Shown here: positions 1 to 60,031 of the stretch, in pieces
Numbering within the stretch: position 1 is the first letter of the stretch
How the letters are laid out: each line of letters starts with the position of its first letter
Assembly: GCA_035399665.1 (NCBI GenBank)
Contig: DAOPJM010000009.1
Span: forward strand, 1-60,031
DNA: 60,031 nt
Direction of reading: 5' to 3'
Source: Clostridia bacterium
GTDB taxonomy: Bacteria; Bacillota; Clostridia; Christensenellales; CAG-138
Program-made: the position numbers and the translations under genes
Notes under the pieces: model-generated
Database searches by the model: none
Told to the model about the DNA's origin: nothing
The model's input: only the letters and a program-made list of their open reading frames with translations

Positions 1-53
1 CAAAATCCGTTGGTAGCGATACCGTGTGGGTTCGAGTCCCACCTTCGGCACCA
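1..53 (+). tRNA. tRNA-Leu (probably CAA), 3' part only; 5' half lies outside the window
   Basis: Window opens in the anticodon loop (CAAAA), then long variable arm GGTA-GCGA-TACC, T-arm GTGGG-TTCGAGT-CCCAC, acceptor 3' strand CTTCGGC-A and encoded CCA at 51-53. Confidence 0.85.
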
Positions 54-62
54 AAAACGAAG

Positions 63-94
63 ATACGCTTGGATAATACTCCAAGCGTATTTTT
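63..94. terminator. Intrinsic terminator between tRNA-Leu and convergent hbd
   Basis: 11-bp stem ATACGCTTGGA/TCCAAGCGTAT, 6-nt loop, T-run after and A-run before. Confidence 0.8.
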
Positions 95-142
95 GATTGC
101 TCTATGAAAAGATGAGGATTCATTGCATCGAAGCTTCGATTG

Positions 143-1012
143 TCAGTTGTCAATAGGTCGCTTCCCGTTTATCGGGTCATAGACATAGAAGCCTTTTCCG
201 CTCTTAACACCGAGGTTTCCGCCGCGAACCATCTTGCGAAGCAACGGGCAGACTCTGTATTTACTGTCCTGGGTCTCGCTGTACAGCACGTCCATAATGG
301 CAAGGCAGACGTCAAGGCCGATAAAGTCGCCCAGTTCAAGCGGACCCATTGGGTGGTTAGCCCCAAGACGCATGGCAGAGTCAATATCAAAGATTGAAGC
401 TACTCCCTCCATTTTGATAAAAGCGGCCTCATTGATCATTGGAATGAGTATCCGATTGACCACAAAGCCCGCCGCTTCATGTACCTCAACGGGGGTTTTG
501 CCAATGCCTTGAGCTATGTCCTTAACGCTCTCAACCATCGTGTTCGGCGTATTCACGCCTGCGATAACCTCAACAAGCTTCATCCTGTCAGCGGGGTTGA
601 AGAAATGCATTCCGCAGACGGGGTGGGAGAGACCATTGCCTATCGCGGTTATGGATAGGCTTGAAGTATTGGTCGTGAATATGCACTCAGGCTTTGTTAA
701 GTTATCGAGCATAGCAAAGGTCTCACGCTTTACCTTGAGGTCTTCAAACGCCGCTTCGACGATAAGATCACAGTCTGCACACAGATCCTGCGCAAGACCC
801 GCGCTAATACGGCTCATTACGGCTTCAACCTGATCTAAGCTCATCTTGCCTTTCGCGACAAGTTTGTCATAGCCTTTCCGAATCTTTGCAAGGCTGTTGT
901 CAGCCCACTCTTGCTTGATGTCACAAAGCACAACGCTGTACCCCTCATACAGGGCGAACGCTTTGGCTATGCCTTGCCCCATGGTTCCCGCGCCAATGAC
1001 GCCTACTTTCAT
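143..1012 (-). CDS. hbd: 3-hydroxybutyryl-CoA dehydrogenase
   Basis: Rossmann VIGAGTMG, IVEAAFE, NTSSLS, GMHFFNP, GFVVNR, NHPMGPLELGDFIGLD motifs; follows crt. Confidence 0.93.
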   Translation of the reverse strand: MKVGVIGAGTMGQGIAKAFALYEGYSVVLCDIKQEWADNSLAKIRKGYDKLVAKGKMSLDQVEAVMSRISAGLAQDLCADCDLIVEAAFEDLKVKRETFAMLDNLTKPECIFTTNTSSLSITAIGNGLSHPVCGMHFFNPADRMKLVEVIAGVNTPNTMVESVKDIAQGIGKTPVEVHEAAGFVVNRILIPMINEAAFIKMEGVASIFDIDSAMRLGANHPMGPLELGDFIGLDVCLAIMDVLYSETQDSKYRVCPLLRKMVRGGNLGVKSGKGFYVYDPINGKRPIDN

Positions 1013-1024
1013 TTTACAGCCTCC

Positions 1025-1816
1025 TTAATTATTAGTGAATTGGGGTTTGGGCTTGGGCCTTTCCCTGCTGAGAAAGCAGGACATACCCTCGACCTGGTCA
1101 TGAGTTTCAAAGCAGTCGCCGAACATGGCTTCCTCTATGGCAAGACCCTGCCAAATCGACACCTGCATACCCTCGTTCATAGCTTTCTTGCATCCGCGTA
1201 CCGCGATGGGCGCGTTGGCTGCAATGCGTGCCGCAAGCTCCAAAGCCCTGTCCATCAGCTCTTCCTGCGGGTAGACCCAGTTGACGAGACCTATCCTCAA
1301 GGCCTGCTCTGCCGTGATAAATTCGCCGGTGAAAAGCATCTCCTTGGCAACTCCATGACCGACAAGCCTGATGAGCCGTTGCGTGCCACCAAAGCCGGGG
1401 GTGATACCTAAGCCTGTTTCAGGCTGACCGAATACCGCGTTCTCGGAGCAAAGGCGAATGTCGCAGCTCATGGCAAGCTCGTTGCCGCCGCCCAAGGCAT
1501 AGCCGTTCACGGCAGCAATGACGGGGAGGGGGAACCACTCAATCATATGAAAGAAGTCGTTGCCCATCTTGCCAAAAGCCGCTCCTTCCATCTTTGACAT
1601 CTTGGACATGGCGGCTATATCTGCGCCCGCAACGAAGCTCTTTTTGCCGGCTCCTGTGAGTATGACGCAGCGAATGACCTTTTGGTTTATCTGTGAAAAT
1701 GCCATGCGCAGCTCCGTCAAAACAGTCTCGTCAAGGGAGTTTAGCGTTTCAGGTCTGTCTATGGTAATTATTCCGATATTACCGCGGGATTCTGTTGTTA
1801 CATATTTCAAGCTCAT
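1025..1816 (-). CDS. crt: Crotonase / short-chain enoyl-CoA hydratase
   Basis: FVAGADI, AAVNGYALGGGNELAMSCDIR, FGQPETGLGITPGFGGTQRL; GGAGG RBS. Confidence 0.92.
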   Translation of the reverse strand: MSLKYVTTESRGNIGIITIDRPETLNSLDETVLTELRMAFSQINQKVIRCVILTGAGKKSFVAGADIAAMSKMSKMEGAAFGKMGNDFFHMIEWFPLPVIAAVNGYALGGGNELAMSCDIRLCSENAVFGQPETGLGITPGFGGTQRLIRLVGHGVAKEMLFTGEFITAEQALRIGLVNWVYPQEELMDRALELAARIAANAPIAVRGCKKAMNEGMQVSIWQGLAIEEAMFGDCFETHDQVEGMSCFLSRERPKPKPQFTNN

Positions 1817-1860
1817 TCCTCCATAAAGGCGACGTTTGTCCGCAGCGTCCTTATCATATA

Positions 1861-1889
1861 ATAATAACCTGTTGCATTTTGGCTGTCAA
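1861..1889 (-). promoter_or_regulatory. sigmaA promoter of crt-hbd
   Basis: TTGACA-17-TATTAT on the minus strand upstream of crt. Confidence 0.7.
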
Positions 1890-1929
1890 GAAAAATCAAT
1901 TGCATGAATGCAGGACTTATTACCCAAAG

Positions 1930-1966
1930 AAAGCCCGAAAATCGCTTTTGACGACTTTCGGGTTTT
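1930..1966 (-). terminator. Terminator downstream of the ABC exporter operon
   Basis: Imperfect stem AAAGCCCGAAAATCG/CGACTTTCGGGTTTT just past the stop at 2000. Confidence 0.6.
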
Positions 1967-1999
1967 TCACTTGTTATCTCTGTTTTGCCATGCCTATTA

Positions 2000-3826
2000 T
2001 CAAGACAGTTCAAACATTCCCATGTACAGCTGATAGTACTTACCACGCTGCTTTAGCAGACTGTCATGGTTGCCGCGCTCGATTATTTCCCCGTTTTCAA
2101 GCACGATTATTGCATCTGAGTTGCGAACGGTAGACAGCCTATGAGCTATTACGAACACCGTACGTCCCTTCATCAGCTCATCCATGCCATGCTCAATGAG
2201 CGCTTCCGTTCGTGTATCGATAGAGCTTGTTGCTTCGTCAAGCACCAGCACGGGCGGATCCACGACTATAGCCCTTGCTATGGCGATAAGCTGTCTTTGA
2301 CCTTGCGACAGGTTCGCGCCGTCAGCGGTCAACACCGTCTCGTAGCCTTGCGGAAGGTGCGAGATGAAGAAGTGAGCGTTGACGCGTTTCGCTGCGGCTA
2401 TTACCTCCTCGTCCGTTGCACCAAGCTTGCCGTAACGGATATTGTCCATGACCGAACCGGTGAATAGGTGCGTGTCCTGAAGAACCATTGCCAACGAACG
2501 CCTGAGGTCATCCTTCTTTATGTCCTTGACGTCTATTCCGTCGTAGGTAATACTTCCCTCCTGAACATCGTAGAAGCGATTCAATAGATTGGTGATGGTT
2601 GTCTTGCCCGCACCCGTAGAGCCTACGAACGCAAGCTTCTGTCCGGGCTTTGCATACAGCTCAATGTGCTTAAGCACCTCATGTTCTCCGTCGTAGCTGA
2701 AGCTTACATCGTGGAAACGTACGTCGCCGCGCAGGGGGACAGAGCCCTTGTCGGGGTACTGCCATGACCAGCTTTCGCCGTCGCGTTCAAGTGTTACAAC
2801 ACCGTCGTCAACCTCTGCGGGCATACCGATTAGGTTGAAGATACGCTCCGCGCCCGCAAGCGCGTTAAGTATGTTCGTGGCAAGCTGAGATATCTGCGTT
2901 ACTGGATTGCCAAACTGCTTAGAATATTGCAGGAAAGCGGCGAGAGTGCCTATATCCGTCTTGTCTGCTATGATGAGAGAAGTACCGACAACCGCGGTCG
3001 AGGCGAACAGGATGTAGCCGAGATTTCCCATGATGGGCATCAAAACCATGGAGTAAGCGTTTGCCTTTGAGGAGGCGTCTCGAAGAGTTTCGGTGATAAC
3101 GTCGAAATCTGCGCGGGCCTTGCTCTCGTGACCGAACACCTTAATCTCACGCTGCCCTTCGATCATTTCCTCAATATAGCCGTTTGCCTTCGCAAGCGCC
3201 TGCTGACGCTTTCTAAAGAAGCTCATGGATCGTTTTCCGATGATCTGGGTTACAAGCAGCATTAGTGCGAATATCCCCAGAACAAGTATGGTAAGCCGCC
3301 AAGAAAGCACTATCATCATAACCAGTATACCGATTACTGTGCAGCTGCTTGAAACTATGTTTGGCAAAGCGTTGCCTATAAGCTCTCTTAGGGCGTCGGT
3401 ATCGTTGGAGAAACGGCTCATAATCTCGCCGTGGGTACGCTCATCGTAATACTTTAAGGGCAGCTTTTGCAGGTGCGCGAAGGTGGTTTCGCGTATGTTC
3501 ATCAGGACATTAGTCGAAATGACGAGTAAGAAACGCTGCGATATATACGACAGCCCGACCGAGAGAGCGTAAACACATCCGATGAGTATCACATATCCGA
3601 TGAATTCGCTGTAATCGCTGCTCCCTGTGAGAAACATGTTTGTCGCTATGTTAAAGATGGGCTTCATTAGGTATGTACCTATGACTATGCCCACGCTGGA
3701 GAGCATCATCATCACAAGGGCGGCCAGCATACGGAAGCGGTAACGCCCTATATAGGATAAGAGGCTCAGCAGGGTCTTCTTTGTATCCTTAGGCTTGGAG
3801 AAGCCTTTGCGCATTGGTCCGGGCAT
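2000..3826 (-). CDS. ABC exporter subunit (TMD+NBD), canonical-site half of a heterodimer
   Basis: N-terminal TM helices, Walker A GSTGAGKT, signature LSQGQ, Walker B VLDEA, H-loop AHR. Confidence 0.9.
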   Translation of the reverse strand: MPGPMRKGFSKPKDTKKTLLSLLSYIGRYRFRMLAALVMMMLSSVGIVIGTYLMKPIFNIATNMFLTGSSDYSEFIGYVILIGCVYALSVGLSYISQRFLLVISTNVLMNIRETTFAHLQKLPLKYYDERTHGEIMSRFSNDTDALRELIGNALPNIVSSSCTVIGILVMMIVLSWRLTILVLGIFALMLLVTQIIGKRSMSFFRKRQQALAKANGYIEEMIEGQREIKVFGHESKARADFDVITETLRDASSKANAYSMVLMPIMGNLGYILFASTAVVGTSLIIADKTDIGTLAAFLQYSKQFGNPVTQISQLATNILNALAGAERIFNLIGMPAEVDDGVVTLERDGESWSWQYPDKGSVPLRGDVRFHDVSFSYDGEHEVLKHIELYAKPGQKLAFVGSTGAGKTTITNLLNRFYDVQEGSITYDGIDVKDIKKDDLRRSLAMVLQDTHLFTGSVMDNIRYGKLGATDEEVIAAAKRVNAHFFISHLPQGYETVLTADGANLSQGQRQLIAIARAIVVDPPVLVLDEATSSIDTRTEALIEHGMDELMKGRTVFVIAHRLSTVRNSDAIIVLENGEIIERGNHDSLLKQRGKYYQLYMGMFELS

Positions 3827-5560
3827 TTACTCCACCCCCTTTTGCTGAGAATAATAGACTTCTTGGTAGATCTGGTTGTTCCTTAGCAGTTCCTCATGTG
3901 TACCGACAGCGTTGATTCGTCCATCATCAAGCACGACTATCCTGTCTGCGTCAATAACTGAGTTAATTCGCTGCGCAATGATAATTTTGGTCGTGTCAGG
4001 AAGCACTTCACGGAATCCGTTTCGAATCTTTGCGTCTGTCGCAGTATCCACGGCAGAGGTGGAATCGTCAAGTATCAGTATCTTGGGGTGTACAAGCAAA
4101 GCTCTGGCTATGCACAGACGCTGCTTCTGCCCGCCTGAAACGTTGACGCCGCCCTGTCCAAGGTCGTAGTCATAGCCCTCGGGAAGCTTGCTGATGAACT
4201 CGTCGGCGCAGGCTATCTCACACGCGGAGGCGATCTCAGCGTCGCTTGCCTCTGCGTTGCCCCAACGCAGGTTGGCGCGTATCGTTCCTGAAAACAGGAC
4301 ATTTTTCTGGAGAACCATACCAATGGAATTCCTCAGAGTCTCCAAGGAGTATTGCTTAACGTCGTGACCGCCAACCTTCAGCTCGCCCGACATGACGTCA
4401 TAAAGCCTCGGAATAAGTTGAACGAGAGAGGTCTTGCCCGAGCCGCTGCCGCCGATTACGCCTATCACCTCACCCGACTTGATGTGAAGGTCTATATCAG
4501 TCAAGGTCAGGTTGTTCGCGTCGTCCGAATAAGAGAAGCTTACATGGTCGAAGTCCACCGAACCATCAGAAACCACAAGCTTGCAGTCGGGGTTGTCGGC
4601 TATTGCGGGAACTTCGTCAAGCACTTCAACTATTCGCTTAACGGAAGCCGCGGAAAGGACGAGGTTCACAAAGAACATCGATATCATCATGAGCGACATA
4701 AGGATGTTGGACACATAGCTTATGAAGCTGATGAGCGCGCCCGATTCAAGCGTACCCACAGCTATGTCTCTGCCGCCGAACCAGATGACGGCGGTTATGC
4801 ATGCATACAGCGTGAACTGCATAATTGGCATGGTGAGTATCAACAGCTTTTCGGCGTTGAACTGCGCTTTACGTACCGCGTCGGCGCTCTTATTAAACTT
4901 TTTCTCCTCATAGTCGCTTCGCACGAAAGCCTTGACCACGCGAATGGCGACGAGGTTCTCCTGCGTGGACGCGTTCAGTTCATCATATCGCTTGAGCATT
5001 TCCATGAATCTCGGAAAGGTCTTGAGTGAGATAACGGCTACAGCTGCCGCAAGTATTGGTATGGCGGCTACAAGGATGACGGAAAGGTTGCCGGATATGC
5101 GAACGGACATGATGACCGCCATTATGAGCATCAGAGGGCTTCTGAACATCATACGCAAACACATCATGTAGGACTGCTGTACAAAGGTTATGTCCTGCGT
5201 CAGCCTTGTAATAAGAGAAGGCGTGGTGAACTTATCCGAGTTCTTAAATGAGAATTGGGTTAGGCTTGAAAACACTCCTCGGCGCAGATTGCGAGCAAAG
5301 CCGTTTGAGCCTTTCGCGGCGAATACCGCGGAAAGAGCACCCAAAACAAGGGCGAAAAACGCCATGATTATCATCCTTGCGCCCATTGAATAAACATAGT
5401 TATAGTCGCCGGTTTGTATGCCGTTGTCGATTAGATTGCCCATCATGGTTGGTATGGCGGTCTCCAAAAGCACCTCTCCTATTATGCAGATTGGCGCGAG
5501 TATGGAAACAAACTTATATTCGCGGACGAACTTGAGCAGCTTCTTGATATAGTACATCAT
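3827..5560 (-). CDS. ABC exporter subunit (TMD+NBD), degenerate-site half (TM287/EfrA-like)
   Basis: Walker A GGSGSGKT, signature VSGGQ, degenerate Walker B ILDDS and H-loop AQR; abuts the partner gene. Confidence 0.9.
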   Translation of the reverse strand: MMYYIKKLLKFVREYKFVSILAPICIIGEVLLETAIPTMMGNLIDNGIQTGDYNYVYSMGARMIIMAFFALVLGALSAVFAAKGSNGFARNLRRGVFSSLTQFSFKNSDKFTTPSLITRLTQDITFVQQSYMMCLRMMFRSPLMLIMAVIMSVRISGNLSVILVAAIPILAAAVAVISLKTFPRFMEMLKRYDELNASTQENLVAIRVVKAFVRSDYEEKKFNKSADAVRKAQFNAEKLLILTMPIMQFTLYACITAVIWFGGRDIAVGTLESGALISFISYVSNILMSLMMISMFFVNLVLSAASVKRIVEVLDEVPAIADNPDCKLVVSDGSVDFDHVSFSYSDDANNLTLTDIDLHIKSGEVIGVIGGSGSGKTSLVQLIPRLYDVMSGELKVGGHDVKQYSLETLRNSIGMVLQKNVLFSGTIRANLRWGNAEASDAEIASACEIACADEFISKLPEGYDYDLGQGGVNVSGGQKQRLCIARALLVHPKILILDDSTSAVDTATDAKIRNGFREVLPDTTKIIIAQRINSVIDADRIVVLDDGRINAVGTHEELLRNNQIYQEVYYSQQKGVE

Positions 5561-6081
5561 CTGCTTCGTCCTCCGTCATGTCTGCCGCCGCCATGATGTC
5601 CGCCGTGATGGTGCATACAGGGAGCGCACAGATCATCCTCGGAGGTTTCTTTTTGTAAAGCAGCTATCATTTTGTCCATGAGCGCGGCAAAGGTCTCCTG
5701 CTCCTCAGGCGTGAGTGCGTCAAATGTCAAAGCGTCCGTGGTATCAAAACCCGCACGACATTTGGCGGCCAGCGCTTCGCCGTCGGGGGTAGGGTAGAGC
5801 CTGTTACTTCTGCGGTTCTCTGAATCTACCTCACGCACAATCAAACCCGAGTCCTCAAGCCTGCGGCAAGAGTTGGTTATGGTCGGCGCCGAAACCTTCA
5901 GCCATTCGCATAGGTCACGCTGCGCACAGCCCTTGTTGTTGATGATGCACTCCAACACGGGCAATTGCCCCATGTGAAGCTGCATATCGGGATTCAATTT
6001 CCAAATCGAGCTGCGGCGAAGCGATTTCAACATAATCAACTTCCAACCAAGCTCGCGGTACGATTTTGTCTTGTCTTCCAT
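5557..6081 (-). CDS. MarR family transcriptional regulator with Cys/His/Gly-rich tail
   Basis: wHTH pattern QRDLCEWLKVSAPTITNSCRRLEDSGLIVREVDSENRRSNRLYPT; GGAGG RBS; 4-bp overlap with the ABC gene. Confidence 0.88.
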   Translation of the reverse strand: MEDKTKSYRELGWKLIMLKSLRRSSIWKLNPDMQLHMGQLPVLECIINNKGCAQRDLCEWLKVSAPTITNSCRRLEDSGLIVREVDSENRRSNRLYPTPDGEALAAKCRAGFDTTDALTFDALTPEEQETFAALMDKMIAALQKETSEDDLCAPCMHHHGGHHGGGRHDGGRSR

Positions 6082-6115
6082 GTACCCTCCTGTATAAATA
6101 CTTAATCAACTTACA

Positions 6116-6129
6116 GTTAGTAGACTAAC
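6116..6129. promoter_or_regulatory. Candidate MarR operator
   Basis: Palindrome GTTAGT-AG-ACTAAC immediately downstream of the predicted +1 of the marR promoter. Confidence 0.6.
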
Positions 6130-6136
6130 AGATAGG

Positions 6137-6165
6137 ATTATACGACTATTGATTTGGATTGTCAA
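6137..6165 (-). promoter_or_regulatory. sigmaA promoter of the marR-ABC operon
   Basis: Perfect TTGACA-17-TATAAT on the minus strand. Confidence 0.85.
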
Positions 6166-6201
6166 GAAAAACTTATGTTATGTGAATACGAGATATGATG
6201 G

Positions 6202-6966
6202 CTACTGCTGTTGAGCCTTTTGCCGTGTTGCCAAGATTGAAAAGACCGAATACAGAGCGAAGCTTAATGCGGCAAGCATTCTGCAATATAGCGGATAGCT
6301 GCTGATGAACGATGATAGGAGCAGCATGGCTCCCAAAAGGAAATAACGAAGTCGGCCCTCGCTTGGGGTCATGAGCAGACGTTGCCGCAGCGAAACGCCC
6401 TTGCTTCTTGCATATTCGTCCTCAAGACGAGTTTGTATCTCAAGCTCTGTGGGCGCGGGCAGTCTGATAATCGAATTCAGCTCCTCCCGCGTATGAAGCT
6501 TGAGGTTGAGCCTGCTTGCTATGGCGGCGGCGTCTTTGGAGAAATCGGCAGAAGCGTACACCTCAATATCCGAGCCACAGTCGCGAAGCACATGAAATAG
6601 GTCATCAGCCTGAACATCATCCCACCTTAGAATAAGCTCCGCTTTTTGACCTATGCGCTGCTTCAGTTCATCAGTTAGCCTATCATGGTTCATCATGAGA
6701 AGCGTTTCTGCGGTAAGTTCGTTTTTGACTCGTTTTTCTTCGCCTTTTCTAAAGCTCTCGAAGCGTTTTGAGCGGCGCAGCAGGATAAGCACAAGGCATA
6801 ATATTGAGGCGGCACAAGCCACGGCATAAGATACGGTCCGCTTATTCGTCAATACAAGAACCCCGAAGAACACTATGGCGCAGCAAAGAATAAGGTCGAG
6901 CAGGCGTGCGATAAGGCTCTGACCGCGAAAGCATCGTTTCCTTTGCCATAGTGTAAAAGAATTCAT
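6202..6966 (-). CDS. Hypothetical membrane protein (2 N-terminal + 2 C-terminal TM segments)
   Basis: 254-aa ORF filling the gap between two promoters; hydrophobic stretches at both ends; start codon uncertain (no RBS). Confidence 0.65.
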   Translation of the reverse strand: MNSFTLWQRKRCFRGQSLIARLLDLILCCAIVFFGVLVLTNKRTVSYAVACAASILCLVLILLRRSKRFESFRKGEEKRVKNELTAETLLMMNHDRLTDELKQRIGQKAELILRWDDVQADDLFHVLRDCGSDIEVYASADFSKDAAAIASRLNLKLHTREELNSIIRLPAPTELEIQTRLEDEYARSKGVSLRQRLLMTPSEGRLRYFLLGAMLLLSSFISSYPLYCRMLAALSFALYSVFSILATRQKAQQQ

Positions 6967-6976
6967 AATTCAAGTG

Positions 6977-7006
6977 TTGCCCAAACGAACCGGTTTATAC
7001 TATAAT
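6977..7006 (+). promoter_or_regulatory. sigmaA promoter of nadD-yqeK-rsfS
   Basis: TTGCCC-18-TATAAT; ATG follows 6 nt after the -10. Confidence 0.65.
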
Positions 7007-7012
7007 ACTCAT

Positions 7013-8203
7013 ATGGAAATACAAAGGGAAAAGCGAATAGGGATACTCGGAGGGTCGTTCAACCCGACCCATAACGCGCATATTCGAATGGCAAGGACCG
7101 CACTTTGGGAGCTTCATCTGGACGAGGTGAGATTTTTGATTTCACGCGACCCGCCGCATAAGCATCTGTCAGGAGACGTCACCGACACGCAACGACTTGA
7201 GCTGTTGAAGCTTGCGATTAGCGTAGAGGAAGGCTTTTGCGTTGATGAGAGAGAGCTGCATCGCGAAGGCAAGAGCTATACCGTAATTTCGCTTGAACAG
7301 ATTGCACTGGAGCAGCCGGACGCAAGGCTTTATCTGATTGTGGGCAGCGATATGCTGAAGAGCTTTTCGACATGGTACAAACCCGAAAGGCTTGTGGAGC
7401 TCGCGGAGCTTGTGTGCGTTACTCGCCTTGGGCATGACGGCGGGGAAGCTGAAGCGATGGAAGCGCTCAAGGCGAACATGGGGCTTAGGGCAAGCTTGCT
7501 TGACATGAGTTTAGAGCTGTCGTCCACTGAGATTAGAAACGATGTATTTGAAGCTTTCTCGGTGCGCGGCAGCATACCCGACGCAGCGGAATGGTATATG
7601 TATAAGGAAGGCATGTATCAGCCTTCAAGCATTCGCAGATACATGGACGAGCTGAAGGAGATACTTCCGACACGAAGATACCTGCACTCAATTTCCGTAA
7701 TGCGCACCGCGATAGATCTTGCGAACATATACGGAGTGGACAGGTACAACGCAAGGCTTGCCGGCTTGCTGCATGACTGCGCAAAGAGCATGAGCCGTGA
7801 TGAGCTTAGAACTGCCGCTCCAAACAGCGACGCTCCGATTCAGGTACTTCACGCGCCTGCGGGGGCCGTGTTCGCAAGGGAGCATTTTGGAGTTACGGAT
7901 TCAGAGGTTCTTCAAGCCATAGCAAGGCACACCACGGGCGACCCGGACATGACGCTGCTTGACAAGGTGATATGCCTTGCGGACTTTATTGAGCCTCAAA
8001 GGGGCGTGGAAAGATTCGCCTCCTTGCGCAAGCTTGCCTATGAGGGCAAAAGTGAAAATGATCTCAATCGCGCGCTTATGCTTGCATTTGAGCAATCTTT
8101 CTGCTATATTAAGGGTCAGGGATACCCTGTGTTTGAAGTGAGTTACAGAACTTACGAGAGACTGAAAAAACAAACGGAGGATGATGATGGCAAAATACGG
8201 TGA
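7013..8203 (+). CDS. nadD: Fused nicotinate-nucleotide adenylyltransferase (NadD) + HD-domain Ap4A hydrolase (YqeK)
   Basis: N-half GILGGSFNPTHNAH, PPHK, SYTV, IVGSD, SSTEIR; C-half RYLHSISV, GLLHDCAK, LHAPAG, HTTG, LADFIEP; precedes rsfS as in the conserved nadD-yqeK-rsfS order. Confidence 0.9.
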   Translation: MEIQREKRIGILGGSFNPTHNAHIRMARTALWELHLDEVRFLISRDPPHKHLSGDVTDTQRLELLKLAISVEEGFCVDERELHREGKSYTVISLEQIALEQPDARLYLIVGSDMLKSFSTWYKPERLVELAELVCVTRLGHDGGEAEAMEALKANMGLRASLLDMSLELSSTEIRNDVFEAFSVRGSIPDAAEWYMYKEGMYQPSSIRRYMDELKEILPTRRYLHSISVMRTAIDLANIYGVDRYNARLAGLLHDCAKSMSRDELRTAAPNSDAPIQVLHAPAGAVFAREHFGVTDSEVLQAIARHTTGDPDMTLLDKVICLADFIEPQRGVERFASLRKLAYEGKSENDLNRALMLAFEQSFCYIKGQGYPVFEVSYRTYERLKKQTEDDDGKIR

Positions 8204-8540
8204 GTCCGAGGTGCGCGAGTTATGCGAGGCGCTGTTCAATAAGAAGGCGTTCGATATCTGTGCGATCCATGTTGCGGACAAAACGATAGTAGCGGACTGG
8301 TTCATTATCGCAAGCGGACATGTATCGATACAGGTCAAGGCACTGTGCGATGAGCTTGAGGAGAAGGCGAGGGAGCTTGGTATGCAGCTTCTCCGCAAGG
8401 AAGGCTATGAATATGGGCGTTGGATAGTCTTGGACTATGGCAGTGTTCTTGTTCACCTGTTCCATCCTGAGGAAAGGGAGTTCTACAAGTTAGAGCGACT
8501 GTGGCAGGACTCAGACAACACCATTGTGTACCCCGAATAA
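8187..8540 (+). CDS. rsfS: Ribosome silencing factor RsfS (Iojap)
   Basis: KKAFDI, ADWFIIASG, EGYEYGRWIVLDYGSVLVHLF..EEREFYKLERLW; GGAGG 6 nt before ATG 8187. Confidence 0.92.
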   Translation: MAKYGESEVRELCEALFNKKAFDICAIHVADKTIVADWFIIASGHVSIQVKALCDELEEKARELGMQLLRKEGYEYGRWIVLDYGSVLVHLFHPEEREFYKLERLWQDSDNTIVYPE

Positions 8541-8560
8541 ATCTGAATAGACAAGACATT

Positions 8561-8591
8561 GGCGTCCGCTCTATCGAGTAGGCGCCTTTTT
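8561..8591 (+). terminator. Terminator after rsfS
   Basis: GGCGTC...GGCGCC stem followed by TTTTT. Confidence 0.6.
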
Positions 8592-8646
8592 GCAATGATG
8601 ACGCAACAATAACGCATACACGAAATGTCAAATCTGGGGCTTTTAG

Positions 8647-8675
8647 TTGACCGCTTCGCTTGTGTATGATATAAT
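8647..8675 (+). promoter_or_regulatory. sigmaA promoter upstream of the lipid kinase gene
   Basis: TTGACC-17-TATAAT with extended TG. Confidence 0.75.
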
Positions 8676-8700
8676 TGCTTGATATGTTATGAGGTGGAAT

Positions 8701-9603
8701 ATGGAGCTTTGTCTTATCGTTAACACGAAAGCGGGCAACGGGTTGCCCGTAACCGCCTTGAACGCCGTCGAGAAGCGCTTCAAGGAGCGCGGAGTTATGT
8801 ACACGGTTTACAATACCGAGTACCAAGGCCACGCGACCGATCTTGCAAAACAGGCGGCAGGTTCCAAAAGGTTTGATTGTATCGTGAGTATCGGTGGTGA
8901 CGGAACGGTTCGCGAGGTCGCCTTGGGGCTTATGTACAGCGACGCGGTCATGGGCATCATTCCCTGCGGTTCAGGAAACGACTTTGTGCGGCCACTCGGC
9001 ATACCCACCGATTATTTGACTGCCGCTGACATACTTGTGGACGGCGATACCATCTGTATTGACGCCGGCAAGGCCAACGATGAGGTGTTTTTCAATGTAG
9101 CGGGCTTCGGCTTTGATGTTGACGTGCTTGACAACGTGGAGCTGTACAAGTACAAGATGAAGAACGGAAGGCTTGCTTACATTATGGGGCTTTTGCGTGC
9201 GGTTTTAGGGCTGAAGTCAAGGGATGTAAGCATTACGCTTCCCGACGGCAGGCTGATAAAGCGCAAGGCGCTCATGGTCGCGGCCGGAAACGGCACCCAC
9301 ATAGGAAGCGGAATGGAGATTGCGCCATACGCCGACCTTAGAGACGGCTTGCTTGAAATCAGCATCATTCATGACGTGACCAAGCTGAACGCAATCTACG
9401 CGCTGCCGAGGTTTCTAAACGGAAAGCTTTTCGGCACAAAGTACACCACCTCGCTGAAGGTAGAGGAATTCACTGCTGACTGCGAGCCGCACTCAAGGAT
9501 TCAGGTCGATGGTGAGCGCATGGAAGGCACGCCCGTGACCTTCAGGATCCTGCCAAAGGCGCTGAACATTCGTGTCCCGAAAGGAAAGTTCGAACAAAGA
9601 TAA
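8701..9603 (+). CDS. Diacylglycerol/lipid kinase family protein (YegS/BmrU type)
   Basis: IVNTKAG, SIGGDGTVREV, GIIPCGSGNDFVRPLG, FFNVAGFGFD, IQVDGE; GAGGTG RBS before ATG 8701. Confidence 0.88.
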   Translation: MELCLIVNTKAGNGLPVTALNAVEKRFKERGVMYTVYNTEYQGHATDLAKQAAGSKRFDCIVSIGGDGTVREVALGLMYSDAVMGIIPCGSGNDFVRPLGIPTDYLTAADILVDGDTICIDAGKANDEVFFNVAGFGFDVDVLDNVELYKYKMKNGRLAYIMGLLRAVLGLKSRDVSITLPDGRLIKRKALMVAAGNGTHIGSGMEIAPYADLRDGLLEISIIHDVTKLNAIYALPRFLNGKLFGTKYTTSLKVEEFTADCEPHSRIQVDGERMEGTPVTFRILPKALNIRVPKGKFEQR

Positions 9604-10727
9604 TGGCGACGACGAAACCAAAGCTCAAAATCAATATTACAAAGCTCGTTCTGCTGTTGATTATAGCGGCGTTGCTTCTTGTTGCTTTGGGCCTTGGCGT
9701 CTATGCTTTGATCGGAGATAAGAAACAGGTCATCACCTCACAAAAGCTGCCGATCGATGCACGAACAGATCTCGTTATCGGCAAGGGCAGGGTTTCATAC
9801 ACCACCGATACAGAGCTGGTTGAATACCTCCTGGACGGGAGCGGGGTGCAGCGCAGCGCGCTCGGGGCCGCCGTTGACGGCTATGCCGTAAGCGGCAAAA
9901 CCGCTGTCGTATACTTGGACTCAATGGTTCAGATAAGAGGCATGTCCCCCCTTCAAATGACTGGTGATGTACGCGGAGTGCGCTGCTATGACAGCTATGT
10001 CGCGATACTGCGCACGGGAGCTTCGGGAAGCGACAGCGTTATCGTTGTAGACACCCAAACAGGCGAGTCGCAGGACGCACTGAACTTCGCTAAGAATACC
10101 GTGACGGGCTTTGGCTTTATAACGGAAGGCGAGACAATTTATATGTGGGTCGCAGCAACCTCCGTTGAACAGAGTACTCCTGTTTGCACACTCCAGCTGT
10201 ACGACGTTGGCAACAATGGAGCCTTGCTCTATTTCCCTGTGTTTTACGATCAACTTATAGAGAAGCTCTATATCACCGACAACAGCATTTTCATTGTCGG
10301 CACACAGGACATTGTTCGATACGAGCTTGGCGGAAGCCGTGAGTCGTATCGCGTCCGTATATATGGCAACTCAGTAGTAGACATGACCGTTAAGGATAAG
10401 ATGGCATACTACCTGCTTATGCCAGAAAACCAATCGTCAAATTCGACCATAAGGCTCATGATGATATCTGAAGGCGATACTTCGGGCGAGTCTACCATGA
10501 CCATACATATAAACGAGGAAATAGTAGGCGCTTTCCTGCAAGAGGGCGTCATTCGCATTCTGTCCGCAAACTATTTGTACTCGTATTCATACAAGGGCAA
10601 GGCGCAGTTTACGATAGAAACCGATGTGAGCTGTATAGCGGCTTTCAAGGTGGACGACAGCAGAATAATCATTACGAGCGAAAACGCTTGCTATATCTGT
10701 AAGGTAGAGGAGAAGGTCGCATGGTAA
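9603..10727 (+). CDS. Membrane-anchored beta-rich protein (DUF5711-like)
   Basis: Single N-terminal TM then repeated beta-strand pattern; position directly upstream of cvpA; family call tentative. Confidence 0.55.
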   Translation: MATTKPKLKINITKLVLLLIIAALLLVALGLGVYALIGDKKQVITSQKLPIDARTDLVIGKGRVSYTTDTELVEYLLDGSGVQRSALGAAVDGYAVSGKTAVVYLDSMVQIRGMSPLQMTGDVRGVRCYDSYVAILRTGASGSDSVIVVDTQTGESQDALNFAKNTVTGFGFITEGETIYMWVAATSVEQSTPVCTLQLYDVGNNGALLYFPVFYDQLIEKLYITDNSIFIVGTQDIVRYELGGSRESYRVRIYGNSVVDMTVKDKMAYYLLMPENQSSNSTIRLMMISEGDTSGESTMTIHINEEIVGAFLQEGVIRILSANYLYSYSYKGKAQFTIETDVSCIAAFKVDDSRIIITSENACYICKVEEKVAW

Positions 10728-11422
10728 CGGCGGTTGTGTTGCTAATAATATGTCTTGCTTTGCTTGCGGGCTACTACCGAGGGGTTATTTACTCACTTGT
10801 GTCTCTTGGAATAACCATACTCTCACTTGCGCTTGCGCTTATTTGTATCCCTCTTGTATCAAACACAGTAAAGGGCAACGAAGAACTGTACGACATGATG
10901 CTCTACTACTTCGAGGGATACGAATACATCAATAACACAGCGGTCGAGCTTGTTCATGCCAATGTTACCGAGATTAACGAGGAGGAGCTTGACGAGGTCA
11001 TAACGAACGCGGATATGCCCCTGCCGTTCGGCAGAGCTATCAAGAAGAATATCAGCAATAAGGCGTATGCCGCCGATGGGATAGAAACCCTTGGAGACTA
11101 TTTCAACCAAACCATTGTGGACGTTGTAATAAACATACTGTCGCTGCTGCTGCTGTTCGTTATATTCCGCATATCGTTCGGGCTTATCCTGCACATCGCG
11201 GATTATGGGGTAGGCGGGCTTCCCGTGCTTGCAAAGCTGGATGTACCCATTTCCTTGGGGATAGGCTTCCTGCACGGTATAATGCTGACCTTCATTGTGT
11301 TCATGCTCGTACCAATCGCTTTGACGGTACTTCCGGCTCTTGGTCGCTTTATTGAAGGCTCGGCGATTGGCGAGTTCTTTTACAGGCTGAATCCTTTTAT
11401 TTGGCTTGTACGGACTACATAG
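10721..11422 (+). CDS. CvpA family membrane protein
   Basis: LLAGYYRGVIYSLVSL N-terminal pattern, four TM segments, C-terminal IEGSAIGEFFYRLNP. Confidence 0.7.
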   Translation: MVTAVVLLIICLALLAGYYRGVIYSLVSLGITILSLALALICIPLVSNTVKGNEELYDMMLYYFEGYEYINNTAVELVHANVTEINEEELDEVITNADMPLPFGRAIKKNISNKAYAADGIETLGDYFNQTIVDVVINILSLLLLFVIFRISFGLILHIADYGVGGLPVLAKLDVPISLGIGFLHGIMLTFIVFMLVPIALTVLPALGRFIEGSAIGEFFYRLNPFIWLVRTT

Positions 11423-11495
11423 GATCTATGGCTTTATCACGGCTTTCCGCCAATAATGCGGTTCCCCGTGTTTTATGCGAAAGGAGGAGAGGTTT

Positions 11496-12824
11496 TTGCG
11501 AAGAACATTTCGCGGCGGAGTGCATCCGCTGCATAAAATCCATGAGGGCAAACCTCTGGCAATGGACAAGAGGATTGAGGTCTTTATGCCCGATCATGTT
11601 GTCATTCCAATGGGTATGCACCTTGGGGCGCCGTCGACGCCCTGCGTAAACAAGGGGGATAGGGTACTCACGGGACAGATCATTGGTACGCCTAACGGAT
11701 TTTTGGGCGTGCCCGTACACGCGAGCATCTCGGGGACGGTCTCGGCCGTCGAGCCCCGCCAACAGCTCAAAGCGCATCCTGAGATGTGCGTATGCATTGA
11801 CTCCGATGGTCAGGACGAGTGGGTGGAGCTTACGCCCGTCGGAGCGGTTGAGTCTGTCGAGCCTGCCGCCATCATGAAGGCGGTAAGGGAAGCGGGCATA
11901 TGCGGCATGGGCGGCGCGGCATTTCCGGCTGGCGTCAAGCTTGCGATACCCGAGGGCAAAAAAGCCGAGGTAGTCATTATCAACGGCTCCGAATGCGAAC
12001 CATACCTTACCTGTGACCACAGGGTGATGATCGAGGAACCAGAGCGCGTAGTAAATGGTCTGCGTCTTTTGATGCGGGCAGTAGGCGTGACCAAGGGCTA
12101 TATCGCCATTGAGGACAACAAGCCGCAATGCGTAGAGTCCATGAGGCTCGCGGCAAACGAATACCACAGCATTAGCGTAGTTGCTCTCAAGACGAAGTAT
12201 CCGCAGGGCGGTGAGAAGCAGCTTATCGAGGTCATAACCGGTAAGCAGATTCCGCAAAAGAAGCTTCCCATCGACGTCGGAGCTTTGGTGTTCAATATTC
12301 AGACCGCGGCGGCGGTCGCTGACGCGGTACTGCTTGGCAAGCCGTTGATTGAGCGTATTACGACGGTCACCGGAGCGGTAGGGGAGCCTAAGAACTTTAG
12401 ACTGAGAATAGGCACTGAGTTTGGAGACGCAATCGACGCTGCGGGCGGTTACAGTGAAACCTTTAAGAAGCTCATAGCGGGCGGACCCATGACGGGCTTC
12501 TGCTGTCCGAACGACCACATCTCCGTTCAGAAGGCCTCCGGCGGCATACTGCTGTTTGATGAGGAAATGGCAAAGCAGGACGAAGAAGGTCCTTGCATTC
12601 GCTGCGCAAAGTGCGTATCGGCCTGCCCGATCGGTCTGCTGCCTTACAGGCTCAAGTTTGACGTGGAACAACGCAACTGGGCAAGAGCGAAGGTGGACGG
12701 AGCCATGGACTGCATAGCCTGCGGCGTCTGCGCCTACACCTGCCCCGCAAATCGCCATATCACTTCAAGCATTAAGGTTGCCAAGGAAATGATAACAGCC
12801 GAGGAAAGGAGGCAGAAGAAATGA
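11496..12824 (+). CDS. rnfC: Rnf complex subunit C
   Basis: TFRGGVHP, HLGAPSTP, AGICGMGGAAFP, NGSECEPYLTCDHR, two CxxCxxCxxxCP clusters; AAGGAGG RBS favours TTG start at 11496. Confidence 0.95.
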   Translation: MRRTFRGGVHPLHKIHEGKPLAMDKRIEVFMPDHVVIPMGMHLGAPSTPCVNKGDRVLTGQIIGTPNGFLGVPVHASISGTVSAVEPRQQLKAHPEMCVCIDSDGQDEWVELTPVGAVESVEPAAIMKAVREAGICGMGGAAFPAGVKLAIPEGKKAEVVIINGSECEPYLTCDHRVMIEEPERVVNGLRLLMRAVGVTKGYIAIEDNKPQCVESMRLAANEYHSISVVALKTKYPQGGEKQLIEVITGKQIPQKKLPIDVGALVFNIQTAAAVADAVLLGKPLIERITTVTGAVGEPKNFRLRIGTEFGDAIDAAGGYSETFKKLIAGGPMTGFCCPNDHISVQKASGGILLFDEEMAKQDEEGPCIRCAKCVSACPIGLLPYRLKFDVEQRNWARAKVDGAMDCIACGVCAYTCPANRHITSSIKVAKEMITAEERRQKK

Positions 12825-13735
12825 ACTTTACCGTTTCAACCGCCCCGCACATTCACAGTGAACAAACTACCCAGCGCCTGATGCTCAAGGTCATAGTTGC
12901 ATTGGCGCCCTGCGTAGCTGCTGCCATATACTTCTTTGGCTGGCGCGCACTTGTGATTGATGTTATTGCTGTTGTGTCCTGCGTGTTCTTTGAGTTCTTA
13001 GCTCAAAAGATAGCCAAACGTCCTATCACCATCAATGACCTTTCGGCCGTAGTCACAGGTATAATACTTGCGATGAACATGCCCGCAACCGCGACTTGGT
13101 GGATGGTAGTGATAGGAAGCGCTGTCGCTATACTGCTTGTAAAGCAGCTGTTCGGCGGCATTGGCTGCAACTTCCTCAATCCCGCTTTGGCGGCAAGAGC
13201 CGTCCTGTTGACTTCTTGGCCGTCACGCATGACCAACTTCACCCTGCCCACAGGCTTCGCAGGAGACGCCGTTTCATCGGCTACTCCGCTTGCAGGATAT
13301 GAGGCCAAGACCATACAGCTGCTTTTGGGCAATGTTCCGGGCAGCATAGGTGAGGTCTGCAAGATTGCCATACTGATTGGCGGCGCTTACCTCTTGATTG
13401 CCAAGGTTATAAAATGGTACGTCCCGGTATCATTTATCGGCACGTTCATGATATTCTCTTGGATATTCGGGCAAAACCCCATCACTGCGGTCTTGAGCGG
13501 CGGCATACTCTTTGGCGCCGTGTTCATGGCAACCGACTACGTCACTAACCCGATGACCGCTGTCGGCAAGCTCATATTCGGCTTTGGATGCGGACTTATT
13601 GTTGCTATACTTCGTAACTTTACGCCTATGGCGGAGGGCGTCACCTACGCTATTTTGATTATGAACGTAGTTACGCCGCTTATTGACAAGTATATCAAGC
13701 CCAAGGTGTACGGGGAGGTGAAGGCTCATGCGTAA
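12821..13735 (+). CDS. rnfD: Rnf complex subunit D
   Basis: STAPHIH, KQLFGGIGCNFLNPA, FMN site DAVSSATPL, MATDYVTNP. Confidence 0.95.
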   Translation: MNFTVSTAPHIHSEQTTQRLMLKVIVALAPCVAAAIYFFGWRALVIDVIAVVSCVFFEFLAQKIAKRPITINDLSAVVTGIILAMNMPATATWWMVVIGSAVAILLVKQLFGGIGCNFLNPALAARAVLLTSWPSRMTNFTLPTGFAGDAVSSATPLAGYEAKTIQLLLGNVPGSIGEVCKIAILIGGAYLLIAKVIKWYVPVSFIGTFMIFSWIFGQNPITAVLSGGILFGAVFMATDYVTNPMTAVGKLIFGFGCGLIVAILRNFTPMAEGVTYAILIMNVVTPLIDKYIKPKVYGEVKAHA

Positions 13736-14270
13736 GGAAAGCATACTTGTACTCGGGCTGAAGCTCCTTGCGATTGCAATCATCGCGGGGCTTGCACTCG
13801 GGGTTGTCAACGCAATCACCAAGGAACCCATCGCGGAACAAACGCGTTTGGCTGCGGACGAAGCAAGGCGTTCCGTACTTCCGCTTGCCGCCGAGTTTAC
13901 CCAGATAGAGGGCAGTGACATATATGAGGGTAAAGACTCATCGAACAATATCGTAGGCTACACCCTTGCGGGCATTACCAATGGTTACGGCGGAGAAATT
14001 GAAGTCACCGTGGGAATCGATCTTGAGGGAATTATAACAGGCGTCAGCGTCGGCGGAGCAAACTTCTCCGAGACCGCAGGCCTTGGAGCGAAAACCAAGA
14101 CCGACCCGACATTTAGGCAGCAGTTCATCGGACTGTCAGGCACAATAGCCTTGAAAAAGGACGGGGGACAGATTGACGCCGTGACAAGCGCGACGATAAG
14201 CAGCAGAGCCGTGACCAATGAGGTTGAGGCTTTGAGGGCGGAGCTTGTCGCATATTTGGGAGGTAAGTAA
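13728..14270 (+). CDS. rnfG: Rnf complex subunit G
   Basis: N-terminal TM, GYGGEI, SETAGLG, FMN site IDAVTSATISS. Confidence 0.93.
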   Translation: MRKESILVLGLKLLAIAIIAGLALGVVNAITKEPIAEQTRLAADEARRSVLPLAAEFTQIEGSDIYEGKDSSNNIVGYTLAGITNGYGGEIEVTVGIDLEGIITGVSVGGANFSETAGLGAKTKTDPTFRQQFIGLSGTIALKKDGGQIDAVTSATISSRAVTNEVEALRAELVAYLGGK

Positions 14271-14271
14271 A

Positions 14272-14901
14272 ATGGAAAAGAAAAAACTAAGTTCCGTTTT
14301 CTTCAACGGCATAATAACTGAGAACCCAACGTTCCGACTTGTTCTCGGCACTTGCCCCACAATGGCGGTAACGACGAGCGCGATAAACGGCGTTGGCATG
14401 GGGCTTGCCGCGACCTTCGTTCTACTGGGCAGCAACATAGTTATATCGCTCCTGCGCAACTTCATACCCGACAAGATAAGGATTCCCGCTTTCATCGTGG
14501 TTATCTGCACCTTCGTTACCGTGGTACAGATGCTGCTGCAGGCGTTCATTCCTTCGCTCTATGAGTCGCTTGGCATGTTCATACCGCTCATAGTTGTCAA
14601 CTGTATCATCCTTGCCAGAGCTGAAGCATTTGCTTCCAAGAACGGCGTAGGAGCTTCGGCGGTTGATGGTCTTGGAATGGGCTTAGGCTTTACGCTTGCG
14701 ATAACCATCATGGGCGCAATCCGCGAGATAATCGGAAACGGCAGCGTGTTCGGGCTTCAGCTTTTCGGAGCTTCCTATGAGCCAATGCTGCTTGTCATAA
14801 TGCCCGCGGGCGGATTCATCGTATACGGTCTGTTGCTTTGGTGCATGAACCTTATCGTCGCGAAGGCCGAATCAAAGAGGAATAAGGAGGTGGCCAAGTA
14901 A
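14272..14901 (+). CDS. rnfE: Rnf complex subunit E
   Basis: ENPTFRLVLGTCPTMAVT, FIPLIVVNCIILARAE; GGAGG RBS before ATG 14272. Confidence 0.95.
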   Translation: MEKKKLSSVFFNGIITENPTFRLVLGTCPTMAVTTSAINGVGMGLAATFVLLGSNIVISLLRNFIPDKIRIPAFIVVICTFVTVVQMLLQAFIPSLYESLGMFIPLIVVNCIILARAEAFASKNGVGASAVDGLGMGLGFTLAITIMGAIREIIGNGSVFGLQLFGASYEPMLLVIMPAGGFIVYGLLLWCMNLIVAKAESKRNKEVAK

Positions 14902-15524
14902 TGCAGATAACAATAGGAAACATACTGCTGTTCATGGTCAGCTGCGTGTTGGCCAACAACTTCATATTTTCACGCTTCTTGGGCTGCTGCCCCTTCCTTG
15001 GGGTATCGAGCAAGGTTGAGACCGCGTTCGGCATGGGCATGGCGGTCACTTTCGTTATGGCCTTGGCGTCGCTGTTCTGCTATGCGATTAACAAGTGGGT
15101 GCTTATGCCTTTAGGCATTGAGTACCTGCAAACCATAGCCTTCATACTCGTCATCGCCGCTCTGGTGCAATGCGTGGAGATGTTCCTTAAAAAGTCGTCG
15201 CCTTCGCTGTATAACGCGCTCGGCATATACCTTCCGCTTATAACCACCAACTGCGCCGTCTTGGGCGTCTGCATACTCAATGTCGATTACGCGGCGCCTG
15301 AGTTTGCCAACGGACTTTTCTGGTCGGTCATGAACGGTGTGTTCGGAGCGATAGGCTTCCTTGTCGCCATAGTGCTTATGGCGGGTATAAGGGAACGCTT
15401 AGAGGACGCAAACATCCCGAAGTCCCTTAAGGGCTTCCCAATCTCGCTCATCACGGCGGGACTGATGAGCATAGCCTTCATGGGCTTTGCAAGTCTGTCC
15501 GGTCTGCTGTCGGGATTGCAGTAA
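14901..15524 (+). CDS. rnfA: Rnf complex subunit A
   Basis: NNFIFSRFLGCCPFLGVS, GIYLPLITTNCAVLG, GIRERL. Confidence 0.95.
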   Translation: MQITIGNILLFMVSCVLANNFIFSRFLGCCPFLGVSSKVETAFGMGMAVTFVMALASLFCYAINKWVLMPLGIEYLQTIAFILVIAALVQCVEMFLKKSSPSLYNALGIYLPLITTNCAVLGVCILNVDYAAPEFANGLFWSVMNGVFGAIGFLVAIVLMAGIRERLEDANIPKSLKGFPISLITAGLMSIAFMGFASLSGLLSGLQ

Positions 15525-15535
15525 GGAGGTAAGCT

Positions 15536-16363
15536 ATGGATTTTCTTCCCATTGTCTACGCAGTCGCCATTCTGGGCGGTCTTGGTGTAATATTCGGCCT
15601 TCTCTTGGGCTTTGTCGGAAAGAAATTTGAAGTCAAAGTCGATGAGAGGGTGACGAGAGTTCGCGCTTGCCTCGGCGGAGCCAACTGCGGTGCGTGCGGC
15701 TTTCCGGGTTGTGACGGCTTTGCGCAAGCCGTTGTTGATGGCAAAGCTCCTGTTACCGGCTGCACTGCGGGCGGTAAAAAGACTGCCGATGCGATAGGTG
15801 ATATTATGGGCGTTAAGGCTGAAGTGGGCGAGAGGCTTGTGGCGAGGGTTCGCTGCAACGGTACGCTTGATAACGTCTCATCGCGCTATGATTACGCGGG
15901 TGTGAAGAGCTGCCGAGTCGCGGCCCAGCTTGCGGGCGGTTCCAAGGCTTGCAGCTTTGCCTGCTTGGGCTTTGGCGATTGCGTCCATGTATGCAAGTTC
16001 GACAGCATCCATGTCGTAAACGGTGTGGCGGTCGCAAACGACGACACCTGCACAGGCTGCGGAGCTTGCGTGGAGCAATGCCCAAGAAGCATTATCGCCT
16101 TGATTCCCAAAAATCGTACCATCGTCGTAAAATGCCGCAACATCGAAGTCGGAAAGATTGCAAGAGCGCAATGTAAGAGCGCATGTATCGGCTGCAAGAT
16201 GTGCGAGAGAACCTGTCCCTCCGATGCCGTTCATGTTGTTAACGGCGTTGCGGAGATAGATCCCGCCAAATGTACCCGCTGCGGCGCATGCGTTGTAAAG
16301 TGCCCCACCAAGTGCATCTTCAACTTCTTTGAAGGTCTGCAAGAGAGCTACGATTGGGAATAA
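15536..16363 (+). CDS. rnfB: Rnf complex subunit B (polyferredoxin type)
   Basis: N-terminal TM, GANCGACGFPGC, several ferredoxin Cys clusters. Confidence 0.95.
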   Translation: MDFLPIVYAVAILGGLGVIFGLLLGFVGKKFEVKVDERVTRVRACLGGANCGACGFPGCDGFAQAVVDGKAPVTGCTAGGKKTADAIGDIMGVKAEVGERLVARVRCNGTLDNVSSRYDYAGVKSCRVAAQLAGGSKACSFACLGFGDCVHVCKFDSIHVVNGVAVANDDTCTGCGACVEQCPRSIIALIPKNRTIVVKCRNIEVGKIARAQCKSACIGCKMCERTCPSDAVHVVNGVAEIDPAKCTRCGACVVKCPTKCIFNFFEGLQESYDWE

Positions 16364-16400
16364 CTCTGCCGATTCGCGAATACGGAATAGACACTAAAGA

Positions 16401-16433
16401 TAAAGCCGCTCGACCTAATGCCGAGCGGCTTTA
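16401..16433. terminator. Bidirectional terminator between rnfB and malQ
   Basis: 12-bp stem TAAAGCCGCTCG/CGAGCGGCTTTA between convergent genes. Confidence 0.75.
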
Positions 16434-16450
16434 TACATTTCGCGTGAGAG

Positions 16451-17944
16451 CTACTTCCTCTTCTTTTGCACACGCTGGGGCGCTCTTGCACAAATCTGTG
16501 TATAGTGCGCAAGTCTGATAAATATAGCGGAATCCATGTCGCAAGGCAAAGCACGGTACGTCCAGCATCCCAAGGATTGCGGCGAGTTCATCTGAGTTTT
16601 TGAGCCTATAAGGTCCTGAAATTGGACAATTACAAGCTCGGAGGAGGAGGTCATCAAGCCTCGAATAAAGCCGAAATTCAGTCCCTCTCGCTCGCTCAAG
16701 CCAAGGTAGTCTACGGCCATGGCAACGCTCCTTGAGGGCGCGTTATCAATCCATTTCATCATCGGCTCGCAATCGTGGGTGGAAGCGTATGCCACGCAAT
16801 GAACGGGGTAGTTGTGCGGAAGCTCGCGTGAATCGTTATCGGGATCGAAGCCAAACTCCATCACACGCATACCCGCATAGCCGGAGGCCGAGAGCAAGTT
16901 CTTAACGGCGGGAGTGAGGTAGCCCAAATCTTCGGCAATGATATGCACATCGGGACAACTGCGCTTGAACGCTTCAATAAGCTCTATATCGGGTCCCTTG
17001 CGCCAATAACCGTTCTTCGCAGAAGTGCTGCCCACGGGTATGCACCAATAGCTTTCAAGACCTCTGAAGTGGTCAATCCTTACAAGTGAAAACCTGCGTC
17101 CGGTGACCCTTAGACGTTCGCACCACCAAGAATAGCCATCATCACGGTGCTTATCCCAACGGTAAAGCGGGTTGCCCCAAAGCTGACCGCACTCGGAAAG
17201 ACCGTCGGGCGGTACACCTGCGACCTCATTCGGGTACAAATCATCGTCGAGGTCGAATAATTCGGGCGAGAACCAAACATCTGCGCTGTCTAAGGGAAGG
17301 TATATGGGTATGTCCCCGATAAACTCAATACCTTTGCTTTGGGCATAAGTGCGAAGCATTGTAAACTGCTCGTCCGCTTTGTATTGGACGAAGCAATGGA
17401 AGGCTGTTTCGTCCGTAAGCTCCGCTGCAACACGCCGAACAGCTTCATCAGAGCGAAACTTCAGCTCATCGCTCCACTCATACCAAGGCTTGCCGCCAAA
17501 GGAATCCTTAATCGCGCAATAGAGAGCATGTTTATAAAGCCATGATGAATTTTCCTTACAGAACTCATTCATTAAGTCGCGATCGAAGCGGTTGAAAGCC
17601 TTACGAAGTACAACAAAACGATTCTGGTATATTTTCCCAAAGTCAACAGATGAGGGATCGTCTCCCCAGTCAAGCGAGGTTTCGTGAGCTTCGAGCAAGC
17701 CCTCATCCACAAGCGTATCAAGGTCAATGAAGTACGGGTTCAAAGCAAAACCCGAGTACGATTGATAGGGCGAATCACCATATCCGGTGGGAGAAAGGGG
17801 CAGCATTTGCCAATAGCTTTGTTTTCCGAGGGCTAAGAGATCGACAAAATCATAAGCAGCTTTTCCGAATGTGCCTATGCCATACGGAGAGGGCAGGGAA
17901 GACACATGAAGCAGCACAGCCGAAGAACGTTTCAAAAAGTTCAC
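16451..17944 (-). CDS. malQ: 4-alpha-glucanotransferase (GH77)
   Basis: LLHVSSLPSPYGIG, SPYQS, GDIPIY, QLWGNPLY, RIDHFRG, AEDLG, STHD; GTG start. Confidence 0.95.
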   Translation of the reverse strand: MNFLKRSSAVLLHVSSLPSPYGIGTFGKAAYDFVDLLALGKQSYWQMLPLSPTGYGDSPYQSYSGFALNPYFIDLDTLVDEGLLEAHETSLDWGDDPSSVDFGKIYQNRFVVLRKAFNRFDRDLMNEFCKENSSWLYKHALYCAIKDSFGGKPWYEWSDELKFRSDEAVRRVAAELTDETAFHCFVQYKADEQFTMLRTYAQSKGIEFIGDIPIYLPLDSADVWFSPELFDLDDDLYPNEVAGVPPDGLSECGQLWGNPLYRWDKHRDDGYSWWCERLRVTGRRFSLVRIDHFRGLESYWCIPVGSTSAKNGYWRKGPDIELIEAFKRSCPDVHIIAEDLGYLTPAVKNLLSASGYAGMRVMEFGFDPDNDSRELPHNYPVHCVAYASTHDCEPMMKWIDNAPSRSVAMAVDYLGLSEREGLNFGFIRGLMTSSSELVIVQFQDLIGSKTQMNSPQSLGCWTYRALPCDMDSAIFIRLAHYTQICARAPQRVQKKRK

Positions 17945-18027
17945 CTCAAATCTTAAATGCTGTTCCTATTTTAGCATATCTGTGTTATAATACAAAGGAT
18001 TTTTATTGAACAAGGAGAACTTTTGAC

Positions 18028-18930
18028 ATGGAACGTCTTTGCCTTTCACCCGAGGTTGAAAGGGCTTTGGCTGAGAACAAGCCCATAATCGCTATGGAAA
18101 GCACCATAATTTCACACGGTATGCCATACCCGCAGAACGTTGAGACCGCGCTAATGTGCCAGAAAATAGCGCGCGAGAACGGCGCCGTCCCCGCCACCTG
18201 CGCAATAATAGGCGGCAAGCTCTGTGCCGGGCTGACCGATGAACAGATTGACTATCTTGGCCGAGAGGGTCATAAGGTCGTTAAGGCAAGCCGCAGAGAT
18301 ATACCGCTGCTTGTCGCAAAGGGAATGGACGGAGCGGCCACTGTCGCGGCTACCATGATAATCGCTAAGATGGCCGGTATCAAGGTGTTCGCGACCGGCG
18401 GTATCGGCGGAGTTCACAGAGGCGCTCAGACCACGATGGACATTTCAGCGGATTTGGATGAGCTTTCCAAGACCAATGTAACGGTGGTATGCGCAGGCGC
18501 AAAGAGCATACTTGATCTCAATCTCACAATGGAGTACCTTGAGACCAAGGGCGTACCCGTGGTAGGTTATGGCACGGACGAGCTGCCCGCGTTCTACACA
18601 CGCCAAAGCGGCATCAAGCTCAACTGGAGAGCTGATTCACCTGAGGAAGCGGCGTCTTATATAAGGGCGTCGCATGAGTTGAATTACGACGGAGGGATAT
18701 TGATAGTCAACCCCATCCCCGAGGAGTACTCGATGGACGCCGCGTATATCAACGCCGCAATCGATGAAGCGATAGCAGAGGCTGAAGCTCAAGGCGTCAA
18801 GGGCAAGGCGACTACGCCGTTCCTGCTTGCCGCTGTCAAGGATATAACAGGCGGATCAAGCTTGGCCTCCAACATTCAACTTGTTTACAACAACGTCAAG
18901 GTCGCGGCCAAGATCGCGGCGGCTCTGTAA
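18028..18930 (+). CDS. psuG: Pseudouridine-5'-phosphate glycosidase
   Basis: AMESTIISHGMPYPQN, ATGGIGGVHRG, DISADLDEL, GAKSILD, GKATTPFLL. Confidence 0.93.
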   Translation: MERLCLSPEVERALAENKPIIAMESTIISHGMPYPQNVETALMCQKIARENGAVPATCAIIGGKLCAGLTDEQIDYLGREGHKVVKASRRDIPLLVAKGMDGAATVAATMIIAKMAGIKVFATGGIGGVHRGAQTTMDISADLDELSKTNVTVVCAGAKSILDLNLTMEYLETKGVPVVGYGTDELPAFYTRQSGIKLNWRADSPEEAASYIRASHELNYDGGILIVNPIPEEYSMDAAYINAAIDEAIAEAEAQGVKGKATTPFLLAAVKDITGGSSLASNIQLVYNNVKVAAKIAAAL

Positions 18931-18938
18931 GGTACGGC

Positions 18939-20036
18939 ATGAAACGTTTCGTTGCCGTCATATTAGCTTTGGCGATGACCTTCGCTTGCTCTGCTGCACT
19001 TGCAAGTGAAAATGTGCTTATCGGCGACTGCAACGGAGACGGCAGCGTGTCGTCCGCCGATGCTTCTATGATACTGCGTTATCTTGTGGGTATGGCAAAT
19101 TCGAGCGAGCATATGAGCCTCGTCGCAGATACAGACGGTAACGGAACGATAAATGCCAACGACGCCTCGTTGATACTCAGGTACCTGATAGGCCTTGCTA
19201 AGGTATCAGGTACGATTGAAGTTACGGTGTATGCCGATGAGCTTGTATTGCCCGAGTCAGCGACGCTTTATGTCGGAAATCAGCTCACCCTTGAGCTGTG
19301 TTATTCACCCGACAACGCTGATGTGAGTTTTTCAGCAGCAGTAGAAAACGGGAGTATAGCAACCGCTGCGATTACGAATGGCTCTGTAACGATTAATGGC
19401 GTAAGCATAGGCGAGACCATTCTCCATGTATCGGAGACGGTAAGCGGACTTGGCGGAGATATTACGATAAACGTGGTTGATATACCCGCGAACGAGACGG
19501 AGCTGTATGCGCAAATAGTGCTTGGGCTGTATGGTACTGCATACGGCGAGCTTACTTCAAGCGAGGTTAAGACCGCGGACGCGGTCTATGCGTTCGTAAC
19601 GTCGCTTAACCCCGATGACCCCTATACCGAGGTCATTCTGGCGGGAATCGCGCTTTGCGGAACTTCATATGACGATCTCGACTGCAGTAACTTCACGCGT
19701 CAAGCGTATCGGGACTGCGGTTACGGCAGCAAGTATATATGTGCAGGCTCCGAAAATCAAATTCAGCTTTTTAGAAAACGCGATGTGCTGTATGAAATTG
19801 AGTTTTCATCCGGAAACGTTGTTTACGACAAAATACGAAGCGGTTATGTGCTGCTATGGGTAAGCGATGAAGGGGTAGGGAATCACTCCGCTATATATCT
19901 TGGCAAGATTAACGGCAAGCATTATTTGCTTGAATCCTCAAGCAGCAAGGGCGGAGTCGGCATCAATGTCAACTGGAACAGCTATGGTTCATGGAAACTA
20001 AAATATTACGCGGACGTTCTTGGTACGGCAGGCTAA
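18939..20036 (+). CDS. Secreted protein: type I dockerin + Ig-like domain + NlpC/P60 peptidase
   Basis: Signal peptide; duplicated GDCNGDGSVSSADASMILRYLVG / ADTDGNGTINANDASLILRYLIG; Ig-like middle; C-terminal Y..LDCS and NHSAIYLG...LLESS. Confidence 0.8.
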   Translation: MKRFVAVILALAMTFACSAALASENVLIGDCNGDGSVSSADASMILRYLVGMANSSEHMSLVADTDGNGTINANDASLILRYLIGLAKVSGTIEVTVYADELVLPESATLYVGNQLTLELCYSPDNADVSFSAAVENGSIATAAITNGSVTINGVSIGETILHVSETVSGLGGDITINVVDIPANETELYAQIVLGLYGTAYGELTSSEVKTADAVYAFVTSLNPDDPYTEVILAGIALCGTSYDDLDCSNFTRQAYRDCGYGSKYICAGSENQIQLFRKRDVLYEIEFSSGNVVYDKIRSGYVLLWVSDEGVGNHSAIYLGKINGKHYLLESSSSKGGVGINVNWNSYGSWKLKYYADVLGTAG

Positions 20037-20123
20037 ACGCTTTGCATATCAAGGCTCGTTCTAATGAGCTTAATGCAGAATTGAAAGCGATTTTGTTTTC
20101 AAAGTGAAATTATTGTGCAATGC

Positions 20124-20152
20124 TTGCTTTTGAAGAACAGGTATGTTATGAT
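20124..20152 (+). promoter_or_regulatory. sigmaA promoter of tig-clpP-clpX
   Basis: TTGCTT-17-TATGAT with extended TG. Confidence 0.7.
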
Positions 20153-20200
20153 ACCGTGTCAATAGACGCGCAGGGGTAATGCGCAAAAAGGAGAGGAATA

Positions 20201-21481
20201 ATGGCAACATTTGAGAAAATCGAGGGCAACAAAGCTAAACTGACCATCGTGGTCGATCAACCCGCTTTTGAGCAGGCAATTGAGACCGCGTATCATAAAA
20301 CCGCATCAAGGTATGCGGTTCCGGGCTTCCGCAAGGGTAAGGCTCCGCGTAGGATTATTGAAAATGCCTATGGCGCGGGCGTGTTCTATGAGGATGCGTT
20401 TGAAATCGTTTGGGGCGACGCATATGACAAGGCGCTGGAGGAGCATTCTCTTACCGCTGTGGATCATCCCGAAGTCGATATCGTCAACATCAGCGAAGCT
20501 GAGGGCGTGACCTTCACTGCCGAAGTACAGCTTCTGCCTGAGGTCACCCTGGGTCAGTACAAGGGTATAGAGTTTGAAAAGCCGGAGTATACTGTAAGCG
20601 ACGAAGAAGTCGATGCAGCGCTTGAAGCGGAACGCAAGGAGCATTCGAGAGTCATCAATGTTGAGCGTCCCGTTGAGAACGGTGACACCATAGTCTTGGA
20701 TTACAGCGGCAGCATCGACGGAGTCAAGTTTGACGGCGGCACGGCTGAAGATCAGGATTTGACGATCGGAAGCGGATCGTTCATACCCGGGTTTGAAGAG
20801 CAGCTCGTAGGCGCGGTCGAAGGTGAGGAGCGCGATATTTCCGTGACCTTCCCCGATGACTATCACGCCGAGGAGCTTGCCGGCAAGGTCGCTGTTTTCT
20901 CATGTAAAATCAAAGCTGTTCGCAAGGAAGAGCTTCCGCAAGTCAATGACGACTTTATTACCGATATTTCCGAGTTCAACACCGTAGACGAATGGAAGGC
21001 TGACAAGCGCAATAAGCTTATGGCCGAGCGCGAAGAACAGAGCAAGAACGCCTATGAAAACGGCGTCCTGTCCAAGGCTTGCGAGAACGCGCAGTGCGAC
21101 ATTCCCGACTGCATGATCAACCGCCAGCTCGACAGCATTATGCGCGAGATGGAAGTGAGCATGAAGCGCAGCGGTTTCACTTTGGAGATGTACTGTACTT
21201 ATCTTGGAACAACTCCCGACGAGATTCGCAAGCAGCGCAGACCCGAGGCCGAAACAAGGATCAAGATGGAGCTTGTGCTTGACGCCATCGTTAAGGCCGA
21301 GAACATCGAAGTTTCGGATGAGGAAGCGGAGAACATGATAAGCGAAATGGCGACAAAGTACAGCATGTCGGTTGACGAGCTTAAGAAGTCCATGCAGCCC
21401 TCAGACGTCGAGTATGTCAAGGACAACGTAAGAACGCGCAAGGCTATTGCGGTTATCCTCGACAGTTCAGTACAAAAGTAA
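20201..21481 (+). CDS. tig: Trigger factor
   Basis: VPGFRKGKAP ribosome-binding motif, FKBP region FDGGTAE..LTIGSGSFIPGFEEQL. Confidence 0.97.
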   Translation: MATFEKIEGNKAKLTIVVDQPAFEQAIETAYHKTASRYAVPGFRKGKAPRRIIENAYGAGVFYEDAFEIVWGDAYDKALEEHSLTAVDHPEVDIVNISEAEGVTFTAEVQLLPEVTLGQYKGIEFEKPEYTVSDEEVDAALEAERKEHSRVINVERPVENGDTIVLDYSGSIDGVKFDGGTAEDQDLTIGSGSFIPGFEEQLVGAVEGEERDISVTFPDDYHAEELAGKVAVFSCKIKAVRKEELPQVNDDFITDISEFNTVDEWKADKRNKLMAEREEQSKNAYENGVLSKACENAQCDIPDCMINRQLDSIMREMEVSMKRSGFTLEMYCTYLGTTPDEIRKQRRPEAETRIKMELVLDAIVKAENIEVSDEEAENMISEMATKYSMSVDELKKSMQPSDVEYVKDNVRTRKAIAVILDSSVQK

Positions 21482-21533
21482 GTCGATTCGAGCTTGCTTT
21501 TGGGTCACAAACAGTAAAGGATAGGAGATTAAC

Positions 21534-22118
21534 ATGAATCTTGCACCAATGGTAGTTGAGCAGAGCGACAGGGGCGAAAGAGCGTATGATATCTACTCTC
21601 GTCTTTTGAAGGATCGTATTGTCTTTCTGTCGGGCGAGGTGGACGATGACACGGCAAACTCCATCGTGGCGCAGCTTCTGTTCCTTGAGGCGGACGATCC
21701 TCAAAAGGACATCTACCTCTATATCAACAGTCCCGGCGGTTCCGTAACCGCGGGTCTTGCTATTTATGACACTATGCAGTATATCAAGTGCGAAGTGTCC
21801 ACCATCTGCGTGGGCTTGGCGGCCAGTATGGGCGCCTTCCTGCTTACCGCGGGTGCTAAGGGTAAACGCAGACTGCTTGAGAACGCGGAGGTCATGATTC
21901 ACCAGCCGAGCGGCGGCTTTAGGGGGCAGGCTACCGATATTCGGATACAGGCGAATCAGATAGAGAAGACCAAGAAAAGACTTAATGAGATCTTAGCGGC
22001 CCGTACAGGTCAGCCCTTGGAGCGTATCGAACAGGATACCGAGAGGGATAACTACATGGACGCCGAGGAAGCCAAGCAGTATGGCTTGGTAGACGAAATT
22101 ATAGCTCCCAGGAGATAA
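21534..22118 (+). CDS. clpP: ATP-dependent Clp protease proteolytic subunit
   Basis: [39 protein letters not shown]. Confidence 0.98.
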
Positions 22119-22120
22119 GT

Positions 22121-23494
22121 ATGGCAAACAATGACGGTAACGTAGGCGGAGTCGGCAAAGACGGTCAGGATAAGGTTCGCTGCAGCTTTTGCGGTAAGAC
22201 CCGAAACCAAGTGACCCGAATGATAGCCGGACCCAATGTGTACATCTGCAACGAGTGTATCGAGCTGTGCATGGAGATTGTCAACGAACAGCGCGCCGAG
22301 GAGAAGAAGGGTGCTTCCGCACCATCTCGCGCAATGTCCGAGATTCCCAAGCCCAAGGAGATAGTCGCTGCGCTAAACGAATATGTGATAGGTCAGGAAG
22401 CCGCAAAGCGCGCTCTTGCCGTCGCGGTATACAATCACTATAAGCGCATTAGCTGTCCGTCCGATCCGACGGATGATGTTGAGCTGCAAAAGAGCAACAT
22501 CATAATGCTGGGGCCGACCGGCTGCGGTAAAACAATGCTTGCACAGACCCTGGCAAAGATACTTGATGTTCCCTTTGCTGTGGCCGACGCAACCACCTTA
22601 ACCGAGGCAGGCTATGTCGGAGACGATGTGGAGAACATCCTCTTGAAGCTCATTCAAGCCGCTGATTTCGATGTGGCTCGGGCTCAGACAGGCATCGTGT
22701 ACATCGATGAGATCGACAAGATAGCAAGGAAGGGCGAGAATGTCTCTATTACTCGCGATGTTTCGGGCGAGGGTGTACAGCAGGCTCTTCTGAAGATTCT
22801 TGAAGGCACGGTCGCTAACGTTCCTCCGCTCGGAGGAAGAAAGCACCCGCAGCAGGAGTGCATACAGATTGACACCACTAACATCCTGTTTATAGTCGGC
22901 GGCGCGTTCAACGGTATAGAAAAAATCATTGAGCGTCGCACGGGGCAGAGAATGCTCGGTTTTGGCGCGGATCCCAAAACTCGCGAGCAGAAGAATGTCG
23001 GTGAGATATTGAAGTCCATTCTTCCCGAGGACTTGCTGCGTTTCGGGCTTATCCCGGAATTTGTAGGTCGAGTTCCCGTGATAGTAACGCTTGAGAACCT
23101 GGATGAGGACGCTCTTGTCAGCATACTCACAGATCCGAAGAATGCTCTTGCACGTCAATACAAGAAGCTGTTTGCAATGGACGGCGTGGACCTTGAGTTT
23201 GATAACGACGCGCTGCGCGAGGTTGCCAAGGAAGCCATCACAAGAAAGACGGGCGCAAGGGGCTTGAGGGCCATCATGGAAGACGTCATGCTGAACATCA
23301 TGTATGACATTCCGGGAAGAAGCGATCTCAAGACCTGTACAATAACCGCGGATACGATACGCAAGGCGGCTCCGCCCGTATTGTCGGAGCATACCCTTGC
23401 CGAGGATATCAGTATTCCGATACCGCTGCCGGAAGCGATTGTACCTACGTCAAAACCCGTAGCGCGCAAGCGTAAGGCCGCGCCATCGGCGTAA
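22121..23494 (+). CDS. clpX: ATP-dependent Clp protease ATP-binding subunit ClpX
   Basis: CSFCGK zinc finger, [30 protein letters not shown], (L)GF loop, TGARGLR. Confidence 0.98.
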
Positions 23495-23522
23495 GGTTTA
23501 TTGGTATATCGTAAAAGCAAAC

Positions 23523-23559
23523 AGAACGCGGCTCCATATAAATGAGCTGCGTTCTTTTC
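23523..23559 (+). terminator. Terminator after clpX
   Basis: AGAACGCGGCTC/GAGCTGCGTTCT stem followed by TTTCTT. Confidence 0.75.
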
Positions 23560-23609
23560 TTGAATATGCGTCAGGGCAAAGAGCTGTTGATTATATTGCT
23601 GAATCCGAC

Positions 23610-23638
23610 TTGCTAACAAGAAAGATTTATGCTATATT
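23610..23638 (+). promoter_or_regulatory. sigmaA promoter of DUF512-der-plsY
   Basis: TTGCTA-17-TATATT with extended TG; ATG 6 nt downstream. Confidence 0.65.
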
Positions 23639-23644
23639 TGCATC

Positions 23645-24958
23645 ATGGGAGATATGCGCAAGTATAAACAACTGATTACATCAGTGGAACCGAACACGCC
23701 TGCCGAGAAGCATTCGCTTGTGGCGGGCGAGTACCTGCTTGCCGTCAACGATGAGCCTGTTATCGACTTGATAGATTATCTTGCCTTGACAAGCGCAAGC
23801 AAGTTGAAGCTCAGTGTCGAGGGCGTTGACGGCGGTATCCACGATGTGGTTATTCATAAGGGCATTGGTCAACACTTGGGTCTGGGCTTTGAGACAAGTC
23901 TGATGAGCCCAATGCGGGTATGCCACAACAAGTGTGTGTTCTGCTTTATCGACCAGATGCCCGACATGACGCGCTCAACACTGCATGTCAAGGATGATGA
24001 TTGGCGAATGTCCTTCATCATGGGAAACTACGTTTCGCTGACCAATGTGGATGAGACCGAATTTTTGCGCATATCGAAGCGCAGAATCGACCCTCTATAT
24101 GTATCCGTTCATGCGATGAACCCAAGGCTGCGCGTGAACATGATGCGCAACCCGAACGCGGGACTGCTCCCTGAACGCCTTTTGAGGCTGCATGACGAAG
24201 GCTTAAGCTTCCATGCCCAAATAGTACTGTGTCCGGAGCTGAATGACGGGGATGAGCTTATCTACTCCATCAACGAGTTAGTTAAGCTTGCTCCGTCCAT
24301 GAAGTCGCTTGCCATAGTCCCTGTTGGGCTTACCGGTTCGCGTAAAGGGCTTTACCCCTTGCGTTCCTTTACTAAAGATGAAGCGCGAAAGACGATAGAG
24401 CTTATCACGCCGATTCAGTCGCGGCTTCGTGCCGAATATGGTGAAGCTCTTGTGTATCTCTCCGATGAATGGTATCTTATGGCGGATATGGAGCTTCCCG
24501 CTTACGAAGATTACGACGGGTTTCCCCAGATTGAGAACGGGGTAGGACTGCTGCGCCTTTTTGAAAGGGATTTCGTGGACAGCCTCAGCGTGCTTCATGT
24601 ACGCGGGGAGAAGAAGGTCTTTGAACTTGCCGGTGGTGTTATAGGCAACAGGTTCTTTTCAACGCTTTATGAACGTCTTTTGCCTTATGGCGTTGAGCTG
24701 TTGACGCACCCCGTGGAGAATCGGTTCTTCGGCGGCAACGTGCATGTCGGCGGTTTGGTCACCGGCATTGACTTAGTGTGTCAGCTGAAGGGCAGCTTAA
24801 CGACAGACACACTGCTGATACCTTCGAATATGTTGAGGGAACGTGAAGATGTGTTCTTGGACGGCATGACGGCAGCGGATGTGGAAAAAGAACTTGGAGT
24901 TAGGATCCGCCCGTTTGCGGACGCGAACGCATTGATTTCGATTTTGGATAGGGAGTAA
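23645..24958 (+). CDS. DUF512 family putative Fe-S/radical-SAM-like protein with N-terminal PDZ
   Basis: [14 protein letters not shown] (CxxxCxxC), [27 protein letters not shown]; usual position before der. Confidence 0.85.
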
Positions 24959-24960
24959 TT

Positions 24961-26295
24961 ATGACAACAAAACCTCTTGTAGCGATAGTGGGAAGACCGA
25001 ACGTCGGGAAGTCGACGCTGTTTAACCGACTCATAGGCAGACGACTTTCAATAGTGGAGGACACGCCCGGCGTCACCCGCGACCGCATTTACGGCGACGC
25101 TGAATGGTTGGACTATCACTTTACCTTGATTGACACAGGCGGAATTGAGCCTGCTAATGAAGACAAGATTGCCGTACAGATGCGCAGGCAGGCCGAGCTT
25201 GCGATAGAAACCTGCGATGTGATACTTTTCCTTGTGGACGGCAGGGAAGGCATGACTTCAGCAGATGAGGATGTAGCCACCATGCTTAGAAAGAGCGGCA
25301 AGCCCGTAGTACTTGCGGTGAACAAGCTTGACGCCCCGAAGTATAATGACGCCATATACGAGTTTTACGCTTTGGGGCTCGGGAACCCTATCATCATATC
25401 TTCGGGACAGGGCTTGGGCCTTGGTGATATGCTCGATGAGGTTTGCAGGAATTTTGGCCGCATAGAGGATAATGGCGAGGATGAAAGCATAAACATAGCC
25501 GTGGTGGGCAAGCCCAACGTCGGTAAATCCAGCTTAGTAAACGCACTGCTTGGGCAGCAGCGAAGCATAGTGTCCGACATCCCTGGCACAACACGCGACG
25601 CAGTTGATACGCCATTCTCAGTTAACGGCAAGAATTATGTCTTGGTTGACACTGCGGGAATCCGCAGGAAGCGCGCCGTTGAGGACGCGACGATTGAAAG
25701 ATACAGCGTTATTCGTTCGCTTGCCGCCGTTCGCCGCGCTGACGTAGTATTGATAATGATCGACGCCGAGCAGGGTATAAGCGAACAGGACGTGAAGATA
25801 GCGGGGTATGTGGACGATGAGGGCAAGCCGTCGGTGGTCGTGGTCAATAAGTGGGACTTAATTGAGAAGGATACCTTCACCATGGATAAGATGCGCAAGG
25901 ATATCCAGTCGCAGCTTGCTTTTATGGATTATGTACCTTTCCTGTTCATATCCGCAAAAAGCGGTCAGAGGGTAAACAGAGTCTTGGAGTCGGCCGAGGC
26001 TTCATACGGTCAATCAATCAAGCGCATTTCAACAGGGATGCTTAACGATGTTCTGAACGAGGCGGTGTCTGTAAACGAACCTCCGATGTCATCGGGACGA
26101 CGCTTGAAGCTGTATTACGCGACACAGGTTTCTATACAGCCGCCTACCTTTGTTATCTTTGTCAACGAAGAAACGCTCGTGCATTTCTCGTATAAGCGTT
26201 ATTTGGAGAACTATTTTAGAAAGTCATTCGGCTTTGGCGGAACTCCGATTCGCTTTATCTTCAGGAACCGCAAACAGGAGGGTGATGAGAAGTGA
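24961..26295 (+). CDS. der: Ribosome biogenesis GTPase Der (EngA)
   Basis: Two G-domains [16 protein letters not shown] and [16 protein letters not shown] plus KH-like C-terminus. Confidence 0.98.
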
Positions 26296-26975
26296 TGCAG
26301 GGAAGCGCGATTGTTCAGTCGCTTTTGGCGTTTCGGGGCTTCAACCTCCAGGTCATCGCCATCATTGCTGTTATCTGCGCATTCTTAGGCAACCTTCAAT
26401 CGGCTGTCATAATCAGTCGAGGATTCTTTCATGACGACATACGCGGCTACGGAAGCGGCAATGCGGGCGCGACAAACATGTTTCGCGTCTATGGCATATA
26501 CGCAGGCGTTGCAACCTTCTTCTTCGATGCGCTCAAATGCGTTGTCGGATGCTTCATTGGCAGAGTGATAGCGATGAAGCTCGGAATTAACAGCGGCTTT
26601 GACGCACAGCTCGGAACGTATATCGGCGGATTGTTTGTTATAATCGGACATTGTTATCCCATATGCTATGGCTTCAAGGGCGGCAAAGGCGCCGCGTCCT
26701 CATTGGGCTTTATTTGGGTTGCTTTCCCTCTGGGCGCCGCAGTCACAACCGCTCTCAGCGTAGGAATCTTCCTTGTCAGCCGAAGGATGTCCGTAGTTTC
26801 GATATCCGGTGCTTTTATTTTTGCAATACTTACCTTCTTGTTCTTTATGGCTAATCCTTATCTCTGCCTATTCGCAGTGTTGGACACGGTACTTGTTTTG
26901 ATTCGCCATAAGGACAATATCAAGCGTCTTATAAAAGGACAGGAAAAGCCGCTTATAGACCCGATAGTCAAATAG
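26292..26975 (+). CDS. plsY: Glycerol-3-phosphate 1-O-acyltransferase PlsY
   Basis: [39 protein letters not shown]. Confidence 0.93.
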
Positions 26976-26991
26976 TACGATTACTAATGAA

Positions 26992-27024
26992 AAGAGCTTC
27001 CCATTCAAACGAAGGGAAGCTCTT
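26992..27024. terminator. Bidirectional terminator between plsY and the sortase gene
   Basis: 11-bp stem AAGAGCTTCCC/GGGAAGCTCTT between convergent genes. Confidence 0.7.
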
Positions 27025-27045
27025 GTGGTTGAAACCGCTGCCGGC

Positions 27046-28080
27046 TTATGTGTTGTCCATTTCGACGAGTACGCCCTGAACGATGAAACGAACTGTATCG
27101 TTGCCGGAAACACAGGTACACATCGTCAATATTTTGTCGGTCACTCGCGGCGTTACGCCCGTAGAAATAGCAGAGGCAAGCATACACTCGTTTATGTACT
27201 CCATGAACTCGTTACCGCTTGAGAAGGTTTCATGGTAGTAGTCGCCAAGAATGTCCACCTCATACGCCGCAAAGATGTACACGAAGTAGTTCTTGCTCGG
27301 CGTGTAGAGTTGGAATATGGGATGCTGATTGAAGTAAGACTGTTTCTTATACTTGTACAGCGTTCCGAACATAGTACCATTGTTCATCCTATGACCCTGA
27401 ATGATGGTATTCTGCCTTGAGAAGGGCGTATAGGGACTACTGATAAAGAGAGAGCCGGCGCGCTGCTCCGTCAAATCATACATATGTGACAGGTAGAAGC
27501 CTGCTCCGTGTGTCGTTGTTGTCTTGACTACGGGGTAATCGATGATGGTATCTTCCAGGTATAGCCAAGCCACTATGTCGCTGTTGATTGCTTTAAGCGA
27601 ATCAAAGTCCACTTCCCGCGTGTTTGCCACATAGCTCGGAGTTGCGGTAGGATCGGAAGTGGTGCTGCTGCCGGTTGCCTTTGAAGTGGCTTTTGTCGTT
27701 GCTTTAGCGGTTGCGCCTGCTGTTGATTTTGAATCGGATTCCGCCGTTACCGCAGGTTCGGGCGTAGAAACAGCGGAGGGCGAGCTGTTTGGATCCTTGC
27801 CGACGCTTTCAATGGTTGGCTCCGGGGTCCACTCCTCATAAGGAATGGCAGTATCTTCGATGCTGTCGCCGGAGAACGGGTTTAGCGGTATCGTAACACT
27901 TGTCGCCTGACTTACATGCTCACTTGCGGCAGCCTGATAGACGATCTTGGCTTCCCAAGGTTTGGAATCCATAAGCTTCAACAGAGTCAAGGTTAAAGAT
28001 ATCACAATGACGCCCACAAGGGCAATCATTATGATGGTGTACAGCGTTTGGTCCTTCTTCTTTTGTTGATTAGATTTCAT
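27046..28080 (-). CDS. srtB: Class B sortase with long Ser/Thr/Ala/Pro linker
   Basis: N-terminal TM; INSDIVAWL, IDYPVV, NTIIQGHRM..GTMFG.L (His), LTMCTC (Cys), VRFIV (Arg); GGAGG RBS before ATG 28080. Confidence 0.88.
   Translation of the reverse strand: MKSNQQKKKDQTLYTIIMIALVGVIVISLTLTLLKLMDSKPWEAKIVYQAAASEHVSQATSVTIPLNPFSGDSIEDTAIPYEEWTPEPTIESVGKDPNSSPSAVSTPEPAVTAESDSKSTAGATAKATTKATSKATGSSTTSDPTATPSYVANTREVDFDSLKAINSDIVAWLYLEDTIIDYPVVKTTTTHGAGFYLSHMYDLTEQRAGSLFISSPYTPFSRQNTIIQGHRMNNGTMFGTLYKYKKQSYFNQHPIFQLYTPSKNYFVYIFAAYEVDILGDYYHETFSSGNEFMEYINECMLASAISTGVTPRVTDKILTMCTCVSGNDTVRFIVQGVLVEMDNT
27673..27714 (-). repeat. Degenerate 12-bp tandem repeat encoding ATAK-ATTK-ATSK-AT in the sortase linker
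   Basis: Read directly from translation and DNA. Confidence 0.6.
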
Positions 28081-28101
28081 TTCAACCTCCGTTTGATATG
28101 G

Positions 28102-28130
28102 ATTATACACCACAAAGAGTTATACGTCAA
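28102..28130 (-). promoter_or_regulatory. sigmaA promoter of the sortase gene
   Basis: TTGACG-17-TATAAT. Confidence 0.75.
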
Positions 28131-28205
28131 AGTCTTTTCGCTTGTTTTAGACGTCTTGCTTTTTTTTTACAATTCTGCTACACTTATAACACGGGAAGGT
28201 GATGT

Positions 28206-28736
28206 ATGATGTTCATTCACGGAGACGCAAAAAGCAAGCTTTTAATAATGTACTTTATACGCAGCGCGGGCGGAGATATCCGACCCGACGTGCTTTGCAA
28301 CGCAATGATTAAGTGTGGGAGCATTGACTATTTCAGCTTCCAACTTGTCAGCGGTCAGTTGGAACAGGATGGTTATGTTGCGATAGTGCCGCGCAGCTTC
28401 GGGCAGAGCTACAATCTGACCTCAATAGGCGATGAGGCGTTAAAGTTGTTTATAAACCAAGTACCCTTTTCTGAGAGGGATAGGATAGACAAATTCGTGC
28501 AGGACAACAAGCTTGACATGCTGCGTGAAACGCAGTACTCAAGTGATATGGAGCAGATGCGCGACGGCGGGTGGCTTGTGACGCTGAGGGTATCCGAGTT
28601 GAACGCCGTTATGATAGAGATTAAACTTCAAGTCGCAACGCAGGAGCTTGCACTAACCATGCGCTCGAATTGGCAAGCACAGTCCGCGGACATATATCTT
28701 GACGTTTGGGAACGGCTTTCGGCGGGCAAACGCTGA
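28206..28736 (+). CDS. DUF4364-like conserved clostridial protein
   Basis: KLLIMYFI..., IDYF.FQ.....LEQDGY, YNLTSIGDEALKLF pattern; family call from memory. Confidence 0.6.
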   Translation: MMFIHGDAKSKLLIMYFIRSAGGDIRPDVLCNAMIKCGSIDYFSFQLVSGQLEQDGYVAIVPRSFGQSYNLTSIGDEALKLFINQVPFSERDRIDKFVQDNKLDMLRETQYSSDMEQMRDGGWLVTLRVSELNAVMIEIKLQVATQELALTMRSNWQAQSADIYLDVWERLSAGKR

Positions 28737-28763
28737 TTGTATAGTATGTATCGACGCATAAAG

Positions 28764-28792
28764 AACACCCGAGAACATTGCTCGGGTGTTTT
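28764..28792. terminator. Bidirectional terminator between DUF4364 gene and pfp
   Basis: 10-bp stem AACACCCGAG/CTCGGGTGTT plus T-run. Confidence 0.75.
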
Positions 28793-28818
28793 GCATTCGT
28801 TGTTCACTTGAGGAAACT

Positions 28819-30072
28819 CTAAACCGTTGCCTTAATCTTTTGAATCTTGGCAAAGCGCGGCATGCCATTCTCAAACTCGTTGTCAAGTCTGCCCTGAATA
28901 AGCGGAAGTATATAATCCAAATACTCCTGCGTGACGCCGTTTTCGTCGGCATTTATCCAGCTCCTCGGAACCTTCTTTTCAGTATTGGCCGCGAGTGCAA
29001 GATCTATTGGACGAACTACACAGCGATAGTTTCCGTCCTCATCAGTTTCGCGTATCAAAGCCGCCATGACATCGGTTACACCGGAGAGCGCAAGCTCAAC
29101 AGCGCCCTTGCCAACCATGTAGGATTCCTTCACATCGGTTTCGGAAGCACAATGCGCCGCGCAGCGCTGCAGCAGAGACATTTCTATACCGCGAATCTTG
29201 ATGTTGCCAAGGCGTGATTTGACCATGGAAACAAGTGTGGAGGCTAAACCGCCAAGCTGCTTATGCCCAAAGCAGTCAACAGGGGCAGTGTCCGCGCCGT
29301 ACTCAGCAATAAGAGTCCCATTGTTGTCATGAATACCTTCGGATACGGCAACAAGGCATTCACCCGTCTGACGGTAAATGCGCGTAACATCCTCTAAGAA
29401 GCGGTCAACGTTGAAATTGACTTCGGGCAGATAGATAAGATCGGGGCCATAGCCTAAGTGTTTCGCAACTGAAGCGGAGGCAGCAAGCCATCCGGCGTGA
29501 CGTCCCATAATCTCGACAATGCATATCATCTTGGTGTCATAGACCCTTGCGTCAAGGTAAAGCTCCATGCAGCTTGTAGCTACATACTTTGCGGCGGAAG
29601 GGAAGCCGGGGCAGTGGTCCGTACCCCAAAGGTCGTTGTCAATGGTCTTTGGCACACCAATAATCATACAAGGATAGCCTGCTGACTTCATAAACTTGGA
29701 AATCTTATTGCAGGTATCCATGGAGTCATTGCCGCCATTGTAAAAGAAATAGCGAACGTTGTACTTCTTGAACACCTCTAATATACGGCGATAGTCCGTA
29801 TCGTCATCCTCATGATTCTTTAGCTTATATCTGCATGATCCCAAAAAGGCGGAAGGGGTATGAAGCAAAAGCTCCAATTCCTTGGGGTCTTCTTTGTCAA
29901 GGTCATAAAGCTCGTCATTGATAATACCTTTGATACCATGAGCCGCACCCAGCACTCTGGTGATGGCGCTTGACTTCATTGCCGTGTCGATAACACCGTA
30001 TGCGCTCGCATTAATGACGGCGGTGGGGCCACCGGACTGACCGATGATACACGCGCCAACTAACTGTTCCAT
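28819..30072 (-). CDS. pfp: Phosphofructokinase with PPi-dependent signature
   Basis: GQSGGPTAVIN, LGSCRYK, GGNDS, PKTIDND, EIMGRHAGW. Confidence 0.85.
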   Translation of the reverse strand: MEQLVGACIIGQSGGPTAVINASAYGVIDTAMKSSAITRVLGAAHGIKGIINDELYDLDKEDPKELELLLHTPSAFLGSCRYKLKNHEDDDTDYRRILEVFKKYNVRYFFYNGGNDSMDTCNKISKFMKSAGYPCMIIGVPKTIDNDLWGTDHCPGFPSAAKYVATSCMELYLDARVYDTKMICIVEIMGRHAGWLAASASVAKHLGYGPDLIYLPEVNFNVDRFLEDVTRIYRQTGECLVAVSEGIHDNNGTLIAEYGADTAPVDCFGHKQLGGLASTLVSMVKSRLGNIKIRGIEMSLLQRCAAHCASETDVKESYMVGKGAVELALSGVTDVMAALIRETDEDGNYRCVVRPIDLALAANTEKKVPRSWINADENGVTQEYLDYILPLIQGRLDNEFENGMPRFAKIQKIKATV

Positions 30073-30163
30073 ATCGTACCTCCGAAATTCTCAAGAGATT
30101 ATATCATAATCAAGAGAGAAATCAACACCACATGTCGAAAAAGAGCAAATTGTATATATTATT

Positions 30164-31126
30164 TTACACAGAATGACTTTTTCTGCAAAACTCAAAGAAA
30201 TCCAAAAGCGAATGCTTGTAGCCATTAGTATCCTCATACCAGCAGGTGCAATGGTCGGCGATTTCGGAGGACACAAAGAACTTGGGAGCGGTACAGGCTT
30301 TGAAGTTCTCCTCGCCCATGTAGTAGGGAACAAGCGTATCCTTCTTGCCGTGGAAGAACAACACGGGAACTTTGCTTTCGCTAAGCGACTTAGTTGGGGA
30401 TACCTTCCAAAGTCCGATGCCTGCAATAAGACGGCACCACATACCCATAAGAAACAGGGTGGGGAAGGTGGGAATATGAAACTCTGTATTCAGAACGTAC
30501 TGAAATTCTGCCGCGACAGAGCTGAAGCCACAGTCGGATACTATCCCCAAAACATTTCGCGGAAGCTCAAGGTTTGAAGCCATCATAACGGTCGCGGCGC
30601 CCATAGACTGTCCCGAAAGGAATATAGGAAGCTCAGCGCCAAAGCGTTCGCTCATCAGCTTAGTCCATTGCAGGCAGTCATACCGCTCCCTCACTCCATA
30701 GCATATCCAGCGCCCTTCACTGCGGTTGTGTGAGCGTTGATCCGGAAGCAGAACGTTATAACCGAGCTTATGAAAGAACACAGCCTGCGCCCCGTAATCC
30801 TTCTCAGACTTTGAACGCAGCCCATGAAAACATATAACGGTGCCGATGGCGGATGTTTCAGCGAGCAGAAGCCGAGACGCGAGCTTAAGCTCGTCGAAGG
30901 ATTCAATATAAATGGTTTCCATGGGCAAGGACTCAATTTCAGACACGTCAGCGTATATGCGCTCAGCAAATTTGCCGCGTGCCGAGGTGGTCAGCGAATT
31001 GTCCCGAAACAACCCATCATAGTCAATGCGAAGTATGCCCCTAAAGGCGGCGACAAGCGCCAACGCAAGACAAGCCGCGATAAGCAAGCCCACAGCGGAC
31101 AGTAAAATAATCAAGAATGTACTCAT
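30164..31126 (-). CDS. Membrane-anchored alpha/beta hydrolase (YqkD-like)
   Basis: N-terminal TM, CFHG, DQRSHNRSEG, GQSMG nucleophile, HGKKD, C-terminal His. Confidence 0.85.
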   Translation of the reverse strand: MSTFLIILLSAVGLLIAACLALALVAAFRGILRIDYDGLFRDNSLTTSARGKFAERIYADVSEIESLPMETIYIESFDELKLASRLLLAETSAIGTVICFHGLRSKSEKDYGAQAVFFHKLGYNVLLPDQRSHNRSEGRWICYGVRERYDCLQWTKLMSERFGAELPIFLSGQSMGAATVMMASNLELPRNVLGIVSDCGFSSVAAEFQYVLNTEFHIPTFPTLFLMGMWCRLIAGIGLWKVSPTKSLSESKVPVLFFHGKKDTLVPYYMGEENFKACTAPKFFVSSEIADHCTCWYEDTNGYKHSLLDFFEFCRKSHSV

Positions 31127-31276
31127 GAAAACCTCCGTGAGCTATTCTACCACATCAGAAGTTCATATACAACAAGATATATTTATTTCTTAACAGCTTA
31201 TAGTCGCAAAAGGACTTTCATTTTACAAAAAGTGTGGTACAATGACAATGTAATTTCCATGTATAGGGGAGGACTT

Positions 31277-31573
31277 ATGCAGCTTATTAAGAACGGAATC
31301 TGCGGAACCATGGAATCCAGCGATATCATGATACGCATTGAACCGAGAGACAACGGCGGTATTGAAATCCAACTGTCGAGCAGCGTAATGCAGCAATTCG
31401 GCAAGCAGATTGAGAAGGTCATCCGCGAGACGTTGACAGACCTTGATGTGGTGAATGCCTTCGTCAAGGCCGACGATAAGGGCGCTTTGGATTGCACCAT
31501 TCGCGCAAGGGTCAACACGGCCGCATACCGTGCCGCTGAAAGCACGGACTATGTTTGGAGGACAAAGGAATGA
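31277..31573 (+). CDS. citD: Citrate lyase acyl carrier protein (gamma)
   Basis: CGTMESSD attachment motif, QQFGKQI, DKGALDCTIRAR; RBS before ATG 31277. Confidence 0.93.
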   Translation: MQLIKNGICGTMESSDIMIRIEPRDNGGIEIQLSSSVMQQFGKQIEKVIRETLTDLDVVNAFVKADDKGALDCTIRARVNTAAYRAAESTDYVWRTKE

Positions 31574-32457
31574 AGCAGCTGAGAAGAAGCATGTTGTTCG
31601 TTCCCGGCAACAATCCGGGAATGGTCAGGGACGCGTACATCTATGGCTCTGACTCGATCATGTTCGACTTGGAGGACTCCGTTTCCATAAACGAGAAGGA
31701 TTCGGCAAGGTTCCTCGTATATCAGGCTCTGTCAAGCCTTCGCTATGGTAAGAAGGAGCGTGTAGTCCGTATAAACGATCTTACTACCGGACTTGGCATA
31801 AAGGACTTGGAGGCCATTGTCCGTGCGAAGCCCGATGTTATCCGACTTCCCAAGACGGAGACAGCTCAGGACGTGATAGACTGCGAACGCGAGATCGCAA
31901 GGATTGAAAGCGAAGCAGGTATAGAGGTCGGCAGCACCCATATGATGGCGGCCATAGAAAGCGCAAGGGGCGTCCTGAACGCTTATGATATAGCCGTTTC
32001 ATCGAAGCGCTTGATCGGTATCGCATTGGGCGCAGAGGATTATGTAACCGATCTTAAGACGACAAGAAGCGACGGAACCGAGCTGTTCTTTGCAAGAAAC
32101 ATGATATTGAATGCCGCAAGAGCCGCTGGCATTGACGCTATTGATACGGTCTATTCCGACATTAATAACGAAGAAGGATTCATCGCTGAAGTCAGACTCA
32201 TCAAGAAGCTTGGCTTTGACGGCAAGAGCGTTATCAACCCGCGCCAGATCCCGCCGCTGCATAAGGAGTTCATGCCCAGCGAGAAGGACCTGCAAAAGGC
32301 AAAGGCAATAATGGCCGCGATAGCGGAAGCCAATGCCAAGGGCAGCGGCGTCGCCAGCCTTAAGGGTAAGATGATAGACAAGCCTGTCGTTATCCGCGCC
32401 GAGAGGTTGCTTGAGCTTGCGCAGCTCGCATACTCCATGCCTGTAGAGGAGATATAA
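31570..32457 (+). CDS. citE: Citrate lyase beta subunit (citryl-ACP lyase)
   Basis: RRSMLFVPGNNP, FDLEDSV, AIESARG, LGAEDY, GKSVINPRQI; ATGA overlap with citD. Confidence 0.95.
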   Translation: MKQLRRSMLFVPGNNPGMVRDAYIYGSDSIMFDLEDSVSINEKDSARFLVYQALSSLRYGKKERVVRINDLTTGLGIKDLEAIVRAKPDVIRLPKTETAQDVIDCEREIARIESEAGIEVGSTHMMAAIESARGVLNAYDIAVSSKRLIGIALGAEDYVTDLKTTRSDGTELFFARNMILNAARAAGIDAIDTVYSDINNEEGFIAEVRLIKKLGFDGKSVINPRQIPPLHKEFMPSEKDLQKAKAIMAAIAEANAKGSGVASLKGKMIDKPVVIRAERLLELAQLAYSMPVEEI

Positions 32458-32458
32458 A

Positions 32459-34000
32459 ATGGATAAGTTAGAGTACGAAAGAGTCATTGAGATGAAGAAG
32501 GTGTCCGCTCCTCGCGGCAACTTCAACGGAACTTCCGCAAAGGAGACCGAGACTTTCTTTGAGAGAATGCACAGCAAGAACCGCGTTCTGCCCTCATTGA
32601 AGGACGCCATCATCAAGTCGGGCCTGAAAGACGGCATGACCATTTCCTTCCACCACCATTTCAGGAACGGCGACCATATCATCAACTACGTCATGGATGT
32701 CATAGCCGAAATGGGTATCAAGGATTTGACTATCGCGGCAAGCTCTTTGACGGACATTCACGCTCCCTTGATTGAGCATATCAAGAACGGCGTTGTAACC
32801 CATATTGAAACCAGCGGACTGCGCGGCGAGCTTGCCGACGCAATCTCACATGGCCTTATGGAATCCCCGATAACCTTCCGCTCCCATGGCGGCAGAGCGG
32901 CGGCTATCGAAAGCGGCGAGCTGCACATTGATGTGGCTTTCTTAGGTGCGCCTTCCTGCGACCCCTACGGCAACGCCAACGGTTACAGCCGTGACGATGA
33001 CAACGCCACGATGTGCGGCAGCTTGGGCTATGCAAGGCTTGACGCCATGTATGCAGACACCACCATAATACTTACGGATCATCTGGTTCGCTTCCCGAAC
33101 GCTCCTTTTGCCATTCCCGAATCAAACGTTGATTATGTCGTGTTCGTAGATTCCATCGGCGATTCCAAGGGTATAATGAGCGGCGCAACACGCTATACCA
33201 AGAATCCTAAGGAACTGTTGATTGCAAAGACTGCGGCCGATGTAATCGAAGCCTCCGGATACTTTTACGATGGTTTTTCCATGCAGATGGGAAGCGGCGG
33301 CGCATCGCTTGCAACAGCAAGGTTCATCCGTGAAAAGATGGAAGCCAAGAACATCCATTGCAGGTTTGCGTTGGGCGGCATTACCGGACAGATAGTAGAA
33401 ATGCACGAAGCCGGGCTGATCGACCGCATACTCGATGTGCAGTCCTTCGACCTCATCGCCGCGAACTCACTGAAGAACAACCGCTACCACATTCAGATCA
33501 ACGCTTCCTATTACGCGAGCTATCTGAACAGGGGCGCGGCCGTGAATCAGCTTGACTTTGTCATACTTTCAGCGCTTGAGATTGACACGGAATTCAATGT
33601 CAACGTCCTTACCGGCTTCGATGGAGTTATTCGCGGCGCTATCGGCGGTCATCCCGACACGGCCGAGGGCGCGAGTATGTCCGTAGTCGTTTGCCCGCTG
33701 ACAAGAGGCAGGATTCCGACCGTCGTCAAGAAGGTCAACACCGTAGTCACGCCCGGCAGAGTTGTAGACGTAGTCGTTACCGATCAGGGTATTGCGGTTA
33801 ATCCCAATCGCCCAGACCTGTATAAGAAGTTTCAGGACGCAGGTCTTCCGCTGTTCACCATCGAGCAGTTGGAGGAGCGCGCAGAGCGCATAGTCGGAAC
33901 GCCCGAACCCATCAAGTATAAGGACAGAATCGTCGGCGTGGTATTGTACCGCGACAACACAGTTATCGACACAATTCATCAAGTCGATGACGATGAATAA
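32459..34000 (+). CDS. citF: Citrate lyase alpha subunit (citrate CoA/ACP-transferase)
   Basis: LKDGMTISFHHHFRNGD, RSHGGR, GSLGYA, QMGSGGA, DVQSFD, GGHPDTA. Confidence 0.96.
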   Translation: MDKLEYERVIEMKKVSAPRGNFNGTSAKETETFFERMHSKNRVLPSLKDAIIKSGLKDGMTISFHHHFRNGDHIINYVMDVIAEMGIKDLTIAASSLTDIHAPLIEHIKNGVVTHIETSGLRGELADAISHGLMESPITFRSHGGRAAAIESGELHIDVAFLGAPSCDPYGNANGYSRDDDNATMCGSLGYARLDAMYADTTIILTDHLVRFPNAPFAIPESNVDYVVFVDSIGDSKGIMSGATRYTKNPKELLIAKTAADVIEASGYFYDGFSMQMGSGGASLATARFIREKMEAKNIHCRFALGGITGQIVEMHEAGLIDRILDVQSFDLIAANSLKNNRYHIQINASYYASYLNRGAAVNQLDFVILSALEIDTEFNVNVLTGFDGVIRGAIGGHPDTAEGASMSVVVCPLTRGRIPTVVKKVNTVVTPGRVVDVVVTDQGIAVNPNRPDLYKKFQDAGLPLFTIEQLEERAERIVGTPEPIKYKDRIVGVVLYRDNTVIDTIHQVDDDE

Positions 34001-34964
34001 CAACATCGAAGTCGGTGCGGCGGTAAGTCCGCTGCACCGACTTGAATATCAAGATTTACTGCTTAAGAGCGGAATAAGCGACGAGCATGACACGGATTAC
34101 ACCGCACTCCTGTTCGATGACTTCGGGCTCCTTGCCTGCGGTTCGCTGAAGGGCAATATCTTAAAACAAATAGCGGTCGATCAAAGGGGCGAGGGCGAGG
34201 GAGCATGTGCCGCCGTCGTCAGCGCTTTGGTGACCCATGCCTATAACGAGGGCTTTGGCAAGCTCTTTTTGTTTACAAAGCCGCAGCACAGAAGGCTGTT
34301 TGGCTCAATGGGCTTTTATCCGCTTGTAGAAAGCGGCGATATGCTTTTCATGGAAAACATGAAGAACGGACTTTCGGACTTTCTTGCGACCATACCCAAA
34401 AAGGATGGTTTTACGGGATGCGTGGTATGCAATTGCAATCCAATGACATACGGGCATCTTTTCCTTATCGAAACTGCTGCAAGGGAGTGCGACAGAGTAC
34501 TTGTGTTCGTGCTGTCGGAGGATGCTTCGGAGTTCTCTACGGACGTTCGCATGTCGTTTGTCAAGAGCTGTACCGAAGGGATACCCAATGTCGAGGTTTA
34601 CGCAAGCCGAGAGTACCTTGTTTCACGCGCCACCTTCCCTACATACTTTTTGAAGTCAACCATCGACGTCGAAAACTCGATAAGCGAACTGGATTTGCTG
34701 CTGTTTGCAAAGCGTATAGCACCGGAGTTGAATATCAAGCGTCGCTATGTCGGCACAGAACCCTACTGCGCCATAACTGCAAAGTATAATGAAACCATGA
34801 AACGCATACTCCCGAAATTTGGTATCGAGGTGCGAGAATTGGACCGCAAGGACGGTATAAGCGCAAGCAGGGTGCGCGAACTCCTGCATCAAGGCAAGGT
34901 TGATGAGATTCGCGGTCTTGTTCACCCCATAGTATATGATTACTGCAAAGATCACTTTAACTGA
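33993..34964 (+). CDS. citC: [Citrate (pro-3S)-lyase] ligase
   Basis: GNAT-like N-terminus, NCNPMTYGH, SRATFPTYF, RYVGTEP, ISASRVR; alternative ATG at 33987. Confidence 0.92.
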   Translation: MNNNIEVGAAVSPLHRLEYQDLLLKSGISDEHDTDYTALLFDDFGLLACGSLKGNILKQIAVDQRGEGEGACAAVVSALVTHAYNEGFGKLFLFTKPQHRRLFGSMGFYPLVESGDMLFMENMKNGLSDFLATIPKKDGFTGCVVCNCNPMTYGHLFLIETAARECDRVLVFVLSEDASEFSTDVRMSFVKSCTEGIPNVEVYASREYLVSRATFPTYFLKSTIDVENSISELDLLLFAKRIAPELNIKRRYVGTEPYCAITAKYNETMKRILPKFGIEVRELDRKDGISASRVRELLHQGKVDEIRGLVHPIVYDYCKDHFN

Positions 34965-36189
34965 GATGCTCGACTCGAGAGAGCGCAGAGCCGATAAACA
35001 ACGCAGATTAATTGAAACCTTCAACTGCGCTCTTATTTGCTTTACCATGAATATCGCGGGCGAAGTGAAACGCAGCAGCTTGACCGATTTTGCTTTCCGC
35101 TGCGGTGAATCTGCGATAATCAATAAGCTGGGCGATCCGTTGTACTATGAGGATTGTTCCTCACACACAGGTAACGAGAGCTTCTTTGTATACGACAATT
35201 ATACTGCTTCGCAGCTGAAGCATATAACCGAAAGCATTGAGGACGGCTCGCCCGTGGGCAGGCTTTATGACATGGACGTTTTGGACGCCGAACAAAATAA
35301 ACTTTCAAGAGTAAGTCCAAGAAGCTGCATAGTCTGTAACGGCACGGCCTCGGTATGCGCCAGAAACCGCGAACATGGACTGAATGCTGTTGTTGATAAG
35401 ACTAATTCAATACTCTTGAGCTTTGCGTCACAAGAGCTTGCGCGGATTGCCGTTGAAAGCCTTATCGCAGAGGTTCACACAACGCCGAAGCCGGGTCTTG
35501 TCGATGAAAACAATACTGGTTCACATAATGACATGGATGTGTCCATGTTTGAGTGCAGTGCAAACGCTCTCAATGATAGTTTTGTTCAAGCGACTATGGC
35601 GGGTCTTGCCGGTCAGCCAAGCTTCGAAGCGCTGCGACAGATTGGATTGTGTGCAGAGCAAGCCATGAATTCGGCAACCTGCGGAGTGAACACCCATCGC
35701 GGCGCAATCTATTCGTTCGTTTTACTGTTATACGGCTATGGAAGAGCCTTATCCTTTGGGAGCGATCCCTTTGAATGTGTAGAAGTCATGTGCGAAGGTG
35801 AGCTTAAAAGGATCGTATACGGAACTAACGGGGAGGATGTGCGTTTGCGTTATGGCGCCAACGGAGCGAAAGCCGAAGCTATGCGTGGATTTCCTACCGC
35901 AAGAGAAGCGGCAAAGCTGCTTGCCAATAATGAGCCGTTCAGCGTACTGCTTTGGATTATTTCTCAGACTGAGGATACCAACGTTTTGCACAGGGGCGGG
36001 GTAGAGGGGCTGAATTTTCTTCGCCAAGAATGCGTAAGAATATGGGTTATGAGTGCAGAGCAACAAAAAGAAGCGGCGCTTCAACTCGATAAGGAGTGTA
36101 TTAAGCGTCGCATAAGTCCTGGTGGGTCTGCCGATATGTTGGCTATGGCCCTGTTCATTTCAAAGGCTGACCTTTTTGTCAGTCGATGA
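34936..36189 (+). CDS. citXG: Fused CitX (holo-ACP synthase) + CitG (triphosphoribosyl-dephospho-CoA synthase)
   Basis: N-half EMLDSRERR, TMNIAG, GRLYDMDV, RSCIVC...CARNREH; C-half EVHTTPKPGLVD, NTHRGAI, ISPGGSAD. Confidence 0.88.
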   Translation: MITAKITLTEMLDSRERRADKQRRLIETFNCALICFTMNIAGEVKRSSLTDFAFRCGESAIINKLGDPLYYEDCSSHTGNESFFVYDNYTASQLKHITESIEDGSPVGRLYDMDVLDAEQNKLSRVSPRSCIVCNGTASVCARNREHGLNAVVDKTNSILLSFASQELARIAVESLIAEVHTTPKPGLVDENNTGSHNDMDVSMFECSANALNDSFVQATMAGLAGQPSFEALRQIGLCAEQAMNSATCGVNTHRGAIYSFVLLLYGYGRALSFGSDPFECVEVMCEGELKRIVYGTNGEDVRLRYGANGAKAEAMRGFPTAREAAKLLANNEPFSVLLWIISQTEDTNVLHRGGVEGLNFLRQECVRIWVMSAEQQKEAALQLDKECIKRRISPGGSADMLAMALFISKADLFVSR

Positions 36190-36682
36190 AACGAACAGCG
36201 GTTGGATCATAAAAGCCTCTTGCCTCAGGGCTTTCGTCAGGAACGCCGAGAGCTATAATTCCGAGTGGAGTACCGGATGCACCTGTCAAAGCCTTAACAG
36301 CGTTGGACCTTTCAACTACGGGATAGAGCCCGCACCAACAGCTGCCATATCCAAGCTCAACCGCCATCAGCATAATGTTGTCTATTGCCGCCGCGCAGTC
36401 CTGTTGCCAAAATCCGGTTTTGGGCTCCTCAACCTTGCCGCATACAATAATAGCGCAATAGGCGTCAAGAAGATGCCTGCAGTACGGCTGAGCCTCGGCA
36501 AGCTTCTTCTTCAAGCTGATGTTAGTTACAACAATAAACTCCCATGGACGACGGTTTCTTGCGCTGGGCGCCATCATACCCGCCTCAAGCAGAAGCTTAA
36601 TGTCTTCCTTTGATATTACAGCACCCTCTTTGAACTTGCGAATGCTGCGCCTTGACCAAATTGCTTCCTTAACATTCATCAA
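36179..36682 (-). CDS. Nitroreductase family protein
   Basis: RRSIRKF, APSARNRRPWEF, QDCAAAIDNIMLMAVELGYGSCW. Confidence 0.9.
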   Translation of the reverse strand: MMNVKEAIWSRRSIRKFKEGAVISKEDIKLLLEAGMMAPSARNRRPWEFIVVTNISLKKKLAEAQPYCRHLLDAYCAIIVCGKVEEPKTGFWQQDCAAAIDNIMLMAVELGYGSCWCGLYPVVERSNAVKALTGASGTPLGIIALGVPDESPEARGFYDPTAVRFID

Positions 36683-36706
36683 ATACTCCTAATCATATCA
36701 CAAGAC

Positions 36707-36726
36707 CCCCGCCTTAGGCGGCGGGG
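36707..36726 (-). terminator. GC-rich hairpin after msmX (weak terminator or mRNA stabiliser)
   Basis: CCCCGCC/GGCGGGG stem; no clear U-tract. Confidence 0.4.
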
Positions 36727-36745
36727 ATCCCGGGTATAGTGCGTA

Positions 36746-37873
36746 TTAAGCCTCAAAGAGGCTCAATTCAGTTTCAAGTGAGAAGAGCTGTATCAACTCG
36801 CCATTGATACGAACCTTGATGTTGGCGCCATATGGGAAGCCCATACGGTATTCCTGTGGCAGGTTGATAATCGGCAGGCGTAGAATAGCATCAGTGCCGA
36901 GAGCGTCGGTGTGCAGGTACAGCTCGCTGCCCATCATTTCGCATACATCTACGGTTGCGGGAATGGTGTTGGGCTGGTTGCCGACATGATCAATCTCGGT
37001 ATGCTCAGGGCGAATGCCCATAGTGACCTTCTGAGTGGTTACGCCGTTGTTTCGTAAAATCTGCTGTTTTGTCTCAGGCAGATCTATGCGATAGCCCGAA
37101 AGGTCAAGATAATAGCTTTTGCCGTCACAAATCAGATCCGCATCGAAGAAGTTCATTTGCGGTGTGCCAATGAAGCCCGCGACAAACTTGTTGTGAGGAC
37201 GATCGAAAACATCCGTAGGCGTGCCAATTTGCTGGACAAAACCGTCCTTCATGATGACGATACGATCACCTAAGGTCATGGCCTCTGTCTGGTCATGAGT
37301 AACATAGATGAAGGTGGTATCAAGGCGGTGTCTGAGCTTGATGATTTCGGCACGCATCTGATTACGAAGCTTAGCATCAAGGTTGGAGAGCGGTTCATCC
37401 ATGAGGAATACCTGAGGATCGCGAACGATAGCTCTTCCGATTGCGACACGTTGACGCTGACCGCCTGACAAAGCCTTGGGCTTCCTGTCAAGCAGCTCGG
37501 TGATGCCGAGTATTTCAGCCGCCGCGTTAACCTTTTCTTTGATTTCCGCCTTGGGAACCTTGCGCAGCTTAAGCGCGAAAGCCATATTCTCGAAAACAGT
37601 CATGTGAGGATAGAGCGCGTAGTTTTGAAAAACCATTGCGATATCTCTGTCCTTGGGGGGAACGTCATTAACGAGACGGTCACCGATGTACAGTTCGCCA
37701 TCGGTGATCTCCTCAAGGCCTGCCACCATACGAAGCGTAGTGGACTTACCGCAGCCTGAAGGACCTACCAGTACGATGAATTCCTTGTCCGCGATTTCAA
37801 GATTGAAATCGTGTACGGCTACGACGTCTTTGTCATAGACCTTCTTGAGATTCCTGAGTGATAAAGTTGCCAT
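36746..37873 (-). CDS. msmX: Multi-sugar ABC importer ATPase (MsmX/MalK/UgpC family)
   Basis: [44 protein letters not shown]-terminus. Confidence 0.93.
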
Positions 37874-38074
37874 TTGTCTCGACTCTAATGACGCAGCATC
37901 CGCTTTGCGTCACCTTGCAGGCGCGTGCTTTATCGCGCTTGCATTACGACAGGTCTCCACACTGCCGCACCGCGAGTCATGCGGGACTTCCATCCTTTCA
38001 TTTTACGCAGGTCGCGGCAAGGAAGTGGAGTGCCGCGAGGCGCTTAATTACGGGTACTATATATAACAATACCC
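37874..38074 (-). ncRNA. Structured ~200-nt 5' leader of msmX (candidate cis-regulatory RNA)
   Basis: At least five hairpins and mutually exclusive long-range pairings between the predicted +1 (~38074) and the ATG (37873); details in findings. Confidence 0.55.
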
Positions 38075-38079
38075 TCATG

Positions 38080-38108
38080 AATGTATCATAAGGGCAAGGC
38101 TTTGTCAA
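38080..38108 (-). promoter_or_regulatory. sigmaA promoter of msmX
   Basis: TTGACA-17-TACATT with extended TG. Confidence 0.7.
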
Positions 38109-38121
38109 GGCTAATTTATAG

Positions 38122-38625
38122 TTAAAGAATGACTTTGAACAGATCGTAAAATTTCTTGTAGAACTCAAAATCGTTGTAATAATAATCATAATTCGCGCTT
38201 GAGAAAGCCATATAAAGGAGCACGAAGTATAAAAGGAGCATCAGAGTAAAGACAGCTCCGCATACCACACCCGCAATTGCCATTCCCCTTAATGGTCTGC
38301 CTTCGATTCTGTTTGTTTTTGCAAGACCGACAGCCGCAAGTATAAGCCCAATCGGAGCAAGCCAAAAAGTCATCGTCAGAACAAATCCGGTAATGATTAG
38401 GCCTCTCGGCGCGGATGCTTTAGAGTTTTGTGAAATAACCGCGTATGGCATATTCGGCTCCGCTCCGCTGTCAACATTCAACTGAACGGGAGCAACAACG
38501 CTTGGCGCGGTGTAAGATACTAAATTGGAGGAAGTCGCACGGGTTTCTGTCTCTACCGTTGCTCCGCAGGAGGGGCAGAATCTCATATTATCTTGGAGCT
38601 CACAGCCACAATTTCGACAGAACAT
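38122..38625 (-). CDS. Zinc-ribbon + DUF4190-like membrane protein
   Basis: MFCRNCG...FCPSCG, then TM segments with GLILAAVGL...G...AIAG motif; GGAGG RBS before ATG 38625. Confidence 0.75.
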   Translation of the reverse strand: MFCRNCGCELQDNMRFCPSCGATVETETRATSSNLVSYTAPSVVAPVQLNVDSGAEPNMPYAVISQNSKASAPRGLIITGFVLTMTFWLAPIGLILAAVGLAKTNRIEGRPLRGMAIAGVVCGAVFTLMLLLYFVLLYMAFSSANYDYYYNDFEFYKKFYDLFKVIL

Positions 38626-38661
38626 GGATTTTACCTCCGAAATGATGTTGATGTATGGCAT

Positions 38662-38690
38662 ATTCTATCATGCCCCAAAACCTGTGTCAA
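38662..38690 (-). promoter_or_regulatory. sigmaA promoter of the zinc-ribbon membrane gene
   Basis: TTGACA-17-TAGAAT with extended TG. Confidence 0.75.
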
Positions 38691-38726
38691 GAAACATGTT
38701 GCTCCCTCATTCGGCACTGATTTTCG

Positions 38727-38757
38727 AAAAGAAAAAAGTCCCAACGCAGGGACTTTT
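38727..38757 (-). terminator. Terminator after the tRNA-Ser pair
   Basis: AAAAGTCCC/GGGACTTTT stem, T-run on the minus strand. Confidence 0.8.
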
Positions 38758-38764
38758 CTTATCT

Positions 38765-38857
38765 TGGCGGAGAAAGTGGGATTTGAACCCACGCACCGGT
38801 CAACCCAGTCTACTCCCTTAGCAGGGGAGCCCCTTATAGCCACTTGGGTATTTCTCC
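38765..38857 (-). tRNA. tRNA-Ser (GCT)
   Basis: Acceptor GGAGAAA/TTTCTCC, anticodon loop CTGCTAA, long variable arm, T-loop TTCAAAT, encoded CCA. Confidence 0.95.
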
Positions 38858-38870
38858 GTATTTAACGATT

Positions 38871-38958
38871 TGGCGGAGATGGTAGGATTTGAACCCACGG
38901 ATGTTTTCACATCAACGGTTTTCAAGACCGCCTCCTTAAACCCCTCGGACACATCTCC
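38871..38958 (-). tRNA. tRNA-Ser (TGA)
   Basis: Acceptor GGAGATG/CATCTCC, anticodon loop TTGAAAA region, long variable arm, T-loop TTCAAAT, encoded CCA. Confidence 0.95.
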
Positions 38959-38971
38959 CCGAACAAAATGT

Positions 38972-39000
38972 AGTATAGCAAACATTATTCAGATTGTCAA
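38972..39000 (-). promoter_or_regulatory. sigmaA promoter of the tRNA-Ser pair
   Basis: TTGACA-17-TATACT. Confidence 0.85.
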
Positions 39001-39084
39001 TTCAAAAATTCAATAAAAAAATTATGTTTTCAAATTCGACATGACATGCTATAATCAGTTTCATATATAAGGGGGGAGAGAGTA

Positions 39085-39918
39085 ATGAGAGCAGACGGAA
39101 GAAAGGTCAAGAATATCCCGCCCATGTACGCCGTTGCGGCGCACATCATGGCGAAGCGTTCCGATGCCTGCAACTCGATTGAGCTGAACATACCGATCGA
39201 GCCGATGCAGACTTACATCAACGCAAAAAGAAAACAAGGGAACTATTTTAGCCACCTAACGGTGGTAGTGGCTTCGGTGCTGAGAACAGCAGCGGAATAC
39301 CCGTACCTGAATCGTTTCGTTGTCAACAAGCACATCTATGCCCGCAAGGAGTTTGCGGTCGGCATGGTGGTACTGAAGGCGGGGGATATCGACGGAACGA
39401 TGAACAAGGTATACTTCGACCCGGGTGACACAATTTATGATGTTCAGCGCAAGATGGACGCGTACATTGAGGAGAATCGTATCCAGGGCGATACCAATTC
39501 CACGGACGACTTAATCAACAAGCTGCTGAAGGTACCCGGGCTTTGCAACATAGGCGTGAAGCTCTTCAAGCTGTTGGACAGGTATGGTCTGTTGCCATAC
39601 GATATCATCAAGGCAAGTCCGTTTCACACAAGCTTTGTTGTGACTAACTTGGCGTCAATCCGCACAAACCACATTTTCCACCATGTGTATGACTTCGGTA
39701 CTACAAGTATGATTCTTTCTATGGGAAATCTCCGAGAGGTTCCCAAGCGTATTCATGGCGAAATAGTTCATGAGCGTTGCTTGCCCATAGGCTTAGTCAT
39801 GGATGAGCGCATATGCTCAGGAACATATTACGCATTGGCATTCCGCAAGATGCGCGAATACCTCTTGAATCCCGCTCTGCTTGAAACGCCTCCCGAAGTT
39901 ATAAATGTAGACGTGTAA
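39085..39918 (+). CDS. Stand-alone 2-oxo-acid dehydrogenase E2 catalytic-domain-like protein (CAT fold), no lipoyl domain
   Basis: SFVVTNLAS aligns with E2 TFTISNLG; LPIGLVMDERICSG aligns with LSLSFDHRxxDG; 277 aa. Confidence 0.7.
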   Translation: MRADGRKVKNIPPMYAVAAHIMAKRSDACNSIELNIPIEPMQTYINAKRKQGNYFSHLTVVVASVLRTAAEYPYLNRFVVNKHIYARKEFAVGMVVLKAGDIDGTMNKVYFDPGDTIYDVQRKMDAYIEENRIQGDTNSTDDLINKLLKVPGLCNIGVKLFKLLDRYGLLPYDIIKASPFHTSFVVTNLASIRTNHIFHHVYDFGTTSMILSMGNLREVPKRIHGEIVHERCLPIGLVMDERICSGTYYALAFRKMREYLLNPALLETPPEVINVDV

Positions 39919-39931
39919 ATCTAAAGATATG

Positions 39932-39965
39932 AAAAGTCCCGCCTTTTGATGGGCGGGACTTTTTG
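39932..39965. terminator. Bidirectional terminator between E2-like and zinc-ribbon genes
   Basis: 12-bp stem AAAAGTCCCGCC/GGCGGGACTTTT. Confidence 0.85.
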
Positions 39966-39972
39966 TTGAGAT

Positions 39973-40269
39973 TTAGTAGCTTCTCCTCGAGGGGCCATTC
40001 TGCCTGCGCTTTCTGTAGCAATCCTCGCAATAGATAGGCTTATCGTTTCTCGGCTGGAATGGGACCTTCGTGGGAGCACCACAGCCTGCGCAAACGGCAT
40101 CGAACATTTCGCGTTCGGGCGTGCGGGGCTTCTTGCGAAGTCTTCTGCATTCCGGGCAACGAAGCGGCTCATTCTGGAAGTTCTGTTGTGCGTAGAAGTC
40201 CTGTTCTCCTGCGGAGAATACGAACTGCTTGCCGCAATCCTTGCATACCAATACTTTGTCTTCGAACAT
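39973..40269 (-). CDS. Small double zinc-ribbon protein (zf-trcl-like + CxxC-x17-CxxC domain)
   Basis: CKDCG..FVFSAGEQ.FY......NEPLRCPEC, then CAGC-17 aa-CEDC, Arg-rich tail; 98 aa from ATG 40269. Confidence 0.85.
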   Translation of the reverse strand: MFEDKVLVCKDCGKQFVFSAGEQDFYAQQNFQNEPLRCPECRRLRKKPRTPEREMFDAVCAGCGAPTKVPFQPRNDKPIYCEDCYRKRRQNGPSRRSY

Positions 40270-40273
40270 TGAG

Positions 40274-40302
40274 ATTAGATTTCCCTTCATGGAATTAGAT
40301 TT
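40274..40302 (-). repeat. Direct repeat AAATCTAAT x2 (20-nt period) flanking the RBS of the zinc-ribbon gene
   Basis: Plus-strand ATTAGATTT at 40274-40282 and 40294-40302. Confidence 0.7.
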
Positions 40303-40313
40303 TTTGCACCCAC

Positions 40314-40529
40314 AACCGGCTGACCTGATCTTTGACCCCACACTCGCCGACAGGAGGGTTCGCTCATAAGCTTTCGCTCCCCACTACTGCCCCTCTCGAT
40401 GTTGCCATCGGTCGGACTTACATCTAAGCCGCACCATGCTCACGGAAAATTCTTCCGCTTATGTGGATCGTTTAGCCTGCGACTGGCATCGACTAATGTC
40501 CGTTAAGACATGCAACCACAGACCCGATT
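40314..40529 (-). ncRNA. raiA motif RNA
   Basis: Contains the blocks I recall from clostridial raiA RNAs: GTCGATGCCAGTCGCAGGC.AAACGATCCAC.TAAG, GAGCATGGTGCGGCTTAGA.GTAAGTCC, AGTAGTG, GCGAA.C, GGCGAGTGTGGGGTCAAAGA.CAGGTCA; ends can pair (AATCGG/CCGGTT). Boundaries approximate. Confidence 0.9.
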
Positions 40530-40543
40530 CCGGATACCACTAC

Positions 40544-40572
40544 ATTATAAACTACATAATCTCAAAAAGCAA
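40544..40572 (-). promoter_or_regulatory. sigmaA promoter of the raiA RNA
   Basis: TTGCTT-17-TATAAT, predicted +1 ~40537. Confidence 0.75.
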
Positions 40573-40616
40573 ACATTATTTTATGTAAATAGCCCACTTT
40601 TCGAAATATATTTTTT

Positions 40617-41189
40617 CTACAAGCTGTGCGGGTTTTGCGCGGTTTCATATTGCGCCCTCGGACCGCCCACATACTTCGGCCTTGTATAAGCAAGCACGAG
40701 GTTTGCGTCTCCAACCTTGCGCTGAGCGCAGTGCAGGGGAACCGCTACCGCCCTAAGGTGCATACCTATCAAAGTGTCGCCTACGTCCATCGCAAGAGTG
40801 GCTTGAGCCTTTAGGTCCTCTACCATAAGACCTTCGTCAGTTCTTGACAAAGCTTCTGTAACGCAAGCGCCGCCGGCGTGAAGCCAAGGCTTGACCCAAA
40901 CGTGCTGAAGGTTATACTGTTCCATGCACTTGTGGCTCACGCAAAGGCAGCGATTGATATGCTCGCAGCCTTGTACAGCCAAGAATATTCCATATTCTTC
41001 GACCACGGGAAGAACTCCGTCCAGTATGGCTTTGGCAACGTCCTCGCTTGAAGACGAGCCAATGCGCTTTCCCTGTACCTCGGAAGTCGAGCAGCCAAGA
41101 ACCATAAGCTCGCCCTTTTGAGGCTTTGCAACTTCAAGCAGCGCCCTAATCGCGCTCTCCGCTTGTTCCCTGATTAAACTTAGTTCCAT
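40617..41189 (-). CDS. ywlG: UPF0340/TIGR01440 family protein (YwlG-like)
   Basis: VLGCSTSEV.GKRIG, LAVQGCEHINR, HAGG, DVGDTLIGMHL, RPKYVGGPRA. Confidence 0.9.
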   Translation of the reverse strand: MELSLIREQAESAIRALLEVAKPQKGELMVLGCSTSEVQGKRIGSSSSEDVAKAILDGVLPVVEEYGIFLAVQGCEHINRCLCVSHKCMEQYNLQHVWVKPWLHAGGACVTEALSRTDEGLMVEDLKAQATLAMDVGDTLIGMHLRAVAVPLHCAQRKVGDANLVLAYTRPKYVGGPRAQYETAQNPHSL

Positions 41190-41199
41190 AAAACACCTC

Positions 41200-44100
41200 C
41201 TAAACGTTCTGACGCTTTTTGCGCATTATGACCACAATGACAGCGGCAACGACAATCGCCGCAGCAATCGCCATAATGATAATTATCCACGGTGAGAGAA
41301 CTGTCCCGCTGTCCTCGGCCGTTTCGGAAGCCGCAGTTGTATCTACCCTAAGCTCATGATAGGCGCCCTTTACAAGCACCATCGCGGAAATAGCGCTTAC
41401 GCTGACACTTCCCGAGACGCTTTCTATGGGCTTAGTACCGGCCTGAACGTCGTTAACATAAACATCCCACTCGCCTTCGGGCAGGGCTATTTCTATCGCC
41501 TCGCGATTGGCGTTGTACACAACGAACAGCGCTTCGGCCATCTCTCCGTTAGGGCTATTCTCTATCGTATACGCAACCACATTCGCAGGAAGATCGCTAA
41601 CGAAGCTTAGGTTGTCCGATATCTCCTTTGTAGTGGTGAGCCGCAGCGCGGAATGTTCCTTGCGGAATGCTATCAAGCCCTTGTAGTACTCGTATACGTC
41701 AGAGTACTGATCCAAGCGGTTCCACCTTAATGCATTGGTGTAGTCCGAAGACTTGTAGCTGTTTGAGTCGAAGCCTCCGTTCAATGCAGGTTTGCTCCTC
41801 AAAATCTCCTCGCCCGCTTGCATAAATGGTATGCCCTGACAAGTCTGAATGATAGCCGCGGCAAGCTTGTTCATGCGTATACGCGTTGCTTCATCGTCGT
41901 CTGTGTTCGATGATGCTATCTTATCCCACAACGAGAGATTGTCATGAGCCGAGCAGTAGCTTATGCATTGCAGGGGACTGCCCGCCCAATAGATGCTTGA
42001 ATAATTGACCTTGCTGTAATCCACCTGCGAATGCAAGGTTGCCGCGACTACGCCAAACTTTATAGTCTCCTCGAGACCCGCAGCGCCGGTGACAAAGCCC
42101 TTTTCCGTGGAGTTGAACACGCTTCCCTTGATTCCGTCGCGGATATCGTCCGAGAACGCGGCAATGCGGTTTAGAGCCATGGTGTTGGCTTTGAGCGCAC
42201 GTTCGCTTTCATCAAGCGGGGAAGATGAGGAGGTCCAGCCCTCGCCATAAACAAGTATTGTCGGGTCGATAACATCTAAAGCTTCACGCACAGCGTTCAT
42301 GGTTTCGATATCGTGTATACCCATTAAGTCAAAGCGGAAGCCGTCTATGTGATACTCAGTTGCCCAATAGACCACCGAATCGACGATGTACTTACGCACC
42401 ATGGCTCGTTCGGAGGCCGTCTCATTTCCGCAGCCCGAAGCGTTGGAATAAGCTCCGTCCACCATACGGTAGTAGTATTCAGGCACGGTAAGACTGAACC
42501 AAGAATCCTCGGTAGCAGAAGTGTGATTGTACACCACGTCCATGACCACACGAATTCCGTTCTCATGCAGGGCCTGAACCATGCGTTTGAACTCGTATAT
42601 GCGTACCTCGCCGGCATATGGGTTAGTGGAATACGAGCCCTCAGGTACATTATAGTTCTTAGGGTCGTAACCCCAGTTGAATTGCTCCTCATCAAGCTTA
42701 GTCTCGTCTATGGTCGCGAAGTCGAACACAGGCAAAAGATGAACATGGGTTATTCCAAGTTCCTTCAGGTGATCCACGCCGGTTGCCGTACCGCCGCTCG
42801 TAGTGGTTCCGCTTTCGGTAAACGCAAGGTACTTGCCCTTGTAGGTCATATTGCCGGCAGGATCGATTGAGAAATCACGAACGTGCAGCTCGTAAATCTC
42901 GGCGTCGGTGCTGTTGACAAATGTAGGTTTTTTATCCTTGTCCCATCCATCCGGATCGGTGGAGTTAAGGTCTATCACCATACCCCTGTCGCCGTTGATG
43001 CCCACAGCCTTTGCGTAGACGTCAACGGTTTCATTTGTCTTGCCGTTTAACGTTACAAGATAGGTATAGTAAGTTCCGCCAAGATTGCCGTCATAGATCA
43101 AAGCCCAAGTTCCGTTGTCGGACTTTTCCATGGGAATGGTCTCGATTAGGTTATCACCGTCGCCGTTCTCATAAAGCGCGACATTGACTGTTGTGGCGGT
43201 AGGTGCCCAAACTCTAAAGCAGGTGTTGTCCTTAAGTATGACTGCTCCAAGATCATTACCTAAATAGCTGTATGCGGCTTCGAACTCATCCGTATCGAAC
43301 AGCTCGGACATTGAAACCGATATCTCGCCATAGACTGCGTTTTGCAGCGTATAGCCTTTGCCCATGTCTATGCCGTTCTCAAGGGTTGCTGTAATAGCGG
43401 CGGAGTTGTCTGCGGCTTGCTTTATGGTTTTGATCTCTGTCACGCTGCCATTGTCCGCGCTTAATAGGAATTCATCTGCTTTGACGTCATCCGGCGCGAC
43501 GGTCAAGACAAAGCTCACGGTGTTGAGGTCAATGAACTTCGCTGAGAGAAACTTGGGAGTGAGGTCAACGTCCTCCAAAGCGTAGTAAACGTTGCTGTCA
43601 CCCGTCACCAGCCAAATGTTGAGGGTATCGTCAACCGCATACTCCACTGACATAAACCTGTCGTCCGCAACATCCTTCTGCTCCCATTCGTTAAGGCGGA
43701 CGATGAAGCCCAAGCTTTCGACCCCCGTCATATCCTCTATACCGAGGCTGATTACCGCTCCGAAATCATCATATGAGCTTATGCCATAAGCCGCCCCGTC
43801 CTGTCCTTCCTTCCACAGCCAAAGGTTCCAGCCATCGTAATTGCCGTCATAGCGGCGATAGTGGACATTGACCTTGAACGCGCCCTCAATGTTGGCGGAT
43901 TCCATATTTTCCTGTTGAACGGCTTCATAGTCGTAAGGCGTACACCCTTCGGGAGTTGTATAAGCGAACTCAGTAACACCGCTGTAAATCCATATCTCGG
44001 TTCGTTCGCTCGTTAAGCTGATGAACCTGTCCTGCTCGACGTCCTTCTTCTCCCAATCGTTGAGCCTAACTATGACGCCAACCTTACTCACGGAAGTATC

Positions 44101-44322
44101 ACAGGTGTATACGGCGACTTTTCCGAAGTCGTCATCGTCGGAGAAGCTTATCTGCTTACCTGATGCGCCGTCGTTCCAGAGCCAGAGATTCCAGCCGGTA
44201 TAATCAGCGTCGTCGCGGTGATAGTGAACTATAATGAGATTTTTGTTATCCGCAAATGATACCGCCGTGAAAAGCGGTACCATAAGCAGAACAACGAGTA
44301 TAGCGGCGATGAAACGTTTCAT
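41200..44322 (-). CDS. pulA: Surface-anchored type I pullulanase (2x CBM41, CBM48, GH13)
   Basis: Signal peptide; two VHY.R.D..Y.GWNLWLW repeats; FRVWAPTA; NWGYDP, DVVYNH, GFRFDLMG, YGEGW, HDN; C-terminal TM + RKKR. Confidence 0.93.
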   Translation of the reverse strand: MKRFIAAILVVLLMVPLFTAVSFADNKNLIIVHYHRDDADYTGWNLWLWNDGASGKQISFSDDDDFGKVAVYTCDTSVSKVGVIVRLNDWEKKDVEQDRFISLTSERTEIWIYSGVTEFAYTTPEGCTPYDYEAVQQENMESANIEGAFKVNVHYRRYDGNYDGWNLWLWKEGQDGAAYGISSYDDFGAVISLGIEDMTGVESLGFIVRLNEWEQKDVADDRFMSVEYAVDDTLNIWLVTGDSNVYYALEDVDLTPKFLSAKFIDLNTVSFVLTVAPDDVKADEFLLSADNGSVTEIKTIKQAADNSAAITATLENGIDMGKGYTLQNAVYGEISVSMSELFDTDEFEAAYSYLGNDLGAVILKDNTCFRVWAPTATTVNVALYENGDGDNLIETIPMEKSDNGTWALIYDGNLGGTYYTYLVTLNGKTNETVDVYAKAVGINGDRGMVIDLNSTDPDGWDKDKKPTFVNSTDAEIYELHVRDFSIDPAGNMTYKGKYLAFTESGTTTSGGTATGVDHLKELGITHVHLLPVFDFATIDETKLDEEQFNWGYDPKNYNVPEGSYSTNPYAGEVRIYEFKRMVQALHENGIRVVMDVVYNHTSATEDSWFSLTVPEYYYRMVDGAYSNASGCGNETASERAMVRKYIVDSVVYWATEYHIDGFRFDLMGIHDIETMNAVREALDVIDPTILVYGEGWTSSSSPLDESERALKANTMALNRIAAFSDDIRDGIKGSVFNSTEKGFVTGAAGLEETIKFGVVAATLHSQVDYSKVNYSSIYWAGSPLQCISYCSAHDNLSLWDKIASSNTDDDEATRIRMNKLAAAIIQTCQGIPFMQAGEEILRSKPALNGGFDSNSYKSSDYTNALRWNRLDQYSDVYEYYKGLIAFRKEHSALRLTTTKEISDNLSFVSDLPANVVAYTIENSPNGEMAEALFVVYNANREAIEIALPEGEWDVYVNDVQAGTKPIESVSGSVSVSAISAMVLVKGAYHELRVDTTAASETAEDSGTVLSPWIIIIMAIAAAIVVAAVIVVIMRKKRQNV

Positions 44323-44345
44323 GATTTCCCTCCGTTACCATGCAT

Positions 44346-45902
44346 TCAAATGTGATTTTTGTGTTCTATCAGCGAGGTCCCCGTCATGGCTTCCGGCTTT
44401 TTAACACCCATAAGCTCAAGCAGGGTAGGGGCAAGGTCGCTGAGCCTGCCGCCTTCACGAAGCGTAACATTCCTTCGGGCGTCGTCAACCAATATGCAGG
44501 GTACGGGGTTGGTTGTGTGCGCTGTAAACGGCACGTTCTCCGCCTTGTCCCACATCAGTTCACAGTTACCGTGGTCAGCTGTAATAATGCAGCTTCCGCC
44601 GTTGCGTCTGATGGCGTCAACGACCTTTTCGACGCATTGATCTACCGCATGAACGGCGGCGGTCGCGGCTTCCATCACACCCGTATGGCCTACCATATCA
44701 GGGTTGGCAAAGTTCAGTATCATGAGATCATACTTGCCGGAATCAATCCTGCGCACAGCTTCATCCGCTACTTCATAAGCGCTCATCTCGGGCTTGAGGT
44801 CATAGGTCGCTACCTTAGGAGAAGGGATCAACGCCCTGTCCTCACCTGCGTTGGGCGCTTCAACTCCGCCGTTGAAGAAGAAGGTAACGTGCGCGTACTT
44901 CTCGGTCTCGGCAATCCTAAGCTGGGTCTTGCCGAGACTTGCGACGTACTCGCCCAAGGTATCATTCAAGCTGCGCGGCGGAAAGGCAATACTCAGCTTA
45001 TCAGCGAACGACTTGTCATACTGCGTCATCGAGACATAGCAGAGCGGGAAAAGACCGTTCCTGCGCTCAAAACCGTCGAAGTCGGGGAAGAGATACGCTC
45101 TGGTGATTTCACGCGCTCTGTCGGGACGGAAGTTGAAGAATATTACGCTGTCATTGGCCGAGATAACCGCGGTGGGTTTGCCATTATGTGTAATGACGGT
45201 AGGCTGAACGAACTCATCAGTCTCTCCTCTGTCATAAGCGGCCTGCATGGCGTCTTCAGCGCTGTCTGCGTTGAAACCCTCCCCGTAGGTCATGGCGGCG
45301 TATGCTCGCTGAACACGCTCAAAACGGTTATCCCTGTCCATAGCGTAATACCTGCCAATGACTGTTGCTATGCTGCCGCAGCCAATCTCGGTTAACTTCT
45401 CATCCAGCTTCTGCACATAGCCCTTTCCACTTGAGGGCGGAACATCTCTGCCGTCCATAAAGCAATGGACATATACCTTGTCAAGACCGCTGTCCTTTGC
45501 AAGCTTTACCAAAGCATAGACATGGTCCAAGTGGCTGTGAACGCCGCCGTCCGAGCAAAGACCCATAAGGTGCAGAGCGGTGCCATGCTCCCTGCAATTG
45601 CTGATTGCCTTCAGGAAGGCGGGATTTGTGAAGAAATCCCCATCCCTAATGGCTTTTGTGATGCGAGTGAAGTCCTGATACACGATACGTCCGGCTCCGA
45701 TGTTCATATGTCCAACCTCGGAGTTGCCCATCTGTCCGTCGGGAAGCCCTACGTCCATACCGCTTGCCGCGATGAGCGTGTGGGGATAATCGTCCCAAAG
45801 CCTTTTAACGTTCTTAACGCCATCGGTTAAGATGGCGTTATAGTCGGCTTCAAGTCTGTAACCAAAGCCGTCAAGGATAATCAGTGCTGTGAGGGTCTTC
45901 AT
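44346..45902 (-). CDS. gpmI: 2,3-bisphosphoglycerate-independent phosphoglycerate mutase
   Basis: LIILDGFG, QMGNSEVGH, GGVHSH, GRYYAMDRD, ETEKYAHVT, NPDMVGH, TADHGN. Confidence 0.97.
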   Translation of the reverse strand: MKTLTALIILDGFGYRLEADYNAILTDGVKNVKRLWDDYPHTLIAASGMDVGLPDGQMGNSEVGHMNIGAGRIVYQDFTRITKAIRDGDFFTNPAFLKAISNCREHGTALHLMGLCSDGGVHSHLDHVYALVKLAKDSGLDKVYVHCFMDGRDVPPSSGKGYVQKLDEKLTEIGCGSIATVIGRYYAMDRDNRFERVQRAYAAMTYGEGFNADSAEDAMQAAYDRGETDEFVQPTVITHNGKPTAVISANDSVIFFNFRPDRAREITRAYLFPDFDGFERRNGLFPLCYVSMTQYDKSFADKLSIAFPPRSLNDTLGEYVASLGKTQLRIAETEKYAHVTFFFNGGVEAPNAGEDRALIPSPKVATYDLKPEMSAYEVADEAVRRIDSGKYDLMILNFANPDMVGHTGVMEAATAAVHAVDQCVEKVVDAIRRNGGSCIITADHGNCELMWDKAENVPFTAHTTNPVPCILVDDARRNVTLREGGRLSDLAPTLLELMGVKKPEAMTGTSLIEHKNHI

Positions 45903-46648
45903 TTGTAACAGACCACCTTGGAGAAGTTATCGGCCTTCAAGGAAGCACCGCCGATAAGACCGCCGTCAATCTCATCCATAGACATTAGCTCCGCAACGTT
46001 CTTCGGGTTCATGCTTCCGCCGTACTGAATGCGAAGCATTTCAGCTTCTGTCTTGCCATACATCGCCGCGACAGCGTTTCTGACCACACCTATGGTTCTG
46101 TTGGCTTCCTCGGCCGTGGCGGTTTTGCCTGTACCGATAGCCCAAATTGGCTCATATGCTACAACCAGCTTGGTAAGCTCGTTTGCGCTCATTCCCTCAA
46201 GAGCCGCAGTTATCTGCATAGAAACAACCTTATCGGCAATACCTTCCTCACGCTGCTCCAAGGTTTCCCCGATGCAGATGATGGGAATCAGTCCGCCATT
46301 TAACGCGGCTCTTGCGCGAAGATTGACAGTTTTGTCCGTTTCGCCAAAGTACTGTCTGCGCTCGCTGTGTCCGACTATGACGTACTCTGCGCCAATCTCC
46401 TTGAGCATGTCAACGGAGACTTCTCCAGTGTATGCGCCCGACGCCGCCCAATGCACATTTTGTGCGCCAAGATGCACGTTGCTGCCCTTCAACAGGGGAG
46501 CGACATATCCTAAATCCACGAAGGGCGGACACACTACTACGTCACAGGGGGCGTTCTTTACCAAGGGGATAAGCTCATCAACGAGCTTTACCGCTTCCTT
46601 GGGGGTCAAGTTCATTTTCCAGTTTCCGGCTATAATAGGTCTTCTCAT
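45899..46648 (-). CDS. tpiA: Triosephosphate isomerase
   Basis: IAGNWKM, GAYTGE, GHSERR, AYEPIWAIGTG, QYGGS, GGASL; alternative ATG at 46654. Confidence 0.98.
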   Translation of the reverse strand: MRRPIIAGNWKMNLTPKEAVKLVDELIPLVKNAPCDVVVCPPFVDLGYVAPLLKGSNVHLGAQNVHWAASGAYTGEVSVDMLKEIGAEYVIVGHSERRQYFGETDKTVNLRARAALNGGLIPIICIGETLEQREEGIADKVVSMQITAALEGMSANELTKLVVAYEPIWAIGTGKTATAEEANRTIGVVRNAVAAMYGKTEAEMLRIQYGGSMNPKNVAELMSMDEIDGGLIGGASLKADNFSKVVCYK

Positions 46649-46678
46649 AATCATTTCCTCCGATTGTCTGTCGATTTA

Positions 46679-47866
46679 CTACTTATCGTTCAGCGCGGCG
46701 ATGCCGGGCAGGGTCTTGCCCTCGAGAAACTCGAGCGATGCTCCGCCGCCTGTTGATATATGGGTCATGCGATCGGCATAGCCGAGCTTCTTCACAGCGG
46801 AAGATGAGTCGCCGCCGCCGATAATGGTCACGCCCTTGCACTCCGCGCAGGCTTTTGCAACGCCTTCGGTGCCTTTTGCAAAGTTGGAGAACTCAAACAC
46901 ACCCATGGGACCGTTCCATACCACTGTTCCGGCGTTTAGAATAGTCTTGCTGAACAGCTCCACAGTCTTTTCGCCGATGTCAAGGCCCATCCAAGCTTCA
47001 GGAATGGCGTCGGCGTCTACGGTCTTGAAGGCGGCGTCGTTTTCGAATCTGTCCGCAACCACGATATCGACGGGCAAAAGCAGAGCAACGCCCTTTTCCT
47101 TGGCCTGTTCGATAAGACTTGCGGCAAGCTCAACGTTTTCCGCGTCCAGCATGGATGAACCAATCTCATAGCCCTTCGCCTTCAAGAAGGTAAAGGCCAT
47201 GCCTCCGCCGATGATGAGCGAGTCACACTTGGACAGCAGATTGGTGATGACGCCGATCTTGTCCGCTACCTTGGCTCCGCCCAAAATCGCCACAAACGGT
47301 CTGTCGGGGTCTTCAAGAGCCTTGCCCATGATGCTTAGCTCTTTGCCGATGAGAAAGCCCGAGACTGCGGGAAGGTATGCCGCAACGCCTGCCGTGGAAG
47401 CGTGTGCGCGATGAACCGTTCCGAAAGCGTCGGAAACATAGACGTCCGCAAGCGAGGCGAGCTGACGCGCAAACTCAGGATCGTTTTCGGTTTCACCCTT
47501 CTCAAAGCGAACATTCTCGAGCATGACTATCTCGCCGTCCTTCATATCGTCGATAGCGGCCCTTGCGCTTTCGCCTACTACATCGTCTGCCATCCAGACA
47601 TTCACATCGGGCAGCAGCTCTGAGAGCCTCGCTGCAGCGGGAGCTACGGAATACTTGGGGTCAGGTTTACCCTTGGGTCTGCCAAGGTGAGTTGCGAGGA
47701 TGACCTTCGCACCCTGCTCAAGCAAATACTTGATTGTGGGTAGCGCCGCGACGATACGCGTGTCGTCTGCGACCTGCAAATCGGAAGTCAAGGGGACGTT
47801 GAAGTCAACTCTGACAAGTACTTTCTTGCCTTTGACGTCGATGTCGGTTACTGTCTTTTTAGCCAT
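46679..47866 (-). CDS. pgk: Phosphoglycerate kinase
   Basis: [54 protein letters not shown]. Confidence 0.98.
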
Positions 47867-47891
47867 AATGATTATCTCCTTTCGACCATAT

Positions 47892-48326
47892 TCATGGTCT
47901 GCTAAAATACTCCTTTAGTAATTCTATCCCCGTACCGTCAACACAGCTTATGGCGAATATCGGGTTTGCTCCGGACATCCTTAAATTGTCCTTTGCGTCC
48001 TCAACATTGCGCACACTTGCCGCAAGGTCGATCTTGGTCACAACTCCAATTACGGGTCTTGCGAAGATACCGGCGATAAGGGGAGGGATACTTATCTGCG
48101 CGTCTGTACAGTCAAGCAATATCATGACGATATCGCAGTCCATCGCGGTGACGGTCAGCGCCTTAAAGAAGGGCTTACGCTCAAGGTATTCGCCCGGGGT
48201 GTCTATGCAGTCTCCGATAAGCTCTACCGACTGCGTTTTGTGCGGTGTCCCCGCAGCGCCGCTCAACAGGTATGCGAGTGTGGTTTTGCCGCTGCCGCTT
48301 TTGCCTATAATCAAGGCACGCTTCAT
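47892..48326 (-). CDS. eutP: EutP/PduV family small GTPase-like protein
   Basis: [41 protein letters not shown]; ATGA overlap with eutS. Confidence 0.88.
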
Positions 48327-48670
48327 GATCTGGTGACCTTGCACGGCGTAAAGCCCAAGGTGTTTTCAAGCATATCCACTACGGCGCGAACCGAGGCCTC
48401 CACCGCGGAAGTGGAACCGCTCAGCACAAGCGATCCTGAAAACCTGTCAACAAAGACTATCTCGACCTGAGCCGCCTTGACAGCGGTATCCGCGCTGATT
48501 ATAGCAACCTCACTTGGCGTTATGGTGAGAATCCCCAAGGCTCCGTATGCATCGCCCACCATGCCCAGCTTGCGATACAGCGAGGCATCGGGGTTAGGGA
48601 TTATGTGAGCAATTGTCACCTGCTTTCCGGGGACATACTCCTGAATGATACGCTGCTTGCTTTCGTCCAT
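48323..48670 (-). CDS. eutS: EutS/PduU family circularly permuted BMC shell protein
   Basis: KQRIIQEYVPGKQVTIAHII, ALGILTITPSE..IISAD.AVKAA, DRFSGSLV. Confidence 0.92.
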   Translation of the reverse strand: MDESKQRIIQEYVPGKQVTIAHIIPNPDASLYRKLGMVGDAYGALGILTITPSEVAIISADTAVKAAQVEIVFVDRFSGSLVLSGSTSAVEASVRAVVDMLENTLGFTPCKVTRS

Positions 48671-48671
48671 A

Positions 48672-49361
48672 TTAAACCTCATATATTGTTCGCTCTTGGG
48701 CTATCTCGGCATTGAAAACGCCCGTTTCACGCAGGATAGCTGCTTCATCGCTTTCGGCTCCGCTTATGTGAGTACACAAAAGCTTTTTCACCTGTGCGCG
48801 CTCGGCAAGCTTACCAGCCTCTGTCGGAGACATATGGTTTATGCCTGTCGTCGTCTTTGCGTTCGTATCCGCAAGCAGAATATCAGCGCCAAAGGCTTCA
48901 GGGACAAGACCGTCAAAATAGGAAGTATCCGAGGTGTAGCAGACGGATTTTCCCTCGTCGTTTGTGAGCTTTACTCCGTAGCACTCCACAGTGTGATGAA
49001 CCGTAAAGAGCTTCACAGTGATACCGCCTATGCTCATTTTCAACCCGTCCTCTGCCGGAATGTGCCTAAACAGCAGGGCGTCCTTTTGCGCGGGGGAGAT
49101 GAGCAAAGGTTTCTCCTTGCCGAATTGCCCTTGATCCATGGCATATCTTGCTATGGCAAGGTCCGCACAATGGTCGGCATGGAGGTGGGTCACGATAATG
49201 GCGGACAGATCGGAGTATCTATGGAACTCAAGAAGACGCGAAAAAGTTCCCGACCCCAATTCAAGCAGGATGACGGTTTCGCCGTCCTCAATGATGTAAC
49301 CGGAGCAGGAACCGCCCGCCTTCGGGTAAGGCCCATATTTGCCTAATACTGTAAGCTTCAT
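48672..49361 (-). CDS. Metallo-beta-lactamase fold hydrolase (RNase Z/YhfI-like)
   Basis: LTVLG..GPYP.AG..CSGY, THLHADH, HH, YTSDT, THI. Confidence 0.85.
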   Translation of the reverse strand: MKLTVLGKYGPYPKAGGSCSGYIIEDGETVILLELGSGTFSRLLEFHRYSDLSAIIVTHLHADHCADLAIARYAMDQGQFGKEKPLLISPAQKDALLFRHIPAEDGLKMSIGGITVKLFTVHHTVECYGVKLTNDEGKSVCYTSDTSYFDGLVPEAFGADILLADTNAKTTTGINHMSPTEAGKLAERAQVKKLLCTHISGAESDEAAILRETGVFNAEIAQERTIYEV

Positions 49362-49441
49362 TACCACACCTCATTCCCCCAAAAGGAAGCTTCCGTGACA
49401 AGTCAATGAATACGCTTAGGGTAAGCGATTAACAATGACAC

Positions 49442-50152
49442 TTAGTCAATGACATTGGTCTCGACCTTGTAGAAAGGTTCCGACTGTTGCCCGTCATTGA
49501 TCTGCCGCTCAGACTTAGAGCTTTCATCATCAGCTAAAGCGTCAATGATATCGGCTGTATCGAAAACAGCATCCTGTTGTTGCTCCTGCGCAAGCTCATC
49601 TACCGTTACAAGCGGTTCTTCAACCGCTTCCTGGGTAAACTCAACGCCTTCACGAGCATCGCCCGTCAAAAGGTCGGGGAGCTGTTCTGTTATCTTTCGG
49701 TAGAACTCGGCGTACTGCCTTGCGTTTCGTTCAGCCTGAAGTACGCTTTCCTTGACGGTCTCGTTGTACTGCTTAACTATGGAGGCATAATCTCGTATCA
49801 TTACATCCGCGCTTTGGATACGCCTTCTGCTTTCGTCCTCGGCGGCGCTGATTATCTCACCCGCTTTGGTTTGAGCTTCGTTGATCCTGCAATCGGCCGC
49901 TGCTTCGCGCTGCTGTGCCTCGCTTAATCCTGCTTGGCGAACCTCACCCGCATACTGCTCCGCATCGCTCTTGATACGTTCCGCCGCGACAGCGGCTTCA
50001 GTCATAGCTCTGGAAATCATCAGCTCTTTGGTCTTGTACGCTTCAAGCTCCTGCTTTAGAGCCTCGCTTTGCTTAGTCAGCTCATCAAGCCTTGATGAAA
50101 GCTGTGAGTTTTGCTCGGTGAGCTCCGCGATTTTCTTTTTCTTGCCAAACAT
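49442..50152 (-). CDS. Coiled-coil protein resembling the DivIVA C-terminal region, acidic tail
   Basis: Heptad pattern and ISRAMTEA..AAERIK.DA...A..I...AE segments; no recognisable DivIVA lipid-binding N-terminus. Confidence 0.55.
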   Translation of the reverse strand: MFGKKKKIAELTEQNSQLSSRLDELTKQSEALKQELEAYKTKELMISRAMTEAAVAAERIKSDAEQYAGEVRQAGLSEAQQREAAADCRINEAQTKAGEIISAAEDESRRRIQSADVMIRDYASIVKQYNETVKESVLQAERNARQYAEFYRKITEQLPDLLTGDAREGVEFTQEAVEEPLVTVDELAQEQQQDAVFDTADIIDALADDESSKSERQINDGQQSEPFYKVETNVID

Positions 50153-50153
50153 A

Positions 50154-51182
50154 CTATACCTCTAACTTGAGTTGCTGCACAGCGCCTGTGGGTAATGGAA
50201 TATCCAAATGCGCATATGCTGGCGGCAAAACAATCCTGCCCCTTGAAGTCCTTGCGATAAAGCCGAGCTTCAAAAGGTACGGCTCATATACATCCTCAAC
50301 CGTTCCGGAATCCTCGCCCGTATACGCCGCAAGGGTGTCAAGCCCCACCGGACCGCCTTTGAATATATCTATCATTGCTCGAAGCATTCGTCTGTCAACT
50401 CCGTCAAGACCCAACTCGTCTATGTCAAGCATATTTAAGGCGGTACAAGCGGTTTCGACGTCTATACGACCATGCGAACGAACCTGCGAGTAGTCACGAA
50501 CTCTGCGCAAGAGGCGGTTTGCTATTCGGGGCGTTCCGCGTGAACGAGACGCTATCTCGATAGCTCCGTCGTCGTCCACATCGATATGCAGTATCCCCGC
50601 GGATCTCAATATAATCTCCCTCAACGCTTCCGGCGTATACAGCTCAAGCTGTTCTTTGATACCAAACCTGTCCCTTAAAGGCGAAGAAAGCATACCCATG
50701 CGGGTAGTCGCGCCTATGAGCGTAAAGTGGGGAAGCTCCAATCGTATGCTTCTGGCGCCGGGACCCTTTCCAATAATAATGTCAAGGGCGAAGTCCTCCA
50801 TAGCGGGGTAGAGGATCTCCTCAACGTTGGAGTTGAGCCTATGAATTTCGTCGATGAACAGCACATCTCCGGGTGCGAGGTTTGTGAGCAGCGCGGCAAG
50901 ATCTCCGGCATGGGATATTGCGGGCCCGCTCGTTATTCTGAGAGAAACGCCCATCTCGTTGGCGATTATGCCCGCAAGCGTCGTTTTGCCCAGCCCCGGA
51001 GGTCCATAGAGCAGAGCGTGATCCAAAGGCTCTCCACGCTGCTTTGCGGCGTCGATGTATATGCGCATATGCTCCTTGACCTTATCCTGACCTATGTACT
51101 CCCTAAGGTAGTGGGGGCGAATGCTGTATTCGTTTTTAGCGTCCTCCTCGCGCATACTCGAGGTGATAAGTCTGTCTTCCAT
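50154..51182 (-). CDS. ruvB: Holliday junction branch migration helicase RuvB
   Basis: [55 protein letters not shown]. Confidence 0.98.
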
Positions 51183-51188
51183 ATATAC

Positions 51189-51770
51189 CTACTTTGCAAG
51201 CTTTCTGAGCGCTTTGGTAAGCAGCTCTTCAACCGTCTTGGCGTCGCTTATTGAAGCTACGACACGCGATGCGGCCAGTCCGTCATAGCCGAGTGACGTC
51301 AACGCGGCAACGGCCTCCGAACGGATATCCTCCACGGGCGCATCTCCCGCAGCGCCAAGCGGGGCGGTCTCACCCTTGGTAATCTCTTGAAGCTCCAAGA
51401 TGACACGCTGCGCAGTCTTTCTTCCCATACCCTGCACTCTATCGAAGGCAGATGGCGTATTTGTGAGTACGGCTGCGCGGACGTCAGCGGGAGTAAGGAC
51501 GGACAACACGGAAAGGGAAAGCTTAGGGCCTACGCGAGACACTGAGAGCAATTTCTTGAACATGTCGCGCTCCTCCGTATCGGCAAAGCCATACAGAGCC
51601 ATCACATTTTCAGCAAGGTGTAGATAAGTATAGAGCTTTGCGGCAGTCCCCAAAAGCAGCTTTTTCTGAGTAATGGAGCTTGCCCATATCTCATAGCCTA
51701 TGCCATTGGCCTCGATAACCACCTTGTCGGCGTAAGTCTCTGTGACTAAGCCCTGTATGTAAGCGTACAT
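51189..51770 (-). CDS. ruvA: Holliday junction branch migration protein RuvA
   Basis: VIEANGIGYE, LYGF, VSRVGPK, GMGRKTAQR, AVAALTSLGY. Confidence 0.96.
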   Translation of the reverse strand: MYAYIQGLVTETYADKVVIEANGIGYEIWASSITQKKLLLGTAAKLYTYLHLAENVMALYGFADTEERDMFKKLLSVSRVGPKLSLSVLSVLTPADVRAAVLTNTPSAFDRVQGMGRKTAQRVILELQEITKGETAPLGAAGDAPVEDIRSEAVAALTSLGYDGLAASRVVASISDAKTVEELLTKALRKLAK

Positions 51771-51779
51771 CTTTCCCCC

Positions 51780-52277
51780 TTATTTCATGCGGAATTCTTC
51801 CGCCGCTGCCTTCATCATGCATGCATGACATATCGCCGCCGCCAACGCATCCGCCGCGTCATCAGGCTTCGGTGTTTCCTTCAAAGAAAGCAGAAGCTTG
51901 ACCATCTGCTGCACCTGTTGCTTATCGGCTCTCCCATCGCCCGTGACCTGCATTTTTATCTGCATGGGCGTGTACTCGTACATAGGGAGCGCATTTTTCT
52001 GCGCCGCTAAAATGGCGACGCCTCGACCTGCTCCGACAGAAATCGCTGTCGTCACGTTGCGGCAGAAGAACAATTCCTCGAACACGGCAGCTTCCGGTTT
52101 GTACAGCATAATGAGCTGCCTCGTACCGTCGTACAAGCGCTCCAAACGCTCGGCAAACGGCTCATCCTTGGAAGTTTCTATGACGCCATAGTCAACAACA
52201 CGCAAAGAGCTTGCCTGTTTTTCCACAACGCCATAGCCCATTATGGCATAGCCGGGGTCAATTCCGAGTATACGCAC
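51780..52277 (-). CDS. ruvC: Crossover junction endodeoxyribonuclease RuvC
   Basis: ILGIDPG, FEELFF, GRGV, EYTP.QIK, DDAADALAAAICH; GTG start. Confidence 0.97.
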   Translation of the reverse strand: MRILGIDPGYAIMGYGVVEKQASSLRVVDYGVIETSKDEPFAERLERLYDGTRQLIMLYKPEAAVFEELFFCRNVTTAISVGAGRGVAILAAQKNALPMYEYTPMQIKMQVTGDGRADKQQVQQMVKLLLSLKETPKPDDAADALAAAICHACMMKAAAEEFRMK

Positions 52278-52321
52278 GAACGATGAAACTCCTTTAGTAA
52301 AGCCAATGTCTTATTAAATGC

Positions 52322-52350
52322 AGTTTACCACACAATTGTCAGATTGTAAA
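52322..52350 (-). promoter_or_regulatory. Candidate sigmaA promoter of ruvCAB
   Basis: TTTACA-17-TAAACT with extended TG, overlapping the upstream stop codon. Confidence 0.55.
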
Positions 52351-52702
52351 CAAAATCAATGAAGATAAATGCCGGCACGCACAAAAACACCCAGAGGGTT
52401 GAGTACTTCAGACAGATTTGACCATACAAATTGTACTTAGCATCGGAGTAGTCCCAGACATTCAGACCCATCCTAAGGTTTACTATGGCGCCCGTTACGA
52501 ACTCGACTGCGCTTATGACACACGCACCCATCAGGCACATTGCAAGCCTATGTACAAGGCCAAAGCGAAGATAAAGACCGTAGAGCAAAACGGTACAAAC
52601 CCCGCCCGCAATCGCCATGCTGATATGGCTGCGGCCTCTCCAAAATAATTCACAGAACACATAGAGTATTCCGCCCACTACAAAAATCACTAACAGCTTC
52701 AT
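52325..52702 (-). CDS. Putative ABC-transporter permease-like membrane protein (CmpB/PF06541-like)
   Basis: GGILYVFCELFWRGRSH, EFVTG.IVN....VWDYS....N..GQICL. Confidence 0.7.
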   Translation of the reverse strand: MKLLVIFVVGGILYVFCELFWRGRSHISMAIAGGVCTVLLYGLYLRFGLVHRLAMCLMGACVISAVEFVTGAIVNLRMGLNVWDYSDAKYNLYGQICLKYSTLWVFLCVPAFIFIDFVYNLTIVW

Positions 52703-52738
52703 AGTGCGAGTTTGTGCAGACAACAAAAAATCAATACT

Positions 52739-53344
52739 TCAAACAAGCTCTTTGACGCAGCAGCATGAAAGTTCGTAAGCTGTAAGGCTTTCGACTATGC
52801 CGTCCTCAAGCACCTTTTCATAATTGCGGCTTTGGAACCTTCCCGTTACGGATACATAGCTGTACTTGTCAAGAGTGGAAGCAAAACGCGCCGCCGTGTT
52901 CCATGCTATCACGGGTATGAACCAATGTGTATATGGCGTCGGAGACACTTCCACCAATAAATCGCATATCTGTCGTCCGAGCGGAGTGTAGCGGTATATC
53001 GGATCCTTTATGATTTTTCCGGTTATCAGGACCTCGTTCTGACCAATGATGTCCGATTGTGATACATCATCCGCCGCGCAAAAGAGTATGAGCTTGCGAT
53101 GTTCACCAATAACACGGGTTTGGGATCTCAACTGTCCCTTAAACATTATCCCGTTTTTGTATTCCCCGCAAGCCCTGTCAAAGATAGCTTCGCTTATCCT
53201 GACGGGAAGATAGTCGCAGGTTCTGCTCTTTCTCGGGACGCGCAAAATAAGCGATCTGAACACCTTGCCGTCACCGCATATCTTCTTTTCCTGTATTGAT
53301 TCAATTTCTCCCGTAAGCGTAATCCTATCGCAATATTGTACCAT
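52739..53344 (-). CDS. ssb: Clostridial two-OB-fold single-stranded DNA-binding protein paralogue
   Basis: Repeated units L.VPRKS...DYLPV / GQLRS and YRYTPLGRQICDLLV / YIP.IAW / GRFQSRNYEK / AYELS. Confidence 0.8.
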   Translation of the reverse strand: MVQYCDRITLTGEIESIQEKKICGDGKVFRSLILRVPRKSRTCDYLPVRISEAIFDRACGEYKNGIMFKGQLRSQTRVIGEHRKLILFCAADDVSQSDIIGQNEVLITGKIIKDPIYRYTPLGRQICDLLVEVSPTPYTHWFIPVIAWNTAARFASTLDKYSYVSVTGRFQSRNYEKVLEDGIVESLTAYELSCCCVKELV

Positions 53345-53444
53345 ATCACCCCTCCGCTAAATGCTATGCTTGTGTCGGGCTTAGTATTCAGCATTGAAGC
53401 GTTTCGTCACATATGCGAAAACAAATTAAACTTTCAATAGATTC

Positions 53445-53473
53445 TTGCCATACTTATTCGTATGTGGTATACT
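53445..53473 (+). promoter_or_regulatory. sigmaA promoter of the CotH operon
   Basis: TTGCCA-17-TATACT with extended TG; ATG 6 nt downstream. Confidence 0.8.
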
Positions 53474-53479
53474 AATCAC

Positions 53480-56400
53480 ATGAAAAAGTCTACCATGGTT
53501 TCTCGTCAAGCAAAGACGGTAATTTGTTTTGTTCTTGCGGCTTCAATGCTGCTTTGTTGTGCTTGCGAATTGACCGGAAGCAAAGATACGGACAACACCG
53601 TTAATGCAACCGACAACCTTATCATCAATGAAGTTGTCACAAGCAACGGCGATTCCTTGGACGATCCGACCTATGGTTCTCCCGACTGGATTGAGCTTTA
53701 CAATCCTACGTCATTGGACATTAATCTTTTCGGTTATATCTTGACCGATGACATATTAAAATCCGATAAGGCTTCCTTGCTGCCCGACGCCATTATACCC
53801 GCAGGCGGTTACCTTGTGGTTTTCGCAAACAAATCGACCGAGCCTTATGATGGCGAACGCGTGTGCCTCAACTTCGCGTTGAAACAGACCGGCGGCGAAT
53901 CCCTTGTGCTGATGGATGACAACTACAATATCATACAAGAGCTTGAACTTCCTGAACTCGACAGAGACGTGTCATATGCTCGAAAGAGTGACGGGACCTA
54001 CGGCTATTGCGCGGTAACTACTCCCGGAGAAGCAAACAACAGTGACTTTTACAGCAGCAGCAAGGAAGCGGCGGCGGTTCTAACCGAGATCTCCGTGATA
54101 CCAATGGCAAGTCTCATTTTCACAGAAGTAGTCTCGGACAACGTTAACTCCCTCATATGCACGGGCTGCACGGAATGTTCTGATTGGGTAGAGCTATATA
54201 ATCCCTCGATAGAGGAGGAGTTCATTTCCGGTTACAGTCTCTCTGATGACCCTTTGGATAACCTCGACCATAATCTTGACGACTTCACTATTCCTTCGGG
54301 CGGCTATGTTGTCATACATTGCTGCCGTGGTGAATGCGATGATTCTGACGGGCATTTGTGCGTAGATCTTGGAGTAAAACGAACGGGTGAGACGCTGTAT
54401 CTGTTTGACTCCTACGGCGAACTTGTCTGCTCCATCGAGGTTCCGGAGCTTATTGAAGATGTATCATGGGCGATGAAGGATGACGGAAGCTTTGCATACT
54501 GCAAGTCTCCTACGCCCGGAGCTACCAACACCACGGAGTTTGTGGACAGCTACCTTCCGAAGCGGGTAACCTTCCTGTCTCCCGTTTACATCAATGAGGT
54601 TCTTCCCAAAAACAAGTACAGCATGATGGACGAAAGCGGAGATAGGAGTGACTGGGTTGAACTTTATAATTCAAGCTCTGAGCCTGTAACGCTGAAAGGC
54701 TTTTTCTTGAGCGATGACGCGGAGGAGCTTGAAAAGTGGGCCATACCCGAAGTCACCATCCCTGCGGGCGGATATCTTTTGATTTTCCTCGATGGCAAAG
54801 AAAGCACAAGCACGGAGCTTCATGCCTCCTTTGCACTTTCACAGGGAGAACAGATGGTGCTGTATGACTCCAACAATCAGATTTATGAGGCCATCGATAT
54901 CATCGCATTGCCTGCCAACGTATCAATAGGGCGGAGTACGGACGGTCAGCTTGTATATTACCGACAACCTTCACCGCTTGCAGAAAACAATCATCCCGAG
55001 ACAGAAGCCGACAAGCTCGGCTTCTTTGATACAACGGACGTATATATAAGCGAAGTCAGCGCAATCCACGCAAAGGGTACGAAAGCCAACGATTGGATAG
55101 AGCTTTACAATGGATCCGACTCGGCAGTCTCGCTTGACGGTTGGTTCCTTTCCGACGACCCCGACAACTTCACATTGTGGCGCATTGATGGTGTGAGCAT
55201 TGAAAGCGGAGCCTATGCCGTTATTGAGGCAACTTCCCATGTTACCCGACAAGGTGAGGGAATTGCCACCTTCGGTATATCCTCGGCGGGGGAGGTGATC
55301 TTTCTTGTCAACCCGAACGGCATTGTCGTAGATGTTTTTGACACGGGAGTTCAATCCGTGGGCATGAGTTCAGGACGCGTGGTAGGAGATTCGAGTATAA
55401 GCCGAGTGTTCTTTACTACTGTCACCAAAGGCTCTGCCAACAGCTCAAGCACTTATTCAGGGTACTCATCACAGCCTGTTTTTTCAGAGACGGAGCTGTA
55501 TCAAAGTTCGACATTCTCACTTACTATAAGCTCTTTGAATGCCGATGAGATATACTATACAACAGACGGAAGCAAGCCCAAAACCTCGTCAAAGCTGTAT
55601 TCCGGTCCGATAACCATAAGCGGTAATACCGTGATTCGAGCAATCGCCGTCTGTGACGGTTTGTTGACGAGTGAAATCACTACCTGTCACTACCTGTTTG
55701 TCGATAAGCATACCTTGCCGGTGGTGTGTATAGCGATGGATCCTGAGGATTTTACCACTATATACTCTGTTAAGAATTACAAGGATGTTGTTGAGCGTCA
55801 AACCTTTATATCCTACTATGAAGCGGATGGATTATTGGGCATAAGCTTCGCGGCGGGACTGAGAGCCAAGGGACGAGGGACGCTTGCTTACAACCAAAAA
55901 TCCATGACCATCAGAATTAGAGGCTGCTATGGCAGGAGTACGGTAAGCTATGCCTTTTTTGATGAATGTGAGTTCAATGAGTTTGGTTCCCTTGTGCTTC
56001 GTAATGGCGGGCAGGACTACGATGAGGCCAGAATACGCGACGCCCTTGCCTCAAGGGTAATGCAGGTGCTGAACGTTGACGCGGCTGCGACAAAGCCCGT
56101 TGTTGTGTATGTCAATGGGGTTTACTATGGTCTGTTTGACTTTGGTGAAGATTTAAACGTAGATTACCTTGCGACGCATTACGGCGCTGATCCCGACGCC
56201 TGCGACTTAATTCGCACCAACACCACGGCAACGCAAGGCGACAACAAGGAGATTAAGCGGATTATAGCGTATGTCGAGCGAAACAGTCTGGCGAACAGCG
56301 ACAACTACGCTGAGTTCTGTCAATGGGTTGACGTTGACTATATGATCGACTACGTTATAGCGCAATCGTTTATGGGCAACTACGATATGTTCAATCAAAA

Positions 56401-56869
56401 GTATTGGCGCAGCCGTGATTACTCGCTAAAATGGCGCCCAATTCTTTACGACCTCGATTTTGCTTTTCGTTCGGGAAGCTGCAGCGCGGTGTTGACCCAA
56501 TATTTCAACAAAAACGGATACTACACACCCAATGGAACTCATGTACAGTTCCCGCTGTACATAGCTCTGCTGGAGAACTCCGAATGGCGTCAAAAGTTCA
56601 TTGAACGCTATGTAGAGGTCTGCTGTTCGCTGCTGACCGCCGACAAGATGACTGCCGTTCTTGATGAAATGGTTTCGGTCATAGATCCTGAGATGCAGCG
56701 TCACATCGCAAGGTGGGGCTATCCAAAGAGCTATTCATACTGGCAGAACCAGATAGCAAGCCTTAGAACCAATGTAGCAGGCCGTCCCGAGAAAGCTTTG
56801 AAGGCTGTCAAGTCTTACTTCGGCCTCAGCGACTCGCAAATGAATGCGCTTATAGCGAAACACAGCTGA
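53480..56869 (+). CDS. Exported CotH kinase family protein with four lamin-tail domains and an FN3/chitobiase-like module; possible lipoprotein
   Basis: Four I(N/S/T)EV...DW(I/V)ELYN repeats; IYYTTDGSKP; YVNGVYYGLF, NYD..NQKYW, WRPILYDLD; signal peptide ending LLCCAC. Confidence 0.85.
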   Translation: MKKSTMVSRQAKTVICFVLAASMLLCCACELTGSKDTDNTVNATDNLIINEVVTSNGDSLDDPTYGSPDWIELYNPTSLDINLFGYILTDDILKSDKASLLPDAIIPAGGYLVVFANKSTEPYDGERVCLNFALKQTGGESLVLMDDNYNIIQELELPELDRDVSYARKSDGTYGYCAVTTPGEANNSDFYSSSKEAAAVLTEISVIPMASLIFTEVVSDNVNSLICTGCTECSDWVELYNPSIEEEFISGYSLSDDPLDNLDHNLDDFTIPSGGYVVIHCCRGECDDSDGHLCVDLGVKRTGETLYLFDSYGELVCSIEVPELIEDVSWAMKDDGSFAYCKSPTPGATNTTEFVDSYLPKRVTFLSPVYINEVLPKNKYSMMDESGDRSDWVELYNSSSEPVTLKGFFLSDDAEELEKWAIPEVTIPAGGYLLIFLDGKESTSTELHASFALSQGEQMVLYDSNNQIYEAIDIIALPANVSIGRSTDGQLVYYRQPSPLAENNHPETEADKLGFFDTTDVYISEVSAIHAKGTKANDWIELYNGSDSAVSLDGWFLSDDPDNFTLWRIDGVSIESGAYAVIEATSHVTRQGEGIATFGISSAGEVIFLVNPNGIVVDVFDTGVQSVGMSSGRVVGDSSISRVFFTTVTKGSANSSSTYSGYSSQPVFSETELYQSSTFSLTISSLNADEIYYTTDGSKPKTSSKLYSGPITISGNTVIRAIAVCDGLLTSEITTCHYLFVDKHTLPVVCIAMDPEDFTTIYSVKNYKDVVERQTFISYYEADGLLGISFAAGLRAKGRGTLAYNQKSMTIRIRGCYGRSTVSYAFFDECEFNEFGSLVLRNGGQDYDEARIRDALASRVMQVLNVDAAATKPVVVYVNGVYYGLFDFGEDLNVDYLATHYGADPDACDLIRTNTTATQGDNKEIKRIIAYVERNSLANSDNYAEFCQWVDVDYMIDYVIAQSFMGNYDMFNQKYWRSRDYSLKWRPILYDLDFAFRSGSCSAVLTQYFNKNGYYTPNGTHVQFPLYIALLENSEWRQKFIERYVEVCCSLLTADKMTAVLDEMVSVIDPEMQRHIARWGYPKSYSYWQNQIASLRTNVAGRPEKALKAVKSYFGLSDSQMNALIAKHS

Positions 56870-56870
56870 T

Positions 56871-57827
56871 ATGTCTTTGTTCTATGTCTCAAGATGCCAT
56901 GATCCGTGGCGCAACCTTGCCTTGGAGGAGTATTTGTTTTTGTCGGCTCCCAAAGAGCCTTTACTATATCTTTGGCTGAATGCGCATACAGTTGTAATCG
57001 GGCAGAATCAAAACGCAGTCAAGGAGTGCAGACTTGCCCTTTTGGATGCAGAGGGCGGTAAGCTTGCAAGAAGAACCACAGGCGGGGGAGCGGTATACCA
57101 TGATTTGGGCAATCTCAACTTTACCTTCATCATGCCTACAGGCAACTATGATATCTCAAAACAGCTTGATATTATAGTTCACGCACTCTCATCTTTCGGT
57201 CTCAAAGCCGTACCATCAGGGCGCAACGATCTTACTTGCGGCGGAGGCAAATTCTCAGGAAACGCCTTTAGAAACGGAAGTGAAGTCTGTATGCACCATG
57301 GCACGCTGCTTGTCAACGCCGACGTATCCAATATGACGCGCTATCTTTCGCCGTCAAGGTCAAAGCTTGCCTCAAGAGGCGTTGACAGTGTAAGGTCAAG
57401 GGTGATAAACCTATCTGAGCTTGCCGATATAACTACCGAGACCCTCAAAATAGCCGTAAAGGATGCGTTCAGCGAGAGCTACGGCAGTATGCGGGAATTG
57501 TCATCAGCCGATTTTGACGAAGGAACGCTTGAAAAGCTATATAAAAAGCATTCGTCATACAGATGGAGGGTAGGCGATTGTTCCTTGAGCGACATTCATG
57601 TCGAATCAAGGTTCGCTTGGGGTGACGCCGAGATACTTGCAAGCGTTGAGAGGGGTCTCATAGCGGATATGAAGCTTTATTCGGATGCACTTGACTGCGA
57701 CTGCATAGAGCTTATATCGCAAGCTCTTGTTAAATGTCCTTTGACTTGTGACGATATCCGTCATCGAATCGAAGGCATTGAGCCTTATGGCCGCGAGATT
57801 GCGGAGCTTCTTATCGGAACGATTTAG
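56871..57827 (+). CDS. lplA: Lipoate-protein ligase A
   Basis: NLALEEY, VVIGQNQN, RRTTGGGAVYHDLGNLNFTF, GRNDL, KFSGNA, HHGTLL, SVRSRV.N. Confidence 0.95.
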   Translation: MSLFYVSRCHDPWRNLALEEYLFLSAPKEPLLYLWLNAHTVVIGQNQNAVKECRLALLDAEGGKLARRTTGGGAVYHDLGNLNFTFIMPTGNYDISKQLDIIVHALSSFGLKAVPSGRNDLTCGGGKFSGNAFRNGSEVCMHHGTLLVNADVSNMTRYLSPSRSKLASRGVDSVRSRVINLSELADITTETLKIAVKDAFSESYGSMRELSSADFDEGTLEKLYKKHSSYRWRVGDCSLSDIHVESRFAWGDAEILASVERGLIADMKLYSDALDCDCIELISQALVKCPLTCDDIRHRIEGIEPYGREIAELLIGTI

Positions 57828-57861
57828 TACATTAGTGAGCGTAACAACAGGGGGGAATAAG

Positions 57862-59031
57862 TTGATTAAGCTTCTTTCAAAATGGTTTATCAAGGGTTCT
57901 GAGAATATCGAGAATCCTGTTGTAAGAGCCGCCTATGGCACTTTGTGCGGAGTAGTCGGCATATGTTTCAATTTGATTCTTTTCACGATTAAGCTTATTG
58001 CGGGACAGTTGTCGAGGTCTATCGCTATTACCGCCGACGCCTTTAACAACCTCAGCGATGCAGGATCCTCAATTGTAACCCTGCTTGGGTTCAAGATAGC
58101 CGAGCAAAAGCCCGACCCTGATCATCCGTTCGGACATGGCAGGTACGAATATATCTCAGGGCTTGTCGTATCGCTTATCATACTTGTGATGGGCTTCGAG
58201 CTTCTGAAAACCTCAATTGAGAAGATAATCACCCCGCAGGCTCCCGAAGGCTCTCCGCTTGTGTTTATCATCCTCGGCATATCCATACTTATAAAGTGCT
58301 ACATGGCATTCTACAATCATAAGTACAGCAAGAAGATCAACTCCACCGCTATGAAGGCAACGGCATTTGATTCGCTGTCTGACAGCGTTTCAACCTTTGC
58401 CGTTTTAATCTCTTTGCTTGTGTATACTTTGTTCAAGGTAAATATCGACGCTTATGCGGGCTTGCTCGTCTCCCTGTTCATCCTGGTCACGGGTTATAAG
58501 TCCGCAAAAGAGACGATATCACCTCTGCTGGGTCAGCCGCCAAGTGAGGAGCTTGTCAAGAAGATTGAGCATATTGTAATGTCATACGAAGGCATTTTAG
58601 GTATACACGACCTAATAGTTCATGACTACGGCCCGGGCAGGCTTGTTATTTCTCTGCATGCGGAAGTATCCGCAAGCGGGAACATTTTGGAACTTCACGA
58701 TGTTATAGACAATGCGGAACGCCAACTCAAAGAGGAGCTTTCGTGCATAGCCGTCATTCATATGGATCCCATTGTTACCGATGACGAATCAGCTGTTGAG
58801 GCAAAGAGCAAGGTTCTTGATTTGCTGCATGAAATCGACCCTGTTATTTCAATGCATGATTTTCGTATGGTAACAGGGCCGACCCACACCAATCTCATCT
58901 TTGATATTATCGTCCCGTTCAAGTATAGAATGAGCGATTCGGAACTTAACGCCGCAATCTGCAAGTCCGTATCGCAGATACCGGGCAATTACTTTGCCGT
59001 AGTGCAGATAGACAAATCCTATGTGATGTAG
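57862..59031 (+). CDS. Cation diffusion facilitator family transporter
   Basis: ADAFNNLSD, HPFGHGRYEY, DSLSD, HDLIVHDYGP, duplicated C-terminal domain; GGGGGA RBS before TTG 57862. Confidence 0.9.
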   Translation: MIKLLSKWFIKGSENIENPVVRAAYGTLCGVVGICFNLILFTIKLIAGQLSRSIAITADAFNNLSDAGSSIVTLLGFKIAEQKPDPDHPFGHGRYEYISGLVVSLIILVMGFELLKTSIEKIITPQAPEGSPLVFIILGISILIKCYMAFYNHKYSKKINSTAMKATAFDSLSDSVSTFAVLISLLVYTLFKVNIDAYAGLLVSLFILVTGYKSAKETISPLLGQPPSEELVKKIEHIVMSYEGILGIHDLIVHDYGPGRLVISLHAEVSASGNILELHDVIDNAERQLKEELSCIAVIHMDPIVTDDESAVEAKSKVLDLLHEIDPVISMHDFRMVTGPTHTNLIFDIIVPFKYRMSDSELNAAICKSVSQIPGNYFAVVQIDKSYVM

Positions 59032-59043
59032 CAGGAGGTATAA

Positions 59044-59988
59044 ATGAAACCCGTCCTTTGCTTTGGGGATATATGCCCTGATATACTGATACCCTATGGC
59101 GCCGCCTGCGACTTTAGGGCTGGGCTCTGCGTTGATACCAACAGCTTGACCGTTACAGTGGGTCAAGGCGGCAGCGTTGCAAATACCTGTGTGGGTCTTG
59201 CAAGGCAGGACGTTCCCGCTATGTTCTGCGGTTGTGTTGGTAATGATAACTATGGAAAGATACTTAAGACCGGGCTTGAGGCCGACAACGTTGATGTTTC
59301 GCTAATGAAGGTCTCTGATGACGTGCCTACCATTCTTGTGCTTATCATAGTTGACGGCAATGGTGAACGCACCGCTTTTGCCTGCCCACGAGTCGGGGCA
59401 AGTCAGCACTATATTACAAAGGATCAGATACCAAACGATATAGAGAAGCGCATTTCTTGGCTCCATTGCGGCGGCATTACCCTGAGGGAAGAACCTTCCG
59501 CCTCAGTACAGCTGGAGCTTATGCGACGTTGTAAAGCGCAAGGAGTTCCTGTGTCATTCGACGTCAACGCAAGGCTTGAGTCAGCAAGCGACGCCTTTTT
59601 TGCACGGAACGTCGATGCCGCGATTTGCCTGTGTGATTACCTCACAGGTTCAGAGCATGACGAGATTCTGCCGCTGCTTAAGGCTCGCAATCTTGACAAT
59701 CCTTCAAGGCTCTGCAAGACCGTTGTCTTAAGAAGCGGAAAGCACGGGGCGAAGGTAATAAGCGATGGAACAACCTATGAGTCTTCAGCGTTCAAGGTTG
59801 AAGTTCGCGATACCGTAGGCGCGGGTGACGCCTATAACGCGGGCTTTATCGCTGCGTTACTGAAAGGCTCCTCGCTTGCCGAAGCCAATGTCAATGCGTG
59901 CGCCACCGCCGCGCTGTGCGTTTCCGGCTTGGGCGGCAGAGCCTTGCCAACGACTTCTGAGCTTAAGGCATTTCTTTCCGCTTATTGA
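59044..59988 (+). CDS. PfkB family carbohydrate kinase
   Basis: GGSVANTCVGLARQ, G.VGND.YG, FDVNAR, DTVGAGDAYNAGF. Confidence 0.9.
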   Translation: MKPVLCFGDICPDILIPYGAACDFRAGLCVDTNSLTVTVGQGGSVANTCVGLARQDVPAMFCGCVGNDNYGKILKTGLEADNVDVSLMKVSDDVPTILVLIIVDGNGERTAFACPRVGASQHYITKDQIPNDIEKRISWLHCGGITLREEPSASVQLELMRRCKAQGVPVSFDVNARLESASDAFFARNVDAAICLCDYLTGSEHDEILPLLKARNLDNPSRLCKTVVLRSGKHGAKVISDGTTYESSAFKVEVRDTVGAGDAYNAGFIAALLKGSSLAEANVNACATAALCVSGLGGRALPTTSELKAFLSAY

Positions 59989-60013
59989 CGAGTTTCGATA
60001 ATTAGTTTATAAT
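59985..60013 (+). promoter_or_regulatory. sigmaA promoter for the next gene beyond the window
   Basis: TTGACG-17-TATAAT overlapping the PfkB stop codon. Confidence 0.7.
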
Positions 60014-60031
60014 AAGACCATCACTGAAAGG

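Follow-up and report, generated by a model that had tools for sequence, protein, structure and literature searches.

Three structured RNAs from the 5′ UTRs of malK genes, malK-I, malK-II and malK-III, have been described as candidate cis-regulatory RNAs (Weinberg et al. 2017, NAR 45:10811, PMC5737381); in that survey the structures are reported to lie near the Shine–Dalgarno (SD) sequence, malK-II and malK-III are set apart from malK-I as distinct structures, and few ligands are said to have been tried on malK-I, none of which bound. The msiK RNA, like malK-II and malK-III, shares with malK-I the status of a candidate cis-regulator in the 5′ UTRs of the same gene family, and a literature search found no later work on malK-I. 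In translational riboswitches with pseudoknotted aptamers, such as SAM-II and preQ1-II/III, the SD is sequestered within the aptamer or next to it. Split ribosome-binding sites that are rescued by an intervening structure are described for the T4 genes 38 and 25, in which, according to that account, a single hairpin constitutively cuts a distance of 22–27 nt to 5–11 nt (PMC3014915).

The window analysed here, a stretch of 60,031 nt, contains a leader of the first of these families. A cmscan comparison of the window with Rfam 15 placed malK-I (RF03069) at 37868–38048 on the minus strand with 138.6 bits (gathering score 60.3; E 2.7e-26), and the alignment runs the full length of the model (positions 1–181 of 181). 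As this is a full-length match at more than twice the gathering score, the leader is not a new class, and we regard it as all but certain that it is an ordinary, full-length member of malK-I, the cis-acting 5′-UTR element of a MalK/MsmX-type ATPase gene. The initial annotation of this DNA had suggested that the leader was possibly a new class and had itself named an Rfam search as the check; that search refutes the suggestion, the family having been known since the 2017 survey. It had also expected an Rfam match to confirm function, which does not follow, as malK-I is still an orphan candidate whose few tried ligands did not bind. Among the Rfam models compared with 37700–38250 at E values up to 1, malK-II, malK-III and msiK gave no match, and only malK-I and a sub-threshold narK match (RF03032; 37821–37871, minus strand; 20.4 against 43.2 bits, E 0.15) were returned. 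The latter covers the first msmX codons, and the aligned part of the narK model has no base pairs; it probably reflects the conserved coding region for the ABC-ATPase N terminus rather than an RNA.

All hallmarks of malK-I are present in the window leader, namely P1 with its CUCCAC loop, a linker of the AAAGGAGG type, the four-way junction and the core GCGGUGCGGCAGUGUGGAGACCUG, and the conserved junction core GCGG-UGCGGCAGUGUGGAGACCUG is found together with P2, P3, P4 and P5. Four pairs are non-canonical with respect to the model (two in outer P1, one in outer P2 and one in P4). The window has GGAUGG where the consensus linker has GGAGG and adds a 5′-terminal hairpin beyond the model; nothing essential differs. 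The ATG at 37873 corresponds to model positions 176–178, the final positions of the model being AUGGCA. The features of the locus, from promoter to gene, are as follows.

38080–38108, minus strand: candidate sigma-70-type promoter TTGACA-17-TACATT with TG upstream of the −10 (10/12 hexamer matches)
38052–38074, minus strand: 5′-terminal hairpin GGGUAUUGU/AUAGUACCC, −11.1 kcal/mol, outside the malK-I model
38007–38043, minus strand: P1 hairpin, inner 8 bp UCGCGGCA/UGCCGCGA, loop starting CUCCAC (38030–38025) (Rfam alignment)
37990–37998, minus strand: distal SD-like AAAGGAUGG (family consensus AAAGGAGG) in the A-rich single-stranded P1–P2 linker, −11.8 kcal/mol with the 16S 3′ tail
37981–37984, minus strand: 5′ strand of helix H, CCGC, which pairs with GCGG in 96.7% of cells
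37974–37979, minus strand: P2 5′ strand UGACUC, part of the closing stem of the four-way junction (Rfam alignment, covariation)
37970–37973, minus strand: GCGG, assigned to junction J2/3 by the Rfam fold, also the 3′ strand of helix H (G76 and G78 invariant)
37945–37969, minus strand: P3 hairpin UGCGGCAGUGU-GGAG-ACCUGUCGUA, carrying GUGGAG at 37960–37955 (98.4% paired)
37917–37942, minus strand: P4 hairpin GCAAGCGCG...CGCGCCUGC (89% paired, compensatory changes at 9/9 pairs)
37887–37914, minus strand: P5 hairpin GGUGACGC...GCGUCAUU with loop GCGGAUGC (consensus GCGGAGGC; 93% paired)
37880–37885, minus strand: P2 3′ strand GAGUCG, ending 6 nt before the AUG at the usual place of an SD (Rfam alignment)
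36746–37873, minus strand: msmX/malK-type sugar ABC ATPase of 375 aa (ABC_tran, OB_MalK and TOBE_2 in Pfam)

The product of msmX scores 477.9 bits against NCBIfam NF008653 (UgpC subfamily, cut-off 432) and 407 bits against the MalK equivalog, under the cut-off of that model. It is flanked by a nitroreductase-family gene downstream and a gene for a zinc-ribbon/DUF4190 membrane protein upstream. The name of orphan sugar-ABC ATPase under which the gene had been annotated is a fair label, since the domains fit, no permease or binding-protein gene is adjacent and the closest paralogue in the genome has merely 48% identity. Further out, a fused CitX-CitG gene (citrate lyase holo-ACP synthase and triphosphoribosyl-dephospho-CoA synthase; 34936–36189, plus strand) overlaps the end of the opposite-strand nitroreductase gene. 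Two tRNA genes (38768–38857 and 38874–38958, both minus strand) separate the DUF4190 gene from a strong promoter-like site with TG (TTGACA-17-TATACT, 39000–38972, minus strand), and a full-length raiA RNA (RF03072; 40311–40532, minus strand; 186.8 bits, gathering score 101.3) precedes the leader by about 2.3 kb in the same orientation.

From the position of the candidate msmX promoter, a consensus match alone, a +1 near 38074 is predicted. The hairpin that had been noted at this +1 (GGGTATTGT/ATAGTACCC, 38074–38052) is indeed there, although it does not belong to the conserved motif: a stable hairpin just 5′ of the model occurs in only about one third of 59 homologous flanks, several homologues have promoters that lie 12 nt or less from the start of the model, and it was rejected as a conserved part on both grounds. 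Given its presence in only this fraction of the flanks the hairpin is accessory, and it possibly serves as a 5′-end stabiliser. A UUUGGG(N3-5)CCCAAA hairpin placed 0–2 nt 5′ of the malK-I model recurs in five leaders of one genome family; these leaders have no good promoter within 130 nt, and their 5′ ends may be processed or protected. In the window, an 11-bp terminator-like hairpin (GCCCUUAUGA...UCAUGAGGGU, followed by UUGUUAUAUA; 38070–38096, minus strand) overlaps the −10 of the msmX promoter and has a GGG in common with the +1 hairpin. It may act as the terminator of the zinc-ribbon/DUF4190 gene upstream (stop at 38122).

Homologous leaders came from three sources. Of 401 genomes belonging to the same order, 40 yielded 61 malK-I matches, a single genome having as many as 4; 4 more came from about 380 genomes of other orders of the class, and 16 from the 80 closest MsmX loci of GTDB genomes (Flavonifractor, Faecousia, Oscillospiraceae and others), labels that place the window in the Oscillospirales. 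A MalK/MsmX ATPase with 56–78% identity to that of the window begins at the AUG of the model, or in L052 at an AUG shifted by a P5 insertion, in 58 of 61 family matches (44 genomes), and the source genome itself contains a single copy of the motif according to a genome scan. In three leaders P5 contains additional inserted hairpins (about 40 to 85 nt), and in L052, one of the three, the true AUG, at locus position 1766, is thereby displaced past the end of the Rfam match.

The 221-nt window leader folds better than all 200 of 200 dinucleotide shuffles (z −3.5). RNAalifold applied to a plain MAFFT alignment recovers P2 to P5, and when the 61 leaders were aligned to a model built from the MAFFT/RNAalifold alignment, 87.5% of the cells of the Rfam structure were paired, against 64% for shuffles and about 38% for slid controls, with compensatory changes at 48 of 50 pairs. 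These include 13 of 13 pairs of P1 across 61 homologues and 8 of 8 outer pairs of P5; in the P1 loop, CUC is invariant and CA nearly so among 54 homologues. Across 61–77 related leaders, compensatory changes are seen in three features, the Rfam four-way junction, a pseudoknot and helix H. Every string quoted in the initial annotation was found where it had been placed, and the test of structural conservation that it proposed gives a positive answer, in that the malK-I fold is conserved with compensatory changes in 61 homologues. The 8-bp stem TCGCGGCA/TGCCGCGA (38038–38012) with loop CTCCACTTCCT is the inner part of Rfam P1, the GCGCG/CGCGC hairpin is P4 and the TGACGC/GCGTCA hairpin is P5, both of the latter covarying.

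The switch that had been drawn from the same sequence fares differently. In that scheme a long-range helix, CUCCAC..UGCCGC with GCGGCA..GUGGAG, excludes P1 and P3, while TAATG/CATTA and TGTC/GACA close the 3′ hairpins, and the long-range helix does appear in the unconstrained minimum free energy fold of the window (−70.8 kcal/mol, against −63.6 kcal/mol for the Rfam fold scored without a pseudoknot term). However, when the 15 pairs specific to it (UGCCGC:GCGGCA, TAATG/CATTA and TGTC/GACA) were counted in 61 homologues, 47.3% of the cells could pair, against 47.0% for shuffles and 34–48% for slid controls, with no excess covariation. As the pairing equals the control level, the long-range and closing helices are window-specific, and they were rejected as indistinguishable from shuffled and slid controls; the two closing helices are not conserved, the true closing stem being P2 (UGACUC/GAGUCG), and we consider this form of switch highly improbable. 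The P1 stems covary freely, so that complementarity to the conserved GCGGCA has arisen by chance in the window copy, and the helices came to be noticed because they are strong enough here to win the unconstrained fold.

The complementarity of the P1 loop is conserved with one of the two partners proposed for it. That with GGAAGT (37991–37986) is specific to the window; that with GTGGAG (37960–37955) corresponds to a loop–loop pseudoknot between CUCCAC in the P1 loop and GUGGAG in the P3 loop, with 6 of 6 Watson–Crick pairs in the window and 99.4% pairing across the 61 leaders. Two of its pairs change from CG to UA in at least three lineages (L045; L051 and L057; L065), and different lineages show the variants CUCCAU:AUGGAG, CUCUAU:AUAGAG and CUCUAC:GUAGAG. 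Like helix H and the displaced SD discussed below, the pseudoknot was traced in the homologue set gathered here.

Helix H is formed by CCGC and the GCGG that constitutes J2/3 in the Rfam fold. Its compensatory changes comprise GC to CG (L019 and L023) and CG to UA (L062, L063 and L065), with U.G intermediates, and its variants are CCCC:GGGG, CCGU:ACGG, CCGU:GCGG and, in one genus, a shifted GCCC:GGGC; the covariation depends on a few lineages. Counted jointly, helix H and the pseudoknot reach 98.3% pairing, and several lineages have compensatory changes in them. The loop of helix H measures 5–9 nt and contains the P2 5′ strand, so that on geometric grounds H and P2 should be mutually exclusive. 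On comparative sequence grounds, helix H against P2 is therefore the candidate for a switch, instead of the helix drawn earlier, and we place the chance that the two act as one at about even; they might also form sequentially during folding, and not as a regulated switch.

The conserved architecture bears on the simplest alternative, that the leader does not switch and acts constitutively, as an mRNA stabiliser or as a fixed enhancer or attenuator of translation. Such a role is compatible with the orphan status of malK-I and with the 5′-terminal hairpin seen here and in about one third of the homologues. A near-invariant junction, a pseudoknot and a helix in conflict with P2 are, however, typical of sensing RNAs and not of stabilisers, and orthologues get by without such a leader, which together make a constitutive role improbable.

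The other recurrent property of these leaders is the position of the SD. The start-proximal SD of the window was called weak from the outset, and its energy with the 16S 3′ tail is indeed only −4.2 kcal/mol; the distal SD-like element ends 117 nt from the AUG, and GGAGG is exact at this place in 64 of 73 leaders. In motif-bearing genes, the median of the best SD energy in the 20 nt before the AUG is −2.9 kcal/mol for one group (n=55) and −2.4 kcal/mol for another (n=16), against baselines in the source genome of −3.0 for random 20-mers and −7.15 for the first ATGs of long ORFs. In contrast, all 63 of 63 msmX orthologues without the motif have a proximal SD of −7.5 kcal/mol or better (median −11.1), and none of 20 such motif-less loci has another Rfam family before the gene at gathering score. 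A junction domain of about 100 nt thus lies between the sole strong SD and the start codon in motif-bearing leaders, with the following spacings.

P1 end to SD: median 10 nt (IQR 9–11)
SD end to P2 5′ strand: median 14 nt (IQR 11–15)
P2 3′ strand to AUG: median 6 nt (IQR 5–8; range 4–12)
SD end to AUG, linear: median 119 nt (range 91–165)
SD end to AUG with P2 closed: median 20 nt (IQR 18–22; range 13–28)

Two other roles for the distal GGAGG were considered. An upstream ORF starting from it was rejected, as the alignments show no conserved start codon 4–12 nt past GGAGG, where the positions instead form the covarying P2 5′ strand; a GUG...UAA mini-frame in P3 changes its residues together with compensatory pair changes, which indicates selection on the RNA and not on a peptide. 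Sequestering of the SD by the P1 loop (CUCC with GGAG) would comprise only 4 bp in the consensus, with no flanking complementarity, and appears unsupported; its median probability is 0 in nested-fold ensembles, which cannot score pseudoknots of this kind.

Together, these features lead us to think it likely that control is exerted at the level of translation, and we also favour, with somewhat less assurance, the fuller reading in which P2/helix H switching of a split ribosome-binding site brings this control about. With the AUG 4–12 nt past P2 there is no room for a terminator, and none was located on the minus strand within the leader, as had been noted before. The earlier description of the leader as a translational riboswitch or protein-binding RNA is in this general sense apt, a cis-acting and probably translational element fitting the data, while the particular switch proposed for it is unsupported. 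The mechanism we envisage involves two folds. In the first, P2 would be closed and the junction formed, the P1 loop would dock on the P3 loop (GUGGAG) by the pseudoknot, and about 20 nt would separate the SD from the AUG; the second would have CCGC paired with GCGG and P2 open, with about 120 nt between SD and AUG. Which of the two prevails would depend on a ligand or protein stabilising the junction, and in the polarity we favour the folded junction would turn translation on as a split ribosome-binding site. As an on-switch of this kind, the split site is a tentative proposal. Its strict form, in which malK-I is a sensor that permits initiation only when a ligand or protein locks the junction, with CCGC:GCGG as the off-state, is perhaps slightly more doubtful still. 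Were it true, it would represent an expression-platform logic that, to our knowledge, has no description for any validated riboswitch.

Both groups of precedents resemble this arrangement in part. As in SAM-II and preQ1-II/III, a pseudoknotted 5′-UTR fold adjoins the ribosome-binding site and there is no terminator; unlike in those riboswitches, the SD of malK-I remains within a linker, separated from the start codon by the aptamer-like domain. By analogy with T4 genes 38 and 25, the SD is too far from the AUG along the linear sequence and the intervening RNA structure would shorten the gap; the apparent difference is that in malK-I a four-way junction of about 100 nt would cut the distance from about 119 to about 20 nt, and that it has a sensor-like look. 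The residual single strand of about 20 nt is long for an SD–AUG spacer and counts against the split site. In the window the distance with P2 closed is 17 nt (11+6), compared with a T4-type functional spacing of about 5–11 nt, and a search for further base pairs of the 5′ spacer with the 3′ tail, such as might shorten it, found none (median z +0.34).

That same spacing, long for a working ribosome-binding site, speaks for the opposite polarity, the chief competing reading: an off-switch by occlusion. Closed P2 would pair the positions −12 to −6 and set a bulky domain 6 nt from the AUG, helix H would de-repress, and the distal GGAGG would not be a juxtaposed SD but a standby or loading site for the 30S subunit, or part of the tertiary fold. 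The P2 3′ strand does take up the usual SD position, and the SD sits in an A-rich single-stranded linker apt for standby binding. Opening P2, however, leaves no SD within 20 nt of the AUG in 71 of 71 leaders, while the motif-less orthologues all have strong ones; the open state would be poorly translated in a Firmicute because its AUG lacks an SD within 20 nt. Occlusion also leaves unexplained a strong SD kept 9–11 nt from P1. We judge it rather less probable than the split site acting as an on-switch.

What is sensed may also be a protein. Bound to the junction, to P3 or to the GGAG loops, it would match msmX translation to the demand of the permeases; it could be free MsmX, by way of its C-terminal OB/TOBE domain, or a different regulator of the carbon state. 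The few small molecules that the discoverers are reported to have tried did not bind (PMC5737381), the gene product MsmX is a shared subunit of important stoichiometry and carries OB_MalK and TOBE domains, and genomes with up to 4 paralogous ATPases have a leader of its own for each. Yet a near-invariant core in front of paralogues that are 60–70% identical fits a common small ligand equally well, and the obvious binder of GGA loops, CsrA, is absent: no csrA was found in the 97.9%-complete genome with PF02599, the E. coli, B. subtilis and T. maritima controls being positive, and CsrA was on this ground excluded as a binder of the three GGA motifs. A protein-responsive leader is thus unlikely in our estimation, a little more so than occlusion.

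The distribution of the motif offers some context for its role. Two genomes carry four malK-I copies each and another four carry three, and in these multi-copy genomes each leader precedes its own MsmX-type paralogue with 60–72% identity to the ATPase of the window. Eight of the ATPases have a Lys/Gly-rich insertion of about 25–30 aa after approximately residue 10 (...YPYAGGKAEKKKQAKGTGEK... in one of them), which the ATPase of the window does not have. In the five motif-bearing loci examined, the leader is preceded by nanA/nagB/nagA-like or peptidase genes, and not by permeases. In three loci of the Flavonifractor type, leader and msmX follow immediately after nanA-like (DHDPS family), nagB-like and nagA-like genes (about 20–2810, plus strand). 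Such neighbours hint at a link to the use of amino sugars or sialic acid.

The displaced SD, seen in all motif-bearing genes and in 0 of 63 motif-less ones, the conflict between helix H and P2 and the covarying pseudoknot are testable leads on the mechanism of malK-I. In gut Oscillospirales (such as Flavonifractor, Faecousia, Oscillospiraceae) the motif precedes the gene for the shared ATPase by which many sugar importers are driven, and since malK-I would control this subunit, the signal to which it responds would serve these abundant gut anaerobes as a master input for their carbohydrate uptake.

Follow-up and report, generated by a model that had tools for sequence, protein, structure and literature searches.

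The window analysed here, a stretch of 60,031 nucleotides from a Clostridia genome, carries on its minus strand a real unit composed of a raiA RNA and a gene for a small zinc-ribbon protein. At its head lies a candidate σ70-type promoter (40544..40572) with a −35 box TTGCTT (40572-40567) and, 17 nt further on, a −10 box TATAAT (40549-40544) which ends 11 nt before the 5′ end of the RNA. It was called as a consensus match after the sequence had been read and scored. An automated promoter scan preferred another, weaker site over TTGCTT-17-TATAAT. The raiA motif or ModT RNA (Rfam RF03072) is of full length (222 nt; 40311..40532) and is followed by an A/U-rich spacer of 41 nt (40270..40310) which is free of terminators and promoters and contains the Shine-Dalgarno sequence AAGGGA (40287-40282). 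The gene for a basic two-module zinc protein of 98 amino acids, assigned by Pfam and NCBIfam matches, occupies 39973..40269. An intrinsic terminator with a 12-bp stem, seven G-C pairs and a U-rich tail (39932..39963) closes the unit; it separates two convergently oriented genes and probably works in both directions. Flanking the unit are a DUF436 gene on the minus strand (40617-41189) and a convergent acyltransferase-like gene on the plus strand (39085-39918).

An earlier note on this DNA, made from the letters alone, had listed the promoter, RNA, spacer, protein and terminator, and its layout stands once it is placed on the minus strand and the spacer is shortened from 44 to 41 nt. The promoter directly 5′ of raiA that it had claimed is likewise favoured by our scoring, and the strong terminator which it had seen at the end of the unit was recovered. 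Its statement that neither raiA/hpf nor comFC is adjacent holds for the raiA locus of the source genome, which is bordered by the DUF436 and acyltransferase-like genes and contains the zf_Tbcl gene. Its identification of the RNA as raiA was borne out by the Rfam model: the covariance-model score of 186.8 bits (E = 1e-47) exceeds the gathering threshold of 101.3, and the match spans the whole model (positions 1-209 of 209) with all consensus helices there. A 16-nt insertion follows the first helices. Scanning of the source genome with RF03072 revealed one raiA copy only.

raiA/ModT has been described in a small body of literature (Weinberg 2017, PMC5737381; Soares 2024, PMC10861870; Lence 2024, PMC11706538; He 2026, PMC12968392). 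More than 2,500 species are known to carry it, and its loss in knock-outs perturbs the passage into stationary phase, sporulation and aggregation. The RNA is very abundant, stable and trans-acting, and it affects transition phase and sporulation (PMC10861870, PMC11706538); it acted in trans in both C. acetobutylicum and C. difficile, while in vitro tests revealed no small-molecule binding (PMC10861870, PMC11706538, PMC5737381). In C. difficile raiA sediments as a ribonucleoprotein, and synteny analysis came without a strong partner (PMC12968392, PMC10861870); the published synteny set consisted of 887 annotated genomes, taken via RefSeq accessions, and yielded no strong candidate for a protein partner. 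According to the published context, comFC is located upstream in 74% and raiA/hpf downstream in 66% of cases, often hundreds of nucleotides away. The orientation of the neighbours is variable and the RNA is regarded as an independent transcript. Distance and variable orientation constitute the main published argument against a role in cis (PMC5737381, PMC10861870), and the synteny work took them to speak against a connection with the gene downstream. This usual context, which is typical and not family-defining, is absent here.

The protein encoded downstream of raiA consists of two Cys4 modules, as had been claimed. The first (residues 3-47; pattern CxxC-x25-CxxC) matches PF13451, zf_Tbcl, with 76.9 bits (cut-off 24), and the second (residues 53-89; CxxC-x17-CxxC) matches PF23477, zf_Tbcl_2, with 69.5 bits (cut-off 27) as well as TIGR04272, the equivalent CxxC-x17-CxxC family of NCBIfam, with 66.8 bits (cut-off 36). 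Genome scans located the two domains at 40126-40263 and 40003-40113, respectively. Among 30 orthologues the mean column identity is 66%, and the 28 invariant columns include all eight cysteine ligands (C9, C12, C38, C41, C60, C63, C81 and C84). An in-frame ATG at 40290 was rejected as start because homologues begin at the same methionine of an MFEDK/MYEDK motif. The protein has a net charge of about +7. The Arg-rich tail YRKRRQNGPSRRSY noted previously is real in the source protein but not conserved, most homologues stopping 6-9 residues sooner. An AF2 model of the 98-residue chain (mean pLDDT 86.7, pTM 0.45) had no Foldseek match in the PDB below E = 0.1 and thus gives no functional clue. Sequence matches in the PDB (best E 3e-4) were discarded as spurious C2H2 zinc-finger repeats lacking a full-domain match. 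For CxxC-x17-CxxC domain proteins of M. mazei, which are abundant, small and of unknown function, zinc binding has been documented by ICP-MS (PMC12704099). The two Cys4 modules are the same family-wide, whereas the archaeal proteins are single-domain relatives; the bacterial two-domain protein is predicted to bind zinc. The literature searched describes neither a function nor an RNA link for the M. mazei relatives, nor a bacterial two-domain orthologue located behind structured RNAs. PF13451 also matches a single-domain paralogue of 56-61 amino acids; since on its own it is a poor marker of the orthologue, presence counts were redone with PF23477.

raiA and the ORF share one abundant transcript. 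They are joined on assembled contigs in four metatranscriptomes (X28, X29, X30 and X35). In X28, a cDNA metatranscriptome, a unitig of depth 537 (40231-40520) comprises raiA, the spacer and 38 nt of the ORF, and both flanking genes have depths of 0-10. The ORF unitig in X28 has a depth of 280, about half that of raiA. Logan contigs are strandless and flat in depth, which leaves room for processing between RNA and ORF or for a weak internal start. Single contigs were found in X29 (40000-40479; depth 305), X30 (40023-40442) and X35 (40115-40439), with depth 0 at the flanks in each case. Three datasets labelled 'metatranscriptomic WGS' (X25-X27) were left out of the expression evidence because their flat depth of 6-10 over all genes is DNA-like. 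A search for isolate RNA-seq from a relative with a complete genome (G011, locus L020) matched only conserved raiA words in unrelated metatranscriptomes. Together with the lack of a terminator between raiA and the ORF, the contigs support the read-through that had been postulated.

Tabulation of the genes downstream of raiA demonstrated that the pairing is systematic and not sporadic. Within the family of the source genome the gene is present on the same strand at 123 of 128 raiA loci (96%), its zf_Tbcl domain starting 34-61 nt after the end of raiA. In the order, 48 of 62 loci are linked, with 17 families being linked completely and three not at all; elsewhere in the phylum, linkage was found at 14 of 23 loci. 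The architecture was compared across 35 loci with linkage, which represent at least 24 families. Their spacers (27-42 nt, A/U-rich) have the same layout and no conserved sequence, and a strong Shine-Dalgarno sequence (GAGGG/GGAGG) is positioned 5-12 nt 5′ of the ATG in this set. A putative promoter resembling TTGCTT-17-TATAAT (at least 9 of 12 matches) directly precedes raiA in 30 of the 35 loci, its −10 box mostly ending 10-15 nt before the RNA. By the same score none of the 35 has a promoter in the raiA 3′ end or the spacer; a start of its own for the ORF, a possibility raised before, is thus not predicted anywhere in this set. A terminator between RNA and ORF is absent from all 35 loci, and 32 have one no more than 120 nt past the ORF. 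Where raiA is unlinked, only five of 23 loci show a terminator behind the RNA. Downstream of the ORF there is no conserved neighbour (such as rpmG-secE-nusG after sigH), and the genes that border the pair on its outer sides lack conservation as well. In four families (f5, f45, f55 and f116) hpf is located 126-401 nt downstream of raiA. The pairing of raiA with the ORF is strongly conserved, but neither partner is obligate. No report of it was found in the texts of the raiA/ModT papers searched.

The distribution of the two partners was assessed with PF23477. Across the phylum sample, 105 of 177 raiA-less genomes encode the two-domain protein, as do 18 of the 24 raiA-bearing ones, which leaves six without it; adjacency and co-orientation, as expected for an RNA-protein particle, are therefore not accompanied by phyletic co-occurrence in this sample. 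Within the order, the protein was found in 57 of 61 raiA-positive as compared with 10 of 90 raiA-negative genomes. Family f5 of the order, where raiA adjoins hpf, possesses only the single-domain paralogue. The protein has no raiA-specific residues, the same invariant core being present in every context. A census of 80 protein-anchored loci revealed which elements precede the orthologue: a full raiA at 20, a mini-raiA at one, a tRNA-like cloverleaf at 29 and the gene for a SigH-type σ factor at about 13 loci. Mini-raiA (110 nt) is reduced to the P1-proximal core, and its genomes contain no other raiA-like sequence. The tRNA-like leader was modelled from a cloverleaf drawn by hand, followed by a covariance model and realignment, and its covariation (88% of cells paired; double changes in 12 of 17 pairs) was equalled by none of 500 shuffles. 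RNAalifold on a MAFFT alignment of these leaders recovered only a D-arm-like helix and was rejected. Other leaders of 80-120 nt precede the orthologue in further lineages. Genes linked to sigH have an unstructured spacer of just 33-56 nt, which indicates that 5′ structure is not universally required, and a motif common to the different leader types was not found.

Based on the anatomy of the unit, its conservation, the co-transcription and the phyletic pattern, we lean on balance towards a conserved RNA-plus-mRNA operon in which the coupling is one of expression and raiA does not have the protein as a dedicated, obligate subunit. The ORF, apparently devoid of a promoter, would be transcribed by extension of the raiA transcript at its 3′ end, and for this reason raiA would be either the 5′ domain of an mRNA or be cut from it. 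Translation would proceed from the ORF's own strong ribosome-binding site. Throughout this Clostridia order, as in a number of other families across the phylum, the operon is the usual setting of raiA, and it seems to be inherited or lost as a unit. Such an arrangement may serve to put a widespread and conserved small protein of the nucleic-acid-binding type under the strong raiA promoter, and it would place a very stable RNA domain ahead of the ORF. Firmicutes mRNAs are shielded from 5′-end-dependent decay by a layout in which a structured 5′ domain comes before a strong Shine-Dalgarno sequence, and raiA may act as a stabilizer in this manner. RNA and protein would be made together, probably as part of a transition- or stationary-phase programme, and in other lineages the same gene would be co-transcribed with sigH instead.

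It appears unlikely that the zinc protein binds raiA, during transcription or once the RNA is released, as its dedicated chaperone, stabilizer or functional subunit, with the operon producing both in one place. Tight linkage in fixed orientation across at least 24 families is in line with such a role, and so are the basic character of the protein and its two zinc knuckle or ribbon modules. The 66% mean identity hints at a conserved macromolecular partner, raiA of C. difficile sediments as a ribonucleoprotein, and published synteny offered no strong partner (PMC12968392, PMC10861870). Direct binding of the protein to the RNA is plausible. The strong co-occurrence within the order is also what a functional partnership predicts, which weighs against a coupling of expression; however, co-loss is to be expected since raiA and the gene are physically linked. 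The candidate RNA-protein module of the earlier note is not supported as a dedicated one: many raiA-less genomes of the phylum sample keep the two-domain protein, six raiA genomes are without it, and family f5 has only the single-domain paralogue. The lack of raiA-specific residues also argues against it, and so does the fact that in other lineages the same orthologue follows sigH or a tRNA-like RNA. A wider version, to which we attach a similarly low probability, is that the two-domain protein represents the missing partner of raiA/ModT, is loaded co-transcriptionally and recognizes compact tRNA-like or raiA-like folds in general. This would explain the position of the gene behind raiA, mini-raiA or a tRNA-like RNA, and raiA lineages lacking the protein would have to rely on a different one, for example KhpA/KhpB.

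If the protein were a general binder of structured RNA, the RNA preceding its gene might serve as an operator by which it controls its own synthesis. Ribosomal-protein and thrS leaders are models of such autoregulation. In most lineages a long, lineage-specific structured leader is indeed found right before a strong Shine-Dalgarno sequence, be it raiA, the covarying tRNA-like cloverleaf, one of the other 80-120-nt leaders, or mini-raiA with its reduced core and unique occurrence. The failure to detect a common motif among these leaders and the short unstructured spacers of the sigH-linked genes nevertheless render this mimicry model improbable. The tRNA-like leader is itself a misfit to the theme of transition phase suggested above for the operon.

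We regard it as highly improbable that raiA is a riboswitch-like cis element by which the zinc-protein gene is controlled, in transcription or in translation, in response to a ligand. What published work mainly holds against a role in cis does fall, because in all 35 linked loci the ATG follows raiA on the same strand after 27-42 nt with no predicted promoter in the gap, and the Rfam family type is 'Cis-reg; riboswitch'. Yet a terminator/antiterminator platform is present in none of the 35 loci, and the A/U-rich spacers are unconserved. The depth of the ORF, about half that of raiA, points to constitutive read-through. Moreover, the RNA acts in trans in C. acetobutylicum and C. difficile and showed no binding of small molecules in published tests (PMC10861870, PMC11706538, PMC5737381), and elsewhere it stands 126-401 nt away from hpf. 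The median probability of the Shine-Dalgarno sequence being unpaired was 0.46 over 35 loci (ViennaRNA partition functions with pseudoknots ignored; input raiA, spacer and 33 nt of the ORF).

A neutral adjacency of independent genes, in which the ORF would depend on a weak start of its own or on accidental read-through of no value, is disfavoured to the point of being scarcely credible: read-through past raiA does seem common, as few unlinked loci (five of 23) show a terminator behind raiA, but spacing (27-42 nt) and strand are constant, linkage in the family reaches 96% and extends to at least 24 families, the outer-side genes are not conserved, unlike the pair, and an internal promoter was predicted in none of 35 loci.

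raiA/ModT belongs to the most widespread and abundant bacterial non-coding RNAs whose biochemical function is still unsolved. In a largely uncultured branch of the Clostridia, which is probably under-sampled by the 887-genome RefSeq set, it nearly always forms the 5′ portion of a message for one specific, extremely conserved zinc protein; raiA can hence be part of an mRNA. The pairing provides a defined candidate protein for raiA binding, co-function or co-regulation and, having been kept over many families of anaerobic Clostridia, it is therefore a testable lead to raiA function. A second lead is that, depending on the lineage, the gene for this protein comes after raiA, after a tRNA-like RNA or after sigH, which suggests that a small protein of unknown function is tied to stable-RNA or transition-phase expression. 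Should the coupling consist of promoter sharing only, the outcome would be a useful annotation rule and not a mechanism.

Compared with published raiA/ModT RNAs, that of the source genome is likewise full-length, high-scoring, single-copy and very abundant, with a putative SigA-type promoter directly 5′. It differs in that comFC and hpf are missing from the locus and the zinc-protein ORF follows after 41 nt on the same transcript. OLE RNA is another large, structured and abundant non-coding RNA of Firmicutes; its partners OapA, OapB and OapC were found via gene adjacency, and OLE and oapA co-occur essentially one-to-one. raiA, too, has an adjacent, co-oriented gene for a small protein, and adjacency is the lead to a partner. 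By contrast, raiA and the zinc protein each occur widely without the other, which is why an obligate ribonucleoprotein is not indicated. The thrU-tyrU-glyT-thrT-tufB operon of E. coli represents a co-transcript of stable RNA and mRNA with the protein gene on the 3′ part; in the raiA operon as well, the protein gene lies 3′ of a stable RNA and is probably expressed from the promoter of the latter. The aprE leader of B. subtilis and the STAB-SD of cryIIIA are 5′ stabilizers, and they share with the raiA operon a structured 5′ domain ahead of a strong Shine-Dalgarno sequence; raiA is a candidate stabilizer. What sets the raiA operon apart from tufB, aprE and cryIIIA is its 5′ element, which is not a simple hairpin or a tRNA but a complex trans-acting non-coding RNA with a role of its own.

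The unit under study lies on the minus strand of the window, not on the strand implied in the earlier note, and comprises a promoter, raiA, a zinc-ribbon ORF and a terminator in the order described there. Its RNA is a full-length raiA motif (40532..40311, minus; model positions 1-209, E = 1e-47), whose proposed identity is borne out by an Rfam scan (RF03072, 186.8 bits against a gathering score of 101.3) and which is single-copy in the 2.09-Mb genome. The consensus-matching promoter TTGCTT-17-TATAAT (minus) ends 11 nt before the raiA 5' end, and the ORF of 98 amino acids (40269 to 39973, minus) begins 41 nt 3' of raiA, a spacer previously given as 44 nt. A 12-bp terminator (39963..39932, minus) is the sole terminator-like site of the region. 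As had been claimed, neither hpf nor comFC adjoins the unit, whose upstream neighbour is a DUF436 gene and whose other neighbour, an acyltransferase-like gene, is convergent.

Elsewhere in the window, a malK-I RNA motif (37868-38048, minus; RF03069, 138.6 bits against a gathering score of 60.3) directly precedes a MalK-type ABC ATPase gene (36746-37873, minus), and a pullulanase-type gene occupies 41200-44322. Two tRNA genes with long variable arms (38768-38857 and 38874-38958, minus; Rfam 56.4 and 53.1 bits) lie about 1 kb 3' of the zinc-protein gene on the same strand, past the convergent gene.

raiA and the zinc-protein ORF are abundantly co-transcribed. The sequence of the unit is present in public metatranscriptomes of wastewater and digester origin. 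In the cDNA run X28, one unitig (40231-40520, word depth 537) runs from raiA through the spacer and 38 nt into the ORF, and a second covers the ORF at a depth of 280, with the DUF436 gene and the convergent gene at 0-10. Single contigs were recovered from runs X29 (40000-40479, error-free, depth 305), X30 (40023-40442) and, from a different study, X35 (40115-40439), in each case with zero coverage of the flanks. Because all of these are assembler contigs devoid of strand and local depth, they demonstrate that the transcript is continuous and abundant but do not locate its ends. A further three runs, labelled 'metatranscriptomic WGS', were dropped as expression evidence owing to their DNA-like flat depth.

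The pairing is systematic rather than sporadic, as emerged when RF03072 and the protein domains were searched in the same genome samples and their coordinates compared. Among 151 genomes from 50 genera of the window's family, 128 carry raiA, and in 123 of them a zf_Tbcl gene follows on the same strand, its domain starting 34-61 nt after the RNA; three of the five unlinked cases are contig breaks. An order sample (151 genomes, 42 families) yielded 62 raiA loci across 20 families, of which 48 are linked; 17 families are 100% linked and three 0%, including one (f5) where a classical hpf gene lies 235-264 nt 3' of raiA. raiA is found in only 24 of 201 genomes of a phylum sample. Outside the order, 14 of 23 loci, from six further families, have the same gene 31-40 nt 3' of raiA, and the remainder are followed by hpf at 126-401 nt or by unrelated genes. 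A protein-anchored search named linked loci in Acutalibacteraceae, Oscillospiraceae, Christensenellales and unclassified Clostridia metagenome-assembled genomes. At one extracted locus (L018; G219:C8:14520-16040) raiA is followed in tandem by a 65-aa single-domain zf gene and the two-domain gene, and one genome (G252) has two raiA copies (C41:327-531 and C18:48671-48920), each with its own zinc-protein gene downstream.

The architecture is conserved across 35 linked loci, which represent at least 24 families. The spacers (27-42 nt) are A/U-rich and lead into a strong Shine-Dalgarno sequence at 5-12 nt from the ATG. Immediately upstream of raiA, 30 loci have a promoter matching the consensus at 9 or more of 12 positions, and a terminator lies within 120 nt past the stop codon in 32. 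A comparable promoter in the last 40 nt of raiA or in the spacer, which would have pointed to a separate start site for the gene, was found in none of the 35, and neither was a terminator-like hairpin between raiA and the ORF, in agreement with the terminator-free spacer noted earlier at this locus. To judge from these sequences, the ORF is thus probably dependent on the raiA promoter. Since a terminator follows raiA in only 5 of 23 unlinked loci, raiA in general may be transcribed through into the gene behind it.

The protein combines zf_Tbcl (PF13451, residues 3-47, 76.9 bits) with zf_Tbcl_2 (PF23477, residues 53-89, 69.5 bits), the latter corresponding to the CxxC-x17-CxxC domain TIGR04272 of NCBIfam. 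Thirty orthologues from different families align easily (mean column identity 66%), with 28 invariant columns that include all eight cysteines; the previously noted Arg-rich tail is present in this protein but is not conserved among its orthologues. A confident AF2 model (mean pLDDT 86.7) shows a predicted fold of two zinc modules, each a beta-hairpin plus a helix, with a basic linker between them; neither sequence nor fold comparison returned an informative PDB relative. A 56-61-aa single-domain zf_Tbcl paralogue (MADKTL.C.DCG..F.FTEGEQ.F..EKGF.N.P.RC..CR.A.K...; loci L180-L182, L193, L195, L196, L198, L199) occurs in families lacking the two-domain protein, behind its own leaders of about 100 nt. 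The 179-aa protein that the window encodes at 38122-38661 (minus), whose N terminus holds a zinc ribbon (PF13240) and which also has a DUF4190 membrane domain, is no relative of the zf_Tbcl protein.

As PF13451 also detects the single-domain paralogue and hence overstates the distribution of the two-domain orthologue, presence of the latter was scored by PF23477. Within the order, the association with raiA is strong: PF23477 occurs in 57 of 61 raiA-positive and 10 of 90 raiA-negative genomes; counted by family, both are present in 19, raiA alone in one, the protein alone in three and neither in about 19. Such an association is, however, also expected from physical linkage in one operon by itself. 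At the phylum scale, 123 of 201 genomes encode PF23477, 18 of the 24 with raiA and 105 of the 177 without, and six raiA genomes lack the protein entirely. Proteins of raiA-linked and unlinked loci share one invariant core, without raiA-specific residues. Neither molecule therefore needs the other at the larger scale, and a true raiA-protein particle, for which the association within the order might speak, is an unlikely reading. RNA and gene are inherited as a unit in this order.

The gene has other upstream partners in other lineages. Of the 80 top-ranking homologues from named genomes, 20 have a full raiA that ends about 40 nt before the ATG, and one has a raiA-like RNA of about 110 nt upstream. 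Another 29 loci, some of them from Faecalibacterium and Gemmiger, carry a tRNA-like cloverleaf (about 70 nt) 25-36 nt 5' of the ATG, at about positions 1095-1175 of each locus (L069, L078, L079, L082, L088, L089, L091, L092, L095, L096; L098, L100, L105, L112, L114-L116, L118, L121, L122; L125, L128-L130, L133, L135, L136, L139), with the consensus ATGCCC..GTAGCTTAA..AGAGCGTTG..CAAAGGTGTCGGT..AATCCGTCC..GGGCAA. ARAGORN calls none of the 29 a tRNA, and the Rfam tRNA model gives three of them no more than 34-38 bits; a covariance model built from the elements recovers all 29 and, weakly, two real tRNAs. Covariation supports four predicted helices: after realignment 88% of cells pair as opposed to 24-52% with slid partners, and double changes occur in 12 of 17 pairs, a result reached by none of 500 shuffles. 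No terminator separates element and ORF in any of the 29 loci, and one follows the ORF in 27. We know of no described family for this element. Autoregulation of the gene via leader mimicry, to which a tRNA-like leader might lend itself, appears quite improbable. In about 13 of the 80 loci a sigma-factor gene, with SigH as the best match (one above the curated cut-off), lies 33-56 nt upstream. At the SigH-type loci of Oscillospiraceae/Oscillibacter-type genomes (L072, L074, L075, L094, L101, L103, L106, L109-L111, L134; sigma ORF ending 33-69 nt before locus position 1201), this sporulation sigma-factor gene stands directly 5' of the zinc-protein gene without a structured leader.

In other families of this phylum, 40 loci devoid of raiA mostly have different, structured-looking leaders of 80-120 nt. 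A mini-raiA of 110-113 nt (L057-L059, about 401-517 oriented, and L068:1051-1160) scores 49-57 bits, below the RF03072 gathering score. Of the full RNA, P1 and a stub of P3 remain, as do the 5' GGUCUGUGGUUGAAAGUCGA segment and the 3' ACCAGGUCAGC. The TTGCTT-17-TATAAT promoter is shared with the window locus, the zinc-protein gene lies 37-40 nt downstream, and genomes G337, G459 and G492 contain no other raiA-like sequence. The L142 leader, which terminates in AACCAGGTCGGCTAAGCA, may be a further reduced form. In several other families, raiA-less orthologues (L150, L153, L158, L165, L168, L173, L176) have leaders that hold internal stems (e.g. CTTCTC/GAGAAG) and end in GGGCAA(T/A)AAA just before the Shine-Dalgarno sequence, resembling the 3' end of the tRNA-like element; they may constitute another leader class.

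raiA thus forms the 5' part of the zinc protein's mRNA in a conserved operon, and we infer that the coupling works on expression. Structured 5' domains combined with a strong Shine-Dalgarno sequence shield Firmicutes mRNAs from 5'-end-dependent decay. The zinc-protein gene would borrow the strong raiA promoter and, with a strong Shine-Dalgarno sequence of its own, would be placed behind a 5' RNA domain of high stability. That raiA works as a riboswitch-type element for the gene it precedes is unlikely: an expression platform is not conserved, and elsewhere the RNA is trans-acting. Both raiA (ModT) and sigH are tied to the stationary-phase transition and sporulation (PMC10861870, PMC11706538). 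Co-transcription with one or the other, depending on lineage, suggests that the zinc protein is part of this programme, a theme into which the tRNA-like leader does not fit.

Previous descriptions of raiA neighbourhoods placed comFC upstream of the RNA, with RaiA and PBP domains on its downstream side (Weinberg 2017, PMC5737381), and a synteny analysis of 887 annotated genomes gave no strong candidate for a protein partner (Soares 2024, PMC10861870). A zinc-ribbon neighbour is absent from the ModT paper (PMC11706538) and the 2026 cryo-EM paper (PMC12968392), and full-text searches for the domain names or for raiA with a zinc ribbon returned nothing relevant. As far as searched, this conserved operon, in which both the RNA family and the domain family are already known, is thus undescribed. 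Experimental data were found in the literature only for single-domain proteins of Methanosarcina mazei, small CxxC-x17-CxxC proteins that are abundant and bind zinc (PMC12704099). The window protein belongs to the same CxxC-x17-CxxC family but differs from them in having two domains.

Follow-up and report, generated by a model that had tools for sequence, protein, structure and literature searches.

The window, the whole 60,031-nt stretch of DNA analysed here, contains a string of genes on the reverse strand in the order MBL hydrolase, eutS, eutP, pgk, tpiA and gpmI. The first of these, encoding an MBL-fold hydrolase (49367..48672; PF12706, 67 bits), is separated by a 1-nt gap from the ATG of eutS (48670..48323, 115 aa). 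Homologues and alignments to solved EutS/PduU structures both favour this start over the first in-frame ATG, which lies upstream at 48682 and overlaps the MBL gene. The eutS stop and the start of eutP (48326..47892, 144 aa) share an ATGA overlap. This ATG at 48326 is supported by orthologues, and a longer reading frame would be possible from a GTG at 48344. A 25-nt spacer (47867..47891) with the ribosome-binding site AGGAGA leads to pgk (47866..46679; PF00162, 554 bits), the first gene of pgk-tpiA-gpmI, followed downstream by tpiA (46654..45899) and gpmI (45902..44346). Direct reading also reveals a 6-bp hairpin, GACCAT-N4-ATGGTC (47884..47899, same strand), that spans the TGA stop of eutP. 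No T-run follows its stem, a terminator scan did not report it, and it is not a terminator. In all these points, from the gene order and the three junctions to the hairpin lacking a U-tract, an earlier sequence-only reading of the window was confirmed.

A consensus scan found neither promoter-like nor terminator-like sites between the MBL start and pgk, and the absence of such signals together with the gene spacing suggests that the pair may be co-transcribed with the MBL gene and pgk. For comparison, we used a sample of 101 genomes from the host's family and one of 301 genomes from its order (about 400 in all). The spacer between eutP and pgk measures 10-51 nt in genera g30 and g32. In genus g37 it reaches 251 nt and includes a promoter-like site in one genome (G073), and it is at least 41 nt long, with an uncertain pgk start, in another (G037). 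Since g37 has separate promoter-like sequences for the pair and for pgk, any co-transcription is not conserved.

The sequence-only reading had remarked that the pair occupies the usual place of gap ahead of pgk, and had considered a tie to the hydrolase. The former expectation does not apply in the host's family: gap is found on contig C19, and the MBL gene is the ancestral upstream neighbour of pgk. The link between the MBL gene and the pair is incidental, as the gene is present in a single copy in 67 of the 101 family genomes and directly adjoins pgk in at least 12 genomes that lack eutS-eutP. In g37, the pair is retained with no MBL gene at the locus. The MBL-pgk adjacency is older than the pair, and the hydrolase stands outside the microcompartment module.

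Protein families of EutS and EutP

EutS matches the shell-protein family PF00936 with 51.1 bits (cut-off 24.5; 51.8 bits in the whole-genome scan) and scores 115 bits against the EutS model NF012012, under its cut-off of 123. The Pfam match begins only at residue 48 and covers profile positions 1-61, a pattern complemented by full-length alignments to solved structures with E values from 2e-40 to 1e-30, among them 4AXI (E=2e-40), PduU 3CGI (E=2e-33) and 3I96. Over their whole length, the 45 N-terminal residues align to permuted hexamers, including the IQEYVPGKQ strand, and the N-terminal motif RIIQEYVPGKQVT is conserved, as are in full the shell-interface and beta-barrel motifs. By these alignments, EutS is a circularly permuted BMC-H protein (BMC-Hp) of the EutS/PduU type. 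It carries a glycine at the position of G39 of E. coli EutS, which determines the bent hexamer of that protein (PMC3483176). We considered this residue as a hint of shell-independent assembly and dropped the idea, because EutS proteins throughout the order, also those encoded inside BMC loci, commonly have this glycine, which is hence uninformative.

EutP matches PF10662 with 153 bits (cut-off 21) and TIGR02528 with 143.2 bits, over the cut-off of 138.35, whereas the enterobacterial EutP equivalog model NF012011 gives 59 bits, far under its cut-off of 258. The G1, G3 and G4 (TKID) nucleotide-binding motifs are present and invariant in six orthologues. A sequence search found no solved PduV/EutP structure; the top PDB matches of an AF2 model (pLDDT 86.8) in Foldseek are EngB, Ras, Rho and Rab GTPases (TM 0.6-0.69). 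Profile matches and model together identify EutP as a PduV/EutP-family small P-loop GTPase-like protein with a predicted Ras-like fold. The same two families occur with the same order and coupling in PduU-PduV of the Salmonella and Citrobacter Pdu systems and in EutS-EutP of EUT loci, where, as here, the gene for a small Ras-like P-loop protein comes after that for a permuted BMC-H bearing the N-terminal beta-barrel motif.

A complete microcompartment locus on another contig

Whole-genome HMM searches with PF00936, PF03319 and PF10662, combined with Pfam annotation of contig C25, uncovered one complete BMC locus in the genome, at about 8705-16164 of that contig. Alongside a DeoC aldolase, PduL and an acylating aldehyde dehydrogenase, it specifies two BMC-H proteins, three BMC-P proteins and a PduS/PduT pair, in which the PduT-like protein is a BMC-T and the PduS-like one a flavo-FeS protein. 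A second, divergent DeoC-like gene lies at the 3' end. The three N-termini inspected, those of DeoC, PduL and the aldehyde dehydrogenase, show amphipathic extensions resembling encapsulation peptides. In the same searches, neither an EutS/PduU-type tile nor a PduV/EutP gene was found in the C25 locus: the genome contains only one EutS-type match and one PF10662-family match, both on the contig of the window (C9), and the same holds for the six other genomes that carry the pair. The pair can consequently no longer be called an orphan, as the sequence-only reading had described it, since a complete BMC locus devoid of its own eutS and eutP is exactly what that reading had named as evidence to the contrary. 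Its observation that the 60 kb hold no other shell gene was borne out, with no further PF00936, PF03319 or PF10662-family gene on the contig. The genome-wide search for shell genes and eut/pdu enzymes that it had proposed yielded shell genes and PduL, PduS and PduT on C25. Ethanolamine ammonia-lyase EutB (PF06751) was not found in five carriers (G000, G023, G030, G032 and G037, 92-98% complete), with the control matching in E. coli.

The gene content of the C25 locus identifies it as an SPU4-like sugar-phosphate metabolosome. It shares with the SPU4 loci of Sutter et al. 2021 the DeoC aldolase (pfam01791), the PTAC and the aldehyde dehydrogenase, each N-terminally extended, as well as the PduS/PduT pair. 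SPU4 loci are, however, marked by the signature enzyme RpiB (pfam02502) and usually contain TIM and eut_hyp. As all three are missing from the C25 locus, we call it only SPU4-like rather than file it as an SPU4 member. The sole PF02502 (rpiB) gene of the genome lies on C4, and the sole TIM seen is the tpiA beside pgk. Other Firmicutes have a TIM gene within their SPU4 loci, and the C25-type locus of the carrier clade is without one. The encoded enzymes would convert deoxyribose-5-phosphate into glyceraldehyde-3-phosphate and acetaldehyde, and the latter via acetyl-CoA into acetyl-phosphate, the expected product of a pathway that ends in PduL.

Distribution of the pair and the BMC locus

Seven genomes of the family sample, from 4 genera that include g30, g32 and g37, carry the pair next to pgk. 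The synteny is hence not unique to this strain; had it been, the sequence-only reading would have counted as refuted by its own standard. A BMC-type DeoC orthologue with N-terminal extension (71-75% identity) was detected in G023, G030, G032, G037, G069, G073 and G093. Apart from G093, these are the six carriers of the pair besides the host genome, and every carrier has a complete C25-type BMC locus; in G069, pair and locus lie 43 kb apart on one contig. G093 is uninformative on co-occurrence because the whole pgk region is missing from its 80%-complete assembly. Genus g30 offers an internal contrast. G030 has both the pair and the BMC locus, while its congeners G067 and G091 (96-97% complete) lack EutP matches, BMC-domain genes and the BMC-type DeoC alike, their DeoC matches being only of the short housekeeping form. 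Both congeners have an empty MBL|pgk junction, whose spacer recurs downstream of eutP in G030. As the carrier genera are related, the co-occurrence in 7 of 7 genomes represents few independent events, and the g30 contrast is the only clear additional one.

Across the samples, EutP was always accompanied by other shell genes: all 12 EutP-encoding genomes of the family sample have other PF00936 genes, and all 21 of the order sample have PF03319, which occurs in 48 of 301 genomes overall. The BMC-less genomes with eutS-eutP envisaged by the sequence-only reading were thus not encountered in either sample. EutS directly precedes EutP in 31 of 31 loci examined in the two samples. This order fits the interaction of PduU and PduV, for which two-hybrid and docking data place PduV on the outer face of the shell, bound to the barrel of PduU (PMC4315436). 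SPU-like loci in genera g4 and g20 do without EutS and EutP, so this type of BMC does not generally depend on the pair.

Origin and selection

In the EutP tree, the pgk-linked copies form one clade (98/99) with a stem of 0.93 substitutions per site, grouped with EUT2-locus copies from the same family, and the EutS tree is concordant. Identity to these EUT2-locus copies is 61-68% for EutS and 42-50% for EutP; compared with copies inside BMC loci, EutP is 33-50% identical. In both trees, then, the sampled sequences nearest to the pair come from EUT2 ethanolamine loci of this family, where they occupy the 3' end. These loci (G013, G033, G040, G053 and G083) read EutB-EutC-EutL-AldDH-EutM-EutT-PduL-EutN-PduS-PduT-EutS-EutP and include an ANTAR/histidine-kinase regulator. 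They represent the source-like context that the pair has left, and EutB, the other EUT2 gene tested, was not found in five carriers. The pair was inserted right behind the MBL stop codon, into a pre-existing MBL-pgk-tpiA-gpmI string. A Pgk tree did not distinguish one gain followed by losses from lateral spread: this single-gene tree has only two well-supported forks and does not separate out the species history.

Across the four genera, EutS (75-82% identity) and EutP (68-74%) are as conserved as Pgk (72-76%) and Tpi (66-68%), with the MBL protein at 40-46%. Values of dN/dS range from 0.05 to 0.22 where computable, dS being saturated in half of the pairwise comparisons. These substitution patterns indicate that the pair has been kept under strong purifying selection since its insertion.

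Discussion

We consider it probable, at roughly 0.8, that eutS-eutP is a two-gene satellite of the genome's single BMC with the main locus on C25. This was the first of two alternatives raised by the sequence-only reading, and it is supported by a C25 locus that is complete except for eutS and eutP. As in the satellite loci described by Axen et al. 2014 and Sutter et al. 2021, a shell gene lies distal to a main locus with BMC-H and BMC-P genes; by the definition of the latter authors, the pair on C9 is a satellite to the C25 locus with its BMC-T, two BMC-H and three BMC-P genes. In this genome and in the six other carriers alike, the main locus lacks the component that the satellite supplies. 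Known examples include CcmK3/K4 and the "EUT module" satellites of SPU3, SPU6 and HO (Axen et al. 2014; Sutter et al. 2021), and 57% of satellite-like loci have a PduV/EutP gene beside the shell gene (Axen et al. 2014). Separate regulation or tuning of the shell has been proposed in the literature as the rationale for satellites. Unlike standalone satellites, the pair described here is embedded in a housekeeping operon, MBL-pgk-tpiA-gpmI, and unlike PduU-PduV and EutS-EutP it lies outside a pdu or eut locus, with no ethanolamine lyase found and a DeoC-aldolase BMC as its probable client. SPU4 loci are generally without satellites (Sutter et al. 2021); the accessible part of the BMC-Hp tree file supplementing that study names SPU4 twice.

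By analogy with the Pdu system, EutS would form a minor, pore-occluded hexamer in the C25-encoded shell, with an outward beta-barrel that may dock the GTPase-like EutP on the cytosolic face. EutP could then assist in the positioning or partitioning of the organelles, or link them to the cytoplasm in some other way. Deletion of pduV in Salmonella caused no growth phenotype (bioRxiv 10.64898/2026.07.29.741414), which leaves the positioning role weakly founded even in the model system. The operon position of the pair implies that it may be expressed with lower glycolysis and not with the main locus.

Acetate-kinase activity of EutP would also fit a satellite, given that acetyl-phosphate is the end product of the BMC. 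Reportedly, Moore and Escalante-Semerena in 2016 assigned such an activity to EutP and EutQ, and it is reported for the EutP of Salmonella. A variant in which EutP acts chiefly as this enzyme, turning PduL-derived acetyl-phosphate into acetate and ATP with EutS as tile or anchor only, would agree with the NCBIfam name of the enterobacterial orthologue, "ethanolamine utilization acetate kinase EutP", although our protein stays far below the threshold of that model, and would group two ATP-yielding kinases of deoxyribose-5-phosphate breakdown, since eutP adjoins pgk. We nevertheless regard it as unlikely. A canonical ackA on C21 (486 bits) already rules out EutP as the sole acetate kinase, the predicted fold and the G4-type TKID motif point to a Ras/EngB-like GTPase, and in one of the two g37 genomes a promoter-like site intervenes between eutP and pgk.

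More doubtful still is the idea that the placement itself is functional, with adaptor and GTPase wired into pgk-tpiA-gpmI as a docking tile that couples the DeoC BMC to lower glycolysis and ATP formation. The BMC would export glyceraldehyde-3-phosphate and acetyl-phosphate, and glycolytic expression would keep the organelle permanently supplied with an outward-facing docking tile, for example with EutP as a surface-bound acetate kinase or with EutS and EutP recruiting Pgk, Tpi or GpmI.

We give very little credence to the second alternative of the sequence-only reading, a shell-independent hexamer/GTPase module into which EutS and EutP were co-opted with the MBL hydrolase or glycolytic enzymes. 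The close, operon-like packing of MBL, pair and pgk in g1, g30 and g32, the position beside pgk conserved in four genera and the long EutP stem, which could mark a functional shift, would be compatible with it. It is, however, at odds with the EutS interface and barrel motifs, which remain fully conserved, and with the finding that complete BMC loci are present in all carriers and that EutP occurs only together with shell genes in about 400 genomes. In congeners that keep MBL-pgk, pair and BMC locus are missing jointly; MBL, the older pgk neighbour, is absent from the g37 locus, where the pair has promoter-like sequences of its own and, in G073, lies 251 nt from pgk. A functionless relic, i.e., the two end genes of an EUT2 locus that was otherwise lost, stranded by rearrangement and drifting, would explain the EUT2 affinity and the missing EutB but is scarcely credible and, as judged from the selection signal, already effectively refuted, with reading frames intact in 7 genomes of 4 genera, a nearly invariant central 50-residue block in EutP, identities matching those of Pgk, Tpi and GpmI, and low dN/dS.

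With the pair read as a satellite, the apparent anomaly disappears: the shell and GTPase genes, orphans at first sight, make up an ordinary satellite, though one with an unusual setting in a housekeeping operon. They provide a clean, datable case of an EutS-EutP couple that moved as a unit from an EUT2 locus to an SPU4-like, DeoC-based BMC, which supports the view that PduU/EutS and PduV/EutP form an accessory module that is portable and not tied to one substrate. A conserved satellite of an SPU4-like BMC is new relative to the SPU4 description in the 2021 catalogue (Sutter et al. 2021). Placed under what looks like glycolytic-operon control, these BMC accessory genes offer a natural test of separate satellite regulation.

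The eutS-eutP pair and its surroundings

On the minus strand of the window, ruvC-ruvA-ruvB, a gene for a 236-aa coiled-coil protein, an MBL-fold hydrolase gene (MBL, 49367..48672), eutS, eutP, pgk (47866..46679), tpiA and gpmI follow one another in this order. By alignment to solved structures and orthologues, we placed the ATG start of eutS at 48670, 1 nt past the MBL stop codon, and that of eutP at 48326, in an ATGA overlap with the eutS stop codon. The 25-nt spacer between the eutP stop and the pgk start contains AGGAGA. The sole hairpin, GACCAT-N4-ATGGTC (47884-47899), spans the eutP stop codon without a T-run, and a consensus scan from the MBL start to pgk found no promoter-like or terminator-like sites. 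The arrangement first described in a sequence-only reading was thus reproduced.

Directly 3' of gpmI, the interval 41200-44322 (minus strand) encodes a predicted 1040-aa secreted pullulanase/glycogen-debranching-like protein with a signal peptide and a hydrophobic C-terminal anchor, as judged from a translation read by eye. Downstream of this gene, 40311-40532 (minus strand) matches the raiA RNA motif over its full length (Rfam RF03072, 187 bits versus a gathering score of 101); the intervals 37868-38048 and 38768-38958 (minus strand) contain a malK-I RNA motif (RF03069, 139 bits) and a pair of neighbouring tRNA genes.

The family assignments of EutS and EutP are secure on sequence grounds. 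EutS scores 51 bits against PF00936 and 115 bits against the EutS subfamily model, below its cut-off of 123, and aligns over its full length with crystal structures of Clostridioides difficile EutS (4AXI, E=2e-40), PduU (3CGI) and Escherichia coli EutS. It carries all features of the permuted PduU/EutS hexamers, including the N-terminal strand RIIQEYVPGKQ, a type of strand from which the central barrel is built in EutS/PduU crystal structures (PMC3483176). EutP matches PF10662 with 153 bits and TIGR02528 above cut-off, and its G1, G3 and G4 motifs are intact. The solved folds nearest to its AlphaFold model (pLDDT 86.8) are the EngB/YsxC, Ras, Rho and Rab GTPases (TM 0.6-0.69).

A complete microcompartment locus without EutS and EutP

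The window is one entire contig (C9, 60,031 bp) of the host genome (2.09 Mb, 97 contigs, 97.9% complete). Whole-genome HMM searches located four further bacterial microcompartment (BMC) domains and three pentamer genes of the EutN/CcmL type; these are all on a second contig, C25. No second PduV/EutP-family gene was detected. The C25 genes form a compact plus-strand locus (about 8705-16164) with the order DeoC/LacD-family aldolase, PduL, BMC-P, acylating aldehyde dehydrogenase, RnfC/Nuo51-type (PduS-like) protein, tandem BMC-T with a PduT-like pore cysteine, BMC-H, BMC-P, BMC-H, BMC-P and second DeoC-like gene. The N-termini of the first DeoC, PduL and the dehydrogenase consist of a short amphipathic helix followed by a low-complexity linker, which looks like the usual form of encapsulation peptides; the C-terminal tail of this DeoC is rich in Cys (HCLHCGNCTNGGSSCP). 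The second DeoC-like gene (15427-16164) is only 35% identical to the first and falls below Pfam thresholds. The shell set, comprising a BMC-P triplet, two near-identical BMC-H and a PduS/PduT pair, agrees with that of the sugar-phosphate-utilisation type SPU4 of Firmicutes, as does the enzyme set. The locus differs from SPU4 in that the signature enzyme RpiB is encoded elsewhere, on contig C4, and that TIM and eut_hyp are missing; alcohol dehydrogenase is likewise absent. We therefore term it "SPU4-like".

Neither an EutS/PduU tile nor EutP is encoded within the C25 locus. A complete BMC locus devoid of its own eutS and eutP argues against the orphan, shell-independent module that the sequence-only reading had considered, and is just what that reading had named as refuting it; its other option, a satellite of a distant BMC, is favored. 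We assign a probability of roughly 80% to the pair being a satellite of the C25 BMC.

Co-occurrence of the pair with BMC loci

We surveyed 101 evenly sampled genomes of the family and 301 genomes of the order; eutS lies directly 5' of eutP in all 31 loci from both samples. EutP homologues occur in 12 of the 101 family genomes and fall into two groups. The string ruvCAB-coiled-coil-(MBL)-eutS-eutP-pgk-tpiA-gpmI is shared by seven genomes of four genera (the host genome, G000, and G023; G030; G032 and G069; G037 and G073), with 75-82% identity to the window's EutS and 68-74% to its EutP, so the synteny is not peculiar to this strain. In the other five, a full BMC locus ends with eutS-eutP, and EutP is 42-50% identical to the window's. 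One of these loci, in G040, was verified as the ethanolamine type EUT2: it encodes EutB, EutC, an EutL-like protein, AldDH, BMC-H, cobalamin adenosyltransferase, PduL, BMC-P, PduS, PduT, EutS and EutP, as well as an ANTAR response regulator and a histidine kinase.

All 12 EutP-encoding family genomes contain other shell genes. A BMC pentamer gene is present in 21/21 EutP genomes of the order sample versus 48/301 overall, and no genome in either sample has the pair without shell genes. Each pgk-linked carrier has one EutP match and one EutS-type match, both at the pgk site; in G069, a single contig carries both the pair and the main BMC locus, separated by 43 kb. The carriers match those of a BMC-type DeoC with N-terminal extension (71-75% identical), which was found in all six other satellite carriers and in G093, whose assembly is 80% complete, lacks pgk altogether and is uninformative on the pair. 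Partly independent support for this coupling comes from genus g30, in which G030 has both pair and BMC locus, while its congeners G067 and G091 (96-97% complete) lack any EutP match or BMC-domain gene, yield only a housekeeping-form DeoC match and retain an unbroken ruvCAB-MBL-pgk-tpiA-gpmI string. The short MBL-pgk spacer of these empty sites is recognisable 3' of eutP in G030, which indicates that the pair entered immediately after the MBL stop codon.

SPU-like loci in G003, G052, G061 and G098 (genera g4 and g20), where a DeoC with N-terminal extension (52-54% identical) adjoins BMC-H genes, occur without EutS or EutP, so DeoC-type BMCs can do without the accessory pair. In G086 (complete, single contig) and G055, the sole PF00936 match is one canonical BMC-H (about 95 bits), with no EutP match; these may be truly lone shell genes.

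Relation to the hydrolase and lower glycolysis

Of the 101 family genomes, 67 encode the MBL protein in a single copy, and in at least 12 satellite-free genomes its gene lies directly upstream of pgk-tpiA; these include G013 and G033, whose eutS-eutP reside in EUT2 loci on other contigs. Across carriers, MBL is 40-46% identical versus 68-82% for the pair, and in genus g37 (L027 of G037, L028 of G073) it is missing from the ruvB-pgk interval, where eutS-eutP are kept. The MBL-pgk arrangement is therefore older, and the suggested coupling of hydrolase and eutS is an incidental by-product of insertion. Nor does the pair occupy a place usually held by gap, as had been assumed: pgk in this family is not normally preceded by gap, which in the host genome lies on contig C19.

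In genera g1, g30 and g32 the pair follows MBL with an overlap or after 1-9 nt, and pgk follows the pair after 10-51 nt; such close spacing and the lack of consensus signals suggest a single MBL-eutS-eutP-pgk-tpiA-gpmI transcript. In g37, G073 has a 251-nt eutP-pgk spacer with a promoter-like TTGACA-17-TACAAT before pgk, and G037 a promoter-like sequence ahead of eutS; co-transcription with pgk is thus not a conserved requirement. That the address is itself functional, making the pair an adaptor tied to lower glycolysis, strikes us as very improbable. In its favor, the BMC releases glyceraldehyde-3-phosphate and acetyl-phosphate, and SPU4 loci elsewhere have their own TIM, whereas here the pair lies two genes from the housekeeping tpiA.

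Origin and maintenance of the eutS-eutP pair

We built maximum-likelihood trees from 31 sequences each of EutP and EutS. The satellite copies are united in a single clade (support 98/99 for EutP, 82/48 for EutS), which clusters with the EUT2-locus copies of the family; copies from other families in the order (33-38% identical) lie outside this grouping. The simplest history is that the two genes moved once, as a unit, out of an EUT2-type locus and into the MBL/pgk junction. The satellite stem branch is long for EutP (0.93 substitutions per site) and short for EutS (0.2); the Pgk tree is too weakly resolved to separate losses from lateral spread behind the patchy carrier distribution. Both frames are intact in all seven carriers, with identities on par with Pgk (72-76%), Tpi (66-68%) and GpmI (69-76%), a nearly invariant block of roughly 50 residues in EutP, and dN/dS of 0.05-0.22 in the comparisons with unsaturated dS. 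By these sequence measures, eutS-eutP are clearly maintained by selection. Searches of five carriers yielded no EutB, so ethanolamine catabolism is no longer served by the pair.

Proposed role

By analogy to PduU-PduV, EutS would enter the C25-encoded shell as a minor tile with its barrel facing the cytoplasm, where EutP would dock. Within the satellite reading, we consider this specific mechanism an even bet. Co-evolution, docking and two-hybrid data support the PduU-PduV interaction (PMC4315436). The literature is divided on the role of PduV/EutP at the shell: proposals cited in PMC4207490 include organelle positioning or partition along filaments, and according to a 2026 preprint (bioRxiv 10.64898/2026.07.29.741414), Salmonella lacking pduV grows like the wild type and PduU has a role in permeability.

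The NCBIfam name of the enterobacterial EutP equivalog refers to acetate kinase. In 2016 work by Moore and Escalante-Semerena, Salmonella EutP and EutQ reportedly showed this activity. It would fit a BMC with acetyl-phosphate as product; the normal ackA of the host genome counts against a need for EutP as acetate kinase.

In BMC genomics, satellite loci are common and have a formal definition, and the SPU4 type is generally without them (2021 catalog, PMC8217296). The satellite described here belongs to this known kind and is not a new one; particular to it are its client, an SPU4-like DeoC BMC, and its address within a string of lower-glycolysis genes, an arrangement conserved across four genera.
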